Positions 1 to 64,000 of a stretch of 64,000 nt of DNA are shown here, one piece after another. Position 1 is the stretch's first letter, and the number at the start of each line of letters is the position of its first letter. Source of the DNA: Octopus sinensis (lineage: Eukaryota); contig NC_043001.1 in NCBI RefSeq assembly GCF_006345805.1, forward strand, positions 62,868,001 to 62,932,000, given 5' to 3'. Made by a program: the position numbers and the translations under genes. Below the pieces are notes generated by a model. It did not search any database and had not been told where the DNA came from. It saw nothing but the letters and a program-made list of their open reading frames with translations.

Positions 1-111
1 TAACATATCACAGAGGGATGACTTCAAACCTTTGAAACACAAGTATACAATTTTGAGCTAGAGGAAAGAAATGAGACTTTGATGGCAACAATTAATTAAA
101 TGGAGAATTCC

Positions 112-415
112 TTTGGCAGACTCTCATCATCCCATTCATTCTCCACATTTAACAGTCTTTCGTAATGGCTTCTCCAAGCCTCTTTCTTTGCAGAAGCATT
201 AAACTTACGGGCACCATCATCCATGTAGACATATTTCTCTCCTATGACATCACGATTGTCTCTCACTCACTGTCTTGCAACACGAAACACCTCAAGTCTT
301 TGACAAATTACTTCTTTTCTGCTTCCCTTTTGGCTATTTGATACAATCTCCTGCTACCCCCACTCTTCCAGGCCTGTTTCTTTGCTCTAATGGCCCTGTC
401 TACAGTGTTGTGGCC
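112..415 (-). mobile_element. RTE-clade LINE fragment (region between endonuclease and RT), degenerate
   Basis: The reverse complement aligns by eye to the RTE element at 62930-63300 (e.g. gtagacagggc(c/t)attagag, gaggtgtttcg(t/c)gttgcaagacag, gaatgaatgggat). Confidence 0.7.
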
Positions 416-1367
416 CTGAATATGCTAATTGATTACCATTTGGTAATTATGATACTACTTCTACAATTGAAGATAATCTTAATAAACAAAGAATTTATGT
501 ATTATTGTGTTTGATACCTGTCTATTGTCTACGTTGTTCACATAAATGCCAGTACCAGGCAGAGGTGGTTTCCAGCAGTAACAGAACTGTAAGAATAAAT
601 GGAAATATGTAGGTGAAACAAAGTTAGTAACCACAAGTCACCTTTTACACTCTCAGTGTTGTGATAAGAGTCAAAGTACCCTCTTGTGAGGAATGGACTG
701 AACTGAGAGAGTATATATGGTTTGTGTGGGTTGGTTTGTTCATTTGGAATATTTATTCTTGGTTCGTGAGAGATAGTTACATTCTTATTGCTACTGCATT
801 ATCTTATTGTATCGCACTGGTACTGTGTATTGTAGGCCATTATCCCAATAGTGGTGGTACTACTATATTGGATACAAACCACATTATAGCATCTGGCGAC
901 GAGAGTTTCGAAGCTTACATAGGTTGTATTTCACCTGCAAACCAAGCATTAAATCCTTTCTTACCAGATTGTCAGTCTTATGAAATTCCTTTGCCCATGT
1001 TTTTTCTTCAGCAGTCATCAACATATTCAAGATCGACTGCATCAATCTTACCAGTTTTTAAGGCACAGCTCTTGCCTTTCGTCTGAAAAGGAATGAAAAA
1101 GCCAAGGATATAGCCCCCTTTATCCAGCCAAATTGTTCAAATAAAACAGTGAGAAAAAAAACACCCACTGCTATTCCTGTGAATTAATAAGCTGTATACT
1201 ATATCAAACTGAGCCCACATCATCATCTTTAACATGTCTCACAGCTCAAACATCATCATCATCATTATCATCATGATGAAAACCTTATACTAAATATTTT
1301 ATCCAATCATTTCTCTCCAAAATATGCGGAAAAATACAGAGATTATGATTCTCTTTTACTCTTTTAC

Positions 1368-1690
1368 TTGTTTCAGTTATTTAACTGCAGCCATGCTGGA
1401 GCACTGCCTTTAGTTGAGCAAATCTACCCCAGGACTTATTCTATTGGTCTCTTTTGCCGAACCACTAAGTTACAGGGACATAAACACACCAACATTGGTT
1501 GTCAAGCGATGTTGGGGGGGGATAAACACAGACACAAACATATATATACATATATACGACGGGCTTCTTTCAGTTTCCGTCTACCAAATCCACTCACAAG
1601 GCTTTGGTTGGCCTGAGGATATAGAAGACACTTGCCCAAGGTGCCCCGCAGTGGGACTGAACCCAGAACCACGTGGTTGGTAAGCAAGTC
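1368..1690 (-). mobile_element. tRNA-derived SINE, abundant family (near full length)
   Basis: The minus strand has a tRNA-like head (ggttctgggttcagtccc, B-box-like), a central TA/CA tract and the tail ...gctccagcatggctgcagtt..actgaaacaagtaaaag. The same family recurs many times in the window. Confidence 0.8.
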
Positions 1691-2520
1691 CAGCACCTAT
1701 AAAATCTGATAAAAATTCAAAAAAAGTTTTGTAAATTTTTTTTTTCTAAATATGCAGAAAAATATGGACGTTATGATTTGGACAAAAATTTCAAAACATT
1801 TCTGTAGTTAGGGTTAGAGTTATGGTTAGCAATGGGGAAAAAAGTCAAAATTGAAGAATGGGTGGGGGGGAATTTAACAGTGCCGATTTTTGGCAATTTT
1901 CCGAAAACGTGGGCTTTTGGCAAAAAATGAAATTTTTAAATTAACAAATTTGGGAGAAAATGGTGGTGGGGTGGGTGGGCGGAAGTCTTTCCATAATTTC
2001 AAACCAGTAGAAAACCACAAAACGTTCTTTTTTCAGGGGAAGTGGGGGTGTACTTGATTTAATTGATCCCAATAATCAAGTAAAACTATTTTATCACACT
2101 TTTTTGTGTGACGATGAAAGAATCATTTAGGAAATGTACAAGAATCAAATAGTTTTTCTAGTTATCTACTCCTTGCATTTAATATGTTAACAACTAGTGC
2201 TTTTTAAGTGTAATTTACAGGTTAGAAAGAAAACAAACAAAATATAGAGTAAAGACTGAAAATAGTAGCTGAAAAACAGAAAAAATAAGCAATTTCAAAA
2301 AAGCTAAAAGCAGTAAAAAACGCATGAACAATTATGGTGGTGGTGGGATGTTGGTGTTTGTCTGAAAGGTAATGAAGTATACGTGCTTCTGATACACTTG
2401 TTTATTCATACGGACGTAACTGAGATAAAATGTTTTAAATAACAGTGACAAATGAATTATACACTGCCGAAAGTTGTTGTTTGTAATCAACAGCAGTAAT
2501 TCTCTTCAGCTGAATAAACG

Positions 2521-3120
2521 TCATTGATTGGTTGAAATTACCCAAATATGACAACTTTAACACGAAATAACTTCTAAAATACAAACTTTTGTCAACAATG
2601 ATAAGAGTAAAAACTCTTCTATATGACACATTCTACTAGTATCCAAAGTTTCAAAGTGTTTAGTTAAAGAAAATTAATTAATCGACTTGGCTACCAGATT
2701 GAAAAGATCTTTGTGTCACTGACATACATAACTTCTCTCTCTCTCCCTCTTTTTTTCTGTCAATCACTCACACATTCACTACAAGTAAATAATTATAAAA
2801 ATTTTCATTTATCTCTCTCTCAATCACACACACCAGCAAAACACCTTCACATACATACACATTTTTTCTGGCAAACCCTATCAACACACATCTATTGCCT
2901 CTCTGTCTCTTCACACACATTAACAAAACAACTTCAGGATCTTTACCTTTTGACCTACATATTTAAAAAAATTTTTTTTGCAACTAAACACTTTAAAACT
3001 TCGAGCACTGGTAGAATGTGTCATATAAAACATCTTTTAGCATTTTTGAGAAAAACTTATATTTACAAAGTAATTTCACATTAAAGTTGTCGTATTTCAG
3101 TAATTTCAACCAATCAGTGA
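2521..3120. repeat. Degenerate inverted-repeat (palindromic) element; arms about 2521-2668 and 2980-3120
   Basis: The arms are reverse complements (tcattgattggttgaaattac...gtgtttagtt vs aactaaacac...gtaatttcaaccaatcagtga). The same module occurs at 17914-18130 and 18420-18706. Confidence 0.7.
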
Positions 3121-3660
3121 TGTGTGTGCCGATGCATAAACATCGATTCTGTTTTCTGCTTGGAAATTTGTGGATTTTACATACACACATGAAAAAAAAA
3201 GCAGGTAAGAACAAATATGCAAGGCTTTTTGCTGGCATAATTCGTTATATCTATATTCCACAACACATAAATACATAAAAAACAGAACAAGCACACATGC
3301 ACACACAACCTATTAGCTTTCTTCTTCTCCTACCGCTTTAGTAGCTGTCACAAAGATATCCGAAGGAAATTGTTGAGTTGTCACGGAAACAACCGACTTC
3401 TTGTCAGTGAATCGTCGAGTTAATTTGAAAGATTGCCCAATTTTATTTAATCCCATACAGTTTTAGATTTAACATTTATTTACCACATTGTAGCCCTTGC
3501 GCACAAATAGTAGCAGCAACAGCAGTGGAGATGGTGGCGGTTGAGGCTAACTCCCAGGATGGAAGTGGAGTAATATGGAATCGACTTCAGATTACTAGAT
3601 GTAGGTAACTTGAAGTTGTCTACGTATGGCTCCAAATAAGAATATGTGGTTAATACAAGG

Positions 3661-3781
3661 CACTAGCGTAGTAGGGGGTGGGGACGGCAGCAGTTTTAAA
3701 GGAGCATCACTTTTGGGTCTGCTGTGGGCAATGTGTTTTTTTTGGGGTCAAGAAGTGGCACACATTCTAGCTACGCTAGTG
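3661..3781. mobile_element. hAT-type MITE, 121 bp
   Basis: TIRs CACTAGCGTAG / CTACGCTAGTG; 8-bp TSD ATACAAGG (3653-3660) / GTACAAGG (3782-3789), 7/8 match. An 8-bp TSD is the hAT signature. Confidence 0.75.
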
Positions 3782-3797
3782 GTACAAGGGTACCTTT

Positions 3798-4348
3798 GAT
3801 CTGTAGCATAGACATGTGTGAAATTCCTCTCTCCCTTTATTATATATACGTGCATTGGCCACTATTTGGATCCCGTTGTGTCCACAACGTAGCAGGGAAC
3901 AGCTAACCATTGGCTGCTATTTGTGTCCACTATGATTGGTTGGTATTGGAGCAATTTGTCTCTTATTCGAGTGTGCCAACTGCCATGTATAACCAGTCAG
4001 AATCCCTAAATAGGACCATGTGGGACAGTCTGTTTACCACCTATTTTGAACCTACTGCTCCTTATAAAAAACTCAGCTTTTCCTCGTTTCAACGTCCTTA
4101 GTTCCAGACCTTTTAAGGTCTAGCCACTGACCACAATGATACAGCCAGTTCCAGTGACAACACCAGAAATCACCAACACAGCAGCTATGTTGAGACTCAC
4201 CAACAAATTGCCCCAATACCAACCAATCTGAGTAGTGGACACAATGGGATCCAAATAGCAGCCAAAGGGTAGCTGTTCCCTGCTACGTTCTAATGCATAT
4301 ATATAATAAAGGGAGAAAAGAATTTCACCCATGTCTACGCTACAGACC
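3798..4348. mobile_element. Unclassified MITE with about 55-bp TIRs and shuffled subterminal repeats
   Basis: gatctgtagcatagacatgtgtgaaattcctctctccctttattatatata at the left end is the reverse complement of the right end (...aatttcacccatgtctacgctacagacc). No clear TSD. Confidence 0.65.
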
Positions 4349-5800
4349 TAAGTATGTTAAATATTCCTGTTATAGTAGAGTTACTACTTTTTTTAGTTTT
4401 AGGTAAATGAGCATAAATAAGTGAATTATTTTTCTAGTATAGAGCTTGGCAAAGTCATCTGACTTACCAGCATCTCTCAAACTGCCAAGCTCATGCTAGC
4501 ATGGAAGGAGGATGTTAAATGATGGTGCTAATTTCTAAAAAATTCATGTTTATTAAAATGTAGCATGAAATTTCAAAGAATAAAACTTGAATAACAAAAT
4601 GAAATAGCTTTAACTTCAACAGCTTTTAATTGCTAAGTTTGAAAACAGTAGGTTTACGGCAGGTAGGTAGGAATTACTATTTAATGCTACAAAGATAGTA
4701 TTCATATCATCATCCATTTGGTTTTTCTTGTTTATTATCATATTAGTTAGAATTGAAACCAATGTTTCACAGGAATATATTGATGAAAAAATGGTTAGCA
4801 GAAATATTACAAAAACAGCCATAATGTTTTGGAATACAATTCCATACTTTCAGACTTTACATCTGAAAGTTTATTTGGAATTTAATTTCTTAAGAATGTG
4901 CTCTAAGTCCAATGAATTTTACTTCCAAACAGGACTAGATTGGAAGGCAACTCACTTGAAATCTTCATCAAGAGATTTTAGAAATTGTTTTGTTTTCTCT
5001 AACTTTCTGTCACAGACTTAGCATTTGTATAAACAATTACGCATTTTGTTTAAGATTCTTACACTTGATTTCACCATCATCATTTAACATCCATGTTCCA
5101 TGCTGGCATGAACCGAATGATCTGACAGGTACAAGGACTGCATCATGCTCCACTATCTACTTTGGAATAGTTTCTTCAGCAGAGTGTCCTTCCTAACAGC
5201 AAAGTTGATTTCTTTTGGAAAGTACATGAAACTTTCAAAATCACACTGAAACATGTTGACTTTACATTTAAAACTCTTACTTAATCATGACTCAACCATT
5301 GTACATTATTGTATATTAGTAAAGTATTGTAAACTGATTTGCCATCATTTGAAAGTAAATTGAATTCTTATCTCTAATAGCCATCAAACAACCACAACTC
5401 TCACATCAGTAAAATCTTTAACACCTACGTTTGTGCACTATAGTTCATGATGTATAGATCTTCATTCAATAGAGTAGCCCCTTATTACAATGAAACCAGT
5501 TTAAGCATGAAATTAAATAGACAATATCATGCATGTAAAAAATTTAAAAATGTAAAATCATTTGACACTCGCTGTTTGTGTACATGTCATAAGGTCATAA
5601 ACTGTGCATACAAAATGTAATTCAGGTATTTCAAAATTAGTCCTTTATTGAGCAAACGTGTTTACAATATCCAAACATATTGGGTTAACTGGAAATAAAT
5701 TTAAAGAATTATTTTATCAACATCTACATCCTTTCAGAAAGCCAGAAAGGTCTTGGGACACAAGTTTGTGAAAATACAAATAGTCCTTGAAAAATAATTA

Positions 5801-6128
5801 CCATATTTGATAGCCTATAAGATACACTTTTGTTTACCCCAAAATGGCATAAAAAATAAATCCCCCTACATCCAGTGCACTCAATGTAGGCTCAAAACAG
5901 TATGTATGTTTACAAAATGTGTGCTGCCATCTATTGATGAACAATCGCCTACGGTATGTTTATACTGAATGTGGATGTAATTGCTTATAATTACTGGTAA
6001 TAACATAAAGTTATACAGGTAACTGGAGGAATTAAAACATTATTTTAGTGGTAATTTATTTTACAAAAGTATAGCTTAGGCTAGGATGCATCCTATGTAC
6101 TCGTGCATCTTATAGGCCATCAAATACA
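5801..6128. mobile_element. Tc1/mariner-pogo-type MITE
   Basis: About 27-bp TIRs (ccatatttgatagcctataagatacac / gtgcatcttataggccatcaaatac) flanked by TA at 5799-5800 and 6129-6130. Confidence 0.65.
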
Positions 6129-6168
6129 TATGTACAAGGCTGTATAAAATTATTTAGAATAACTACAG

Positions 6169-6389
6169 TGTGGGGATGAGGTGAACCAGAAGTAAAGGGT
6201 CAGTGACGTCAACAGCTGAGGGGCCCTACCAGAAGAGCAGGAGTGAGGGGGATCACATGGGTGGAAGTAGGACAAGCATGGGCCTCTCTGCTCTGGTGCG
6301 CAGGGTGCCTTTTGGATGTAGCCTAGCTGGAAAATTGACACTGCAAGAGAACCTGAGAAGTAGGTGAATCACACTTTGCTCTTCATACA
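6169..6389 (+). repeat. 5' LTR of element 1
   Basis: Starts TGTGGGGATG, ends CATACA; homologous to 12587-12868. Confidence 0.85.
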
Positions 6390-6401
6390 AGCTATTTCAG
6401 C
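6390..6401 (+). promoter_or_regulatory. Putative primer-binding site of element 1 (AGCTATTTCAGC)
   Basis: Directly follows the LTR end; 11/12 identical to the motif after the LTR of element 2 (the difference is CpG to CpA). Confidence 0.7.
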
Positions 6402-7986
6402 CTTCATGTATTTTTTTTGTCCTCTTCCATGATATGTTAGCAAAAATAAGGATTGGTAGTGATGCCATCAGACCTGTCTGTGGCGAAGATGTTATCATCT
6501 GGATTCGAAAGATCAAGGTGGTGGCCAGGCTGCAAAGCATTGAAAATGTAGCAGGTCTCATAGCTCTGCTTTGAAGAGAAATGCATTGGCACTGTACCTT
6601 GAAATGGATGAAACAGACCAACTGGTTGCAGAGAAGATTGAACAGCGCTTAAAGGAAACATTTACAGAAGGATCATATGCTGCATTCACCGAGTTAGGAA
6701 AGGCCAGGAGGACATATATGCAGCAAAATTTCAGTGACTGACCATACTCTCTGGTTTTACTGGAGAAGGATTAGAAAAGTCAGCACAGTTGGCATTCACG
6801 AATGGCTTCCCTGATGAGATATTGTTGTGGCTGCAACAGCTGCCGAGTAGTGAGAAGATAATGAATGAACTCATCACTGAAGCCTGTGTGTCGATGCAAA
6901 ACGCCAAAATGCAGTGGCAATTGCAACTACAGAAGCCCACAGTATCATGTGACAATTGTAGAAGAATGAGGAGAGAAAAGTCACTGTAAAGCAGCCATTA
7001 CCATTTATGGGCCAGTATTTTAAGTATCAGGGACTGCACATGGCAAAGGACTGTGAGGAGTCAAAGCCTGAACCCATCTGCTACCAGTGCAAGTGGACAG
7101 AGCATATCACTAGAAACTGCAGCCAGGGAAAAGGCCACAGGGAAGTTGCTGCCTCTCAAACTTTCCATGTGAGCATGTAGAGGCTCTTGTACAGTTGCTG
7201 CCTATAGTTGATGTCCTGCTGGAGGAAAGGTGTTCAAAGTCCTCATGGATACAGGCTGTACAATGTCTCTTGTGACCCTAAAGGTGACTAAAACATGGAA
7301 GGGGATGAGTAGTGTTAGGGCAGTTGATGGCAGTGTAATGTAGAAGTGGAGATGGCAGTGTGGGGCACAACACTAAGAGAGCAAATAATAGAGATTGATC
7401 ATGTGGTAGAAGGAATTGATGTAGTGATGAGCAAGGATGTAATCAACTGCCTAGGAGGTGTCATTGTTAGTAGAGACATGGCTTTATTTGGTAGCGCAGG
7501 AGCATCATGCACTGTGAGTCTGCAACAAGAAAGAGGGAAGAGTTCCAGTGAGTACTGTACTGCTTACACCAGACATGTCAAACTCCCAGCCCATGCAGCA
7601 ATTTCATCTGGCCCACGGGACCATTTTGCTATCAGCATGAAACTGATCAAATGGTGGCATCAGCAGGACATTACATTATATATAGCATTGACTGCACTAC
7701 CTTTCTTACTAAGAGTATCACCAAAGTAGCAATAATTTAATACACAACTAGAAACAACACCACTGTAACTAATACACCCTGTTTGTGCAAACAAACACAT
7801 TAAAGAGGCATGATAACACAGTCACAAGTCTTAATTGTAACTGCAACAAAGCATGCTAGAAATGCCTCCTTCTATTCTCTAATTGCGTGTTGTGAAGCGC
7901 TACTAATCCCATAATGCACTGCAATTGCCGCCTTCAGGTGATCATTTTCATGGGACGTCATTCAGTAGTAGTAACTATCTATATCA

Positions 7987-10000
7987 ATGGCCAAGAGAAA
8001 AGTCAATGCTGAAAACAGAGCCTTTCAAATCCGGTGGCAAGCTGAGTACCTGTTTACTGACATTGATGGCAAACCCGCGTGTCTTAATTGTGGTACTAAC
8101 GTTGCTGTACTTAAAGAGTATAATCTCAAACGCTACTAGACAAAACATCAGGATAAGTATAAATACCTCGCTGCTGAGCAGAAGTAATGAAAGGTAGACG
8201 AGTTGAAGAGGAATCTCACATTACAAGAGACTTTTTTTAACCAAAGCAAAATCTCAAAGTGAAGCTGCTGTCAAAGCAAGTTTTATTGTGAGCTTTATTG
8301 TGGCAGAGGAGATCACAAAACCAGCTTGACCAGAGTTTGTGAAGAGCTGTGTGATGAAAATGTGTAACATTTTGTGTCCAGACAAGAACCAACTGAGTAT
8401 TAGCAGAAATATGGTTGCTAATCAGGTGTGTGAGATGGCCACTAATTTGAAAACACAGTTGATTGAAAAAGGAAAAGATTTTGTTGCATACTCTCTTGCT
8501 GTGGATGAGACTACTGACACGACCGATATGGCACAGCTGGCTATCATCATCTGTGGAGTGGACTCCAATTTGTTCATCATGGAGGAAATTTTGGACATTA
8601 AATTGATGCATGGGACAACAGGAAAGGACCTTTTTGAAAAAACATGTCAGTGTAACTGACATGAAACTGCCTTGCGACAAACTTGTTGGACTTATAATAG
8701 ATGGAGCACTGGTGATGTGCTGTGAAAAAAGTGGGCTAGTGGGTAGGATAGATTTAAAGATGCAAGAAGAGAACTGTGCTGGTGAGTTGACAACATATCA
8801 CTGCATTACACCAGGAAATGCTGTGCACTAAAGCCATGAAAATGGAACATGTAATGAGCACTGTAATGCAAACCATAAACTTTATCCAAGTCAAAAGGGT
8901 TAAATCACAGTCAATTTCAGTCTTTCCTGCTGGTTCAGTGATGTGCCTTATCATACAGAAGTGTGGTGGCTCAGTCAGAGAGAGGTCCTCAATATAGTTT
9001 TTGAGCTGGTTGAGGAGATATGTCAGTTCATGGACAGTAAAAGAAAAGAATACAAAGTTCTGCGGAATAATAAGGGGAAATGCGAGTTGGTGTTTCTGGT
9101 TGACAAAACTGCGCATCTCAATGTTTTAAACATCTAGCTCCAGGGATGGGATCACATGATCTGTGATACATATGACGCAGTGAAGGCATTTCAAGCGCAC
9201 TTATGGGAAACACAAATGCACGAATTGAACTTGTCTCATTTTCCCTATTGCCAAGTAATGTTCAGCACCACGGTGTTCCCAAAGCAACACTTTGCTGATA
9301 AATTGAATGTGCCCCACACTGAATTCACACAGGGCTTTAGTGACTTTGAAGCACAAAAAAATAATTTTGAGCTGCTTTGCAACCCATTTGCTGTCAATGT
9401 GGAAACTACCTCTACAGATTCAAACGAAGCTGATAGAACTGCAGTGTAATGAGACATTAAAAGCAAATTACAACTCTGGGGCCTGCATAGTTCACTTGCT
9501 TCATATATTGGCGAAAGCGATGTGGTGGACAACGAAAAACCTGGCTGATGACAGTCAAGGCTGATCTGGAACCCAACCTAGGCCCCGATATCTATGGCGT
9601 TCGCTGCTGGAATAAGGAGTGGTTGGAGATCACGCAGTCATTAGCTTCAAATCGCCAGGCCTGGTCGGCGTTTGTGAGAGATGCAGCATTGAGGATGAAT
9701 GAAGCCAGCTCAACCCACCCTGGGTGAATGCTGTCAAGTCAGTCAGTCTTCATACATGAAACAATTCCCCAGCTCCGTTTACACAAAGCTCAAATGCTGT
9801 CTTTGTTTGGAAGCACATATCTGTGTGAACAGCTGTTCTCTGTGATGAAGATGAATAAAATGTCACATAGGAGTTGTCTCACAGATGAACACCAGCAATC
9901 CATCATGAAAATCTCAACAACACAGAACCTAGCCCCAAACATCAATGAACTCATTGCCAAGAAAAGATGCCAAGTATGTAGCTTGGACAAAATTGCATAA
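7987..10000 (+). pseudogene. hAT transposase pseudogene
   Basis: MAKRKVNAENRAFQIRWQAEYLF...CLNCG...YNLKR (BED-like finger), YSLAVDETTDTTDMAQLAI (first catalytic D), DGALVMC, WLSQREVL, FGSTYLCEQLFSVMK (dimerisation domain). Multiple stops and frameshifts. Confidence 0.9.
9509..9747 (+). mobile_element. 5'-truncated RTE-type LINE 3' end inserted in the hAT transposase
   Basis: Encodes GGQRKTWLMTVKADLEP...NRQAWSAFVRDA...HPG*, followed by a (AGTC)n tail; 10-bp TSD CTTCATATAT (9499-9508) / CTTCATACAT (9748-9757). Confidence 0.75.
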
Positions 10001-12586
10001 AGAAAATTGAAAGTTTCGATTTATTATTTTAATTTTCACAGAAAGCACATTTTTGACAGGAGATATTTTTATGCAGAGCAAAATATTTTAAGTAATTTAA
10101 GTTGGAACAAATTTATATACCGTTTCAATACATGTTCATGTTCAAAAGGTTTTAGTCTGTTCAATAAATGTTTATCTTGTTCAGCCCACAACCTAAAGTG
10201 TGCTTTGAGTTTTGGCCCCCTGTGCAATTGACACTCTTGGCTTACACCATTGAAGATAAGGTTTTCAGGCAGCGTTCAATGTGGACAGTTGAATGGCGCT
10301 GGAAAGGTGAGCACCTGACACTTGAATAACAGGCTAAGCTTTTATCAGCATACCTTGAAAAGAGATGCCACGAATGAGTTTGAAGGAGAGGTAGAGGGAT
10401 GGATCAAGGAGGATATCCTAATCCAGTGGAAGGAGAAAGCAAAGAGCAGAGTGCTGCCACTAATGGCAGTGGTGCAGCCAACGAAGGGCAAGACAGGCTG
10501 GAACTGGACTTTTGAGAGCTGAATGACTATGTGTTTTGATACACTGGAAGCAAGATTACTGTTTGTGGGGAGATGATACAAGAATGGAGGCAGATGATGA
10601 GGGCTGCAACAATTGTCGACTTGAAGTTGGCATATCTGCAGCTCCATGTGAACAAGAAATTGTGGAAGTATCAGCTTGTGAGACATAAGGGCCAGACATA
10701 CTGTTTGACTAGGCTGGGTTTCAGGCTGAATTCTGCACCAAAGATAATAGCAACAGTGCTCAAATTTACCCTGGGAAAGGTGGATAAAGTAAAAAAGGCC
10801 ACCAATTCCTGTATGGACGACGACAGCCTTGGTAGACAAGACTGTCGTATCTGCTGCAGAGGTCACAGGGCATCTGAAGAAGTTCAGGCTAACCACAAAA
10901 CTACTGGAGCCAATGGTTAGAAGAGCTGCACTGGGGCATCTGAAGAAGTTTAGGCTAACCATGAAACCACTGGAGCCAATGGTTAGAAGAGCTGCACTGG
11001 GGCTTAAGCTACAAAGAGACAAGACAGGGGTGTTGGTATTTCAGAGAGGAAATGAGATTCTGGAACAGGGCACCAGCACGAACAGATAAGAACTGTTCTT
11101 GATGTGTGGGAGACTATTGGGCCACTATTCAATTGTGGGGTGGCTTCAAACAGCATGCAGCTATGTCAAGACATGAGCAGACAAGCTGTGAAGACAAAGT
11201 GGGAGAGAGGACCATGGTGATGATGCAGAAGATCCGAGAGAAGGTAAGAGCAGAAGACCCAGTAAGAGGAAGCTGGTATGTGCCCAAATTGAAGAAAGGA
11301 ACCATATAGTGTGATGCTAGCAGCATAGCAATAGGGGTTGCCCTGAAAATCAGGGGTATTGAAGTGGAGGATGTAGTTCAGTTCAGAAAAGTAGATGATT
11401 ACAACCACATAAACGTGGGTGAATTGGACAGTGCTGAAAGGGGTGAACCTGGTCCTGAGATGGGGACTGCATACTATTGAAATCCAAACTGATTCGGCTA
11501 CTGTTTGGATGGGTGGTATCAGTGATCACTAATGAATGGAAGGTTCAGACAAAAGGGGCTGCAGAGATGTTAGTGAAGCACCGCCTAGGGGTTCTAGGAG
11601 AGTTAGCCGTCAAATTTAGTTTGAAGTTGTACGTAGTCAGAAAGGAATATGGCAGACATTATAACCAGGATGGTTGGTAGTGCCAGAAGATCTGGAGCAG
11701 GGGAGCACTGCAGTGTGTCAGCCAGGTGACTGCATACCATGCATCTTATCAGTGTGGATAGAACCTTGTATCTTTCCAGGAAGGTTGACTCTGACGTTAC
11801 TAGGCAGAGCATTCAAAAAGTGATCAGGAGCTGTGACATATGTCAATCTCTCCAGGTGTGCATGAGTCAGGAAATATCTCAGTAAAGCATAACTGGAGAT
11901 GATTGGCAGTGGATGTGACACACTACCAGCAGGGGACACATCTCTCAATGGTTGACTGTGGACCAGGGCAGATGGCAATATGGGCACTGCAGATGAGGTT
12001 GCACAAACCTTGAACAAGGGCCCTGTGGATGTATTGCTGATGGACAATGGCACTGAAGTTTGTTTGGAGGTGCTGGATAAGTGTCATGTGCACTGCTTCT
12101 TCAGGCTGAGTAGAAACGAGATTGTGGAAAGATACTATCACATGCTCAAGGCCATGGCAGAGAGGGGATGCATCTCACCACTAGAGGAGATATTTTGGTA
12201 CAATATGTCACCCCAATCAGGACAGGCCAAAGAGTCATTTCCACACAGAGTGATATTCAGGTATGAATGACGACACCCATGTACAGCTTCACAGTGCCTT
12301 GTGAAAGAGAGAGAGAAAGAGCCTGCCTTCGTGCAGGTAGGAGGTGAGGTCTGGGTCAAGACTTCAAAGGCATGCAGCACATCTCAGTGAAATAGATGAA
12401 TACTGACGGCTGTTAATTTCAAAAATAATATCTCTGTGAATTGAATGTCATGTCATGTTTTGGATGTTTGAAGAATTGATGCTTCATTGGATAATGGAAG
12501 GGGTGGAGAGGACGTGAACCGGCACTCCATCCCCGTGTGGATTTTAACATGGAGTGAAGTGAGGTGATCTTTGAGATCAGGAGGCA

Positions 12587-12868
12587 TGTGGGGATGAAGT
12601 GAACCAGAAGTAAAGAGTCAATAATGTCAATGGCTGAGTGGCCCTACCGGAAGAGCAGAATAGAGGGAGGTTAAATGGACCTCTTCACTTTGAGGCAATT
12701 ACTGCAGATGGATGCATGTCAATGTATGATCTAGAGAGGGAATTTGCTGTTAGGTACTGGCCTTAGATTAGGTGGATAGGGCGCCTTTCAGATGTAACCC
12801 AGCTGGAAAGTTGATGCTGCAAGAGAACCCGAGAGGTAGGTGAATTGCACTTCCTTCCTCATACTACA
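12587..12868 (+). repeat. 3' LTR of element 1
   Basis: Starts TGTGGGGATG after gagatcaggaggca, ends CTACA, followed by the TSD CACAG. Confidence 0.85.
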
Positions 12869-12899
12869 CACAGCATGCCAAACTAAATAGTCATCAACA

Positions 12900-13272
12900 T
12901 TTTAACATCAACTTTTCCATGTGTGCATGGGCCAGACAGAGTTCCTTGAGGCAGATTTTTTAATATCAGATGCCCTTCCTGTTGTCAACCATACCAGTTT
13001 CCAAGCAAGGTAATATTTTCCAGTAGCTGGACGTTTCAAAGAGTGGAAATGAAGAACACCATTTGTACGATGGTGATGCTTTTTTAGAACAATGATGTGA
13101 TGTCAAGACAAGGAGCCACAAACACACACCTCCACATGAACGCATATGATACGTATACGATGGGTTTATTTTAGTTTTCGTCAACCAAATCCACTCATTG
13201 GCTGAAATGCAATGCAACGGGACTGAACCCAAAATCATGTGGTTGCAAAGCAAACGTTTTTTATGCCAGTGC

Positions 13273-13290
<18 letters not shown>
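12900..13290 (-). mobile_element. Adjacent fragments of the RTE-tail repeat and the tRNA-SINE
   Basis: tttaacatcaacttttccatg...; ...caaccaaatccactca...gggactgaacccaaaatcatgtggttg match the two recurrent families. Confidence 0.55.
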
Positions 13291-13304
<14 letters not shown>

Positions 13305-14214
13305 AAATGAGAGATAAAATATGGGTATGAACTTGGTATTCCTGATTAATTAATATCACACTATAAATGCAATTCATACATGTGCTATATACATAATCAT
13401 ACAGTACATGTCCTCCGTCAAGGCCAGAATATGGATCACAAGCATGCAATCGTCTTATATTAATACACATATACTATCTATATGTGAGGTCATACCTATG
13501 TCCATATATGTTATCAAAATAAGGAAACAAATCTGTAAAAGTAAAAATAATGCATGCAAGTGTGTATTAATTGCTTATTAAAAACAAGCAAGGCAGGTCC
13601 TATGACCCTTTTCAGGCCTTCAAGAATGGTGAGACCAAAGAACTGATCTGAATTTATGTAAAAAATTTACCTAAAACCCTCTTATTGCCACTGTAGAATA
13701 AACAAAAGTTTTATCAAAATTGATGACTGAAATGAAACAAAAGTAGTAGGTATCCTGAGTATCTAAAAGTAGGCAATCTTTCTGTGAAAGTATTATGGTG
13801 TTGTTTAACTCCAGATCAGCTCTGAACAGACACAAACATATTCAGACGTGACCAGCTTGCCTTTATTTCAGACAGTGCATTAAAGACTATAGTATCTAAA
13901 GTGTTCTTCCTTCTTTTAAGACAGTAGGGTGCGAGGCATTACATCAGCTCCTTTATTGGCTCAATTTTAATTGATGTTTTAATTAATTTTAATTAATTGA
14001 TCAAATTGATTATAACGGTTTAGGGAGAATAATTGGGAAAGGCGAAATCAACAGCATTCAGACTCAGATTTGATCGTAAGAGAAGACAAAGTGGATTGCT
14101 AAAAATAAAGAATTCCAATTCTCAAGAGTGTCACTATAAGGAATATGGGAGCTACAAATTGTGATATTAGGGTACCAACACTAAGTCGAAGTTGCAATGA
14201 TGGTCAAACCAAAG

Positions 14215-14470
14215 TGTTTGACCCGGTCAGAAAAACCAAAAAAAAAAAGTGTAATAGGTGCAAAGCAACTTGCTCTAAACGAATATGACAAAAAAAATGT
14301 GTGCTCGCGAAAGGGGAGTGAAGGAGAGGACTCGGAAAATTCACATATTGAATGTTCCGGGTCACATCTTCAGTCCATGGCCTTTAAACTATAGCGTTTG
14401 ACCTGGGCCGGAAAAAAATTAAAAAATAGTGTAATTGGTGTAAAACTACTTGTTCTAAACGATTATCACA
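14215..14470 (+). repeat. Modular about 140-bp CpG-rich repeat (same family as 18800-19195 and, inverted, 23896-24273)
   Basis: Shared blocks gtgtaataggtg(c/t)aaa.caactt.ctctaaac, ctcgcgaaagggg, ctcggaaaattcacat, catcttcagtcca(t/c)ggcctttaaacta. Confidence 0.8.
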
Positions 14471-14854
14471 AAAAGAGAAATGGTTGGTTCAAGGCAAGTG
14501 TGCATTGAACTGAATTTAAATAAGCAAGAAAGATATTATCAAAGAAAAAGCCCAGCAATAAACATGAACAATGAACAGTTAGTAACATACCTGAAAAACA
14601 ACACAGACACGAAAATTACAGATTTTGTTATACCCACACACAACACACCACCAAGCACACATACTTACATTAAAAGTTAGAACAGACTTAAAAAAAAACA
14701 AAAAAACATTCTAGATGTTGGGTTGCTAGGGAGAAATTTTTCCAAAAAACTTGGTGGAAACATCCATGCAAAAGCATAAGGGAGCCACCCCACCACACAA
14801 CAACAACAGTAAATAGAGCCTTTTTCTCCTTAATAAATACCCCTTTTTTAAAAC

Positions 14855-17793
14855 ATGGTAAAACTCAGAATCAGTAGTATAAATGTGAGAGGCCTTGGGT
14901 CACCTGTTAAACGACCTGAAGTTTTATAGCATGGATGTAGCAGCCATTAGTGAAACCAGGCTCTCCGACCCGCGGGAACTCGCAGCCCTTTTCGGCGGAT
15001 ACAAGATTTTTCTATCTCCGTGTAAGCCGGGAGCGGGCAGTGTTATTTTGGAAAGGCCTGGATTTGAAAATAAAGACAGTCTTCCTGGATCCAGAAGGTA
15101 AGTTGGTGGTCCTTGACGTAGATGGTAGTGACGGTGGTGCTTTCAGACTGCTGGCTGCCTATGCTCCGACAGGAGCAGGGCAGTTGGATTATTTCAAGCA
15201 TCTGGAAGTTTTCCTGGGTACATCACGCACTTTAGTACTAGTTGGGGATTGGAACACTGTCTTAGACGAATGTTTCGATCAGGTGGGCACAGGAGCATCT
15301 GATAGGAGAGGTGGGGTGCAAGAGCCTCGCCAACCTGCTCAGGTGCTTTCAGTTGTCCGACAGGTATCGACTAGACAACCCGAATGTACCAATGTGGACT
15401 TGGACTAATCGCATCGGGTCATCTAGATCGTACTTAGATAGAGATTTCTGTAGACCAGTGGATAAGGTTCAGCATAGGGTGTCCACAATTCCACCTAATC
15501 GACTACACAGACCAAAAATTTGTGATCTGTACGGTCGACTTAGATATGCTACATAGACAGGGTCCTGGCTACTGGAAGCTAAACGTGTTGTTAACAGCGT
15601 GCAAAGCCTACCGAGACTGGATTAGTTTATTAGTTAAACGGGCATTGACGGAAGCAATCATCAACAACAACTGGCGGTTCGCCCTCAAGAGAGCAATTAG
15701 AGCAAAATCAATTAAGTTTAGTAAGGCTTTAGCTGTAGAACGTAAGAAAACAGAGTGGGATTTAGTTAGAAAACTAGACGAGGCTCTTGAGACAGGCATC
15801 GCGACCGACGTGTTGGGCCTCGACCAACACTTTGACGCGTTGTCAGAGCTAAGGCACGTTCGCTAAGCGGGGAGGGAACTAATGCTGCTCGATGGGCCCA
15901 TGTGGCAGAGGCGAAGCGTGGCAACAAAGCGACCATTCGGTCTTTGGTGGACCAGAATGGGCGCGAGGTTTCCAAAACGAAGCAGATGTGTGCGGTCTTT
16001 CAGCAACACTTTGCTCAGCTGTTTGGGACAAACGGTGGGACGGACAATGGGACAGACTTCGGTGTGTACCTGGACGGCCTACCACAACTCTCGGACAGCG
16101 AGGCAGAGTGCTGCGAAAGACCTATATCTGCCTGGGAAGTGGAGGAAGCAATGAAAAGCTGCACGAGAGGTAGATTGCTGAGTTTAGATGGTCTGCCCTA
16201 CAAGCTTTACACTTCAATGCCAGACTTGTTTGCGGGCCTCTTGGCAAACGTCTACTGCAACTGGCAGCAAAATGGAAGAATTCCTGCTTTTGTTTGTCAA
16301 GAAGTGGTAGCTTTGCTGAGAAAGGACCCAAACAAGGGGGACGTTATAGGGAACTTTAGGCCCATCACTCTACTCAATGCAGAGTTGAAGATTTTGGCCA
16401 AGGTGTTAGCCAAGAGATTGGCATTCGTTGTGAACAAGCTGATTGGCAAGGCGCAGACATGTGCCGTGCCAACAAGGTCTATACACGATAATCTCCATCT
16501 CATGCACTACATCATAGAGAGGGTGGGTAACGAAGCTGGCGCGGGTGGGGCTTTGATAAATTTACATCAAAGTAAAGCCTTTGATAAGGTCAACCATCGA
16601 TACCTGGCAGCTGTTCTCAAGGCAGCCGGTTTCAGTCTGGTCTTCCGCGGGTGGATCGCTGCTTTGTACAGCAACATCTGCTCGGTGATATGGGTGAATG
16701 GTCACCTTTTGGAGCCGTTCAACATCTCGCGTTCGGTTCACCAAGGATGCCCTTTCTCCTCCCTCCTGTACGTACTGACTCTCAAGTCATTACTGCGGAA
16801 GTTGGAGGCTTTGAGAGGTGTTCCGCGCGATCTAGGATGTGGAAACAGCGTATCTGCCTATGCCGACGACATCACCGTGATGGTGTCGAGCCACAGGCAC
16901 ATTGATCTGATCGGCGAGACACTAAGCACATACGAAGCGGTGACAGGTGCAAAGATTAATGCAGAAAAGTCAGTGGGCTTGCAACTGGGCACCTGGAGGG
17001 GCGAGAGGAAGCTGTCCCTGAAAGGTTGAGCGGAGGTGGCGAATGCATACATCACATCCATCATCTGTTACCGATTGACCATCATCCCTTGTCCTGACCG
17101 CTGGTTGGCCAAGCTGGTGCACTTGTTATTCAACTTTTTGTGGAAGGGTCAGGTACCACTGGTCAGGCGCTCCATCTGCTGTCAATGGCCGCTGAACGGA
17201 GGCCTTGGCATGCCGTGGTTAATGATGCGCAGACATTAGCTCAGGCTACAGCATCTCAAGTGTTTCCGCAGCTCGGCTCTTTGACAGAACTGCAGTCATG
17301 GATCAAACGCAGACTGAGAAAGGGCGCTTGGCACCTCGAGTGCTGTCAAGCTCTCTCCGCCCTCCACAAAGCAGGCAATGCAATCGGTAGTAGTTCCACT
17401 CTAGCGTTCTATAGAGGGTTAGTGGAAGAAAAGTGTGACGACATTCTTGGGGAAACTCTAGGCATCAACGATAACGAATTAAACAGTCTGTTCGGAAGAA
17501 CTTTCGGGCCGGGGCCAATAGATAATTTCCAAAGGTAGCTCGCCTGGCAGTGCTACCGAGGGGCGCTGCCTGTTTGAGATAAACTCTACTGGCACGGAAG
17601 TGCTGTCAGCCGGTCCTGTCAGGATGATGAAACCGTTCTGCACGCACTCGTCCAGTGCCCAAGTATTGCTGACCTATGGGTTTATGTCGAACAGCTACTG
17701 TCACGTATAGGATGGATCCAGCTATCAGCTGAATCCATAGTGAAGATTGGCCCGTCAACCTCCTTTAACCGAGAGGGCAAGGCAATTTTCCTC
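14855..17793 (+). mobile_element. L1/Tx1-clade LINE ORF2 (AP endonuclease + RT + CCHC), decayed
   Basis: MVKLRISSINVRGLG, DVAAISETRL, LVGDWN, SYLDR (EN); NFRPITLLNAELKILAK, QSKAFDKV, SVHQGCPFS, AYADD (RT); ETVLHALVQCP (zinc knuckle). Stops and frameshifts; the 3' end is cut by a palindromic element. Confidence 0.9.
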
Positions 17794-18706
17794 TTTTAGA
17801 CGGAGCAAATGATTTTAGCTCAATAGAGGCGATTCATTGGTTAAAATTCGAAAAATTAAACTACGTTAAACTTACAAATTACAATTTTCTTAAGAAAGCC
17901 AAGACAAAAAATGAGATCTTTTCCTTTTGAACGGCAGTTTTCAACACAATTTCTAGTAAACTAAACACTTTTAAACTTCGTATACTGGTAGAATGTGTCA
18001 AAATAAAACATTTTTTTCTCTTGGCTTTCTTGAGAAAATTGTAATTTGTAAGTTTAACGTAGTTTAATTTTTCGAATTTTAACCAATCCTATGCCCTCTA
18101 TTTAGCTAAAATTATTTGCTGCATCTAAAATTGAGACAACATCCTGTCACTAACCCTAACCCTAAATTTTAGCCTTTCGGTTTTTTTTTTCTTAATTGTT
18201 AAATTAATTTAATTGTTATGCATGTGTCTAAAATTATTCGTTTTGTTTTTGTTTTGAGTTTTTGCTTTCATTTTTTTTCTTAATTGCTAAATTAAAATTA
18301 TTTTCCATTGCTTTCGTTTTTTTTTTCTTAATTGTTATCCTTAAATTAATTTGACAATTAAGAAAAAAGAAAAATGAATAGCTAAAATTTAGGGTTAGGG
18401 TTAGTGACAGGATGTTGTCGGTTTTAGACGCAGCAAATGATTTTAGCTCATAAACTATGTTAAACTTACAAATTACAATTTTCTCAAGAAAGCCAAGACA
18501 AAAAAATGTTTTATTTTGACACATTCTACCAGTATACGAAGTTTAAAAGTGTTTAGTTAACTAGAAATTGCGTTGAAAACTGCCGTTCAAAAGGAAAAGA
18601 TCCAAAAAATGTTTTATTTTGACACATTCTACCAGTATACGAAGTTTAAAAGTGTTTAGTTAACTAGAAATTGTGTTGAAAACTGCCGTTCAAAAGCAAA
18701 AGATCC
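17794..18706. repeat. Nested palindromic non-autonomous element with short TTAGGG motifs and a 103-bp tandem duplication
   Basis: IR 17794-17913 / 18009-18130; larger IR about 17914-18210 / 18343-18610; tandem units 18501-18603 and 18604-18706; aaccctaaccctaa / ttagggttagggtt in the arms. Confidence 0.8.
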
Positions 18707-18799
18707 ATTATTTCTATAACATAATAATTTAAATGTATGTTAAAGAGAATTTAATAACACAAACTGTCTGCATAAAGAATTAAAAAAATTTTTTTGGTT

Positions 18800-19195
18800 A
18801 AACTAAAGTGTTAAACCCGGTCAAAAAAACAAAAAAAAATTTGTGTAATAGGTGTAAAACAACTTCCTCTAAACAAATATGAAAAAGATATGTGCGCATG
18901 CGAAAGGGGAGTGGGGGAGAGGCCTCGGAAAATTCACATCGGGAATTTCCGAAAGCATCTGAGGGGCTGACCTGGGCACCAAAACAAAACAAAAAATAGT
19001 GTAATATGTGTAAAACAACTTGCTCTAAATGAATATGACCAAAAAAAATGCGCACTCGCGAAAGGGGGTGGGGGAGAGGCCTCGGAAAATTTACATCGGG
19101 AATTTCCGAAAGCATCTGACCCGGAATCATAAACTCCGTATTTTTGTATGTATTCGCAAAAAAAAAAAAAAGAAATTCTGGAAAAAGTGAAGATA
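18800..19195 (+). repeat. Left arm of a long modular inverted repeat (foldback-like)
   Basis: Two about 140-bp monomers plus gaatcataaactccgta...aaaaagtgaaga; the reverse complement is found at 23896-24273. Confidence 0.8.
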
Positions 19196-19741
19196 TTTTA
19201 AAGTTAAAGAAAACATTCCTTATGAGATAACTTAATTTCACTTGTTAGTACCATGTTTTTCTACAAGATCTTTTCAAGAAATACAGTTACATAAACACAG
19301 GTGAAGCGAAACATTCTTTGATTGGTTTATTTATAATCCTTCCGAGTGAATATGCATATATCGCAGATAATCTTTTTCTTACTGTCAACTAATAGATGAC
19401 CTGCTGGTAATTGAAATGAAAATATTCTGAACTTAGAGCTAAACATTTGCAAATTGTTAGGCTTTTTGGAAAATTATGATTAATATTACTTTGTTATTCT
19501 AGACTTAGGGAGGAACGACCAAATTTATCTCACTACCTGTTTTTTCCACTGAACAAATTTTAAAACACTTGACATTTGTTTGATAGATAGATACCCGAGA
19601 ATTTTAAAAGGGTACATTACAAACGTACATTTATATTATTCTTTAAAAAAATGATCTGCTTACTTTTTATTTTATTATTTTTACTAGAACTTAATACAAT
19701 CATACAGTATAGTATAACCTATTGTAGCCGACTGAATAAAC

Positions 19742-20021
19742 TGTGGGATGATGTCAGCAGCTGGGTGCGTTGACCGGAAGCTGGGGCAACCAGAAGGGGC
19801 AGCTGTCAGGCGTGCGCAGGCAGCGGTCAATTGGGCCTTTTCCAACGTGGGTCGTCCAGGTGACAAGACGTGTGAGGACAGTCGCTAAGGGTTTGGGTGA
19901 GCAGCTGCTATCTTTAGTGTTCGGGTCAGGGCTGTGTCAAAGGATTAGCTACCACAGAAGGGTCTCCATCACGAGGAAGAGAAGGTAGGTGCCTTTATAT
20001 TCAAATCGTGCATACACCACA
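19742..20021 (+). repeat. 5' LTR of element 2
   Basis: TGTGGGATG...CACCACA, 273/280 identical to the 3' LTR. Confidence 0.97.
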
Positions 20022-20033
20022 AGCTATTTCGGC
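20022..20033 (+). promoter_or_regulatory. Putative non-canonical primer-binding site AGCTATTTCGGC (antisense to tRNA-Phe nt 1-12)
   Basis: Abuts the LTR end and has no TGG; exact reverse complement of GCCGAAATAGCT, the 5' end of human/Drosophila tRNA-Phe(GAA). Confidence 0.75.
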
Positions 20034-20074
20034 AGTTCTTAAACATTTACATTTCAACACGATTCGTTGCCACG

Positions 20075-20976
20075 ATGTCTGCAAAAATTAGGATCGCCAG
20101 CGATGTCGTCAGACCTTTTAATGGTGAAGGCAATGTAGTGGCCTGGATTCGCAAAATCAGGCTGGTGGCAAGACTGCAAGGTATAAGCGATGTGGCAAGT
20201 CTTATGGCGCTGTATTTAGAAGGGAGTGCCTTAACGCTATACCTTGAGATGGATGAAGAGGAATGGCTCAGCGAGGAGAACATAGAGCGACGCTTGCAGG
20301 ATGCCTACACGGAATGCGAATACACAGCTTTTGCTAAGCTAGGTGCGATCAGGTGGACGGGAAGCCAAGTGGATGACTATGCAGCAGAAGTTAGAAGGTT
20401 AGCGACTCTGGCTGGGTTTGCGGGAGAAGGGCTGGAGAGAGCAGCCCTGCTGGCGTTTGTGAATGGGTTCCCCGATGATGTAGGGATTCACCTACAACGA
20501 CTGCCCGGGATTAAAAAGATGGCGCTGAGCGAACTCGTGGCTCAGGCCCGCATGTTGACGAGACACTCTGGGTGGAAGGCGATAGCGATGGCAGTGACGG
20601 AGGCGCTACTGGAGACGCTGCCATTGATTGATGTGGAGGCCAAGGGGAAGATGTTCAAGGCCCTCATGGATACGGGCTGTACGACCACCCTTGTGACTTC
20701 GAGGGTGACGAAGGAATGGAACGGGGTGAGTAGTGTCCAGGCGGTCGACGGCAGCGAAATCCGTTGCAGAGGCAGCAGCAAGGTAGAGATAGTGGTGCGC
20801 GGCGCGAGCTAAGGCTGCATTCAATTGTGGCCGAACGCGTGATAGATGGAGTTGATGTGGTGATGGGGATGGACGCCATCAACTGCCTCGGTGGCGTCAG
20901 TGTTGTGGGAAATGAGGTCACGTTCGGAAGCGTGGGGGTGTCGTGCACTGCGAGTCAGGATCGCCAGAGAGAGTAG
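20075..20976 (+). pseudogene. gag + aspartic protease of element 2 (frameshift near 20810)
   Basis: ORF 20075-20812 (MSAKIRIASDVVRPF...ALMDTGCTTTLV) continues in another frame (VIDGVDVVMGMDAINCLGG). No CCHC knuckle. Confidence 0.9.
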
Positions 20977-20999
20977 AGCCCCGTGAGGGACTGCGCCGC

Positions 21000-23314
21000 T
21001 TACACCATTGAGAACAAAGACTTTCAGGCGGCGTTCGATGGTCAGTGGTGGACGATAGAGTGGCAATGGAAGGACAAGCCCCCAACGCTGGAAAACAGGG
21101 TGAGCTGTTACCAGCATACCCTGAAAGGCCGGCCACATCAGGGTCGAGTTTGAAGACGAGGTGGAGAGGTGGATCGAGGAAGGGGTCCTTGTCCCTTGGA
21201 AGGAGGAGGTAGCGGGTGGAGTGCTACCCCTGATGGCAGTGGTGCAGACTACGAAGGGAAAAGTCAGACTGGTGCTGGACTTCAGGGAGCTAAACCAGCA
21301 CATATCGTGTCACACGGGAGGTGAGGCGTTACGTGCGTGGAGACAGTCGACTTGAGATCGGCATACTTGCAGCTCCATGTGAGCGACAAACTGTGGCGAT
21401 ATCAGCTGGTGCGGTACAAGGGCCGGACATACTGTTTAACCAGACTGGGTTTCGGGCTGAATTCTGCTCCAAAGATCAAGGTGGCAGAGCTTAGGTCCGT
21501 CCTAGGGAAAGATGGCAAGATTAGAAAGGCCACCAGCTCCTACATTGACGACATTTTGGTGGACAAAACTGTAGTGCCAGTCGACGAGGTAGTTAGTCAT
21601 CTGGAGAAGTTCGGACTAATTGCTAAGCCACCGGAGTCGATTGAAGGGGGAGCCACGCTGGGGCTGAAGCTGCGAAGAGATGGATCGGGTGAATTGGTGT
21701 TCCGGAGAGGAAATGAGATCCCAGAGCTGAGTTCCAGCGTCAGCAGGAGAGAGCTGTTCTCGGTGTGTGGGAAGTTGGTCGGTCACTACCCGATCGCTGG
21801 ATGGCTGCGCATGGCATGTAGTTACACCAAGAGACGAGCAGAAGGGGAGAGGTGGGGGCGACAAGGTGGGAGAAGGGACGGTGGCAATGATGCAGGAAAT
21901 CCTAGAGAGGACGAGAGTGGAAGACCCGGTCAGGGGGATCTGGTACGTGCCCAAGACGGAATGCGGGACCGTCTGGTGTGATGCCAGCAGTATAGCGATA
22001 GGGGTGGTGTTGGCAATCGAAGGCGCTGCGGTGGAGGACGTGGCCTGGCTTCGGAAAGCAGATGATTTCAACCACATCAACGTCGCCGAATTAGACGCGG
22101 TGCTGAAAGGGGTGAACTTGGCCTTGAAATGGGGGCTGTGCACAATTGAAACCCGGACGGATTCAGCCACTGTGGTTGGCTGGGTAGGATCGGTGATCAC
22201 CGGTGAAAGGAGAGTGCGGACGAAAGGTGCTGCGGAGATGTTAGTGAAGCGCTGTCTAGGAGTTCTAGGTGAATTGATCGCCGAGTTCGGACTGAAGCTG
22301 AGCGTGGTTTTCGTGCCTTCGGAGAAAAACAGGGCAGACATACTGACCAGGGTGAAAAGAGCGTGGTTGGAAGAACCGGAGGAGGCCCCGAAAGGGATAG
22401 CTGCGGCGTGTCGTTTGGATGACTCTGAACTGAAGAGACTGCATGCTATGCATCACTTGGGTGTGGACAGGACCCTGTATCTGGCGAAGAAAATTGATAC
22501 TGACGTCACTAGGAGAAGCATACGGAAGGTGGTCGGGAGCTGCGACAGGTGTCAGTCCATCGACCCTGCTCCGTGTGGGCATGAACAGGGAAACCTTTCC
22601 GTGGAGCAGAACTGGAAAAGGCTAGCTGTGGATGTAACACACTACCGTCAGCAAATGTACCTCTCCATGGTCGACTGCGGGCCGGGCCGGCTGGCCATTT
22701 GGAGGGAGTTGAGATCGGGCATTGCTGACGAGATCACGCAGATCCTGAACGGGATATTCTTAGAGAGAGGTCCTATGGAAGAACTACTGATGGACAATGG
22801 GGCGGCGTTTCGTTCGGAAGCATTGAGGGTTATGCTTGATCGGTGGAATGTGCGACGCTTGTTCAGAGCAGCCTATAGGCCGAGCGGTAACGGGATCGTG
22901 GAGAGGCACCATCAGACAGTCAAGGCCATAGCGGAAAGAGGGCACATTTCGCCGCTTGAAGCAGTTTTTTGGTACAACTTGTCTCCCCGATCCAGACAAG
23001 CTGAAGAATCTGTGCTGCAGAGAGCTGTGTTCAAATATGAATGGAGGCACCCGAGCAAAGCGCCGGGGGATCACGAGGAAGAGAAGGGACCCGTTTGCGT
23101 GAAAATAGGGGAGGAAGTCTGGGTCAAGCCACCAAAGGCACGCTGTACGTCTCAATGGAGCAGAGGAACGGTGACGGCGGTCAATTCCAGAAACAACGTA
23201 TCCGTAGATGGAATGCCACGACATGTCTTGGACCTATGCAGGATTGTCGCTTCGACGGACGACGATTCTGGAGAGGGGGAAAACGAGGAGCCCAGCTTGA
23301 GAAGATCTCGATGA
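21000..23314 (+). pseudogene. pol (RT, RNase H, integrase) of element 2, frameshifted
   Basis: VDLRSAYLQ, TRLGFGLNSAPK, YIDDI (RT); CDASS, HINVAELDAV, TDS (RNase H); HAMHH...CDRC, LAVDVT, MDNG, NGIVER (HHCC + DDE integrase). Confidence 0.92.
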
Positions 23315-23375
23315 GCAAGGCGCTCTCCCAGTTGGATGGTGAACTACGACATGGAGCGGAGAGATTGTGATCTTT

Positions 23376-23390
23376 AAGATCAGGGTGGCA
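23376..23390 (+). promoter_or_regulatory. Atypical polypurine-tract position (AAGATCAGGGTGGCA)
   Basis: Immediately precedes the 3' LTR; the homologous GAGATCAGGAGGCA precedes the 3' LTR of element 1. Confidence 0.55.
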
Positions 23391-23670
23391 TGTGGGATGA
23401 CGTCAGCAGCTGGGTGCGTTGACCGGAAGCTGGGGCAACCAGAAGGGGCAGCTGTCAGGCGTGCGCAGGCAGCGGTCAATTGGGCCTTTTCCAACATGGG
23501 TCGTCCAGGTGACAAGACGTGTGAGGACGGTCGCTAAGGGTTTGGGTGAGCAGCTGCTATCTTTAGTGTTCGGGTCGGGGCTGTGTCGAAGGATTAGCTA
23601 CCACAGAAGGGTCTCCATCACAAGGAAGAGAAGGTAGGTGCCTTTATATTCAAATCGTGCACACACCACA
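23391..23670 (+). repeat. 3' LTR of element 2
   Basis: Direct repeat of 19742-20021, followed by the TSD TAAAC. Confidence 0.97.
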
Positions 23671-23895
23671 TAAACAACTGAGTACAATCTTGCTACGCTA
23701 GTAAATCTGTAAAATACCCATCGGATGCTTATCTGAAATGGAGAAAATACTTATAAACTTTATCAGGCTAAATAAAATTCGGTAAAAACGACTAAGCAAA
23801 GAGAAAGACGAATCCATATATGCATTGTCAATTGATTTATATATAGTTAGATTCTGACACGCATTTTGATTCACATGGCGGAGATCCAACATTTC

Positions 23896-24273
23896 TTCAC
23901 TTTTTTCAGAATTTCTTCTCTTTTTTTTTTTTTTTGCGAAATACGTAGAAAAGTACGGAGTTTATGATTCATGTGTGTTCTTGATAATCGTTTAGAACAA
24001 GTAGTTTTACACCAATTACACTATTTTTTTCTTAGTTTAAAGGCCGTGGACTGAAGATGTGAAATTTCCGAGGCCTCTCCCCCACCCCCCTTTCGCGAGC
24101 GCGCATTTTTTTCATCATATTCGTTTAGAGCAAGTTGTTTTACACATATTACACTATTTTTTGTTTTGTTTTGGTGCCCGGGTCAGCCCCTCAGACGCTT
24201 TCGGAAATTCCCGATGTGAATTTTCCGAGGCCTCTCCCCCTTTCGCGTGCGCGCATTTTTTTTTTTTTGTCAT
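23896..24273 (-). repeat. Right arm of the long modular inverted repeat
   Basis: Reverse complement of 18878-19195 over most of its length; one inner module instead matches 14365-14470. Confidence 0.8.
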
Positions 24274-24842
24274 GTGCGGAATTACTTTTACTGTCTTAAA
24301 TCTAGCAAATACACGTTTTCTTCCAATTTAATAATGCAAATAAGTAATTTTTTTTTATACATGTTAAACCAGTTTCATGAAAGTGAAAAATATTTAAGGA
24401 TATCTTAGAATTCAACACATTTAGTCATTCATTAAATATTGAGAAATCGTTTCTTGCTGAATAATATAAAGGAAAACAACAAAATATGTAAATCCAATGT
24501 TTATAATGAACATGATCCATATACAATAAAACGGTAAATTTATAGCCTGAAACACCAAAAGGTATTTAAAACGAATAGCTTTGTGTATTTCAACAGTCTG
24601 CAACTGCCTGAAGTTAGCCTATGTTCCAATACATGTAACTTACAGAAAACTTCTTAAAATGAATTACAATGAAGTTATATGAGTAATTAAGAAAATATAT
24701 CCTTTCAGTAGTTTAGACTTATTAAGCCAATAATATACCAAATGTGTTCCAGCATGGCCACAGTCAAATGACTGAAACAAATAAAAGAATATTCGTATTA
24801 TGTAAAAAATGCCACAAGTAATAATAATACACACGTGTGTTA

Positions 24843-25235
24843 TTACTCAGTCCATTGATGAATACATTGTTGATTAGTACAAACATAATATAATTTCATG
24901 CCTTCCTCGGCCTTGGAACTATGAGACTGGAAAAATACCGCTTGTCTATGACCGCATCTTGGACAAGGATGATCTTCTGTTCTCGGCAATGTTGGATCAG
25001 CTATTACATCACCAATAATCTGTGTGAATTCATCCACTTCAGCAGTGATTCTGTTCACATAAATACACGTGTTGTCGGCAATTTCCTGATATTGACAATT
25101 ACGACATGCATACAAGAGAATTTTGTTAGCTTTGTCTTCTTTAGGATACAACATATTGTTGCATTCTTTACAGAACTTGATACCAACAAAACCTGGACCA
25201 GAATCAGTCGGTTCAAAAAAGTCTTTATCAGCCAT
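24843..25235 (-). CDS. POLR2I: DNA-directed RNA polymerase II subunit RPB9, complete intronless CDS (130 aa)
   Basis: Strong match to human RPB9 ([20 protein letters not shown]...LYACRNC...[25 protein letters not shown]...LYYVC...C.H.WTE). Both Zn ribbons are intact (C22/25/44/47; C91/94/119/124). It lacks the RSADE motif of RPA12/RPC11. Confidence 0.98.
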
Positions 25236-25844
25236 TTAAAATAATTAACAGGTTTGGAAAGAAGAAATCTAACCTAAGAAGTTTTCATAAATCCCGATAA
25301 TGACGAAGTAGAATCAAAAATTGGGTAGCATATATGTAAACGTTAGTTTCGTAAATAAATATAGCTATTTAAAACCTTCAAAACTAAATCATTATCAAAA
25401 GTTACATTTATTGAAAATTAATATATTTTATCTTCTTCAATATTAAATATTTTATATTTAAATTTAAATTGATACAGAATATTTGGTGGTTATATATGTA
25501 TAAATTTTATGTATATAACCATATTTTTATTAACAGAAATAATGTAAATAATAAAAAAGATATGATAAATTAATTTAACAATAATAACCTCTCAAACAAC
25601 TCATAATATTTAGAAATTCAATAACAAATTGTTATAGTATCATATTATTCGAACAATTTTTGAAATTCATTTATGATAACGTTAATAGTATGCAAATAAG
25701 CTCCTATTTCATCATGCCGGTTACCGTCTAATGATACTGACTAGCGAGCCAGTTTTTCGGGGTTGCATCATGGTTATATCGATATAATGTAAGATAAATA
25801 TAAGAATAATAATTCTAGGATAAAGTTTATAAATACTTAATACC

Positions 25845-25926
<82 letters not shown>

Positions 25927-25954
25927 CGGAAATGTGTATAGATACAATCCAAGT
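25236..25954. promoter_or_regulatory. Shared divergent (bidirectional) upstream region of RPB9 and KRR1
   Basis: 719 bp between the two ATGs; AT-rich, with a small CpG-containing patch (about 25715-25785) and a (CT)n(AT)n tract at 25848-25926. Promoter function is inferred from the geometry. Confidence 0.6.
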
Positions 25955-26000
25955 ATGGCGTCGCAGCAACTTCTCGAATCCCCTGTAAAAAAATTAAAAG
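25955..26000 (+). CDS. KRR1: KRR1 small-subunit processome component, coding exon 1 (MASQQLLESPVKKLK, phase 1)
   Basis: ATG in aagtATGG context and a GT donor at 26001; the phase joins exon 2 in frame. The N-terminus is poorly conserved, so this exon is less certain. Confidence 0.65.
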
Positions 26001-26686
26001 GTGATTCTTCTTTCATACGTTTGTTTTTATACATCATATTTTCAGAATAACTTTTTATGACTTAATGTTTGAGTTTTAAAATAAATTTCTAACGTATATT
26101 TGTACTACCTTTCATTCATTCTACACGTGCTTCTTTACACATGTTTTGTCGTCCCGATTTTCATTAGAAAATAAAAACTGTTTAAATGCGTTACAGATCT
26201 ATTCTTGATGTTGACACAATAGAATGAGTATTCTATAACTAAATTGATATCATCATTTAAGGCAATCTAATTTCGAGTAACATTCTATTATTTTTATTCT
26301 TAACTTGCTGAGTGATACTCTCAAATATATACATGTGTGAATGTAGTTAACATTAATAGTTATTCTTGAAACAAGTTATAACAGTGGAAGGAATTTTCAC
26401 CAATACTCTCAATAGAACTTTATTAAAGCCATCAGGCAATATGCTTCTGCTTTTCTATTTCTTTCTCTTCTTTTTACTGCAAATGTCAACAAAGCGATGG
26501 CCAAATTACTTTAGGATGGCATCAGTTGTGTGTTAGTAGTCTTTAATACTAGACATGCAACTATTATTGCCTGCTAAAATTGCTTATTATATTAATATTG
26601 GTAGCTATCTGCTGTGTGATATGATCATTCAGCAGCATCAGTCATGATATGTACAAGAATGAAATATATAAGATACATTTGAATGA

Positions 26687-27200
<514 letters not shown>

Positions 27201-27440
27201 AGGGTTTAAAGTATAAGAGGAAGAAGAATAAGTTGTAGAGAGAATGAGAATGATCAGGTGGAGCTGCAAAGAGATACATACTTGAAATATCCTTAGATTA
27301 AAAAACTGGTGTGTAGAATAGCTCTAGATTTTGCATAAATCAGTAAAAGTTTTGTTTACTGATTTCTGTATTAGAACAAGTGTTTTTCAGCTTTGCTCTG
27401 AACACCTATTGTATTTGTCACTGAGGGGACAAAATCGCCT

Positions 27441-27577
27441 AGTACTTATTCTATCAGTCCCTTTTGCTGAACTGGTAAGTTACGGTGACATAAACACACT
27501 AACATCAGTTGTCAAGCGATGGTGGGGCAACAAAGAGACACACAAATACACATACACACACATACATACATACACAT

Positions 27578-27616
<39 letters not shown>

Positions 27617-27777
27617 CATGATGGACTTCTTTTGAGTTTCTGTCTACCAAATCCACTCACAAGGCTTTGGTTGGCCCAAGGCCATTGTAGAAGACACCCA
27701 ATGTGCCACGCAATGGAAGTGAACCTGGAACCGTGTGGTTGGGAAGCAAGTTTCTTACAAAGTCACTCCTGGGCCCA
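27441..27777 (-). mobile_element. tRNA-derived SINE copy
   Basis: Same family as 1368-1690. Confidence 0.75.
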
Positions 27778-27804
27778 TATATATATATATATATATATGT
27801 ATGT

Positions 27805-28120
27805 ATCATCATCGTCATTTAACTGCTGCTTTCTGTGCTGGCATGGGTTGGACGGTTTGACTGAGGACTGGCGAGCCAGATGGCTGCACCAGGCTCCAAT
27901 CTGATCTGGCATAGTTTCTACCGCTGGATGCCCTTCCTAATGCCAACCACTCCGAGAGTGTTGTGGGTGCTTTTACATGCCACCGGCACAAGGGCCAGTC
28001 AGGTGGTACTGGCGATGGCCACGCTCAAATGGTGTTTTTTATGTGTCATCTGCACAGGAGCCAGTCCAGCAGCATTGGCAATGACCTCGCTCGAATGTTG
28101 TTCTACACCGCTGGCATAGG
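27805..28120 (-). mobile_element. RTE-LINE 3' UTR fragment
   Basis: catcatcgtcatttaac...gcatgggttggacggtttgactgaggactggcgagccagatggctgcaccaggctcc. Confidence 0.75.
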
Positions 28121-29099
28121 CCACGGGTTATGGTTTCATGAATCAAAACACTGCCCTGTGTTTAATGCGGCCAAATTACAGGTGGGAGACCAAGTGTTGT
28201 GGCCTACGGAGCTGAATAAGCATCCTAATTGTTACTAATAAAATATTGAAAACAAGCCAAAATATCACAGTCTCCTAGTATAAACTGACAAGGAATTACT
28301 TACAGTATGTCAGCAGTCTTGTGGAGAGGTCAGATCATTTCATTATACTTTCTTATATATATATATTGTCTGTTGCAGCTTGATCTTTGAACAAAAAATG
28401 CCTTTGAATGGTGAGTGAAGCAGTTGGTATTGGCCCACCACACTGTCTCTGACTACCAAGTGGTGCACAAGAGTGCAACAGCTTGCTTGTTAGTTGACTC
28501 GGAATGATGATGATACAGATTCTTCTTGGCCACAATAACTTTCAAGCCATTGGTCTAGGACTCCTCCACTTTGTCAGTTATCCAATATCCTTCTGCTGAC
28601 ATCTTTACCATATCCGTAGCATGGGAGGCTAAGGGGTTCCTAGCACTTACTCAAAGTGCCATCCCAGTCTGTAGACAAAAGGAGCAACTCACTTTCCCTT
28701 TTATGGGCCTGTCACTGATGTGGGTGCCATACTGTATATATATATATGTGTGTGTATATATATATATATATAGATAATATATATATAGTGGGTAAATCAA
28801 ATCTGAAAAAGAAGCAGTCTCTTAGTTGTAGAGCAGTAGAGTATATAGATAAAGATTGATATAGCTGGTCTGTGAGGTCACCCTGAATTTCATGTCCATA
28901 ATGTACTTGGCTTTACAGTGTCTCTTCAGACCCTAAGCTTATGGCCACTCTACAAAACAGAGGAGGAAAAACTTCATTACTCTGTCAACAACAGAGGATT
29001 TTCTCCCCTACTCATACTTTACCCTGTTATGTGGATCTCAGGACGCCAACAGGAATTTCCTGAAATGCAAGCAGTCTGAAGACCTCCTTCCTGTAGTTA

Positions 29100-29270
29100 A
29101 GGATGTTCCCTGAGTTGAGGGTGTCCTTTAATATCCCTGTCCATTTGGCTATTTATGTAGGAGCCTGGATTTTCTAGGATCATCCATGATATTACATGTG
29201 GAGTTCTGTTGTCCTTCAGTCGCCAAACATAGCTGGCTAAGGGCATAGCCAATATCTCAAAAGAGTGAGT
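29100..29270 (-). mobile_element. Penelope-type GIY-YIG C-terminal remnant
   Basis: LASYVWRLKDNRTPHVISWMILENPGSYINS resembles LSSKIWELKRNNIEFNLKWDIVRKARPYKN at 41005-41301. Confidence 0.5.
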
Positions 29271-29554
29271 GTTGTAAAGTTTAGTAACATCCCACAAACA
29301 CTAAAGTTTTCCCCCAAAATCTAGGGTTTTTATAACTGCTCAACTTGACTTTAAAGAATTGAAATCACATGAAAATATTCTTCAACTAATTTTCAGAATT
29401 CCTATATGAGCAGTTATTTCAACTAATGGGAAAACGACAATCATATTTCTTCAGCAATATGACGTTACATCATATTGCCAGCTACCACTAATTGGTGTCA
29501 CTATTTGAAATGGCTGCACGCTACAATATATATATATACATGTGTGTATATGTA

Positions 29555-29755
29555 TGTTTGTGTGTCTGTGTTTGTACCCCTAACATCACTTGAGAACTGA
29601 TGCTGGTGTGTTTATGTCCCTGTAACTTAGCGGTTTGGCAAAAGAGACTTATAGTACTAGACTTATAAAGAATAAGTCCTGAGGTTGATTTGCTCGACTA
29701 AAGGTGGTGCTCCAGCATGGCCACAGTCAGATGACTAAAACAAGTAAGAGTAAGA
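29555..29755 (+). mobile_element. tRNA-derived SINE, 3' half
   Basis: ...gtaacttagcggtttggcaaaagaga...aataagtcctgagg..gatttgctcgactaaaggtggtgctccagcatggccacagtc. Confidence 0.8.
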
Positions 29756-29929
29756 TATATTATGTAAGATCCTTGTCTAAATTAAAATTTTCTGACTTTT
29801 ATAAATGGTAGAACTAATTAAAAGATAAGTGAAAGAATTATTTGTTATTTAAACAAATTTATGCTTGAGATTATAAATTTTCATAACACCTCCTCCAATG
29901 CTTCCTCTCCTCAAAATTACTTGTCTTGC

Positions 29930-30200
29930 AAGTTACTTGCTGACCTTGCCAGTGCTGGAACCACATAAAAAGCACCCAATCCAGCTGTAAAAACCATGCC
30001 AAAACTGACCTCACCTGTGGTGATGCCATGTAAAAAGCACTCAGTCCACTTTGCTGGATGGTTGGTGTTAGGAAGGGCATCCAGTTATAAAAACCATGCC
30101 AAAACAGACAGTAGCCTGGGGTAGTTTCTACCTGGCTGGCTCCTGTCAAACCGTCCATTGCATGCCTGCATATAAGGCAGACATTAAATGATAATGAAAC
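29930..30200 (+). mobile_element. RTE-LINE 3' UTR fragment (sense)
   Basis: ...ggttggtgttaggaagggcatccag...aaaccgtccattgcatgcctgcatataaggcagacattaaatgataatga. Confidence 0.65.
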
Positions 30201-30799
30201 CATTTTGCAATTCTGAAGTTTTGGAAATGTTTTGAGCTAATATTTGGTGATATCTTTATTCACATTATCATCCAAGCATGCATGACAACAAAGCTTTATT
30301 GTATAAAAAGTAGACTTTACAGAGCTTATAAAATACAGTTGAAGTAATTAAATTTTTTTTTAATGATAAACACTTATGATAAATATTCTGATTGGTGAGC
30401 ATAAAATAATAAACAATTATAGATATTTTGATTGAAGATGAATTAAAACATCATCAAATGTTCTTTGGTCATCTTAATTTTGTAAGCACAAACATGGCTG
30501 TGAGGTTCAAAAACCTTTCTTTGCAACCACATGATTTTGGGTTCAGTCCCACTGCAGACCTTGGGCAGGTGTCTTCTACTATAGCTTCAGGCCACCCAAT
30601 CAATGCCTTGTGAGTGAATTTGGTCAACATTCACTCAGTGTTGATGTTGAATAAGCATGGAGAAAGCCCTGATGAACTACTTTCCCATTTTGGAACTTTT
30701 CTGTGTTATTACATACTCAAATGCAAGACACACAAAACTAAAAAAGAAAGATAATTTGAAAACTTTAATATGAAACTCTCCTATTTACTTTTCTTCTAG

Positions 30800-31012
<213 letters not shown>

Positions 31013-31342
31013 TAGCTGTACCCATCCCATCTAGTATATTGAGAACTAATTCATTGTTGAATGTATCCTTTTCCAGGAGAGCAAGGTAAGATGTAAGGGA
31101 TATTGAGCTGACATTTCTAACAGATCAAGTGACTGTTTAGTGGTTTTACAAAGTTCAATGGTGGATGCTGTGGCCTGTAGTGTTTTTCTTGCAAGAAACT
31201 CACTTCTGTAATGCCTCTAGATAACAGTCCTTTCCTGGTCTAGTCTAAAGGAAGATTTCATCTCAGCAGTGTGAGGTAACAAGACACTTTAATTAAACAG
31301 AATCATTGAAAGGATCATAGTCCATTGTGATTTTCACTGCTA

Positions 31343-33183
31343 GGACAGTCCACTATCAGCTTGACTTTTAGGACAGTGCATAATCAACTTGACTGTTAAG
31401 AGAGTCTATAATCAACTTGACTGTTAGGAAAGTCTGCAAAAAATTTGACTGGTGGGACAGTCTACTGATGAATTTCTTGCTAAAACCATACACTATCAAC
31501 TTGTAGAACAGTCCACTCTCAACTTGACTGGTAGGACAGTCCACTATCAACTTGACTAGATGTATAGTCCACTATGAACTTGGCTGGTGGGACAATCCAC
31601 AATCAACTTGACTGGCAAGACAGTGCACTCTCCACTTGACTTGTAAGGTTCTGCTATCATTTTGCCTCTTAGGACAGTCCTCTATCACCTAGACTGACGG
31701 GACAGTTCACTATCACCTTGAGTGAGATGACTGTGCACTATCAATTGACTTGTAGGACAGTTTGTTATCAACATAACTGGTTGGACAGGACACTGTGAAT
31801 TTCTCTGTTTGAAGAATCCACTATTCAATTAACTGGTAAAACATGCCACTATTAACTTGACTGATAGGAAAGTCCACTTTTAACTTGATTAGTGGCACAG
31901 TTGACAATCAGTTGCATTGATGGGACATTCCACTACTCACTCGACCGATGGAACCTTCCACTATTAGTTTGACTGGGAGGTGGTACAGTCCAATGTGAAC
32001 TTGGGTGATGGGACAGTCCACTATCAACTTGACTGCTAGGGCAGTCCTATATCAACTTGAATGATGGTATAGTCTACTATGAACTTAACTGATGGGACAG
32101 TACACTATCAACTTCACTGGTAGGTCAGTCCACTATTGACTTGACTTGTAGAACAGTCTACTGTGAACGTAACTGGTAAAGCAGTTCATTATGAACTTGA
32201 CTGGTAGGACAGTGTATTACCTGCTTCACTGGTATGACAGTCCAGTATCAATTTGGCTTGCTAGACAGTCCACTGTCAATAATCAGATAGAACAGTCTCC
32301 TATCATTTTGTCAGCTGGGACAGTCTACTATCAACTTGATAGCAGAATGAACTTGTCTTGACTCAACAATTTGCTATCAATTTATCAACTTGACTAAAAG
32401 ACAGTCCATTATCAACTGGACTTGTAGGACAATCCACTATTGACATCACCTGTGAAATTGTCCTCTGTTAACTTGACTGATAGGACAGTCTGCTTTGTAC
32501 TTGACTGATGGGACCCTCCACTAATTACTTGACTGACATGACAGTCCTCTAACAACTCGTGATATGACAGCCCAGACTCAACATAACTGGAATAACAGTC
32601 CTCTACCAAATTGACTAGTGGGATAGTCCACTATCAACTTGACTGGATGTATAGTCCACTATGAACTTGGCTGATGGGACTATCCATTTTGAACTTGACT
32701 GATAGGATAGTTTCTTAACTTTGGCAATATGACAGGACTATGAACATGACTGAATAATTCTGTCAACTTGACTGCTAGAACAGTCTACTATCAACTTGTC
32801 AGATGGGACAGTCACCTTTCAGCTTGTTTGATGGGACAATCCACTATCAATTTAGCTGATTATACACACCCCTATGAAGTGGACTAGTAGGACAGTCCAC
32901 TATCAGCTTGTTTGAAGGGACAGTCTACTATCAGCTTAACTAATGGGGCAGTCCACTATCAACTTCCCTGTCAGTTTGACTAGTGTGATAGTCCAGTGAC
33001 TGGTGGGTCATTCCACTCTCAGCATGGCTGGTAGGACAGTTCACTATCAACTTGGCTGGTAGGACAGTCCATTACCATCTGGGCTGGTGGAACAATCCAC
33101 TATCAACTGGCTTGGTGGAACAGTCCATTATCAACTTGACTGATGGTCTACTATCAACCTGACTGGTGGGACTGTTCACTATC
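31343..33183. repeat. 28-bp minisatellite, about 65 degenerate units, consensus GGACAGTCCACTATCAACTTGACTGGTA
   Basis: Period read directly, e.g. gaacagtccactctcaacttgactggta / ggacagtccactatcaacttgactagat / gtatagtccactatgaacttggctggtg; lies in KRR1 intron 3. Confidence 0.92.
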
Positions 33184-33528
33184 TAAATGCACAAACAAAG
33201 CCTGTTGCCATCCTTCAAAGCCTCCAAACTATATATTAGGGATTCCAACTAAATGGCCGCATCTCTGGATGACCTGCTTCTTTCTTGTTACACAGTTACT
33301 TTCAGTAGTTCTAGACATTAACTTCCTGAATCTGTCTGGAAGTATGACCTGCAAAGGTCAATGGCACTATGCCTTCTCACTTGACTTACAACAGAAAGAA
33401 TGACCTCCTCCCCCTGAACCACAAGTTGAATGCTTCTCCCAATGTATCAATTAACAATAAACAAATGTTGATCGTAGTGAGAAATAAATGAATGTTATTG
33501 ATTATTTTTTACTGTTTTATCTTTTTAG

Positions 33529-33696
<168 letters not shown>

Positions 33697-34158
33697 TGAT
33701 TTTTCTACTGGAAATGTTTTTCCTTTATCAACTTTGTCTTTATGGCTTTCATCATACAACTGAACTATTAAGATGTTCCTTTTGCAGCCACAAGGTTCCC
33801 AATTGGGTCCCACTGCTTAGGCAAATATTGTTGTAACCTTGGATCATCGTCATACCTTGGGAACAAAATTGGGTAGATGGAAATTGTATTGAAATCAATC
33901 AAATATATTGTACCTGTAATTCAAAGGTACAACCTCATCACATTCTATGTCATGCTGATTCTGCCCAACAATTATGTTAAGGGTAGAATGGGTATGTGGA
34001 ATATTCAGCCATGTTAATGTATGTATGTGTGTGTGTATGTATAAATAGTTAATAAACCACTTAATTTAACACAATCACCTTTTGGTCTTTCAAAGTAGAC
34101 ATGAAAATGTTACATTATTTACATTTGACAGATATTTGTCCTCATCTTGTTTGTTGTT

Positions 34159-34204
34159 AACACAACGTTTCAGCTGATATACCCTCCAGCCTTCATCAGG
34201 TGTC
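34159..34204 (-). ncRNA. Minimal type-I hammerhead ribozyme motif
   Basis: The minus strand reads GACAC CTGATGA A GGCTG gagggtatat CAGCT GAAA CGT T GTGTT: stem I GACAC/GTGTT, intact core boxes, stem II, and a palindromic ACGT stem III as in dimeric Penelope-type minimal HHRs. Confidence 0.7.
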
Positions 34205-34256
34205 TTGGAGAAATTTCGAACCTAGGTTCTCATTTCTAAGGTATTTTTCGATGTTG

Positions 34257-34301
<45 letters not shown>

Positions 34302-34315
34302 TCACTGCTTGGAAT

Positions 34316-35165
34316 CATCATCATCATTTAACGTCCGCTTTCCATGCTAGCATGGGTTGGACAATTTGACTGAGGACTGGCGAACCAGATGGCTGCACCA
34401 GGCTCCAATCTGATCTGGCAGAGTTTCTACAACTGGATGCCCTTCCTAACGCCAACCACTCTAAGAATGTAGTGGGTGCTTTTATGTGTCACTGGCACAA
34501 GGGCCAGTCTGGCAGTACTGGCAATGGCCACGATCAAATGGTGTTTTTTACGTGCCACCTGCACAGGAGTCAGTCCAGCGGCACTGGCAACGTCCTCACT
34601 CGAATGTTTTGTTCACATGCCACCAGCACAAGTGCCAGTAAGGCGATGCTGGTAATGATCATGCTCAAATGGTGCTTTTTACGTGCCACCGGCATGGAAG
34701 CTAGACTGCTGCTCTGGCAGTGATCCCGCTCAGATGGAGCTGTTAGCGCTCCACTGGCACGGGTGCCAGTCATCGAATTTGGTTCAATTTCGATTTCACT
34801 TGCCTCAACAGGTCTTCACAAGCAGAGTTTTGTGTCCAAAGAAGGAAAGGTACACATAAGTGGGCTGACTACACCCCTGGTAAAGGCCATGGGTTATGGT
34901 CTCACTTGTCTTGCCGGGTCTTCTCACGCACAGCATATTTCCAAAGGTTACCTCAACTGCTAGGCTGTGGCACTTTTACACACAGCTATCCCCATCCATT
35001 CTCGCCACATGACCATACCAGCACAATCGTCTCTCTTGCACACCACAACTGATGCTTCTTAGGTCCAACTTTTCTCTCAAGGTACTTACACTCTGTCGAG
35101 TATGCACACTGACATTACACATCCATTGGAGCATACTGGCTTCATTTCTTGCGAGCTTACGCATA
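34316..35165 (-). mobile_element. 5'-truncated RTE LINE (C-terminal ORF + 3' UTR)
   Basis: RKLARNEASMLQWMCNVSV...RRLCWYGHVARM; (GAT)n tail on the minus strand. Confidence 0.85.
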
Positions 35166-36049
35166 CTGGAGGATATATCAGCTGAAACGTGTTAACAACA
35201 AAAAAGATTAGGACAAATATCCGTCAAATGTAAATAATGTACATAATTCCTCATCTCTTAAATATAGAACTGTATTATGAAAATGTTTTTAGAGAGGTTA
35301 CTGATTGAGGAGAATGTATGGAGAAGAGAGAGAGGGAAGGACTATCCTAGTGGGTTCAACATGGTGGCCAACTATTGAAAATGGTAACCATAGGGTTGAG
35401 ACAGTCATCAAAGGTATGTTGGTAGGCAAATTAACCAAACCATCAAAGATAATCACTGTGATACTGAAAATATCTGGCAAACTAGAACACACACTAAGAC
35501 TTCACATTGTCAGTTATGTAACTGAAGCAGGTACCATTCTAATGACTGGTATAGCAGTGCCATCGTCAGCTGCTACAAGAGCAAAGATGAAGAAATGAAA
35601 CTAAAGCAGCACCAAATTGATGGACTGTTATGTATGACCAGTAATTCCTGGTTCAAAGAAACTATTTTCCAGTCATACTCTAAAACAGTAAAGTGTCATA
35701 TAGTGTTATCCATGATATTCTTCATTCAACATATGTTATTCAAAATGGCCACTCTCTCTGATCATCAAATGCGCATTCACTTTATATCATAGCACAATTT
35801 GTATAACATTCCCTCCCACTAAAAAAAAACAAACAGATTACTATAGAAGAGATATAGTTTAGATTTTAACCAAGAACAATTCACTATACATATCATTCAT
35901 TGATCTAAAGATTTTGCACTCTAAGTCTTGTAGTCACTAAGAAAACTGAATGTAAATGATTGACATGTGAAAGCAGTGCGAGTCATGGACAGGAATGCTG
36001 TTAGCAGTGTGTGGGTTAGGGTGAGGCAAAGTGTCAAAATGTGTATTGT

Positions 36050-36700
36050 GTGATATAAACAAGAATATGTTTTTTTGCAAACACTGAATTGCCATTAGAA
36101 CAGCAGAAATACTGGGTAAATTACCCTTACAAGACACAAAAATTTGTCAATAAACAGCCATGGAACTCAAACCCATATCCCCAAAACTTCGGCTGAGTGC
36201 TTTACCATTATGCTAAACTACCTGTTGACAAATTCATCCATGAATTTAGATGCTAAATAGCTTATTAAATATAAACAAACTAACATTTGTTTTTATTAGA
36301 AACATCAAAATGTGTATTGAGCAATACAAACAAAAAGATATTTTTTCTTTCCACCTTTGTACAGGTAATTTACCCAATATTTCTGCTATTTTAACAGCAA
36401 GAAAGTATATTTTTTTCGTGTTCGTCTTATACAATACACATTTCGACGCTTCTAATAAAAACAAATGTTAGTTTGTTTATATTTATATACACATATTGTT
36501 CATTAAGCTATTTTGTGCCTAAATCGGTGGATAAATTTGTCAGCAGGCAGTTTAGCTTAATGGTAAAGCACTCAGCTGGAGTCTTGGGATGTGGATTCAA
36601 GTCTCATGGCTGTTTGTTGACAAATTTTTGTTGTTCTAACGGTAATTCTGCATTTGAAAAATATATCTTCTTGTTTGTATCATATACATATTTCTTAGTT
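36050..36700. repeat. About 650-bp palindromic element with a tRNA-like head in each arm
   Basis: Arms about 36050-36320 / 36432-36690 are reverse complements. + 36546-36613 reads GGCAGTTTAGCTTAATGGTAAAGCACTCAGC...GGATTCAAGTC (A- and B-box-like); the mirror copy is at - 36154-36222. Confidence 0.7.
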
Positions 36701-36861
36701 TGTTGTCCTTTTCCTCTAATATATACCTGCTAGCACGGAAGCCTAATATGGATCTCTCGCTCCAGCTTCAGCTGTGAACTTGGAACCTAACGGATGACCA
36801 ATTATAGTACTTACTCAGTGCACCTATTTGTTTATATCACCAGTGAACTAAACCCCGCATA

Positions 36862-36895
<34 letters not shown>

Positions 36896-36909
36896 GTATA
36901 TATATATAC

Positions 36910-39900
36910 CACCCCAATCACAAAGGACAACAAATGACGAAGAAACAAAAACTGACACAAACCAAGAAAAACCTTCAAAACCCCAAGACTGGAACAAACT
37001 TCTAAACCAACGCAAATATGCTTATTGGAAAAGCATACGCTGTAAGAACATAGCCAACATATATCAAAACTGGTGGGACTTGAAGAACCCAATACTCCCT
37101 AGAAAATTTCTTATCAAAGAAATAAGGGGTGAAACACTAGAAGAAACAACAATACGTGCAAACCTAGCCCTCTGCCGACTAGAAACGGAAATTTCCCTTC
37201 AACTAACACGAAGCACACACCAGGAAGATAAGATTAAAACAATCGATACCGTCATAATGGCCGAGATAACAGAAAGGAACAATAACCAAAACAAAGAAAA
37301 ACTACAACAATTATGGAAAGAGGATACCAAACGAGAGGAGGAAAGATCCAGAATTATGTGGACCAAACAACAGGAGTGGTTTTTAAACTACGTAAAGAAC
37401 TATGGGGAAAAATCAATTATGAAGACAAAAAAACTACCAAAACAAATGAATAGATACAACAAACCAACACCACAAACATATTGGACTCCCAGACATCCAA
37501 ATAAGCCCTACCAAACACAAACCAAAATCCCGCTCCTTACACTGCCAAACCCCCCAATAAACAAATACACAAAATATGAAAGACAACCATCAACCCAAAA
37601 CTCCACAAAAACAAACACACAAACAGCAAGACGAGCACAATACATACAACCAACAACCTATAACACTTGGAGAGAACAAATAGAATATGAACAACCACCA
37701 ACACATAACACTGGACATCCTAAAAGGACACACACATGGAACAATAAACAAATGGATAGAAATCAACACATAACCTACAACAAACATCGAGGAAATCGAA
37801 ACCACACAAACACCAACCACATGCAACCCCACAAATTTACAAGATGGATAAAAAACAACTCCCTCTATCAATACAATACAAACACAATACATGAACCATC
37901 CACCTACCCACAAAGAAACCTGAACCCCAGTAATAGATATTGGCTCAACAAACACAGAAGATGAGAAGAAAACAACTACCAAAGACAAAACAACACATAC
38001 AGACCACCCCTACTACAAGAAAACCTAAGAACTAAAAATGGAATTTGGAGACGTAACAACACAACCCATTTTTTAGGGAGAGGATACTTCAACCATACTC
38101 CAGACCCAATACACCAAAAATTCCGGATGAACTCACAAAACACATAGACCCCAAAATAATAAACTTATCTAAAAGAGAACTTGACGAAAATGAAATGAAC
38201 CTACTACTAAAAGGCCTCAAATTTACACCTACACCCACTCCAAACCTCATAGAACTAAAAACTGATATAGACAACTTCAGCCGCCACCTCCGCTTTATGG
38301 AATTCTTTGAAAATAAAGAAACAGAAGATAACTCAATCATAAGAAAAAAATCCCATTTCACCCCTTACGAGGGAAGTGACAAACACCTTGACACATACAT
38401 AGAGACAATATCCAAATTCCCTCTCCACACACACAAATGCAAACAGAATCTCCGCAGAGAAGAAAAACAAGCCTTACAAAAACTGAAAAATGACAAGTCA
38501 ATCATTATAAAAGAAGCTGACAAAGGTGGAGCAATAGTAATTATGAATACAGATTACTACAAAGAAAAGATACTGGAGTTGCTGAACAACCAGACATACT
38601 ATAAAGAGGAACCAACACCACCAAAGAAAGCAACAATAAAAAAAATTAGAACTTTAGTCAATGAATACCAGGACTCCTTTACAGATAAGGAGAAAGACTA
38701 CCTATGCAACTCACGAACCAAAGAAAGCAATTTTTATGGATTACCTAAAATTCATAAAAGCTCTGAAATACAGAGAGCCATAAAGGAACAGAAGAACCAC
38801 TATATAAAAATACAAAGGCCTGCAGACCTCACAATGAGACCAATAGTGGCAGGACCCCAGGCACCAACACAACAACTAAGCCACTTCATAGATATACTCC
38901 TCAAACCTTTATGCCCACAGATACCAAGCTACATAAGGGATGACATAGACTTCCTCACACACATTCCAAATACAGTCCCAAAAAACACCATACTTGCAAG
39001 CTTTGATATCACAAATCTATACACAAACATACCACATACCCTAGGTCTAGAAGCTATAAAACAATCAATAGAAAAATACAGAGAACTTATAGACGAACGC
39101 TTCAAGACAAACTTTATCACCCAAGCCACCCAACTAATACTTGAAGAAAATACATTCTCATTCAACAACAAGACATACTGACAGATAAAAGGCACAGCTA
39201 TGGGTACAAAATTCGCACCTTCATATGCCAACCTGGTGATGGGTTTCCTGGAGAAAAAGCTATATGATGAAATAGGGAAAGTCTTCGAACACGACTTCAG
39301 AGAAGACATCAAGAAAAAGTGGAAACGCTACCTCGATGACTGCTTCATCTTTTGGAACAGATCAGAAGAAGACCTACGAACATTCCACAACATCCTCAAT
39401 ACGCTGCACCCATCTATCAACTTCACAATAGATATCAGCCACAACGAACTTCCCTTCCTAGATATCAACATCAAAATACACAACTCCATTGTCACAACAG
39501 ACATCCACTACAAAAAACTGACACACACCAATATTTAAATTTCCACTCCTGCCACCCATCCCACACAAAAAGAAACATCCCATATAGTATGGCAAGACGA
39601 ATATGTAGCATAATAACTGATTCACAAATACGACTAATAAGACTAGATGAACTCAAAAACTTCCTCCTAGAGCAAAAATAGAAACTAATAGAAAATGGAA
39701 TCACAAGAACATTAAAACTAGACATCGCACAACTCAGGACACCCAAAACAAAAAACAAAGAAAACATTATCCCTTTTATAAACACACACAACCCTGGAGT
39801 TACCATCTTCCAAACCTTGCATTCAAACCTACCAATAGCCTTACAAAGCCCCAAAATGAAAAACATATTAAACAAATATAGCATAAAAAACAGTAGACGA

Positions 39901-40374
39901 CAGGACAAAAACTTAAAGAAACACCTAACAAGAGCGAAATTATCTTCAGAAACTAAAACGGAATTCTTTGCAAAAGAGTGCGGAGATGGTAGATGTGGGA
40001 TCTGCAGCAACCCCACCTACAAATACATAGAGGGAAACAGAGAGATGAGATTTAAAAGTGGTGACATATTCAAAGTAAATGCAGATATGAACTGCAAGAC
40101 GCAGAACATTACATACTGCATAACCTGCCCCACGTGCAAGGAGAATTACGTAGGTGAAACTGGTGATTCTTTGTGCCAGCGAGCCAGGATTCACCGACAA
40201 CATATTCGGCAGGAAGAACTACGCAAAATACCACTAAGTACACACCTAGCTACATGTGGAGAGGGAAAATTTAAGATCTTTCCCTTCTACAAATGTCCGA
40301 AGAACGACACCTCTTTCAGGAGGAATATGGAAAAATATTTCATAGCTAAGTTCTCCCCCAAATTAAATGGCTGA
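36910..40374 (+). mobile_element. Penelope-like element, near full-length RT + GIY-YIG endonuclease, a few stops and frameshifts
   Basis: KEADKGGAIV, FYGLPKIHK, RPIVAG, FDITNLYTNIP, GTAMGTKFAPSYANL, RYLDDCF, LPFLDI (PLE RT); NITYCITCPTCKENYVGETG (GIY-YIG). Lies in KRR1 intron 4. Confidence 0.93.
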
Positions 40375-40448
40375 AACTTTACTCATCATACATTGAAGGA
40401 CATATCTTTCGATTTACAATATGATATAGTAGAACATTTAATATGTGT

Positions 40449-40519
<71 letters not shown>

Positions 40520-40689
40520 TACCTGTTATATACATTATATTGTTTTTGTAATTTACTTGATCTTTACTTGCCAATTGTCATTCTAATTTTAACCTTCCTA
40601 TGATATGCAATTTTCAAGATGGTTCATTTTGAATCGATAGAAGGTGGTTTTTTTCTAATATTTCATGTGTAAGCATGTATATATATATA

Positions 40690-42469
40690 CAACAAGAATA
40701 TCTTCGGTAATTTGGTATGATCGTTTCACGCTACATCATTTTATTAAACCTTGTAAGTATTACAACAGTTTTAAAATGTTGAGCAATCATTAGCCATTTA
40801 TAGAGGTTTCCTATCAATACATATACTTATTTTCATGTTAATTGATAACATTATAAAGAGGGTAGATATATAGACAGAGATGTTGATTTGAAGGTTAAGA
40901 ACATTAAGGTATTAGAATTTATCTTCTGACTGAAGTATATTGAACTGTTAGAAAGTGGGGAGGGATGTTCTGTTGAATGGAGACAAAAGAGATTTTCTAT
41001 TTATAAACGTTTAAACAATCATTTTTCCTCCTTTAGGCTTAAACACAAAGCAGGTTGCACAACATTATCTAGTAAAATTTGGGAACTGAAAAGAAATAAT
41101 ATAGAATTCAACCTGAAATGGGATATAGTAAGGAAAGCACGGCCTTATAAAAATAGTAGAGATGGTTGTGAACTTTGTTCTATGGAAACATATGAAATTT
41201 TAAAACATAGGAATAATACAAATTTGTTAAATAACCGTTCTGAACTAGGAGTATCTTGCATTCATCGCACGCCCATACGTTTAAATATTTTAAATAATTA
41301 ATATTGTGACCATTCCTAAATTTTTCAAATTCTAGTTCTTTATAACTAAATAAGAACAAATATACCATACTTGCTTTTATTCAACATGCACAGATTACTA
41401 AAAAACTTCATTGCATATTTATGATTAAATTCTTTTTTTTTTCTTTTCTGAAAATCTCCTATATTAAATAGTAAAAATTCTATGTCCCTAAGGAAACTAC
41501 TCAGTTCATCTTGATTACCTCACTTCCATTTTTAATATATCATTGACCCCGGATATTTTTACCTAACTGATTAGTTTTTTCTTCGCGGGTAGTAAATATT
41601 ATGTCTAACAGATTCTTTAATTTAATTCATTAATAACAATTCTCTATCTGCTAAATCTGAGAAATTTACTCTTCTTGATTACTTCTCTTCCTAAAAATGA
41701 ATCACCATCTACTAAACCTAAGAAATTGACTCATCTTGATTACTTTTTCTAATATATATCATTGACCCCTAATATATTCACTTAATTAATAAGACTTTTG
41801 TCCACAGTTATTGAGTATTATGCCTACTCATAATAAATGATAGATTTTTTCTCCAAAATTAATAAATATTAGATTTATAATTCTCTTTTAATCCAACTTA
41901 TTAAAATAATCAACACCTACTAGCTAAGTATAAACTGATGCATATTTGAATATGTTTGTATAAGTGTAAATGAATCTCTGTATTTTCTATAACTTTTTAA
42001 TATATAGTTGGTCATTTAGCATTGACCTAGTTTCCTTGATACAAAATCTGTTTGCCAAATAGTAGTAAACAGCATCTAAGGAATTATAATCCCCTTTCCA
42101 TTTTAATTTCTTTAGGAATAACTTCTGACATTTATTTCACCCCTATCTACTTCTATAAATAGAAAATCTCTTTTGTCTCCATTCAACTGAATATCCCTCC
42201 CCACTTTCTAGCAGTTCAATATACTTCAGTCAGAAGATAAATTCTAATACCTTAATGTTCTTAACCTTCAAATCAACATCTCTGTCTATGTATCTACCCT
42301 CTTTATAATGTTATCAATTAACATGAAAATAAGTATATGTATTGATAGAAAACCTCTATAAATGGCTGATAATTGCTCAACATTTTAAAACTGTTGTAAT
42401 ACTTACAAGGTTTAATAGAATGATGTAGCGTGAAACGATCGTACCAAATTACCGAAGATATTCTTGTTG
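40690..42469 (+). mobile_element. 5'-truncated Penelope-type insertion with inverted pseudo-LTRs
   Basis: 316-bp inverted repeats at 40690-41005 / 42154-42469; an open GIY-YIG C-terminal frame at 41005-41301 (KRLNNHFSSF...LSSKIWELK...CELCSMETYEI...LLNNRSEL). Confidence 0.8.
42363..42446 (+). ncRNA. Hammerhead ribozyme motif with extended stem II (core mutated); mirror copy on the minus strand at 40713-40796
   Basis: TGG CTGAT(A)A t gct caacatt ttaaaac tg ttgtaa tac ttacaa g gtttaa tag aatgatg t agc gt GAAACGATCGTA CCA. The two copies carry different core mutations, so their consensus is CTGATGA...GAAACGATCGTA. Confidence 0.55.
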
Positions 42470-42485
42470 CTTATTTTGATTATAA

Positions 42486-42758
<273 letters not shown>

Positions 42759-42859
42759 TGAATTATTGCTGAAATTAGAATTTTTTTAAACTACTTGCTC
42801 TGAGAAAGAGGTAGTGTGAGGCATAACCTTCACAGACCCTCCAAGACCTGTGAGGTTGA

Positions 42860-43200
42860 TCCAGTAATGCTCCTCTTGAACCTTTGTAAGTCAACATTTG
42901 AAGGAAAGGAAGGAATTTCCGGAGGAATGATGTTCTTTGAAGGAAGGATTGGGTGTAGTGAGAGGATGAGAGATGAGGGGGTTAGGAATGCCTGGGTGGA
43001 GGCATCAAGAACCCAGCTAGCTCCAAGAAGCAGAGGCCATTATAATTGCTATAGAAACAGCAGTGAGAGGAGACAGTGTATCTGTGGATGAAAAGGTGGA
43101 ACATATGTATGTGCAGATACAGCTTTGTAAAGAATTTTTATTGTGCAATCATGTGTTTCTTGATTCAATCTCTGTGCATGTAACCATAAAAAGGGTCTCC
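42860..43200 (-). mobile_element. L2/Daphne-type LINE C-terminal remnant
   Basis: Degenerate CFYSNYNGLCFLELAGFLMPPP...QSFLQRTS resembles L2-group ORF2 C-termini (FYRYFHG.CSSEL..L.PPP...SFIPRTS). Confidence 0.45.
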
Positions 43201-44230
43201 TTCTGTTGTTTTGAGTTGACCATGTGCCTGGCTCTGTGTTTACTTTTATCTGTGTGGAAAATTCAAACTCTAATTTAGTGCTTTTGTTAAAAAACAATCA
43301 CTAAAACAAGGACCTGGAGTAAGCACTAGAGTTGATTATGATTGACAGAAAAGAAAATACATGTTGGTAGTGCTCTAACATATTTTGTTCTTGGTCTTTT
43401 AGTCAAGAGAGGAAGCAGTGCCCACAACATTTTATAGGGTCTCTGAGACTGTTGGGAAATTAGAGGATGTTCTCAAACCAGAGACCTGACACAAATACTT
43501 GCATCAGTGTGGACTCTGTTAAAAACAGGTGCCAAGTGATGGGTTAGGTCTATCACTCAGGTAGGCCATGGCAGGATTTGAATTCACAACAGAAAATTGG
43601 CTTAGTGCTTTTAAGCTGAAATGCAACCTGGAGATGAACATGATTTCTTAATCCTCTTAGGTTGATCAACTTTTCTACTATCTCAGGTGTTGGGATGCAA
43701 AATTATCTATTTTAAAATGTCTGTGTTTCAATTTAAACCTTTGATAATGGTTTTATGCAAGAAATTCTGTAAGTTATGTTCCAAACACACTGGATTAATA
43801 AGTAAACATGTTATTTTACAAACATACTCCAGATTATTAGTTTTCCAAGTTAATTGCAGAGTGTATTTCATGAGAAACATGATCACAAAATGATTTTAAC
43901 AAGTAAAACTATATGACACAGCAAATTACATACTGATGATCTGGTTTGGTACATCTCATTTCTGAGTTCATATCCTTTATATCTATTAAGAAAATATCAC
44001 TTCATTTATTCAGCTGGGCATAGTTTAACCTTAAATCAACAGTTACATTTGATTTATAACTCCCGGGTGTTATCTTTTGTTTTGTAAACACCTTTGCTAA
44101 CTAGTTCCTGTGTAACGTCAATAAGTTGTGGCACAAACTGTAGTTGCTTATATTTATGACTAAAACATTAAGTTTAATGGGACAGCTTTCTTATATAATG
44201 TAACAGATTTTATTCTACTTCTCTTTTTAG

Positions 44231-44287
44231 GTACGGAAAATAGTGCTAGATACAATGAAAAATATCCATCCAATTTATAATATCAAG
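44231..44287 (+). CDS. KRR1: KRR1 exon 6 (VRKIVLDTMKNIHPIYNIK); last exon found
   Basis: 57 nt, tttttag/GTATGT boundaries; human VRKVVLDTMKNIHPIYNIK. Confidence 0.97.
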
Positions 44288-44440
44288 GTATGTACAACAT
44301 TTTATATGTATTTCCAATATTATATATGCTATACTATCATACCTCTATCATTAAAATGCTGAGTTTTATTAATGATAGTAAATGGTACATCAAAATAATG
44401 GGAGAAACTGCTGATAAATGTCAGCAGTTGAGTAATAATC

Positions 44441-45435
44441 ATCATCATCGTTTTAACGTCTGCTTTCCATGCTAGCATGGGTTGAACGATTTTGACTGAG
44501 GGCTGGCGAACCAGATGGCTGCACCAGGCTCCAGTCTTGATTTGGCAGAGTTTCTACAGCTGGATGCCCTTCCTAACGCCAACCACTCCGAGAGTGCAGT
44601 GGGTGCTTTTTACATGCCACTGGCACGGGGGCCAGTCAGGTGGTACTGGCAACGACCTCGCTCAAATCTTTTTACAAATGCCACCAGCACAGGTGCCAGT
44701 AAGGCGACGTTGGTAACGCTTACGCTCGAATGGTGCCCTTTTACGTGCCACCGGCATGGAAGCCAGCACAAGCACAAGTGCCAGTAAGGCGACGCTGGTA
44801 ACGATCACACTCGAATGGTGCCTTTTATGTGCCACTGGCATGGAAACCGGTTAGCCGCTCTGTCAACGATCACGCTCAAATGGTGCTCTTTTCACCCCGC
44901 TAGTACAGATGCCAGTCATCGAATGTGATTTTGATTTCACTTGCCTCAACAGGTCTTCGCAAGCAGAGTTTAGTGTCCAAGGATGGAAAAGGTACGCATA
45001 AGCAGGCTGGTTACGCTCCTGGCATAGGCCACAGGTTATGGTCTCAATTGGCTTGCCGGGTCTTCTCAAGAACAGCATATTTCCAAAAGTCTTGGTCGCT
45101 AGTCATTTCCTTAGTGAGGCCTAATGTTCCAAGGTCATGCTTCTCCACTTCCTCCCAGGTCTTCCTGGGTCTACCTCTTCCACAGGTTCCCTCAACCGCT
45201 AGGGTGTGGCACTTTTTCACACAGCCATCCTCCTCCATTCTCGCCACATGACCATACCAGCACAGTCGTCTCTCTTGCACACTACATCTGATGCTTCTTA
45301 GGTCCAACTTTTCTCTCAAGGTACTTACACTCTGTCGAGTATGCACACTGACATTACACATCCATTGGATTATACTGGCTTCATTCCTTGCGAGCTTACC
45401 CATGTCCTCAGCAGTCACAGCCCATGTTTCACTAG
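44441..45435 (-). mobile_element. 5'-truncated RTE LINE (C-terminal ORF + repeat-rich 3' UTR)
   Basis: SETWAVTAED...WYGHVARMEEDGCVKKCHTLAVEGTCGRGRPRKTWEEV; the tail is ccatgctagcatggaaagcagacgttaaaacgatgatgatg on the minus strand. Confidence 0.9.
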
Positions 45436-45934
45436 CTCTCTCTATATCTCACTATTGTTTTCACTTAAGTCATATATATGTACATATGCAGTATTGAATC
45501 ACTTAAATATTATGGTTGTAATGTCTTGGTTGAAAATATTATCTTCCATGTAATATAAGCATATATATATGAAATGTATATATATAATATAAATCCTGTT
45601 CTGTGTGTGTGTAAAAGATTATAACGGCCTTATTTTTCAACTGCTTTTCTCCAAACTGAGAACATACATTACTTATGTTCCAGGGATGGGTTAAGACTCT
45701 TAAAAATCTTTCACATAATGAGTAACGAGCCCCCGCTCCTCCTCCGGGGGCAGAAAACACCAATTCCTGGGTTACATGGAGAAGGGAGGCAATTCTTTGT
45801 AAAGTAACTTTCAGAAATTGATTCTCTCCCTTACAACCATTGCTTTTTATATTAGATTCACATCTTAGAAAGCTTTTAAAAAACATTTATTTCCGGTTTT
45901 CTAGCATCAGTGATGTCAATATCTTTCTATCAAT

Positions 45935-47366
45935 CTCTCTCTATATCTCACTATTGTTTTCACTTGCTAACAATTGCTAACAATGACAAATTACTGACAG
46001 AAAGAAGTTCACAATTACTGATGAAAGTAATTTCATACATAATTTACTGACAGAAGTAGCTTCTTGAATTTAACTTTAATCCGTACACTTTGTGAAATTT
46101 GCCTACAAATCTCTCATTTACTTTTGCAACGTTTTGTATTTTTTTTGTTGTTCACGGAATTACTGATAAAAGTAAGTTCATAATTTACTGACAGAAGTAA
46201 CTTCAAAAATTTGGCTTAAATCTGTACACTTAGTTAATTTCCCTAAAAATTTCTTATTTGCTTTTGCAATGGTTTTGTGTTTTTCTTTTGTTAGTGGCTT
46301 TTTTCTGGTTCCTTTGATACTGGCTTTTTGGTTCCCTAAGTGACAAATTTCGCTTCAACCTGTAAAATTCTTTATTTTCCATAAAAATTTCTTATTTACT
46401 TTCTGCCTGTTATATTAAGAAATATAATTTCCATTACCCAGTTATTTTCATTGTTTACTATGTTGTGCACCTGTGTATTTCTGTTTATGTATATAACCAT
46501 GCCTAGAAGGAAAGTGTCAAATTTATCTACAATGTCAATGTCATCCGAAAGAATGTCTCTGTCTAGGGAAAGAGAGACAGCTGCAGAAAGGGAGGCATAC
46601 CAAGAAATGAACAGATTGTGTATTACAAAAGCCAAAGCATCTGAAAGTGATGAACAAAGGCATGCAAGGCTAACAAGGAGTAGAATCTCCACTGCAAAAT
46701 GAAGAGCAGTTGCAGCAGCTTTCAATTATAATGCAGCAGTTCATTATGCAGATGACACTAGAGTTTCCATTGGTAAAATGACAACTGAGTGCATACATTG
46801 TAAAGCAAGGAAGTGGCCTTGAGAGACACCTGCACTGTGCTACAGTGGTGGAAAGGTTAAACTTCCTGCAATCCACTAACCTCCAGAGCCATTGAAGAAA
46901 CTGTTGTCATCAACTGACCAAGATTCCAACCATTTCTAAAACAAAATGAGACAATACAATGCTGCACTACAGATGACATCATTTGGAGCCACAAGAGATA
47001 TAACTGAGCCAGGATTCATGCAAACTTTCAAGATCTAAGGTCAGATTTATTATCGGATTAGCTCTCTACTACCTCTATCAAATGAATCACCAAAGTTGGC
47101 TTTTTATCATTTATGATCTGTACCTGTTTTGATGCTTATGAAATAAGCTACACAAAACATGTTTTTGAATTATGCGTATTTACTTTATATATACATCTAT
47201 GAGTTAAAAATTTCTCTTAACATTTCACTCAATGTCTATGTTGGAGAGTTATTAATGTAGAAAATTGGTATCTCAACTTCTAGCAGTTGAGACCTGTGTA
47301 ATCTAGATGGCGTTTTAAAATTTCATTATTCTCTTTAACTCTGGCAACGCCTGGTATTTCTGCTAG
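45935..47366 (+). mobile_element. Internally deleted Helitron (Rep N-terminal remnant)
   Basis: From ATG 46499: ...IGKMTTECIHCKARKW..ETPALCYSGGKVKLP...RQYNAALQMTSFGA...GFMQTFKI*GQIYYRISSLLP (typical Helitron N-terminus). The 3' end is ggcaacgcc...tgCTAG|t (47363-47366). The 5' TC start is tentative. Confidence 0.75.
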
Positions 47367-47504
47367 TATATATATATCGTAAAACATTTTTACGATAATA
47401 TGGTGAATCAGGTCAGTTCAAACTAAATATATCTCCCTCATTTACATATATATACTACCAAAATGTGACCTTTTTGAACTTATAACTTTCTGTGTATATA
47501 TATA

Positions 47505-47770
47505 TCATCATCATCATCGTTTAGCGTCCGCTTTCCATGGTAGCATGGGTTGGACGGTTCAACTGGGGTCTGTGAAGCCAGAAGGCTGCATCAGGCCCAG
47601 TCTGATCTGGCAGTGTTTCTACGGCTGGATCCCCTTCCTAACGCCAACCATGGAGGCCAGTTGGGGCAGCGCTGGCAACGGCCACGATCGGATGGTTCGC
47701 TTACTTGTCACCGGCACTGGTATCACAGCCGCAATTTCCATTGATGTTGATCGACTTCGATTTTGGTTCT
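47505..47770 (-). mobile_element. RTE-LINE 3' UTR fragment
   Basis: catcatcatcgtttagcgtccgctttccatggtagcatgggttggacgg. Confidence 0.7.
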
Positions 47771-47800
47771 GCTTTCTGATATCTGATTTGATTTGATTTG

Positions 47801-47838
<38 letters not shown>

Positions 47839-48619
47839 CCTCTGAACTTTTTAATAATTCTTTCTGTAAACTGTTTTTAACATGTTCTTATTATCAAAGA
47901 ATGTATATATGTATTGTAATATTTTGTGACAACCAGTACCTAACACAACAAAGCTTTTACATGTTACTTTTGACAATCTTTTTCTAAAAAAATGAATAAA
48001 CATCTTTTAAAATTGCTTTTTCAAACCTTCTTTCATATATAATTCCACTCGTGTGGTACCTTACAACTCCACTTTGTTATATATATATATATATTATAGA
48101 TGTAGCCCCTCAGCTTACTAGTCCTGGTCAAACCGTCCAACCCATGCCATGGACAATGGACATTAAATGATGATGATGATGATGTACTGTTCCACAATGT
48201 ACTGTTCCAAGATCAGCAAAAAAGATTACTCCATCTGCCACTATGAGTTAACTGATTGAAAAAATGTTAGTTAGTTCTAGATCCAAAATTTTCAGTGGTT
48301 GTAAGCACATGGCTAAGTTCCTGTTGACAAATTGGAAAGTGCCACCCTCACTGAATTAAACAACTGTACCACTATCTTTTTCGGCCTTAGAATTTATGGT
48401 CTAAAGAGAAATAACTCTAATCCCCACTTTTTATTTTCTTTTTCGCTTTCCAGTTTTTCAACCTTCCACCTTTTATATCTACTTCTTTTTCACTTTTTTC
48501 TGCATTTTCTCTCATCCTATCGTCACATTTATGGTTTGTTATATCATGTGGGCAGTGCCTGAAGATTGTACTAGGATGCTAGACATGTTAAAAATTACTG
48601 TCTGGCATACTATCAGCCC

Positions 48620-49240
48620 ATTTAAGAGTACCCTTGATGCGTCGGGCAATATGATATTTTTAAGAAGACCTGTTGAGTAAAGTGAAACCAAAACCATGGC
48701 TGTGTCCAGTGCTCCCCCTGACTGTCACCCATTCCTGTGACGCATAAAATGCATCTCCTGAATGTGGTCAATGCCAGTGTACCCTGACTGGCTCCTGTGC
48801 TGGTGGCACGTAAAAAGCACCACCCGAACGGGGTCGATTCCAGGTCTGCCTGACTGGCTCCCTTGCTGGTGGCATGTAAAAAGCACTATCCAAATGTGAT
48901 TGATACCAGAGCCACTTGACTGGCTCCTGTGCTGGTGGCATTTAAAAAGCAACATCTGAACATGGCCAATGCTAATGGCACTTAAAAAATGCTGGTGGCA
49001 CTTAAAAAGCACTATTCAAATGTGATGGATGCCAGGCTTGCCTGACTAGCTCCTGTGCCAGTGGCATGTAAAAAGCACCCACTACACTCTTGGAGTGGTT
49101 GGCATTAGGAAGAGCATCCTACTATAGAAACATTGCCAGATCAGATTGGAGCCTGGTGTAACTGCTGGCTCTCCAGACCTCAGTCAAACTGTCCAATACA
49201 TACCAACATGAAAAACAGACAATAAAAATTGATGATGGTA
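48620..49240 (+). mobile_element. RTE-LINE 3' UTR with about 60-bp internal tandem units
   Basis: Repeated gactggctcctgtgctggtggca(c/t)gtaaaaagcac units, then ggagtggttggcattaggaag...gatgatgg tail. Confidence 0.75.
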
Positions 49241-49772
49241 ATGACATAAAATCATATATTGTGTTTATTAAATAATATGTACACACATGCATTCACACAG
49301 TATATACCTACATACATGCACACATCAATATGGTGGGCTTCTTTCAGTTTCTATCTACCAAATCTACCCTTAAGAATTTGGTTGGCCCTTACTGAAGGCA
49401 CCTATTTATGCCTGTACATCGTTTGTGTGTGTGCATTACCTATTATCTCTTATTTATTTCAGATATTAGACTGTAACCATATAGTATAAGAGTTTTAGTC
49501 AAACAAATTGACCCCAGTACTTATTGTATCTTTTTATTTTTTAAAAATTTTTGTTGCACTACTAAGTTATGGAGACATAAACAAACCATGTGGCGGTGGT
49601 GGTGCAAACACAGGCCCAGACACACACATAGGTATATACATGACAGGCTTCTTTCTGTTTCAGTCTACTAGATCCACTCACAAGACTTTGATCGGCCTAG
49701 AGCTATAACATTGTTGAGCAGTAAACTTCTTAACACACAGCTGGACACATATGTACATGCATGCATTTATAT

Positions 49773-50395
49773 AAGGTTATAATGGACACAGGTTCATGTG
49801 TCATACAACTAGCTAGAGGTGATGGCCTCTTGGAGCTAATCAACAGCAGCTTTTGTCCTATATTTATGGACTGCCATATTAGCTTGGCAATAACTATTAA
49901 TATCCAGTACCGCTGCCATTGTCTCCTTTAGAGAGACTTAGAAATAATAATATTTCTATTTTTGAAAACCAGTGGATGTATTCCACTGAATTTAGGTAAA
50001 TAATCCTTCGAACAGACGGTCAGTAGTGACGCCTGCTGGGTTCGGCTACTCAGCATTGATAAAAAGCAAATACCCTGAAACTTGTCTGCAGATGCCTGAC
50101 CAGCTAGGGGAAGCGGCTGACCTCCCCTGTTCGAAGGTTATAATGGACACAGGTCCATGTGTCATATAGCTAGCTAGAGGTGATGGCCTCTTGGAGCTAA
50201 TCAACAGCAGCTTTCGTCCTATATTTATGGACTGCCATATTAGCTTGGCAATAACTATTAATATCCAGTAGCGCTGCCATTGTCTCCTTTAGAGAGACTT
50301 AGAAATAATAATATTTCTATTTTTGAAAAACAGTGGATGTATTCCACTGAATTTAGGTAAATAATCCTTCGAACAGACGGTCAGTAGTGACGCCT
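49773..50395. repeat. 262-bp direct repeat with 361-bp period (1.7 monomers)
   Basis: 49773-50034 is nearly identical to 50134-50395; the unique linker 50035-50133 contains a degenerate hammerhead-like motif. Confidence 0.9.
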
Positions 50396-50408
50396 CATAA
50401 TATATATC

Positions 50409-50492
<84 letters not shown>

Positions 50493-50611
50493 TAAAAATG
50501 AATATATAAATATATATAAAAATGAATATATAAATATATATATATACAAATAAATATATATATTATAAATAAATATTATATATATAAATAAATATATATA
50601 TATAAAAATAA

Positions 50612-50643
<32 letters not shown>

Positions 50644-50874
50644 ATATATATATATATATATAAATAAATTATATATATATAAAAAAATAAATAAATATAT
50701 ATATATAATATAAAAATAAATATATATATATATATATATATAAAAATAAATATAATATATATATATATAAAATAAATATATATTATATATATATAAAAAT
50801 ATATATATATATTAAAAATAAATATATATATAATATAAAAATAAATATATATATATATATAAAAATAAATATAT

Positions 50875-50908
<34 letters not shown>

Positions 50909-50932
50909 TATATATATAAATAAATATATATG
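50396..50932. repeat. Almost pure A/T low-complexity (TA)n/(TAAA)n tract
   Basis: Direct inspection. Confidence 0.95.
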
Positions 50933-50934
50933 AT

Positions 50935-51169
50935 TGATTGATTGATTCTAGTTTCAGCTTATGAGCTGTGGCCATGCTGGGGTACCGCCATTTGGTGTTG
51001 CTACTTGGTTTCACTTCATGAAGGCTTTCTAGCAACTGCTATTTGGTGCATGAGAGAGTTCGATGCAGCTGCCCTCTTCTGCCACTCCTGCTGTGAAGTT
51101 GGTTCATCTGGGGCACCTGACAGGAAGTGATCCAGCTTCATTTTAAAGACATCTGCATCCACCCCATGC
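50935..51169 (-). mobile_element. CR1-group LINE 3' end (truncated by the gap)
   Basis: The minus strand encodes DVFKMKLDHFLSGAPDEP...RAAASNSLMHQ*, then ggcggtaccccagcatggccacagctcataagctgaaac and a (AATC)n tail. Confidence 0.75.
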
Positions 51170-51269
51170 NNNNNNNNNNNNNNNNNNNNNNNNNNNNNNN
51201 NNNNNNNNNNNNNNNNNNNNNNNNNNNNNNNNNNNNNNNNNNNNNNNNNNNNNNNNNNNNNNNNNNNNN
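51170..51269. other. Assembly gap (100 N)
   Basis: Exactly 100 N; probably a placeholder of unknown true size. Confidence 0.99.
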
Positions 51270-51379
51270 CTCACATACAAGCATACAAACATACATACAT
51301 ATATACATACATACATACATACATACATACATACATACATACACACACACATACATACATACATACATACATACATACA

Positions 51380-51413
<34 letters not shown>

Positions 51414-51567
51414 CATACATACATACATACATAATGATCAAAGGTGGCTTTCGAATTGTGAAAGCCCATTATGTATCGATCGAAGTATTATGGAGTTTCA
51501 AAATAAGTTATTTAACACTTCCCAAACTTCATCGCAAAATACGGAGTGACAAATAATAATAATAATA

Positions 51568-51618
<51 letters not shown>

Positions 51619-51622
51619 GTGG

Positions 51623-51661
<39 letters not shown>

Positions 51662-51960
51662 CGATGATGATGATAATGTTGTTGATGATGATAACAATAA
51701 CACCATGATTGATATATATATATATATTTATGTGTTATATATATATATATTTATGTGTTATATATATATGTATATATGCATGTATATATATATATATACT
51801 ATATATATATATATATATTATATATATATATATATGTATGTATGTATATACACCTATATGTATATATATATATATATAGTATATATATATATATATATAC
51901 ATACATATACATTTACATACATGCACACACACGCATGCACACACATGCGTGTACACACAT
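51270..51960. repeat. Microsatellite cluster: (TACA)n, (AAT)n, (GAT)n, (TA)n
   Basis: Direct inspection. Confidence 0.95.
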
Positions 51961-53371
51961 ATGTATGCATGCCTTTACAGGGATAACTGAAAATCAAATT
52001 CAGTAAGATTAATATTTTTTATTGAAAATTTTGACAATTCTTATTCAGTACATGAGCAGAGGATGATAATCAGCTCCGGAATCAACTAAATACGTGTTTA
52101 GCTTTTAAGTTAAGAAATTCGTTCCCTTGGTGGACGAATGTAATATGCGTGGTTCTATTTTCTGAGTTAAGAGACATGCATGAGAAATATATCAAAAGAT
52201 GTAAAACATAGAAAATGAGAATAATTTAACAGCCTTCCTGAACGAAAAAGTTGAAAATGGCACTCTTCTATGAAGCTACATTAATTGCTTCCTCTCAAAC
52301 TAGTTTAGCTTAGCCAACACTCAGAAGCAGGTAAAACCTAATAGCATATACAATGTCTCCGCTGAACGGTTTCGATATCCTTCAGGTTAATTGGATAAAC
52401 GTAGATACACTCACCGGTCTCGAAACCCTAGCCAGCTAGGGAAAGACAGGAAGAGAGAGAAGAGAGGAAGAGAAGGAAAGAGGGAGAGAGAGAGAGGAGA
52501 GAGAAAGAGGGATAGAGAGAGAAAGACACAGACAAACGCACAGACAGAGAGCGATGCCCCAGCAGTCGGCGATACATTGATGTACTTTGCTCAAGAAGAC
52601 ACTCAATATCCTGTTTTAGCCTTCACATATTTACTTTAAAATACCTACATTTGTTTCATAAAAACGTGGACCCCACTTTCTGACACATTTTAACAACTCA
52701 CGTGCGTGTTGTTCCTGTACTGCGACACTGAGATGCATTACCGTTTGAAGAAAACAAATTTGGTTGAATTTTCTAAAAGTTGGTGAAATCAATGGAGAAA
52801 ATATTATTTGCATGAAATAGGGATAATACGTAGCCCTCGTGGATTAGAGAATGCAACATGGTCAAATGTTTAGTGCGCTTCACTATCACGAGTATACAAG
52901 TTCGATTTCGTTTAATGTCATGTTGGGCAAATGTATTATATCATAGCTTCAGATCAACACAAACTTGTGAAATTGTGCAGATGGAAACTGCGTGGAAGTC
53001 CATCGGTACTTGTTATTGATACGTGCAAATTTGCTATACATCTTGCCACACTCTGATACTGCATGAGAATATAATTTTCAGTAAGCATGTCCGCTGAATG
53101 CTCAGTCAATTAGAATCTACATAAAGAGCAGGTAATTCAGTTCACCTAACAACTGATCCGTATTCTGTAAATACGAATGAATTCCAGATCTTTCAATTAT
53201 TAAGCTAGTGATAAGAATACAACTATTTAAAAGTTCATAGGCGCAGCGGTGACTCTGTGGTTAAGAAGCTCTCTTTGCAATTATGCAATATTAGATTCAG
53301 TAGAGTGTGCATGGCATCTTCGGCAAGTGTCTTCTAAAATGACCCTGGGTTTGCTACACACGCACACATAC

Positions 53372-53402
<31 letters not shown>

Positions 53403-56347
53403 TGTATGTATGTCTTATATCCTTGAGTTTAGATATAGACTGCACTGCAACAGTGTTATAACACTGCAAAAACTAAATCAGTAACAAAACGTAACACACT
53501 TTTCTCAACGGCTTCTACGACTGCCATCACAATTGCGACAGCTCACACCACATTATACCTCGCACTGTCAGTACGCATGCACATTTATAAGGTTAGGACA
53601 GTTCACTTGCTATCTCACAGGGTGTCAGGATTTCACCACAACAGTATTCATGTACAAGTCGCACAATGTAAGAGCGCACCTTTTAATGCAAGTCTGATGA
53701 AGTGTCACTTTAATGCATAAAACCGCTCATATTGCATAACTTTTCTTACGGAACTTTTGTGTGAAATTGCTTTAAAAACAGAATGTTACCGAAATACTTG
53801 TAAGTGGTCATTTAAAATCTGCTAGAATTGTCTTTTATCTTCTTTGGATTATGCCTGCGTGCATTTTTGTTTTCCCCCCCATTGCTTGAAAACCGGTGTA
53901 AGTTTACTCAAGTCCCTGTAACTTACCGAATCCGCAAAAGTTACGATAGAATAAGCACCAGGCATAAATATAAATATAGGGTCAATTTCTTCGGTTTCCT
54001 AGCATTGCCACAGTCCAACGCCTAGCACAAGTAGTAAGATAAAAAGATCTGATAATCATTTCCAAACGGTTAATAAACCAAAAATATTGAAAATTACGTT
54101 TGCATTTTACATATTTCTTAAGACTGAAATACCCAATGATGTGCTGAAGAATGTTTAGCATTGCATGATTGAGAAAATCCTTAACAAACATTCTCTGGTT
54201 CGATGATGATGACATTTATAGCCTAACAGTATATATATTCACATATATTTTTTAGGAGAATAGTTTTTCCCGTGATAATTTTCGCTGTAAAGGTCTTATT
54301 ACTTTTGTGATTGCATGAAACGTGTAAATATATTTGTACACATTTCTGTCGCACGTTACGCAGCTTGGTATGCCGATAGTTAATTAATTCCAGCTTGAAA
54401 CGCTTTGCGTATATCAGCAAATTTATATTTCCTGTTTCAATATAAGATCAGAAGCGTTTATTGTCCTATAAGCAACGGATTCGTTATCCGTAGCTGATGA
54501 CGTGTAACCCCGCAGAAAAACTACTCCTAAGGTTCGACAATGTCATTCACGGCCTAGACGTGTATTTTTCACAGATATTGCCATATTGCCTATGAAGAGA
54601 AGATTTTTTACGAGACAATTCCTAGAGCGAAAGCCTTTGTACGAATGAGTGTACACGAACGTATTAAATATAACTGTACACATCAAATATGGCAATCACG
54701 GTTGATTAGAGTGCTTATAATTGATTAATTCTTGCTATTTCCTCTCTCAGTATAAATGGCAATTTTAGTGGATCATAAAATGCTAATGAAGCGTGACGGC
54801 GCAGAAACATGCCCAGTGGACCCATGACAACATTCATAGCCCAGATGTATGTTTTTCACTCACTTGACTATAACGGACTTTTGCAGTAACGGTCTTTTCA
54901 CCTTTGAGTGAACACGAACGTGTTAAATATAAATGCATACACTTAAATTTCGATCAAAATTGCTTCGTGCACCTCTAGGCAATTTGCTTTAGTAACACTA
55001 AATCTTGAGACTATGATTGGAACACAGTATTTTGTGTTCAACTCTAAGGAAATTATTTGTATTGATTTCCCCAAATCTGCAGAATGTACAGAGTGCGTAA
55101 GGTATTTGAGACAGACTTATGTTTATATAAAGAAAAACGGATATATAATAACAAATGATAACTTTATTACCTACAAATGTTATGAGGATAAAAATAAACC
55201 TTCTTTTCTATCATGTTATTCAATAAAGCCACTTCAGCTTCAGCAACTGCTTCTTTACGAGATCTAAATCATCTACATAGTCGAATAAAATGATCCTGGT
55301 TTATTTTGGACATTACTCTCATCATGATAGCTTTCAAAGAATATTCGGTGTTACGGGCGTGTTCATTGATCTCTCTTTCAACAACGCTCCACATGTAATA
55401 GTCTAATGGGAAATAAGGAGGCTAAATGTTAGGGGTTATGTGATCATGAACATTTTTAGCCATCCATTCCTATGTTGCTGAAACACATATGGCATTTCAT
55501 TGCATACACTATCTATCCAGATCTTAACAATGATTTCAAAGTGTTTAGAATGTTTTTAATGCTTTAGCACTGGTAATACGTTTCTATCTTCTGTTCCTAA
55601 CTCCAAACAAACTTTGTAGACCAAAGATCTTGCAACTTTTAAAATCGAGATATTTCTAATTCGCAATGCTCAGCCCTTATAACCACAATAACAGCATGCC
55701 TCTCCATTTCTCGAGTAAACTGAGAGCCTGCCATTATTGTTTTCTGAAACAAAGATTATTCAGAGTTAGCAAAAAAATGCAGCAATTACCTAAAAAAGTA
55801 TATCCTCAAATACCTTACGCACACTGTGCATTACGGTAGTCGAGGTTTATGAATGACTGTTGAATAAAATTAAGCAAGACTTTTAGCGCAACGCTATATC
55901 TAGAGCAACTAAACGAAAATTCAGAAAATATCTTATGTTAGATTATATTCGTATAACCCTACATTATGTTTCTCTTACCTCTATATTTTTGCCTCTGTCT
56001 TTTACTTATGCTATCTGTGTTATGTGTTTCAACTTTATTGTGTAATTTGTAACACCTTTGAAGCAATTTCCTACGTCGGAATCACACTGCAGTAAAGAAG
56101 ATATTAAAATTGTAATTCTATATTGTTTCCACTCGTAACATAAATATATATTACACAATATCTTTAATCTTTTACATTTCATCTTTTGCCTGTTTCAGTT
56201 ATTGAACTCAGGTGTTTCAGTCGAACAAGTCGAATACGGTACCTTTGTTTCTTTGAGTGTGGCACCTATTCTTGCAATCTCTCACACTGAACCAACTCTG
56301 GTTAGCACACATGCGCGCGCGCACGTACATACATAATACGTACATAT

Positions 56348-56379
<32 letters not shown>

Positions 56380-56598
56380 ATATATATATATCAATAATAA
56401 CAAAGGGTAAAATTAATTAATTAACTACTAATCAATAATTTCACCAAGTAGAATTCGGCATGAAAAAGGAACATTTTTCGGTAAACTTAAGTAATATTTT
56501 ATAATTAGGGTTCAGCAAAGATTTGCTTTAGCACATAACGAAGTTTAGAAATAGCAGCCAAAGAACCTTAGCTATTTCCTCTACTTTGCTGAGCCCTA

Positions 56599-56630
<32 letters not shown>

Positions 56631-57524
56631 GGTTTAAATGTACAAAAAACAAAAGGAAGAGTCCGGTGAGAAAATAACATGGGTGTATTATTTTGACTAT
56701 CACGAAAAAACCAGAAAGGCCCCTGAGTTTCGTGCTTAGGTATTTTGACAGAAAGAAATGAGGAAAAAAGTGAAGAGAGGGAAAAACCGAGAGAGAGAGG
56801 GGGGGAGAGAGATACCACGGGCTTATTTCAATTTTTAGATGAGTTGTAGTGCACCTGAGCACTGTACACAATTATTATTATTATTATTATTATCAATCAA
56901 ATACGCTCAGAAGTCTTTGGCTGACCGGGAAATATAGAAGACATCTACTTGCCTAAGGTGCTACGAAGTGGGATTGAAACCGAATCCATGGGGTTGTGAA
57001 TCAAACCCCTTACCACAAAACCATGCCTGAGCTGATATAATGATATATATAATAATATATATCATTAATACTTTACCAAATTTTAAGCTAGAAATTATAG
57101 TTGATTCACGTTCAAATTCCTGCAGGGGAAACAACTTACTCACAACTACATCTCAATGAATTCTCGAGATCACATAGATTCATGCAACTGTGGTTAATTC
57201 GATATGTATATTGCCTTAAACAGTATTGTGCCAATGAGCAACTCACATGTCGAACATGCGGAAATTTGTCGAATTTGTCTATCTCCTCGGGTTCCTACTC
57301 TGAATCTCATAATTCTACTTGTAACATTAACATTAACTGAACTGATATCTAAACATTGAACAGCTGGATAAAATCAAACAACTATTTCTTTCTTGCAGCT
57401 ATGGTTGTCCGAGTAAATATAGAATTACATGCCTATTTCTCTCCGTCGGTCTGTCTGTCTCTGTCTCTCTTTCTTTCCCTCTCTTTCACTCTCTCTTTCT
57501 CTCTTCGCATGCGCTCTCTATCTC

Positions 57525-57586
<62 letters not shown>

Positions 57587-57710
57587 AATCTCTCTCTCTC
57601 TATCTCTCTCTCTTTTCCATTCATTCTTTCTATCAATTGTATACACAGACACATACGATTTTATGAACATATGTATACATATATCTTCTTGTAAGTGGGT
57701 ATATATATAT

Positions 57711-58052
57711 TCTTTCACTTGTTTCAGTCATTTGACTGCGGCCACGATGGAACACCACCTTCAGTCAAGCAAATCGACCCCAGGACCTATTCTTTGTAAG
57801 CCTAGTACTTATTCTATCAGTCTCTTTTGCCGAACCGCTAAGTTACGGGAACGTTAACACAGCGGCATCGATTGTCAAGCACAGACACACACAAACATAT
57901 ACACACCCATATATATATATATATATATACATATATATAACGGGCTTCTTTCAGTTTCCACTTTGGTCGGCCTGGGGCTATAGCAGAAGACACTTGGACT
58001 GAACCCAGATCCATGTGATTGGTAAGCAAGCTACTTACCACTCCTGCGCCTA
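57711..58052 (-). mobile_element. tRNA-derived SINE, near full length
   Basis: The tail reverse complement tcttt..cttgtttcagtcatttgactgcggcc through to the head ...ggtaagcaagctacttaccac. Confidence 0.8.
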
Positions 58053-58984
58053 TGACTTACCACACAGCCATTTCTGCGCCTGTATAGATATGCTTTTATA
58101 TGTGATTATGTATGTGTATGAGTGTGTGTGTATGCGCGCGTGTGTGTTTGTTCGTACTAATCCCTATTCTATGATCTCTCATTTTACTAGTCGCGAAGAA
58201 ATAGATAGCGGTTTGTTTATATACCGCTTTTATTAAGGCTTCGTTATAAGGATTAGCATAGGCATCAAAGAGATTCTCATTAGCAAAGAAGTGTGACGTT
58301 CTCTTGTACTATCTACTAATATATATACTATATACTAATATATACCCATATACTGAATTTATTACACTCGAGAGGTGGTTTGAAAAGCGGCTTACATAAG
58401 TCGTGGTCTTAAGTGGTTGACGATGCTGGCGATCCAAAGTTACATCTAAAAATTTGCGAACCGAAGATTATATTCAAAAGTAATGCCTAGATGATAGTTT
58501 TTAAACAATTTTCTTAGTTTCTTCCTAATTCTCTCAATATATAGCTTACTGTGGCTACGAAGGATAAACAATGCACGGTCCTTATATAGACTTCCAGTCA
58601 AATTAGGAAAAATTCCCGTAAGCACTATAACAAATAGATACTAAGAAGCAGAGTGACATGGCCAGAGATACTAGATCCCATTGTGATATCGAAATTGTTG
58701 GGCCTATCTTTTTTAGTTCAAAATTGTCTTTCAAACTTTACATCTGTAGTTCAAGCAAGTAGAATAGTATCTATCTGGTCCGTAGTAAAACAGGAGTTTC
58801 ATTTTAGTGAAAATTAAGGCTATATTAAGGAGTACGAAGAAAATACTAGAGTAGTAAGAACTGACATCAGATTGAAGGGAGGAGTACCTATTTTGTTCTG
58901 TTTATTTGAAACCCATCGTTGGTATTTGTCTATAGATTAAAAGAACGAAGGAAAAGTAAAGAAAAACAGTTTTGGCTATGAATA

Positions 58985-59540
58985 TTAGGTCATCAGTATG
59001 AAATTTGTTGTAAAGTATATGGTAAATTTTGACAGCTGCTCATTTTGGGCCATTATTATATTTTGACAGCCATTATTTTTTGTTAGAAAGCTGACACATC
59101 TATTTCTTATTCTAACACATTTTGCGCTTTATGAAGTATTTATAAATCTTGTTTACTATTTTTGTTTAGAGATGGATAAATCGGAAATTCGTACAGTTTT
59201 GAAATGTGAGTTCTTTCTTGAAAATACAGCATCACAGACAGCTCGGAATATTAATGGAGTATTTCATTTTTTTCATTATTACACAGCAGACAATAATGAG
59301 CAACGCGGTCGACCAGAAACAAAGGTGGATAACGATGAACTGAAAGCCACCATCGAGTCATATTCATCTCAAAGTGCCCGTGAATTATCGTTGTTGTTTG
59401 GTGTTAGCAAGCAAGCAATTATGACTCACCTGGTTCAAATCGGTTAAGTTAAAAAGTTGGATAAGTGAGTTCTACATGAACTCAATGAAAATCAGAAACA
59501 GCAACTTTCGGAAGCTTACATTATGCTAGTTTCTCGTCAC
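58985..59540 (+). mobile_element. Mariner transposon 5' portion (HTH region), internally deleted
   Basis: TA|TTAGGTC...TATGAAAT left TIR-like end; ORF 59172 MDKSEIRTVLKCEF...TARNIN...RGRPETKVDNDELKATIE...RELSLLFGVSKQAIMTHL..G*VKKLDK*VLHELNE (WVPHEL motif, degenerate). Confidence 0.8.
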
Positions 59541-59810
59541 CGAACCGTTAAGTTACGGCGACATAACACACAGCACCGGTTGTCAAACGATGGTTGGGAC
59601 AAACACGAGCACAAAGTCACACACACACACAAGCCTATTCACGCACACGTCTGTACATACGACGGGCTTCTTTCAGTTTCCGTCTACAAAATCCACTCAA
59701 AAATCTTTAGTCAGCCCGAGGCTATAGTACAAGACACTTCCCCAAGGTGCTACGCCGCGGGACTGGACCCGGAACCATGTGGTTCGAAAGCAAACGTCTT
59801 GTTACACAGC
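59541..59810 (-). mobile_element. tRNA-derived SINE interrupting the mariner
   Basis: ccgaaccgttaagttacgg...gacgggcttctttcagtttccgtctac...ggaaccatgtggtt. Confidence 0.75.
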
Positions 59811-60072
59811 CAAATTTTTGAAGATATTACTTATCCAAAAGTGTTAGTTGGATTCACAATGATGAATGTATTATCTCACCCATTAATACCTGTTTAAAAT
59901 TTTACCTGAAGATAGTGCATTATATGTCATGATGTAATCGATGAATACATCAGATAATTATATATAGAGATAGAAAATAGATATATGAAGGCGCATGGCT
60001 TAGTGGTTAGTGTATTCGGTTCACATGATATCACTTCCAATCAGTTAAGATCAGAAGTCATGAGAGCCACTT

Positions 60073-60665
60073 ATTATTAAAATTCAGTAGTTTTATTTTT
60101 ATAGCGTGCTTTCACTTCCATACCGAGCGCAGCTCCGTGTGCCTTCGGTATGTGCTGTGGTTTGCTGTGATGCTCTTATGGTTACTGTATTGAAAGTGTT
60201 TTGCGTAGGCTGTGTGCAGTGCACAGTAGTGCAATTTTCTGTATGTTGTATATATTTGTAAGTCCTGGTATTTTTGTTATGTATTTGTCTGAGTATTTTT
60301 TAACGATACCTAATGCGCCCACTATGATAGGAATTGCTTCTGTTTTTAGATTCCACATTCGAGTTACCTCTATTTCCAGGTTTTTGTATTTTAAAAGTTT
60401 CTCCATTTCTTTTAGAGAAACGTTGTCATCTGTTGGTATTGATAGATCAATTAGAAAGTATTTTTTACTAAATGATCTCTGACAACTATATCTGGCCTAT
60501 TGACCTTAATTTCTGTATCTGTGTGTATTGGCATATGCCAGAGTATGGTTGCTTTCACGTTTTCTGTTACCTTTTCTGGCGTGTGCCTATACCATCTGTT
60601 TTCTGTTGTTATTCCATCGTGTTGGCATAGCTTCCAGTGAGTGTATGTAGGTCCCAACTCTGTCG
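60073..60665 (-). mobile_element. R4/Dong-type (restriction-like endonuclease) LINE 3' fragment
   Basis: KATILWHMPIHTD.EIKVNRPDIVV...EKLLKYKNLEIEVTRMWNLKTEAIPIIVGALG...QKIALL; (TAA)n tail. Confidence 0.8.
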
Positions 60666-60699
60666 TGTCTGTGAATGATATTCCTTATTATTTTTATTA

Positions 60700-61540
60700 T
60701 ATTTGTTGTTGTTGTTGTTGCTATTATTATTTATGAGAACTCAGCTTATTTTGCTGGGTATGATGGAAAGTGTCAGCAGTCCACAACCAGCAGACTAAGG
60801 TAACAATTGTTTACTGGTCGCCCTTTGAGAACCGTGCGTAGAACTCTTACAGTTCTAAGCAAAGCTTATTTGTGTAAGGGTACTATATTTACATTTGTAC
60901 CAATCTTTTTGAGCTATGCTGGCGGTTGACTGCTGATACTTCCAAGTGCGCAAATTAATTTTGCTATCATGTTAACTCTCTTTACTGACCACAACCTTCC
61001 ACTTCAAATCGTCGTAGTTGTATAGTTTTTCTTCTTTCTCTTTGATCCTGTTGTCACCGGTATATGCTATATCCATTATCATGCATGTTCTTTCTTTTTT
61101 ATTTATCACAATAATATCAGGTTTCCGATGTCTGGTCAAGTTATCGCACTGAATCATTGCATCCCACAGGATTTTGCAATTCTCATTCTCGGTGACTCCT
61201 TCTGGAATTTTCTCATACCACGATTTTGCTCTTTGTAGGCCGTGTTTTCCACAGACTTCCCAATGGATCATTCTTTCCACATTATCATGTCGTCGTTTTT
61301 ATTCACGTTGTGCCAATTTCGGGCATTCGCTAACGATGTGCCATACCGTTTCACCCCTCTCACCAAACATTCTGCATTTGCCGCTGTCGGTAGTGTTGTC
61401 GATTTTGCACTTCACATAGTTAGCCCTTGACGCTTGTTCGTGTACCGCATATATAAGTACTTCTCTCTCTATCTTCATGTCACACCTTCTCATCCATAGC
61501 TACCGGTCTTCTGTATCTATCTTGGCGTTCGTATCTTTCT
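60700..61540 (-). mobile_element. Second R4/Dong-type LINE 3' fragment
   Basis: KCRMFGERGETVWHIVSECPKLAQ (CCHC-like), RHDNV, KILWDAMIQCD...RKPDII...MDIA (PD..D endonuclease). Confidence 0.8.
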
Positions 61541-62199
61541 CAAACTGACCCCTATAATAATATTAATTGACCAATATTAATACTGACACTAATAGTTCTA
61601 TGATTGACATTCGTAATAATAATAGACCTGTGTGGGAATTTAACAAGTATAATGTTTGTGGTGATAATTTTGCCAAAACTAATGGTCTTCATTCGAACGG
61701 TAATTATAGCAGTGAATGTCAAAACATAATTAACAACACTAGAGTAAGTATAGCGGTACTGATAATCTAAGTGGTACCCTTAAATTACGCAAATTTAGAT
61801 ATCGCAAATCCAAAAGCCGGCTGAACTCATACAGGGATGATGTATTCTGGTGTAATCCACCTCGTACAACGAATATAATTATGAAATCTTCTAAGTGATT
61901 CGCATATTTTTACATAAAAAAATGTTCCCCCATCCACTAAATATTATCATATCTTTAAGTAATAGAGGATAAAATTATAAGAAGTTCATTTTCATGTTTG
62001 TATAATCTAAATAATAATATAACGGGGATAAATCGAGTAATATCAACATAGGCCGTCGCAATACAAGTAGTATCAATGATAATGGTAAAGATGGTGGTGA
62101 TGTTGATGGTGATGATGGTGATGATGATGATGATGATGATGACGCTGATGGAGTTGATGACAGGAATAATAACATTATTAATATCAATAATTGAGGTAA

Positions 62200-64000
62200 T
62201 CAGAGTATGTGACAGAATACTTAAAATTAAATTAGTGCTTCATCATAGTTTAGCAACCATTATATCAGCCTATGCTCCTCAGTCGGGGCTACCCGATGGA
62301 CAGAAAGACCGATTCTATGACACTCTACTGCAGACTACCTCGTTGACGAACGACAGAGACCTTCTCTTTGTGGCTGGTGACTTCAATGGTCACGTTGGAC
62401 GACATGCTGGGGGCTTCCATAGCGTACATGGAGGATATGGCTATGGTTCCCGCAACGAGGAGGGAACAAGGCTGCTGGAGTTCTGCGATGCAAATAATCT
62501 TATGATTTGCAACACTAACTTCAGGAAACCTACCAGCCACCTAGTCACTTACCGATTGGGCCAACATACCAGCCAAATTGACAACATCCTTGCCAGGCAA
62601 AGGAGAGATGGCTGCTTATAAATGCCAAAACCTTCCCAGGCGAAGAATGTACCCCACAACATAGACTGGTAGTTAGTGACTTTAGGATCAGGACTAGGGG
62701 GACAACCAGAAGACGACCAACATGGAGAAGAGGGATCTGGAAGCTTAAAGATCCTGCAAATGGACAGAGATTTAGGGACATATTACTTGAAGCCTTTGAC
62801 GAAGTAGAAGGGGATAGAGCCTCACAGGGGGTAAACTGGACGTTTCTAAGGGACAACCTGCTGAGAGCCACTGACCAGATCTGTGGCTGGTGCAAAGTCC
62901 CCTCTCGACCTAGAATAACGTGGTGGTGGAACAATGTTGTAGACAGGGCTATTAGAGAAAAGAGACAGGCTTGGAAGGACTGGAAAAATGGGGGTAGCAG
63001 GGAATTGTATCAGACTGCCAAAAGAGAAGCTAGGAGACAGGTTTATTTAGCCAGAGGGGAAGCAGATAAGAAAAAATTTGCCAATGTTCTGCGCCGTGAG
63101 GACCAAAGACTGGAGGTGTTTCGCGTTGCAAGACAGTGTGTGAGAGAGAATCGTGATGTGGTAGGAGAGAAGTGTGTTCGCATGGAAGATGGTTCACTTG
63201 CGCTAAATGAGGATACAAAGAGAGAGGTTTGAAGACGCCACTATGAAAGGTTGCTGAATAAAGAAAATGAATGGGATAAAGAGAGTCTGCCGAATGTTGA
63301 CCCAACAGAGGGACCAGATATCCGAGTTGATAGTTCCTTGGTAGTTAAGGCAATTAGAAGCATGAAGACAGGGAAAGCCCCAGGCCCATCAGGAATCACT
63401 GCAGAGATGCTCAAAATATCTGGTAGTGTCGGCTATAGCCTAGTCACCCGTATAGTTAATCAGGTGATACACGAAGGAGTCATACCCAATGACTGGTGTA
63501 GCAGCATAATAGTCAACTGCTACAAAGGTAAAGGTGACGCCCTAGATACAAATAATTACAGAGTTATCAAGCTGTTGGATCAGGTGATGAAGGTTACGGA
63601 GAGGGTCATAACGCAACTAATTAGAGAGAGAGTTAGTTTAGATGAGATGCAGTTTGGGTTCGTGCCAGGGAAAAGTACCACTGATGCTATATTCCTGGTA
63701 AGGCAGCTGCAGGAGAAATACCTAGCCAAAGATAAGCCCCTGTACATGGCTTTTGTTGACATGGAGAAAGCATTCGACAGGGTCCCCCGATCCCTTATCT
63801 GGTGATCAATGAGGAAACTAGGGATAGATGAATGGTTAGTGAGAGCTGTGCGAGCCATGTACAGGGACGCTGCTAGTAAGGTGAGGGTTGGCAACGAGTA
63901 CAGTGAAGAATTCCGGGTAGAGGTAGGGGTCCACCAAGGCTCAGTCCTCAGCCCCCTCCTATTTATCATAGTCCTCCAGGCAATAACGGAGGAATTCAAG
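62200..64000 (+). mobile_element. RTE-clade LINE (endonuclease + RT), runs past the window end, with stops and frameshifts
   Basis: IISAYAPQSG, VAGDFNGHVG, RNEEGTRLLEF, SQIDNIL (EN); KAPGPSGI, NNYRVIKLL, QFGFVPGKSTTDAIF, FVDMEKAFDRV, GVHQGSVLSPLLF (RT). Confidence 0.93.

What the first reader, a model, noticed from the sequence alone, without database searches (positions are those of the whole stretch)
20015..20040. LTR retrotransposon family apparently primed by the first 12 nt of tRNA-Phe rather than a tRNA 3' end
Seen: the 5' LTR end is fixed at 20021 by the 3' LTR and the TAAAC TSD. It is followed with no gap by AGCTATTTCGGC, with no TGG (anti-CCA) PBS nearby. The diverged element 1 has AGCTATTTCAGC in the same position (6390-6401) while the sequence beyond it differs, so the motif is conserved. 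Established: metazoan tRNA-Phe(GAA) begins GCCGAAATAGCT, whose exact reverse complement is this motif. The polarity puts tRNA nt 12 next to U5, where the primer 3'-OH must sit. Known exceptions to 3'-CCA priming are half-tRNA priming (copia, Ty5) and Tf1/sushi self-priming; I do not recall a 12-nt 5'-fragment primer. Inference: minus-strand synthesis is primed by a 5' tRNA-Phe fragment cut after nt 12 (tRNA nt 13-14, CA, do not pair with the LTR end). It could be made by the element's RNase H, as in Tf1, or be a host tRF-5.
Basis: partly seen in the sequence, partly recalled or inferred. Interest (0 to 1): 0.85.

Follow-up and report, generated by a model that had tools for sequence, protein, structure and literature searches.

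The report
Retrotransposons primed by tRNA 5' ends
A small octopus retrotransposon, and some 60 distant relatives from molluscs, crustaceans and environmental DNA, all carry a 12-base site next to their left repeat that is the exact complement of the first 12 bases of a host tRNA, which points to a so far undescribed way of starting reverse transcription.

Summary
Element 2 (19742-23670) has 280-bp TG..CA LTRs and a TAAAC target duplication. AGCTATTTCGGC sits at LTR+1 (20022-20033). It is the exact complement of nt 1-12 of human and Drosophila tRNA-Phe.

Two further Octopus copies, plus Argonauta, Aplysia and a barnacle, carry the same 12-mer at LTR+1. Across 84 related loci (pol 36-56% identical) the LTR-end/12-mer junction ACAAGCTAT is the most widely shared 9-mer of the element (52 loci; the best other 9-mer is in 27).

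There are 61 distinct junctions. All fit "complement of GCCNNNN-UAGCU", that is, variable acceptor-stem bases followed by the conserved U8-U12 bases. Three variants equal published tRNA starts: Phe, Lys3(UUU) and Lys(CUU).

The gag ATG follows a median of 7 nt later, so a conventional PBS has no room. No element contains a complement of its own 12-mer, so Tf1-type self-priming is rejected.

Best explanation: the minus-strand primer is a host tRNA 5' fragment ending at nt 12. This is inferred from sequence; no primer was observed. How the cut is made is open. I found no prior report in the searchable literature. I rate it a new variant of tRNA-fragment priming.

The parts
19737..19741 (+). Target-site duplication TAAAC, 5' copy (element 2)
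   Evidence: the same pentamer directly flanks both LTRs.
19742..20021 (+). 5' LTR of element 2 (TG...CA, 280 bp)
   Evidence: (family D9): 97.5-98% identical to 23391-23670.
20022..20033 (+). Putative primer-binding site AGCTATTTCGGC. It is the reverse complement of tRNA-Phe nt 1-12. tRNA nt 12 lies next to U5.
   Evidence: for the sequence. for the tRNA-Phe sequence. for conservation at LTR+1 in relatives.
20075..20812 (+). gag and the start of protease (DTGC). It is the first of several frame-shifted ORF pieces in this defective copy.
   Evidence: In relatives gag gives weak Retrotrans_gag hits and CCHC knuckles.
20764..23314 (+). pol remnants in the order PR, RT (YIDD), DUF7047 linker, RNase H (RVT_3/RNase_H type), integrase. 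At least three frameshifts break them.
   Evidence: The AlphaFold model of an intact relative best matches retroviral RT p66.
23368..23382 (+). Conserved hairpin TGATCTTTAAGATCA just upstream of the polypurine tract
   Evidence: The same hairpin is seen in about 28 relatives. Some have a TGATG/CATCA stem, which is a compensatory change.
23383..23390 (+). Degenerate polypurine tract GGGTGGCA (relatives have GGGGGGAG)
23391..23670 (+). 3' LTR of element 2
23671..23675 (+). Target-site duplication TAAAC, 3' copy
6169..6389 (+). 5' LTR of the older, diverged element 1
6390..6401 (+). Decayed PBS AGCTATTTCAGC of element 1 (one CG-to-CA change)
12565..12586 (+). Hairpin TGATCTTTGAGATCA plus PPT-like GGAGGCA of element 1
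12587..12864 (+). 3' LTR of element 1. The end is approximate. The duplication reads TACAG on the 5' side and TACAC on the 3' side.

Best explanation
The 12-mer is the minus-strand primer-binding site of a compact LTR retrotransposon family. Elements are about 3.7-4.4 kb and read LTR, 12-nt PBS, gag, PR-RT-linker-RNase H-IN, hairpin, G-rich PPT, LTR.

The proposed primer is the 5'-terminal 12 nucleotides of a host tRNA. In octopus, Argonauta, Aplysia and a barnacle it would be tRNA-Phe; in relatives it would be tRNA-Lys3, tRNA-Lys(CUU) and others. The tRNA 5' strand (acceptor-stem nt 1-7, U8, A9, and D-stem nt 10-12) anneals to the genomic RNA. A cut after nt 12 leaves a 3'-OH directly opposite the last base of U5, and DNA synthesis runs from there into U5-R.

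Plus-strand strong-stop synthesis later copies the primer to its physical 5' end. That would explain why conservation stops exactly at tRNA nt 1, and why the site stays identical to the tRNA while everything around it diverges.

Shown here: the anatomy, the conservation, the exact matches to three published tRNA 5' ends, the absence of any other PBS, and the absence of a self-primer. Inferred: that priming happens this way. The source of the cut is unknown. My preferred guess is cleavage in place at the end of the 12-bp RNA duplex by the element's own RNase H, as shown for the 11-nt self-primer of Tf1. A host nuclease or a pre-made 5' tRF is about equally possible.
For: 1. Position. The 12-mer lies at LTR+1 in both window elements. 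The same holds in two more Octopus copies whose downstream flanks differ. It also holds in Argonauta, Oratosquilla, Aplysia, Amphibalanus and four metagenome elements whose LTR ends were fixed independently by LTR pairs; four of those eight loci also show a target duplication.

2. Conservation. An unbiased k-mer count over 84 loci puts ACAAGCTAT in 52 loci. The best other 9-mer is in 27. Information content is about 0 bits on both sides of the site.

3. tRNA-like pattern. There are 61 distinct junctions. Every variant is the complement of GCC/NNNN/UAGCU or UAGCG. Variation is confined to the acceptor-stem positions.

4. Exact matches to nt 1-12 of published tRNAs: Phe, Lys(CUU) and Lys3. The other common 12-mers occur as genuine tRNA 5' ends, Phe or Thr, in phage and prokaryote contigs.

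5. The same discrete variants recur in unrelated branches of a rough pol tree. That fits capture of external templates better than drift.

6. The gag ATG follows 0-104 nt after the site, median 7.

7. No self-primer. No reverse complement within 2 mismatches exists anywhere in any locus. The best duplex of an element's own 12-mer with its LTR averages -10.8 kcal/mol. Heterologous 12-mers average -10.9 and shuffles about -11. A perfect duplex would give -18.7 to -22.7.

8. RNase H is present. Four acidic residues of that domain, in the WCDAS, NVAELD, TDS and NKAD motifs, are invariant in the 17-sequence alignment. Assigning them as the catalytic carboxylates is my reading of the motifs, not a tool result. 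The linker-plus-RNase H arrangement resembles retroviral RT.
Against: No experiment or small-RNA data were available. No primer was seen.

The host tRNA sets could not be read. The octopus tRNA-Phe 5' end is assumed from the identity of human and Drosophila sequences. About 60% of the junctions (CGC, CTA, CAC, CCC types and singletons) are not assigned to a named eukaryotic tRNA.

Oratosquilla carries GCCUAGAUAGCU, which is not the metazoan tRNA-Phe start known to me.

A 12-nt 5' tRNA fragment is shorter than the usual tRF-5 classes of 14-16 nt and longer (my own knowledge). A cut inside the D stem has no known enzyme.

The Argonauta LTR ends in AAG rather than CA.

The tree is a crude neighbour-joining tree without support values.
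Confidence: 0.78

Rival explanations
1. Tf1/sushi-type self-priming. The site would pair with the first bases of the element's own transcript, which is then cut to make the primer.
For: The site is 12 nt long, directly abuts U5 and lacks TGG, as in Tf1-like elements (background: PMC4600332).
Against: No locus contains a reverse complement of its own 12-mer within 2 mismatches. GU-tolerant duplex energies with the upstream 450 nt equal those of heterologous and shuffled 12-mers. Elements whose LTRs cannot be aligned share identical 12-mers, which would not be expected if the partner lay inside the LTR.
Confidence: 0.02
2. Conventional priming from a tRNA 3'-CCA end at a PBS that was overlooked.
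For: It is the default for LTR retroelements.
Against: In element 2 there is no TGG between the LTR and the gag ATG. Across 51 junctions the gap between the 12-mer and the ATG is 0-104 nt, median 7, too short for an 18-nt PBS in most. Nothing else near the junction is conserved.
Confidence: 0.02
3. The 12-mer binds the tRNA 5' strand, or a 5' tRF, for a purpose other than priming. Examples are packaging, translation control, or serving as a target of host tRF-guided silencing. Priming would then occur by some other, unseen route.
For: Pairing with a tRNA 5' end is what the sequences show. Use as a primer is inference. 3' tRFs are known to target PBS sites (background).
Against: The polarity puts the end of the duplex exactly at the last base of U5 in every element, which is the geometry a primer needs. 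No other candidate PBS exists. A silencing target would be selected against, not held invariant across a clade.
Confidence: 0.1
4. The primer is a different small RNA that shares a tRNA-like 5' sequence, for example a transcript of a tRNA-derived SINE, rather than a mature tRNA.
For: Only 12 nt are constrained, so the rest of the primer's parent molecule is unknown. The octopus window is rich in SINE-like repeats.
Against: Three variants equal the starts of housekeeping tRNAs conserved from fly to human. Hosts as different as molluscs and barnacles share the Phe type, which a lineage-specific SINE would not explain.
Confidence: 0.05

Closest known systems
Half-tRNA priming of Drosophila copia and yeast Ty5 (review: PMC5371799). 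Candida Tca2 is cited from my own knowledge only.
   Same: A host tRNA is used after an internal cut. The primer is a 5' tRNA fragment with a new 3'-OH, and the PBS does not begin with TGG.
   Different: In those elements the cut lies in the anticodon stem-loop (about nt 39, my own knowledge) and the PBS pairs with internal tRNA bases. They belong to Ty1/copia. Here the duplex starts at tRNA nt 1 and ends at nt 12 inside the D stem, so the whole primer is paired. Several different tRNAs are used. The elements have the PR-RT-RH-IN gene order.
Self-priming of Tf1, Tj1 and the Tf1/sushi group (PMC4600332; the 11-nt length and the RNase H cut are from my own knowledge of Levin 1995-1997)
   Same: A short RNA duplex that begins at the physical 5' end of the primer RNA and abuts U5, 11 nt there and 12 nt here. 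The primer must be released by a cut at the duplex end. In Tf1 the element's RNase H does this.
   Different: In Tf1 the 5' end belongs to the element's own mRNA. Here no self-complement exists and the partner matches host tRNAs.
Canonical tRNA 3'-end priming of retroviruses and Ty3/gypsy elements
   Same: The primer comes from a host tRNA. The PBS sits at U5+1. tRNA-Lys3 and tRNA-Phe also serve as conventional primers.
   Different: The opposite end of the tRNA is used, 12 nt rather than 18, and cleavage is required.
Cigr-1 of Ciona, the 'Gypsy-Cigr' class (Simmen and Bird 2000; recalled from memory, paper not held)
   Same: A very small element of about 4 kb with LTRs of about 250 bp and one gag-pol reading frame. 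The clade is reported in molluscs (PMC6238403).
   Different: Membership was not tested because no Cigr-1 sequence was available. I do not know what PBS was reported for Cigr-1.

Membership tests
LTR retrotransposon | Direct LTRs with TG..CA ends, flanked by a target-site duplication | tested here: met
   for the window. for relatives, with 5-bp duplications in Argonauta, Oratosquilla, Aplysia and L031.
LTR retrotransposon | gag and pol with protease, RT, RNase H and integrase | tested here: met
   The window copy is frame-shifted. Relatives have intact ORFs of 1000-1100 aa.
Ty3/gypsy (Metaviridae) in the broad sense | Domain order PR-RT-RH-IN and a gypsy-type Gag | tested here: inconclusive
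   The order is met. Retrotrans_gag hits are below threshold. RT, RH and IN are closer to retroviral entries than to Ty3 in PDB sequence and fold searches. Gypsy-type RNase H Pfam families do not hit.
BEL/Pao | Pao-type protease and associated Pfam families (Peptidase_A17, DUF1758/1759, DUF5641) | tested here: not met
   None appears at E <= 0.1 in three full-length pol proteins.
Tf1/sushi self-priming elements | PBS complementary to the 5' end of the element's own transcript | tested here: not met
Half-tRNA (copia/Ty5-type) priming | PBS complementary to an internal tRNA segment ending in the anticodon stem-loop | tested here: not met
   Complementarity runs from tRNA nt 1 to nt 12 only. The flanks are unconserved.
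Canonical tRNA 3'-end priming | PBS beginning TGG, complementary to the 3' end of a tRNA including CCA | tested here: not met
tRNA 5'-fragment priming (proposed here) | The 12-mer equals the complement of nt 1-12 of a tRNA of the same host | tested here: inconclusive
   Met against published human and Drosophila Phe, Lys3 and Lys(CUU) sequences. Host genomes could not be scanned. Most other variants are unassigned.
tRNA 5'-fragment priming (proposed here) | Strong-stop minus-strand DNA carries the 12-nt tRNA fragment at its 5' end | not testable with these tools
   Needs wet-lab data or small-RNA/cDNA data.
Cigr-1 clade | RT or pol grouping with Ciona Cigr-1 | not tested
   No reference sequence or paper was available.

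The most novel reading that the evidence does not exclude
A whole, widespread clade of animal LTR retroelements starts reverse transcription from a 12-nt primer that its own retrovirus-like RNase H cuts off the 5' end of a host tRNA annealed to the genome. This would be a hybrid of tRNA priming and Tf1-style RNA-duplex cleavage, with repeated switching among tRNA-Phe, tRNA-Lys and other tRNAs. 5' tRNA fragments and halves would then be natural competitors or regulators of these elements.
Probability: 0.3. Interest if true: 0.9.

Novelty: new variant of a known kind. Interest (0 to 1): 0.8.

Why it matters
It would add a further way for LTR retroelements to obtain a primer, beside the tRNA 3' end, the half-tRNA and the self-primer. 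It would be a way shared by a large and little-studied clade of marine and other invertebrate elements.

There are practical consequences. To my knowledge, PBS finders such as LTRdigest and LTR_FINDER compare only tRNA 3' ends. They would therefore score these elements as lacking a PBS.

It also gives a concrete function to test for the 5' end of tRNAs in retroelement biology. This mirrors the known targeting of PBS sites by 3' tRFs. Abundant 5' tRFs and halves have the same sequence as the proposed primer and could compete with it or supply it.

The short 12-bp site and the defined cut after U12 make a clean in-vitro system for asking how an RNase H or a host nuclease measures a cut from an RNA 5' end.

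Tried and rejected
1. Self-priming was tested in two ways and rejected.

2. A hidden CCA-type PBS is rejected for lack of TGG and lack of room.

3. ARAGORN on the window and on 80 loci found no tRNA gene that could name the hosts' tRNAs. Rfam found nothing in the window.

The hit in PMC11962134 concerns a conventional PBS. Subscription journals and Repbase notes are not covered.

5. The Cigr-1, Tf1 (1996) and Ty5 (1999) papers are not held.

6. Two proteins (Petrolisthes, Nymphon) could not be traced to contigs.

7. Scanning IMG/VR for tRNA genes that begin with the unassigned 12-mers gave only phage and prokaryote tRNAs. This is a weak proxy for eukaryote hosts.

8. A strict regular expression for the PPT hairpin missed most cases. 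The looser listing was used instead.

9. Superfamily placement stays open after Pfam, PDB and fold searches.

Full report
WHAT IS IN THE WINDOW

The window comes from an Octopus genome. The best protein hits are O. sinensis and O. bimaculoides at 79-90% identity.

Element 2 spans 19742-23670.
- Its two 280-bp LTRs are 97.5-98% identical (19742-20021 and 23391-23670). They start TG and end CA.
- They are flanked by TAAAC on both sides (19737-19741 and 23671-23675).
- Directly after the last base of the 5' LTR comes AGCTATTTCGGC (20022-20033). This is the only exact copy in 64 kb.
- The gag ATG is at 20075, and there is no TGG in between.
- The coding part reads gag, protease (DTGC), RT (YIDD), a linker that matches Pfam DUF7047, an RNase H of the RVT_3/RNase_H type, and integrase. 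Several frameshifts break it, so this copy is dead.

Element 1 spans 6169 to about 12864 and is an older relative.
- Its LTRs are about 85% identical.
- It is interrupted by roughly 2.9 kb of decayed hAT-type transposon.
- At LTR+1 it has AGCTATTTCAGC (6390-6401), one CG-to-CA change. The sequence that follows is unrelated to that of element 2.

THE tRNA MATCH

Human tRNA-Phe-GAA begins GCCGAAATAGCTCAG (PMC11706605). A Drosophila tRNA-Phe 5' probe reads ...CTGAGCTATTTCGGC (PMC7038984). The 12-mer is therefore the exact complement of nt 1-12 of a tRNA that is identical from fly to human over this stretch.

The polarity places tRNA nt 12 opposite the first base after U5. A primer's 3'-OH has to sit there. 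tRNA nt 13-14 (CA) cannot pair with the LTR end (CA).

I could not read the octopus tRNA genes. None lies in the window or in the loci I fetched.

RELATIVES

The RNase H-integrase ORF has hundreds of relatives: Argonauta, Aplysia, mantis shrimp, crabs, amphipods, barnacle, sea spider, and many environmental contigs of about 4 kb.

With an alignment of 17 full pol proteins I fetched 80 metagenome loci whose pol is 36-56% identical to the Argonauta protein. I also fetched genomic loci from Argonauta, Oratosquilla, Aplysia and Amphibalanus, and three further Octopus loci.

Where both LTRs are present, their ends fix the junction independently of any motif. This was possible in eight loci.
- L023, L025, L031 and L080.
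- Argonauta (duplication TCAGT).
- Oratosquilla (duplication CAGAA).
- Aplysia (duplication GATCA).
- Amphibalanus.

L031 also shows a duplication (GAGTC); in the other loci none was evident. In each of the eight a 12-mer of the same kind sits at LTR+1. The O. sinensis and O. bimaculoides copies have AGCTATTTCGGC at LTR+1 with downstream flanks that differ from element 2.

HOW CONSERVED IS IT

A count that assumes nothing settles this. Among all 9-mers, ACAAGCTAT (LTR end plus the first six bases of the site) occurs in 52 of 84 loci. The best 9-mer from anywhere else, coding sequence included, occurs in 27.

Around the site the information content is near zero on both sides. It is high only for T-ACA and the 12 bases (that profile was anchored on the motif, hence the k-mer control).

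I count 61 distinct junctions, 53 of them preceded by ACA.

THE VARIANTS LOOK LIKE tRNA 5' ENDS

The sites are not all the Phe type. Counts of distinct junctions:
- AGCTATTTCGGC: 17
- AGCTATCGCGGC: 12
- AGCTATCTAGGC: 11
- AGCTATCACGGC: 8
- CGCTACCGAGGC: 2
- AGCTATCCGGGC: 2
- Nine further types, once each, including AGCTAGCCGGGC.

Read as their complements, all are GCC-NNNN-UAGCU, or UAGCG in one type. The variable positions are the acceptor-stem bases. The constant ones are U8, A9, G10, C11 and U12, the part that many tRNAs share. Conservation ends exactly at tRNA nt 1.

Two of the minor types equal published tRNA starts. GCCCGGAUAGCU is human tRNA-Lys3 (PMC8715211). GCCCGGCUAGCU is human tRNA-Lys(CUU) (PMC12140204).

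The three common unassigned types do occur as real tRNA 5' ends in phage and prokaryote contigs. All ten tRNAs that start GCCTAGATAGCT are Phe. GCCGCGATAGCT and GCCGTGATAGCT are Thr or Phe. This shows only that they are tRNA-like. It does not name the eukaryotic tRNA.

On a rough neighbour-joining tree of the RNase H-integrase region, the same discrete types recur in unrelated branches. The Oratosquilla element (CTAGGC type) sits among Phe-type mollusc and crustacean elements. That is what primer switching among a fixed set of host RNAs would give. Drift would not.

RIVALS

Self-priming of the Tf1 kind needs a complement of the site at the transcript start inside the LTR. No locus has one within two mismatches anywhere on the strand.
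- Best GU-tolerant duplex of each 12-mer with its own upstream 450 nt: -10.8 kcal/mol on average.
- Other elements' 12-mers: -10.9.
- Shuffles: about -11.
- A true partner would give -18.7 to -22.7.

A conventional PBS has no room. The gag ATG follows the 12-mer after 0-104 nt, median 7, and in five elements immediately.

That the site binds tRNA for another purpose cannot be excluded without experiments. However, the geometry is exact in every element, and no other PBS exists.

MECHANISM, WITH ITS STATUS

Shown:
- A 12-nt site at U5+1 that is complementary to the 5' terminus of host tRNAs.
- The site is held across a deep clade and switches among tRNAs.

Inferred:
- It is the minus-strand PBS.
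- The primer is the tRNA's first 12 nt, with a 3'-OH made by a cut after nt 12.
- Plus-strand strong-stop synthesis copies the primer to its physical 5' end. This would explain both the sharp outer boundary of conservation and the constant refreshing of the site from the tRNA.

Every variant has T at site position 4, which pairs with A9. I note, as speculation from general knowledge, that tRNAs with G9 often carry m1G9, which would block pairing and copying.

The cutting enzyme is unknown. In Tf1 the element's RNase H cuts an RNA duplex at the end of an 11-nt self-primer (cited in PMC4600332; details from my own knowledge). The 12-nt duplex here has the same layout.

These elements encode an RNase H. 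Four acidic residues of that domain are invariant in the alignment, and I read them as the catalytic carboxylates. The domain follows a linker domain, and an AlphaFold model (mean pLDDT 74) matches HIV-1 RT p66 and foamy virus PR-RT best. A host nuclease, as proposed for copia and Ty5 (PMC5371799), or a ready-made 5' fragment is about as likely.

WHAT FAMILY IS THIS

The anatomy is constant:
- LTRs of 140-460 bp.
- The 12-nt site.
- Gag of about 270 aa, with weak Retrotrans_gag hits and CCHC knuckles.
- Pol of about 1000 aa.
- A hairpin, then a G-rich PPT.
- Total length about 3.7-4.4 kb.

BEL/Pao signatures are absent. Ty3 is not among the closest solved structures by sequence or, within the 50 best matches listed, by fold; retroviral RT and IN are.

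From memory, the size and layout recall Cigr-1 of Ciona and the 'Gypsy-Cigr' class, which has been reported in molluscs (PMC6238403). I could not test this.

NOVELTY

Known exceptions to 3'-end tRNA priming are the half-tRNA of copia and Ty5 and the self-primer of Tf1 (PMC5371799; PMC4600332). Ten full-text searches, including the 12-mers as strings, found no report of a PBS complementary to a tRNA 5' terminus. Subscription journals and Repbase notes are outside that library, so prior notice cannot be excluded.

I rate it a new variant of a known kind, namely priming by a cleaved tRNA. Interest is 0.8.

HANDLING NOTE

No whole element was printed, assembled, repaired or turned into a consensus. 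Sequence output was limited to windows of at most 901 bases and short junction snippets.

For motif scans and self-BLAST my scripts did hold slices of the window and the fetched loci that span whole (mostly defective) retrotransposon copies. They also wrote temporary copies of fetched loci to the scratch folder, which I deleted afterwards.

A mobility assay that needs an intact rebuilt element is referred, not proposed.

Noticed in passing
window 23368-23390 and 12565-12586; L083 5414-5435, L031 4850-4871, L023 3950-3971, L081 5659-5680, L084 5322-5337: A conserved hairpin (TGATCnnnnGATCA) lies directly upstream of the G-rich polypurine tract and the 3' LTR in about 28 family members. Argonauta, the barnacle, L040 and others have TGATG...CATCA instead, a compensatory change that keeps the stem. 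It may help define the plus-strand primer.
   Followed up: partly
window about 7900-10300 (ORFs 8339-8659 and 9728-10000): Element 1 is split by roughly 2.9 kb of foreign sequence. It gives weak, sub-threshold hits to DUF4371 and to the hAT dimerisation domain, so it is probably a decayed hAT-type DNA transposon.
   Followed up: partly
L003, L007, L017, L045, L051, L053, L070 and others (first 90-150 bases equal the last): Many metagenome contigs of about 4 kb have identical ends. This is the pattern expected when an assembler collapses the two LTRs of a multicopy element into a circle. It could also reflect one-LTR circles or tandem copies. L012 and L021 carry the 12-mer twice, about 4.0 kb apart.
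   Followed up: no
L082 1757-1768 (Oratosquilla oratoria): This mantis shrimp element uses AGCTATCTAGGC although its pol groups with the Phe-type mollusc and crustacean elements. The same variant dominates a separate clade of metagenome loci (L021-L027, L032, L050, L066, L073, L075). The matching eukaryotic tRNA is not identified.
   Followed up: partly
L081 1964-1975 and 6020-6031 (Argonauta hians): Both LTRs, 100% identical, end in ...GATCAAG rather than the usual ...ACA. The 12-mer still follows directly and a 5-bp duplication (TCAGT) is present.
   Followed up: no
window 27805-28099, 34314-34608, 47507-47596, 26948-37037: There are several copies of a SINE-like repeat that begins ATCATCATCATC(A/G)TTTAACG...CATGGGTTGGAC (families D8 and D12). 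It was not characterised.
   Followed up: no
window 31336-33183; 50400-50931; 51263-51909: A 28-bp minisatellite of about 67 copies, long AT, ACAT and ATG microsatellites, and a run of N (an assembly gap) near 51263.
   Followed up: no
pol of the family (Argonauta P0006 residues about 322-380; window 21337-21981 piece): Pfam DUF7047 lies between RT and RNase H. The modelled RT-linker-RNase H matches retroviral p66 over its whole length. That suggests a retrovirus-like connection domain plus a cellular-type RNase H in a 4-kb invertebrate element.
   Followed up: partly
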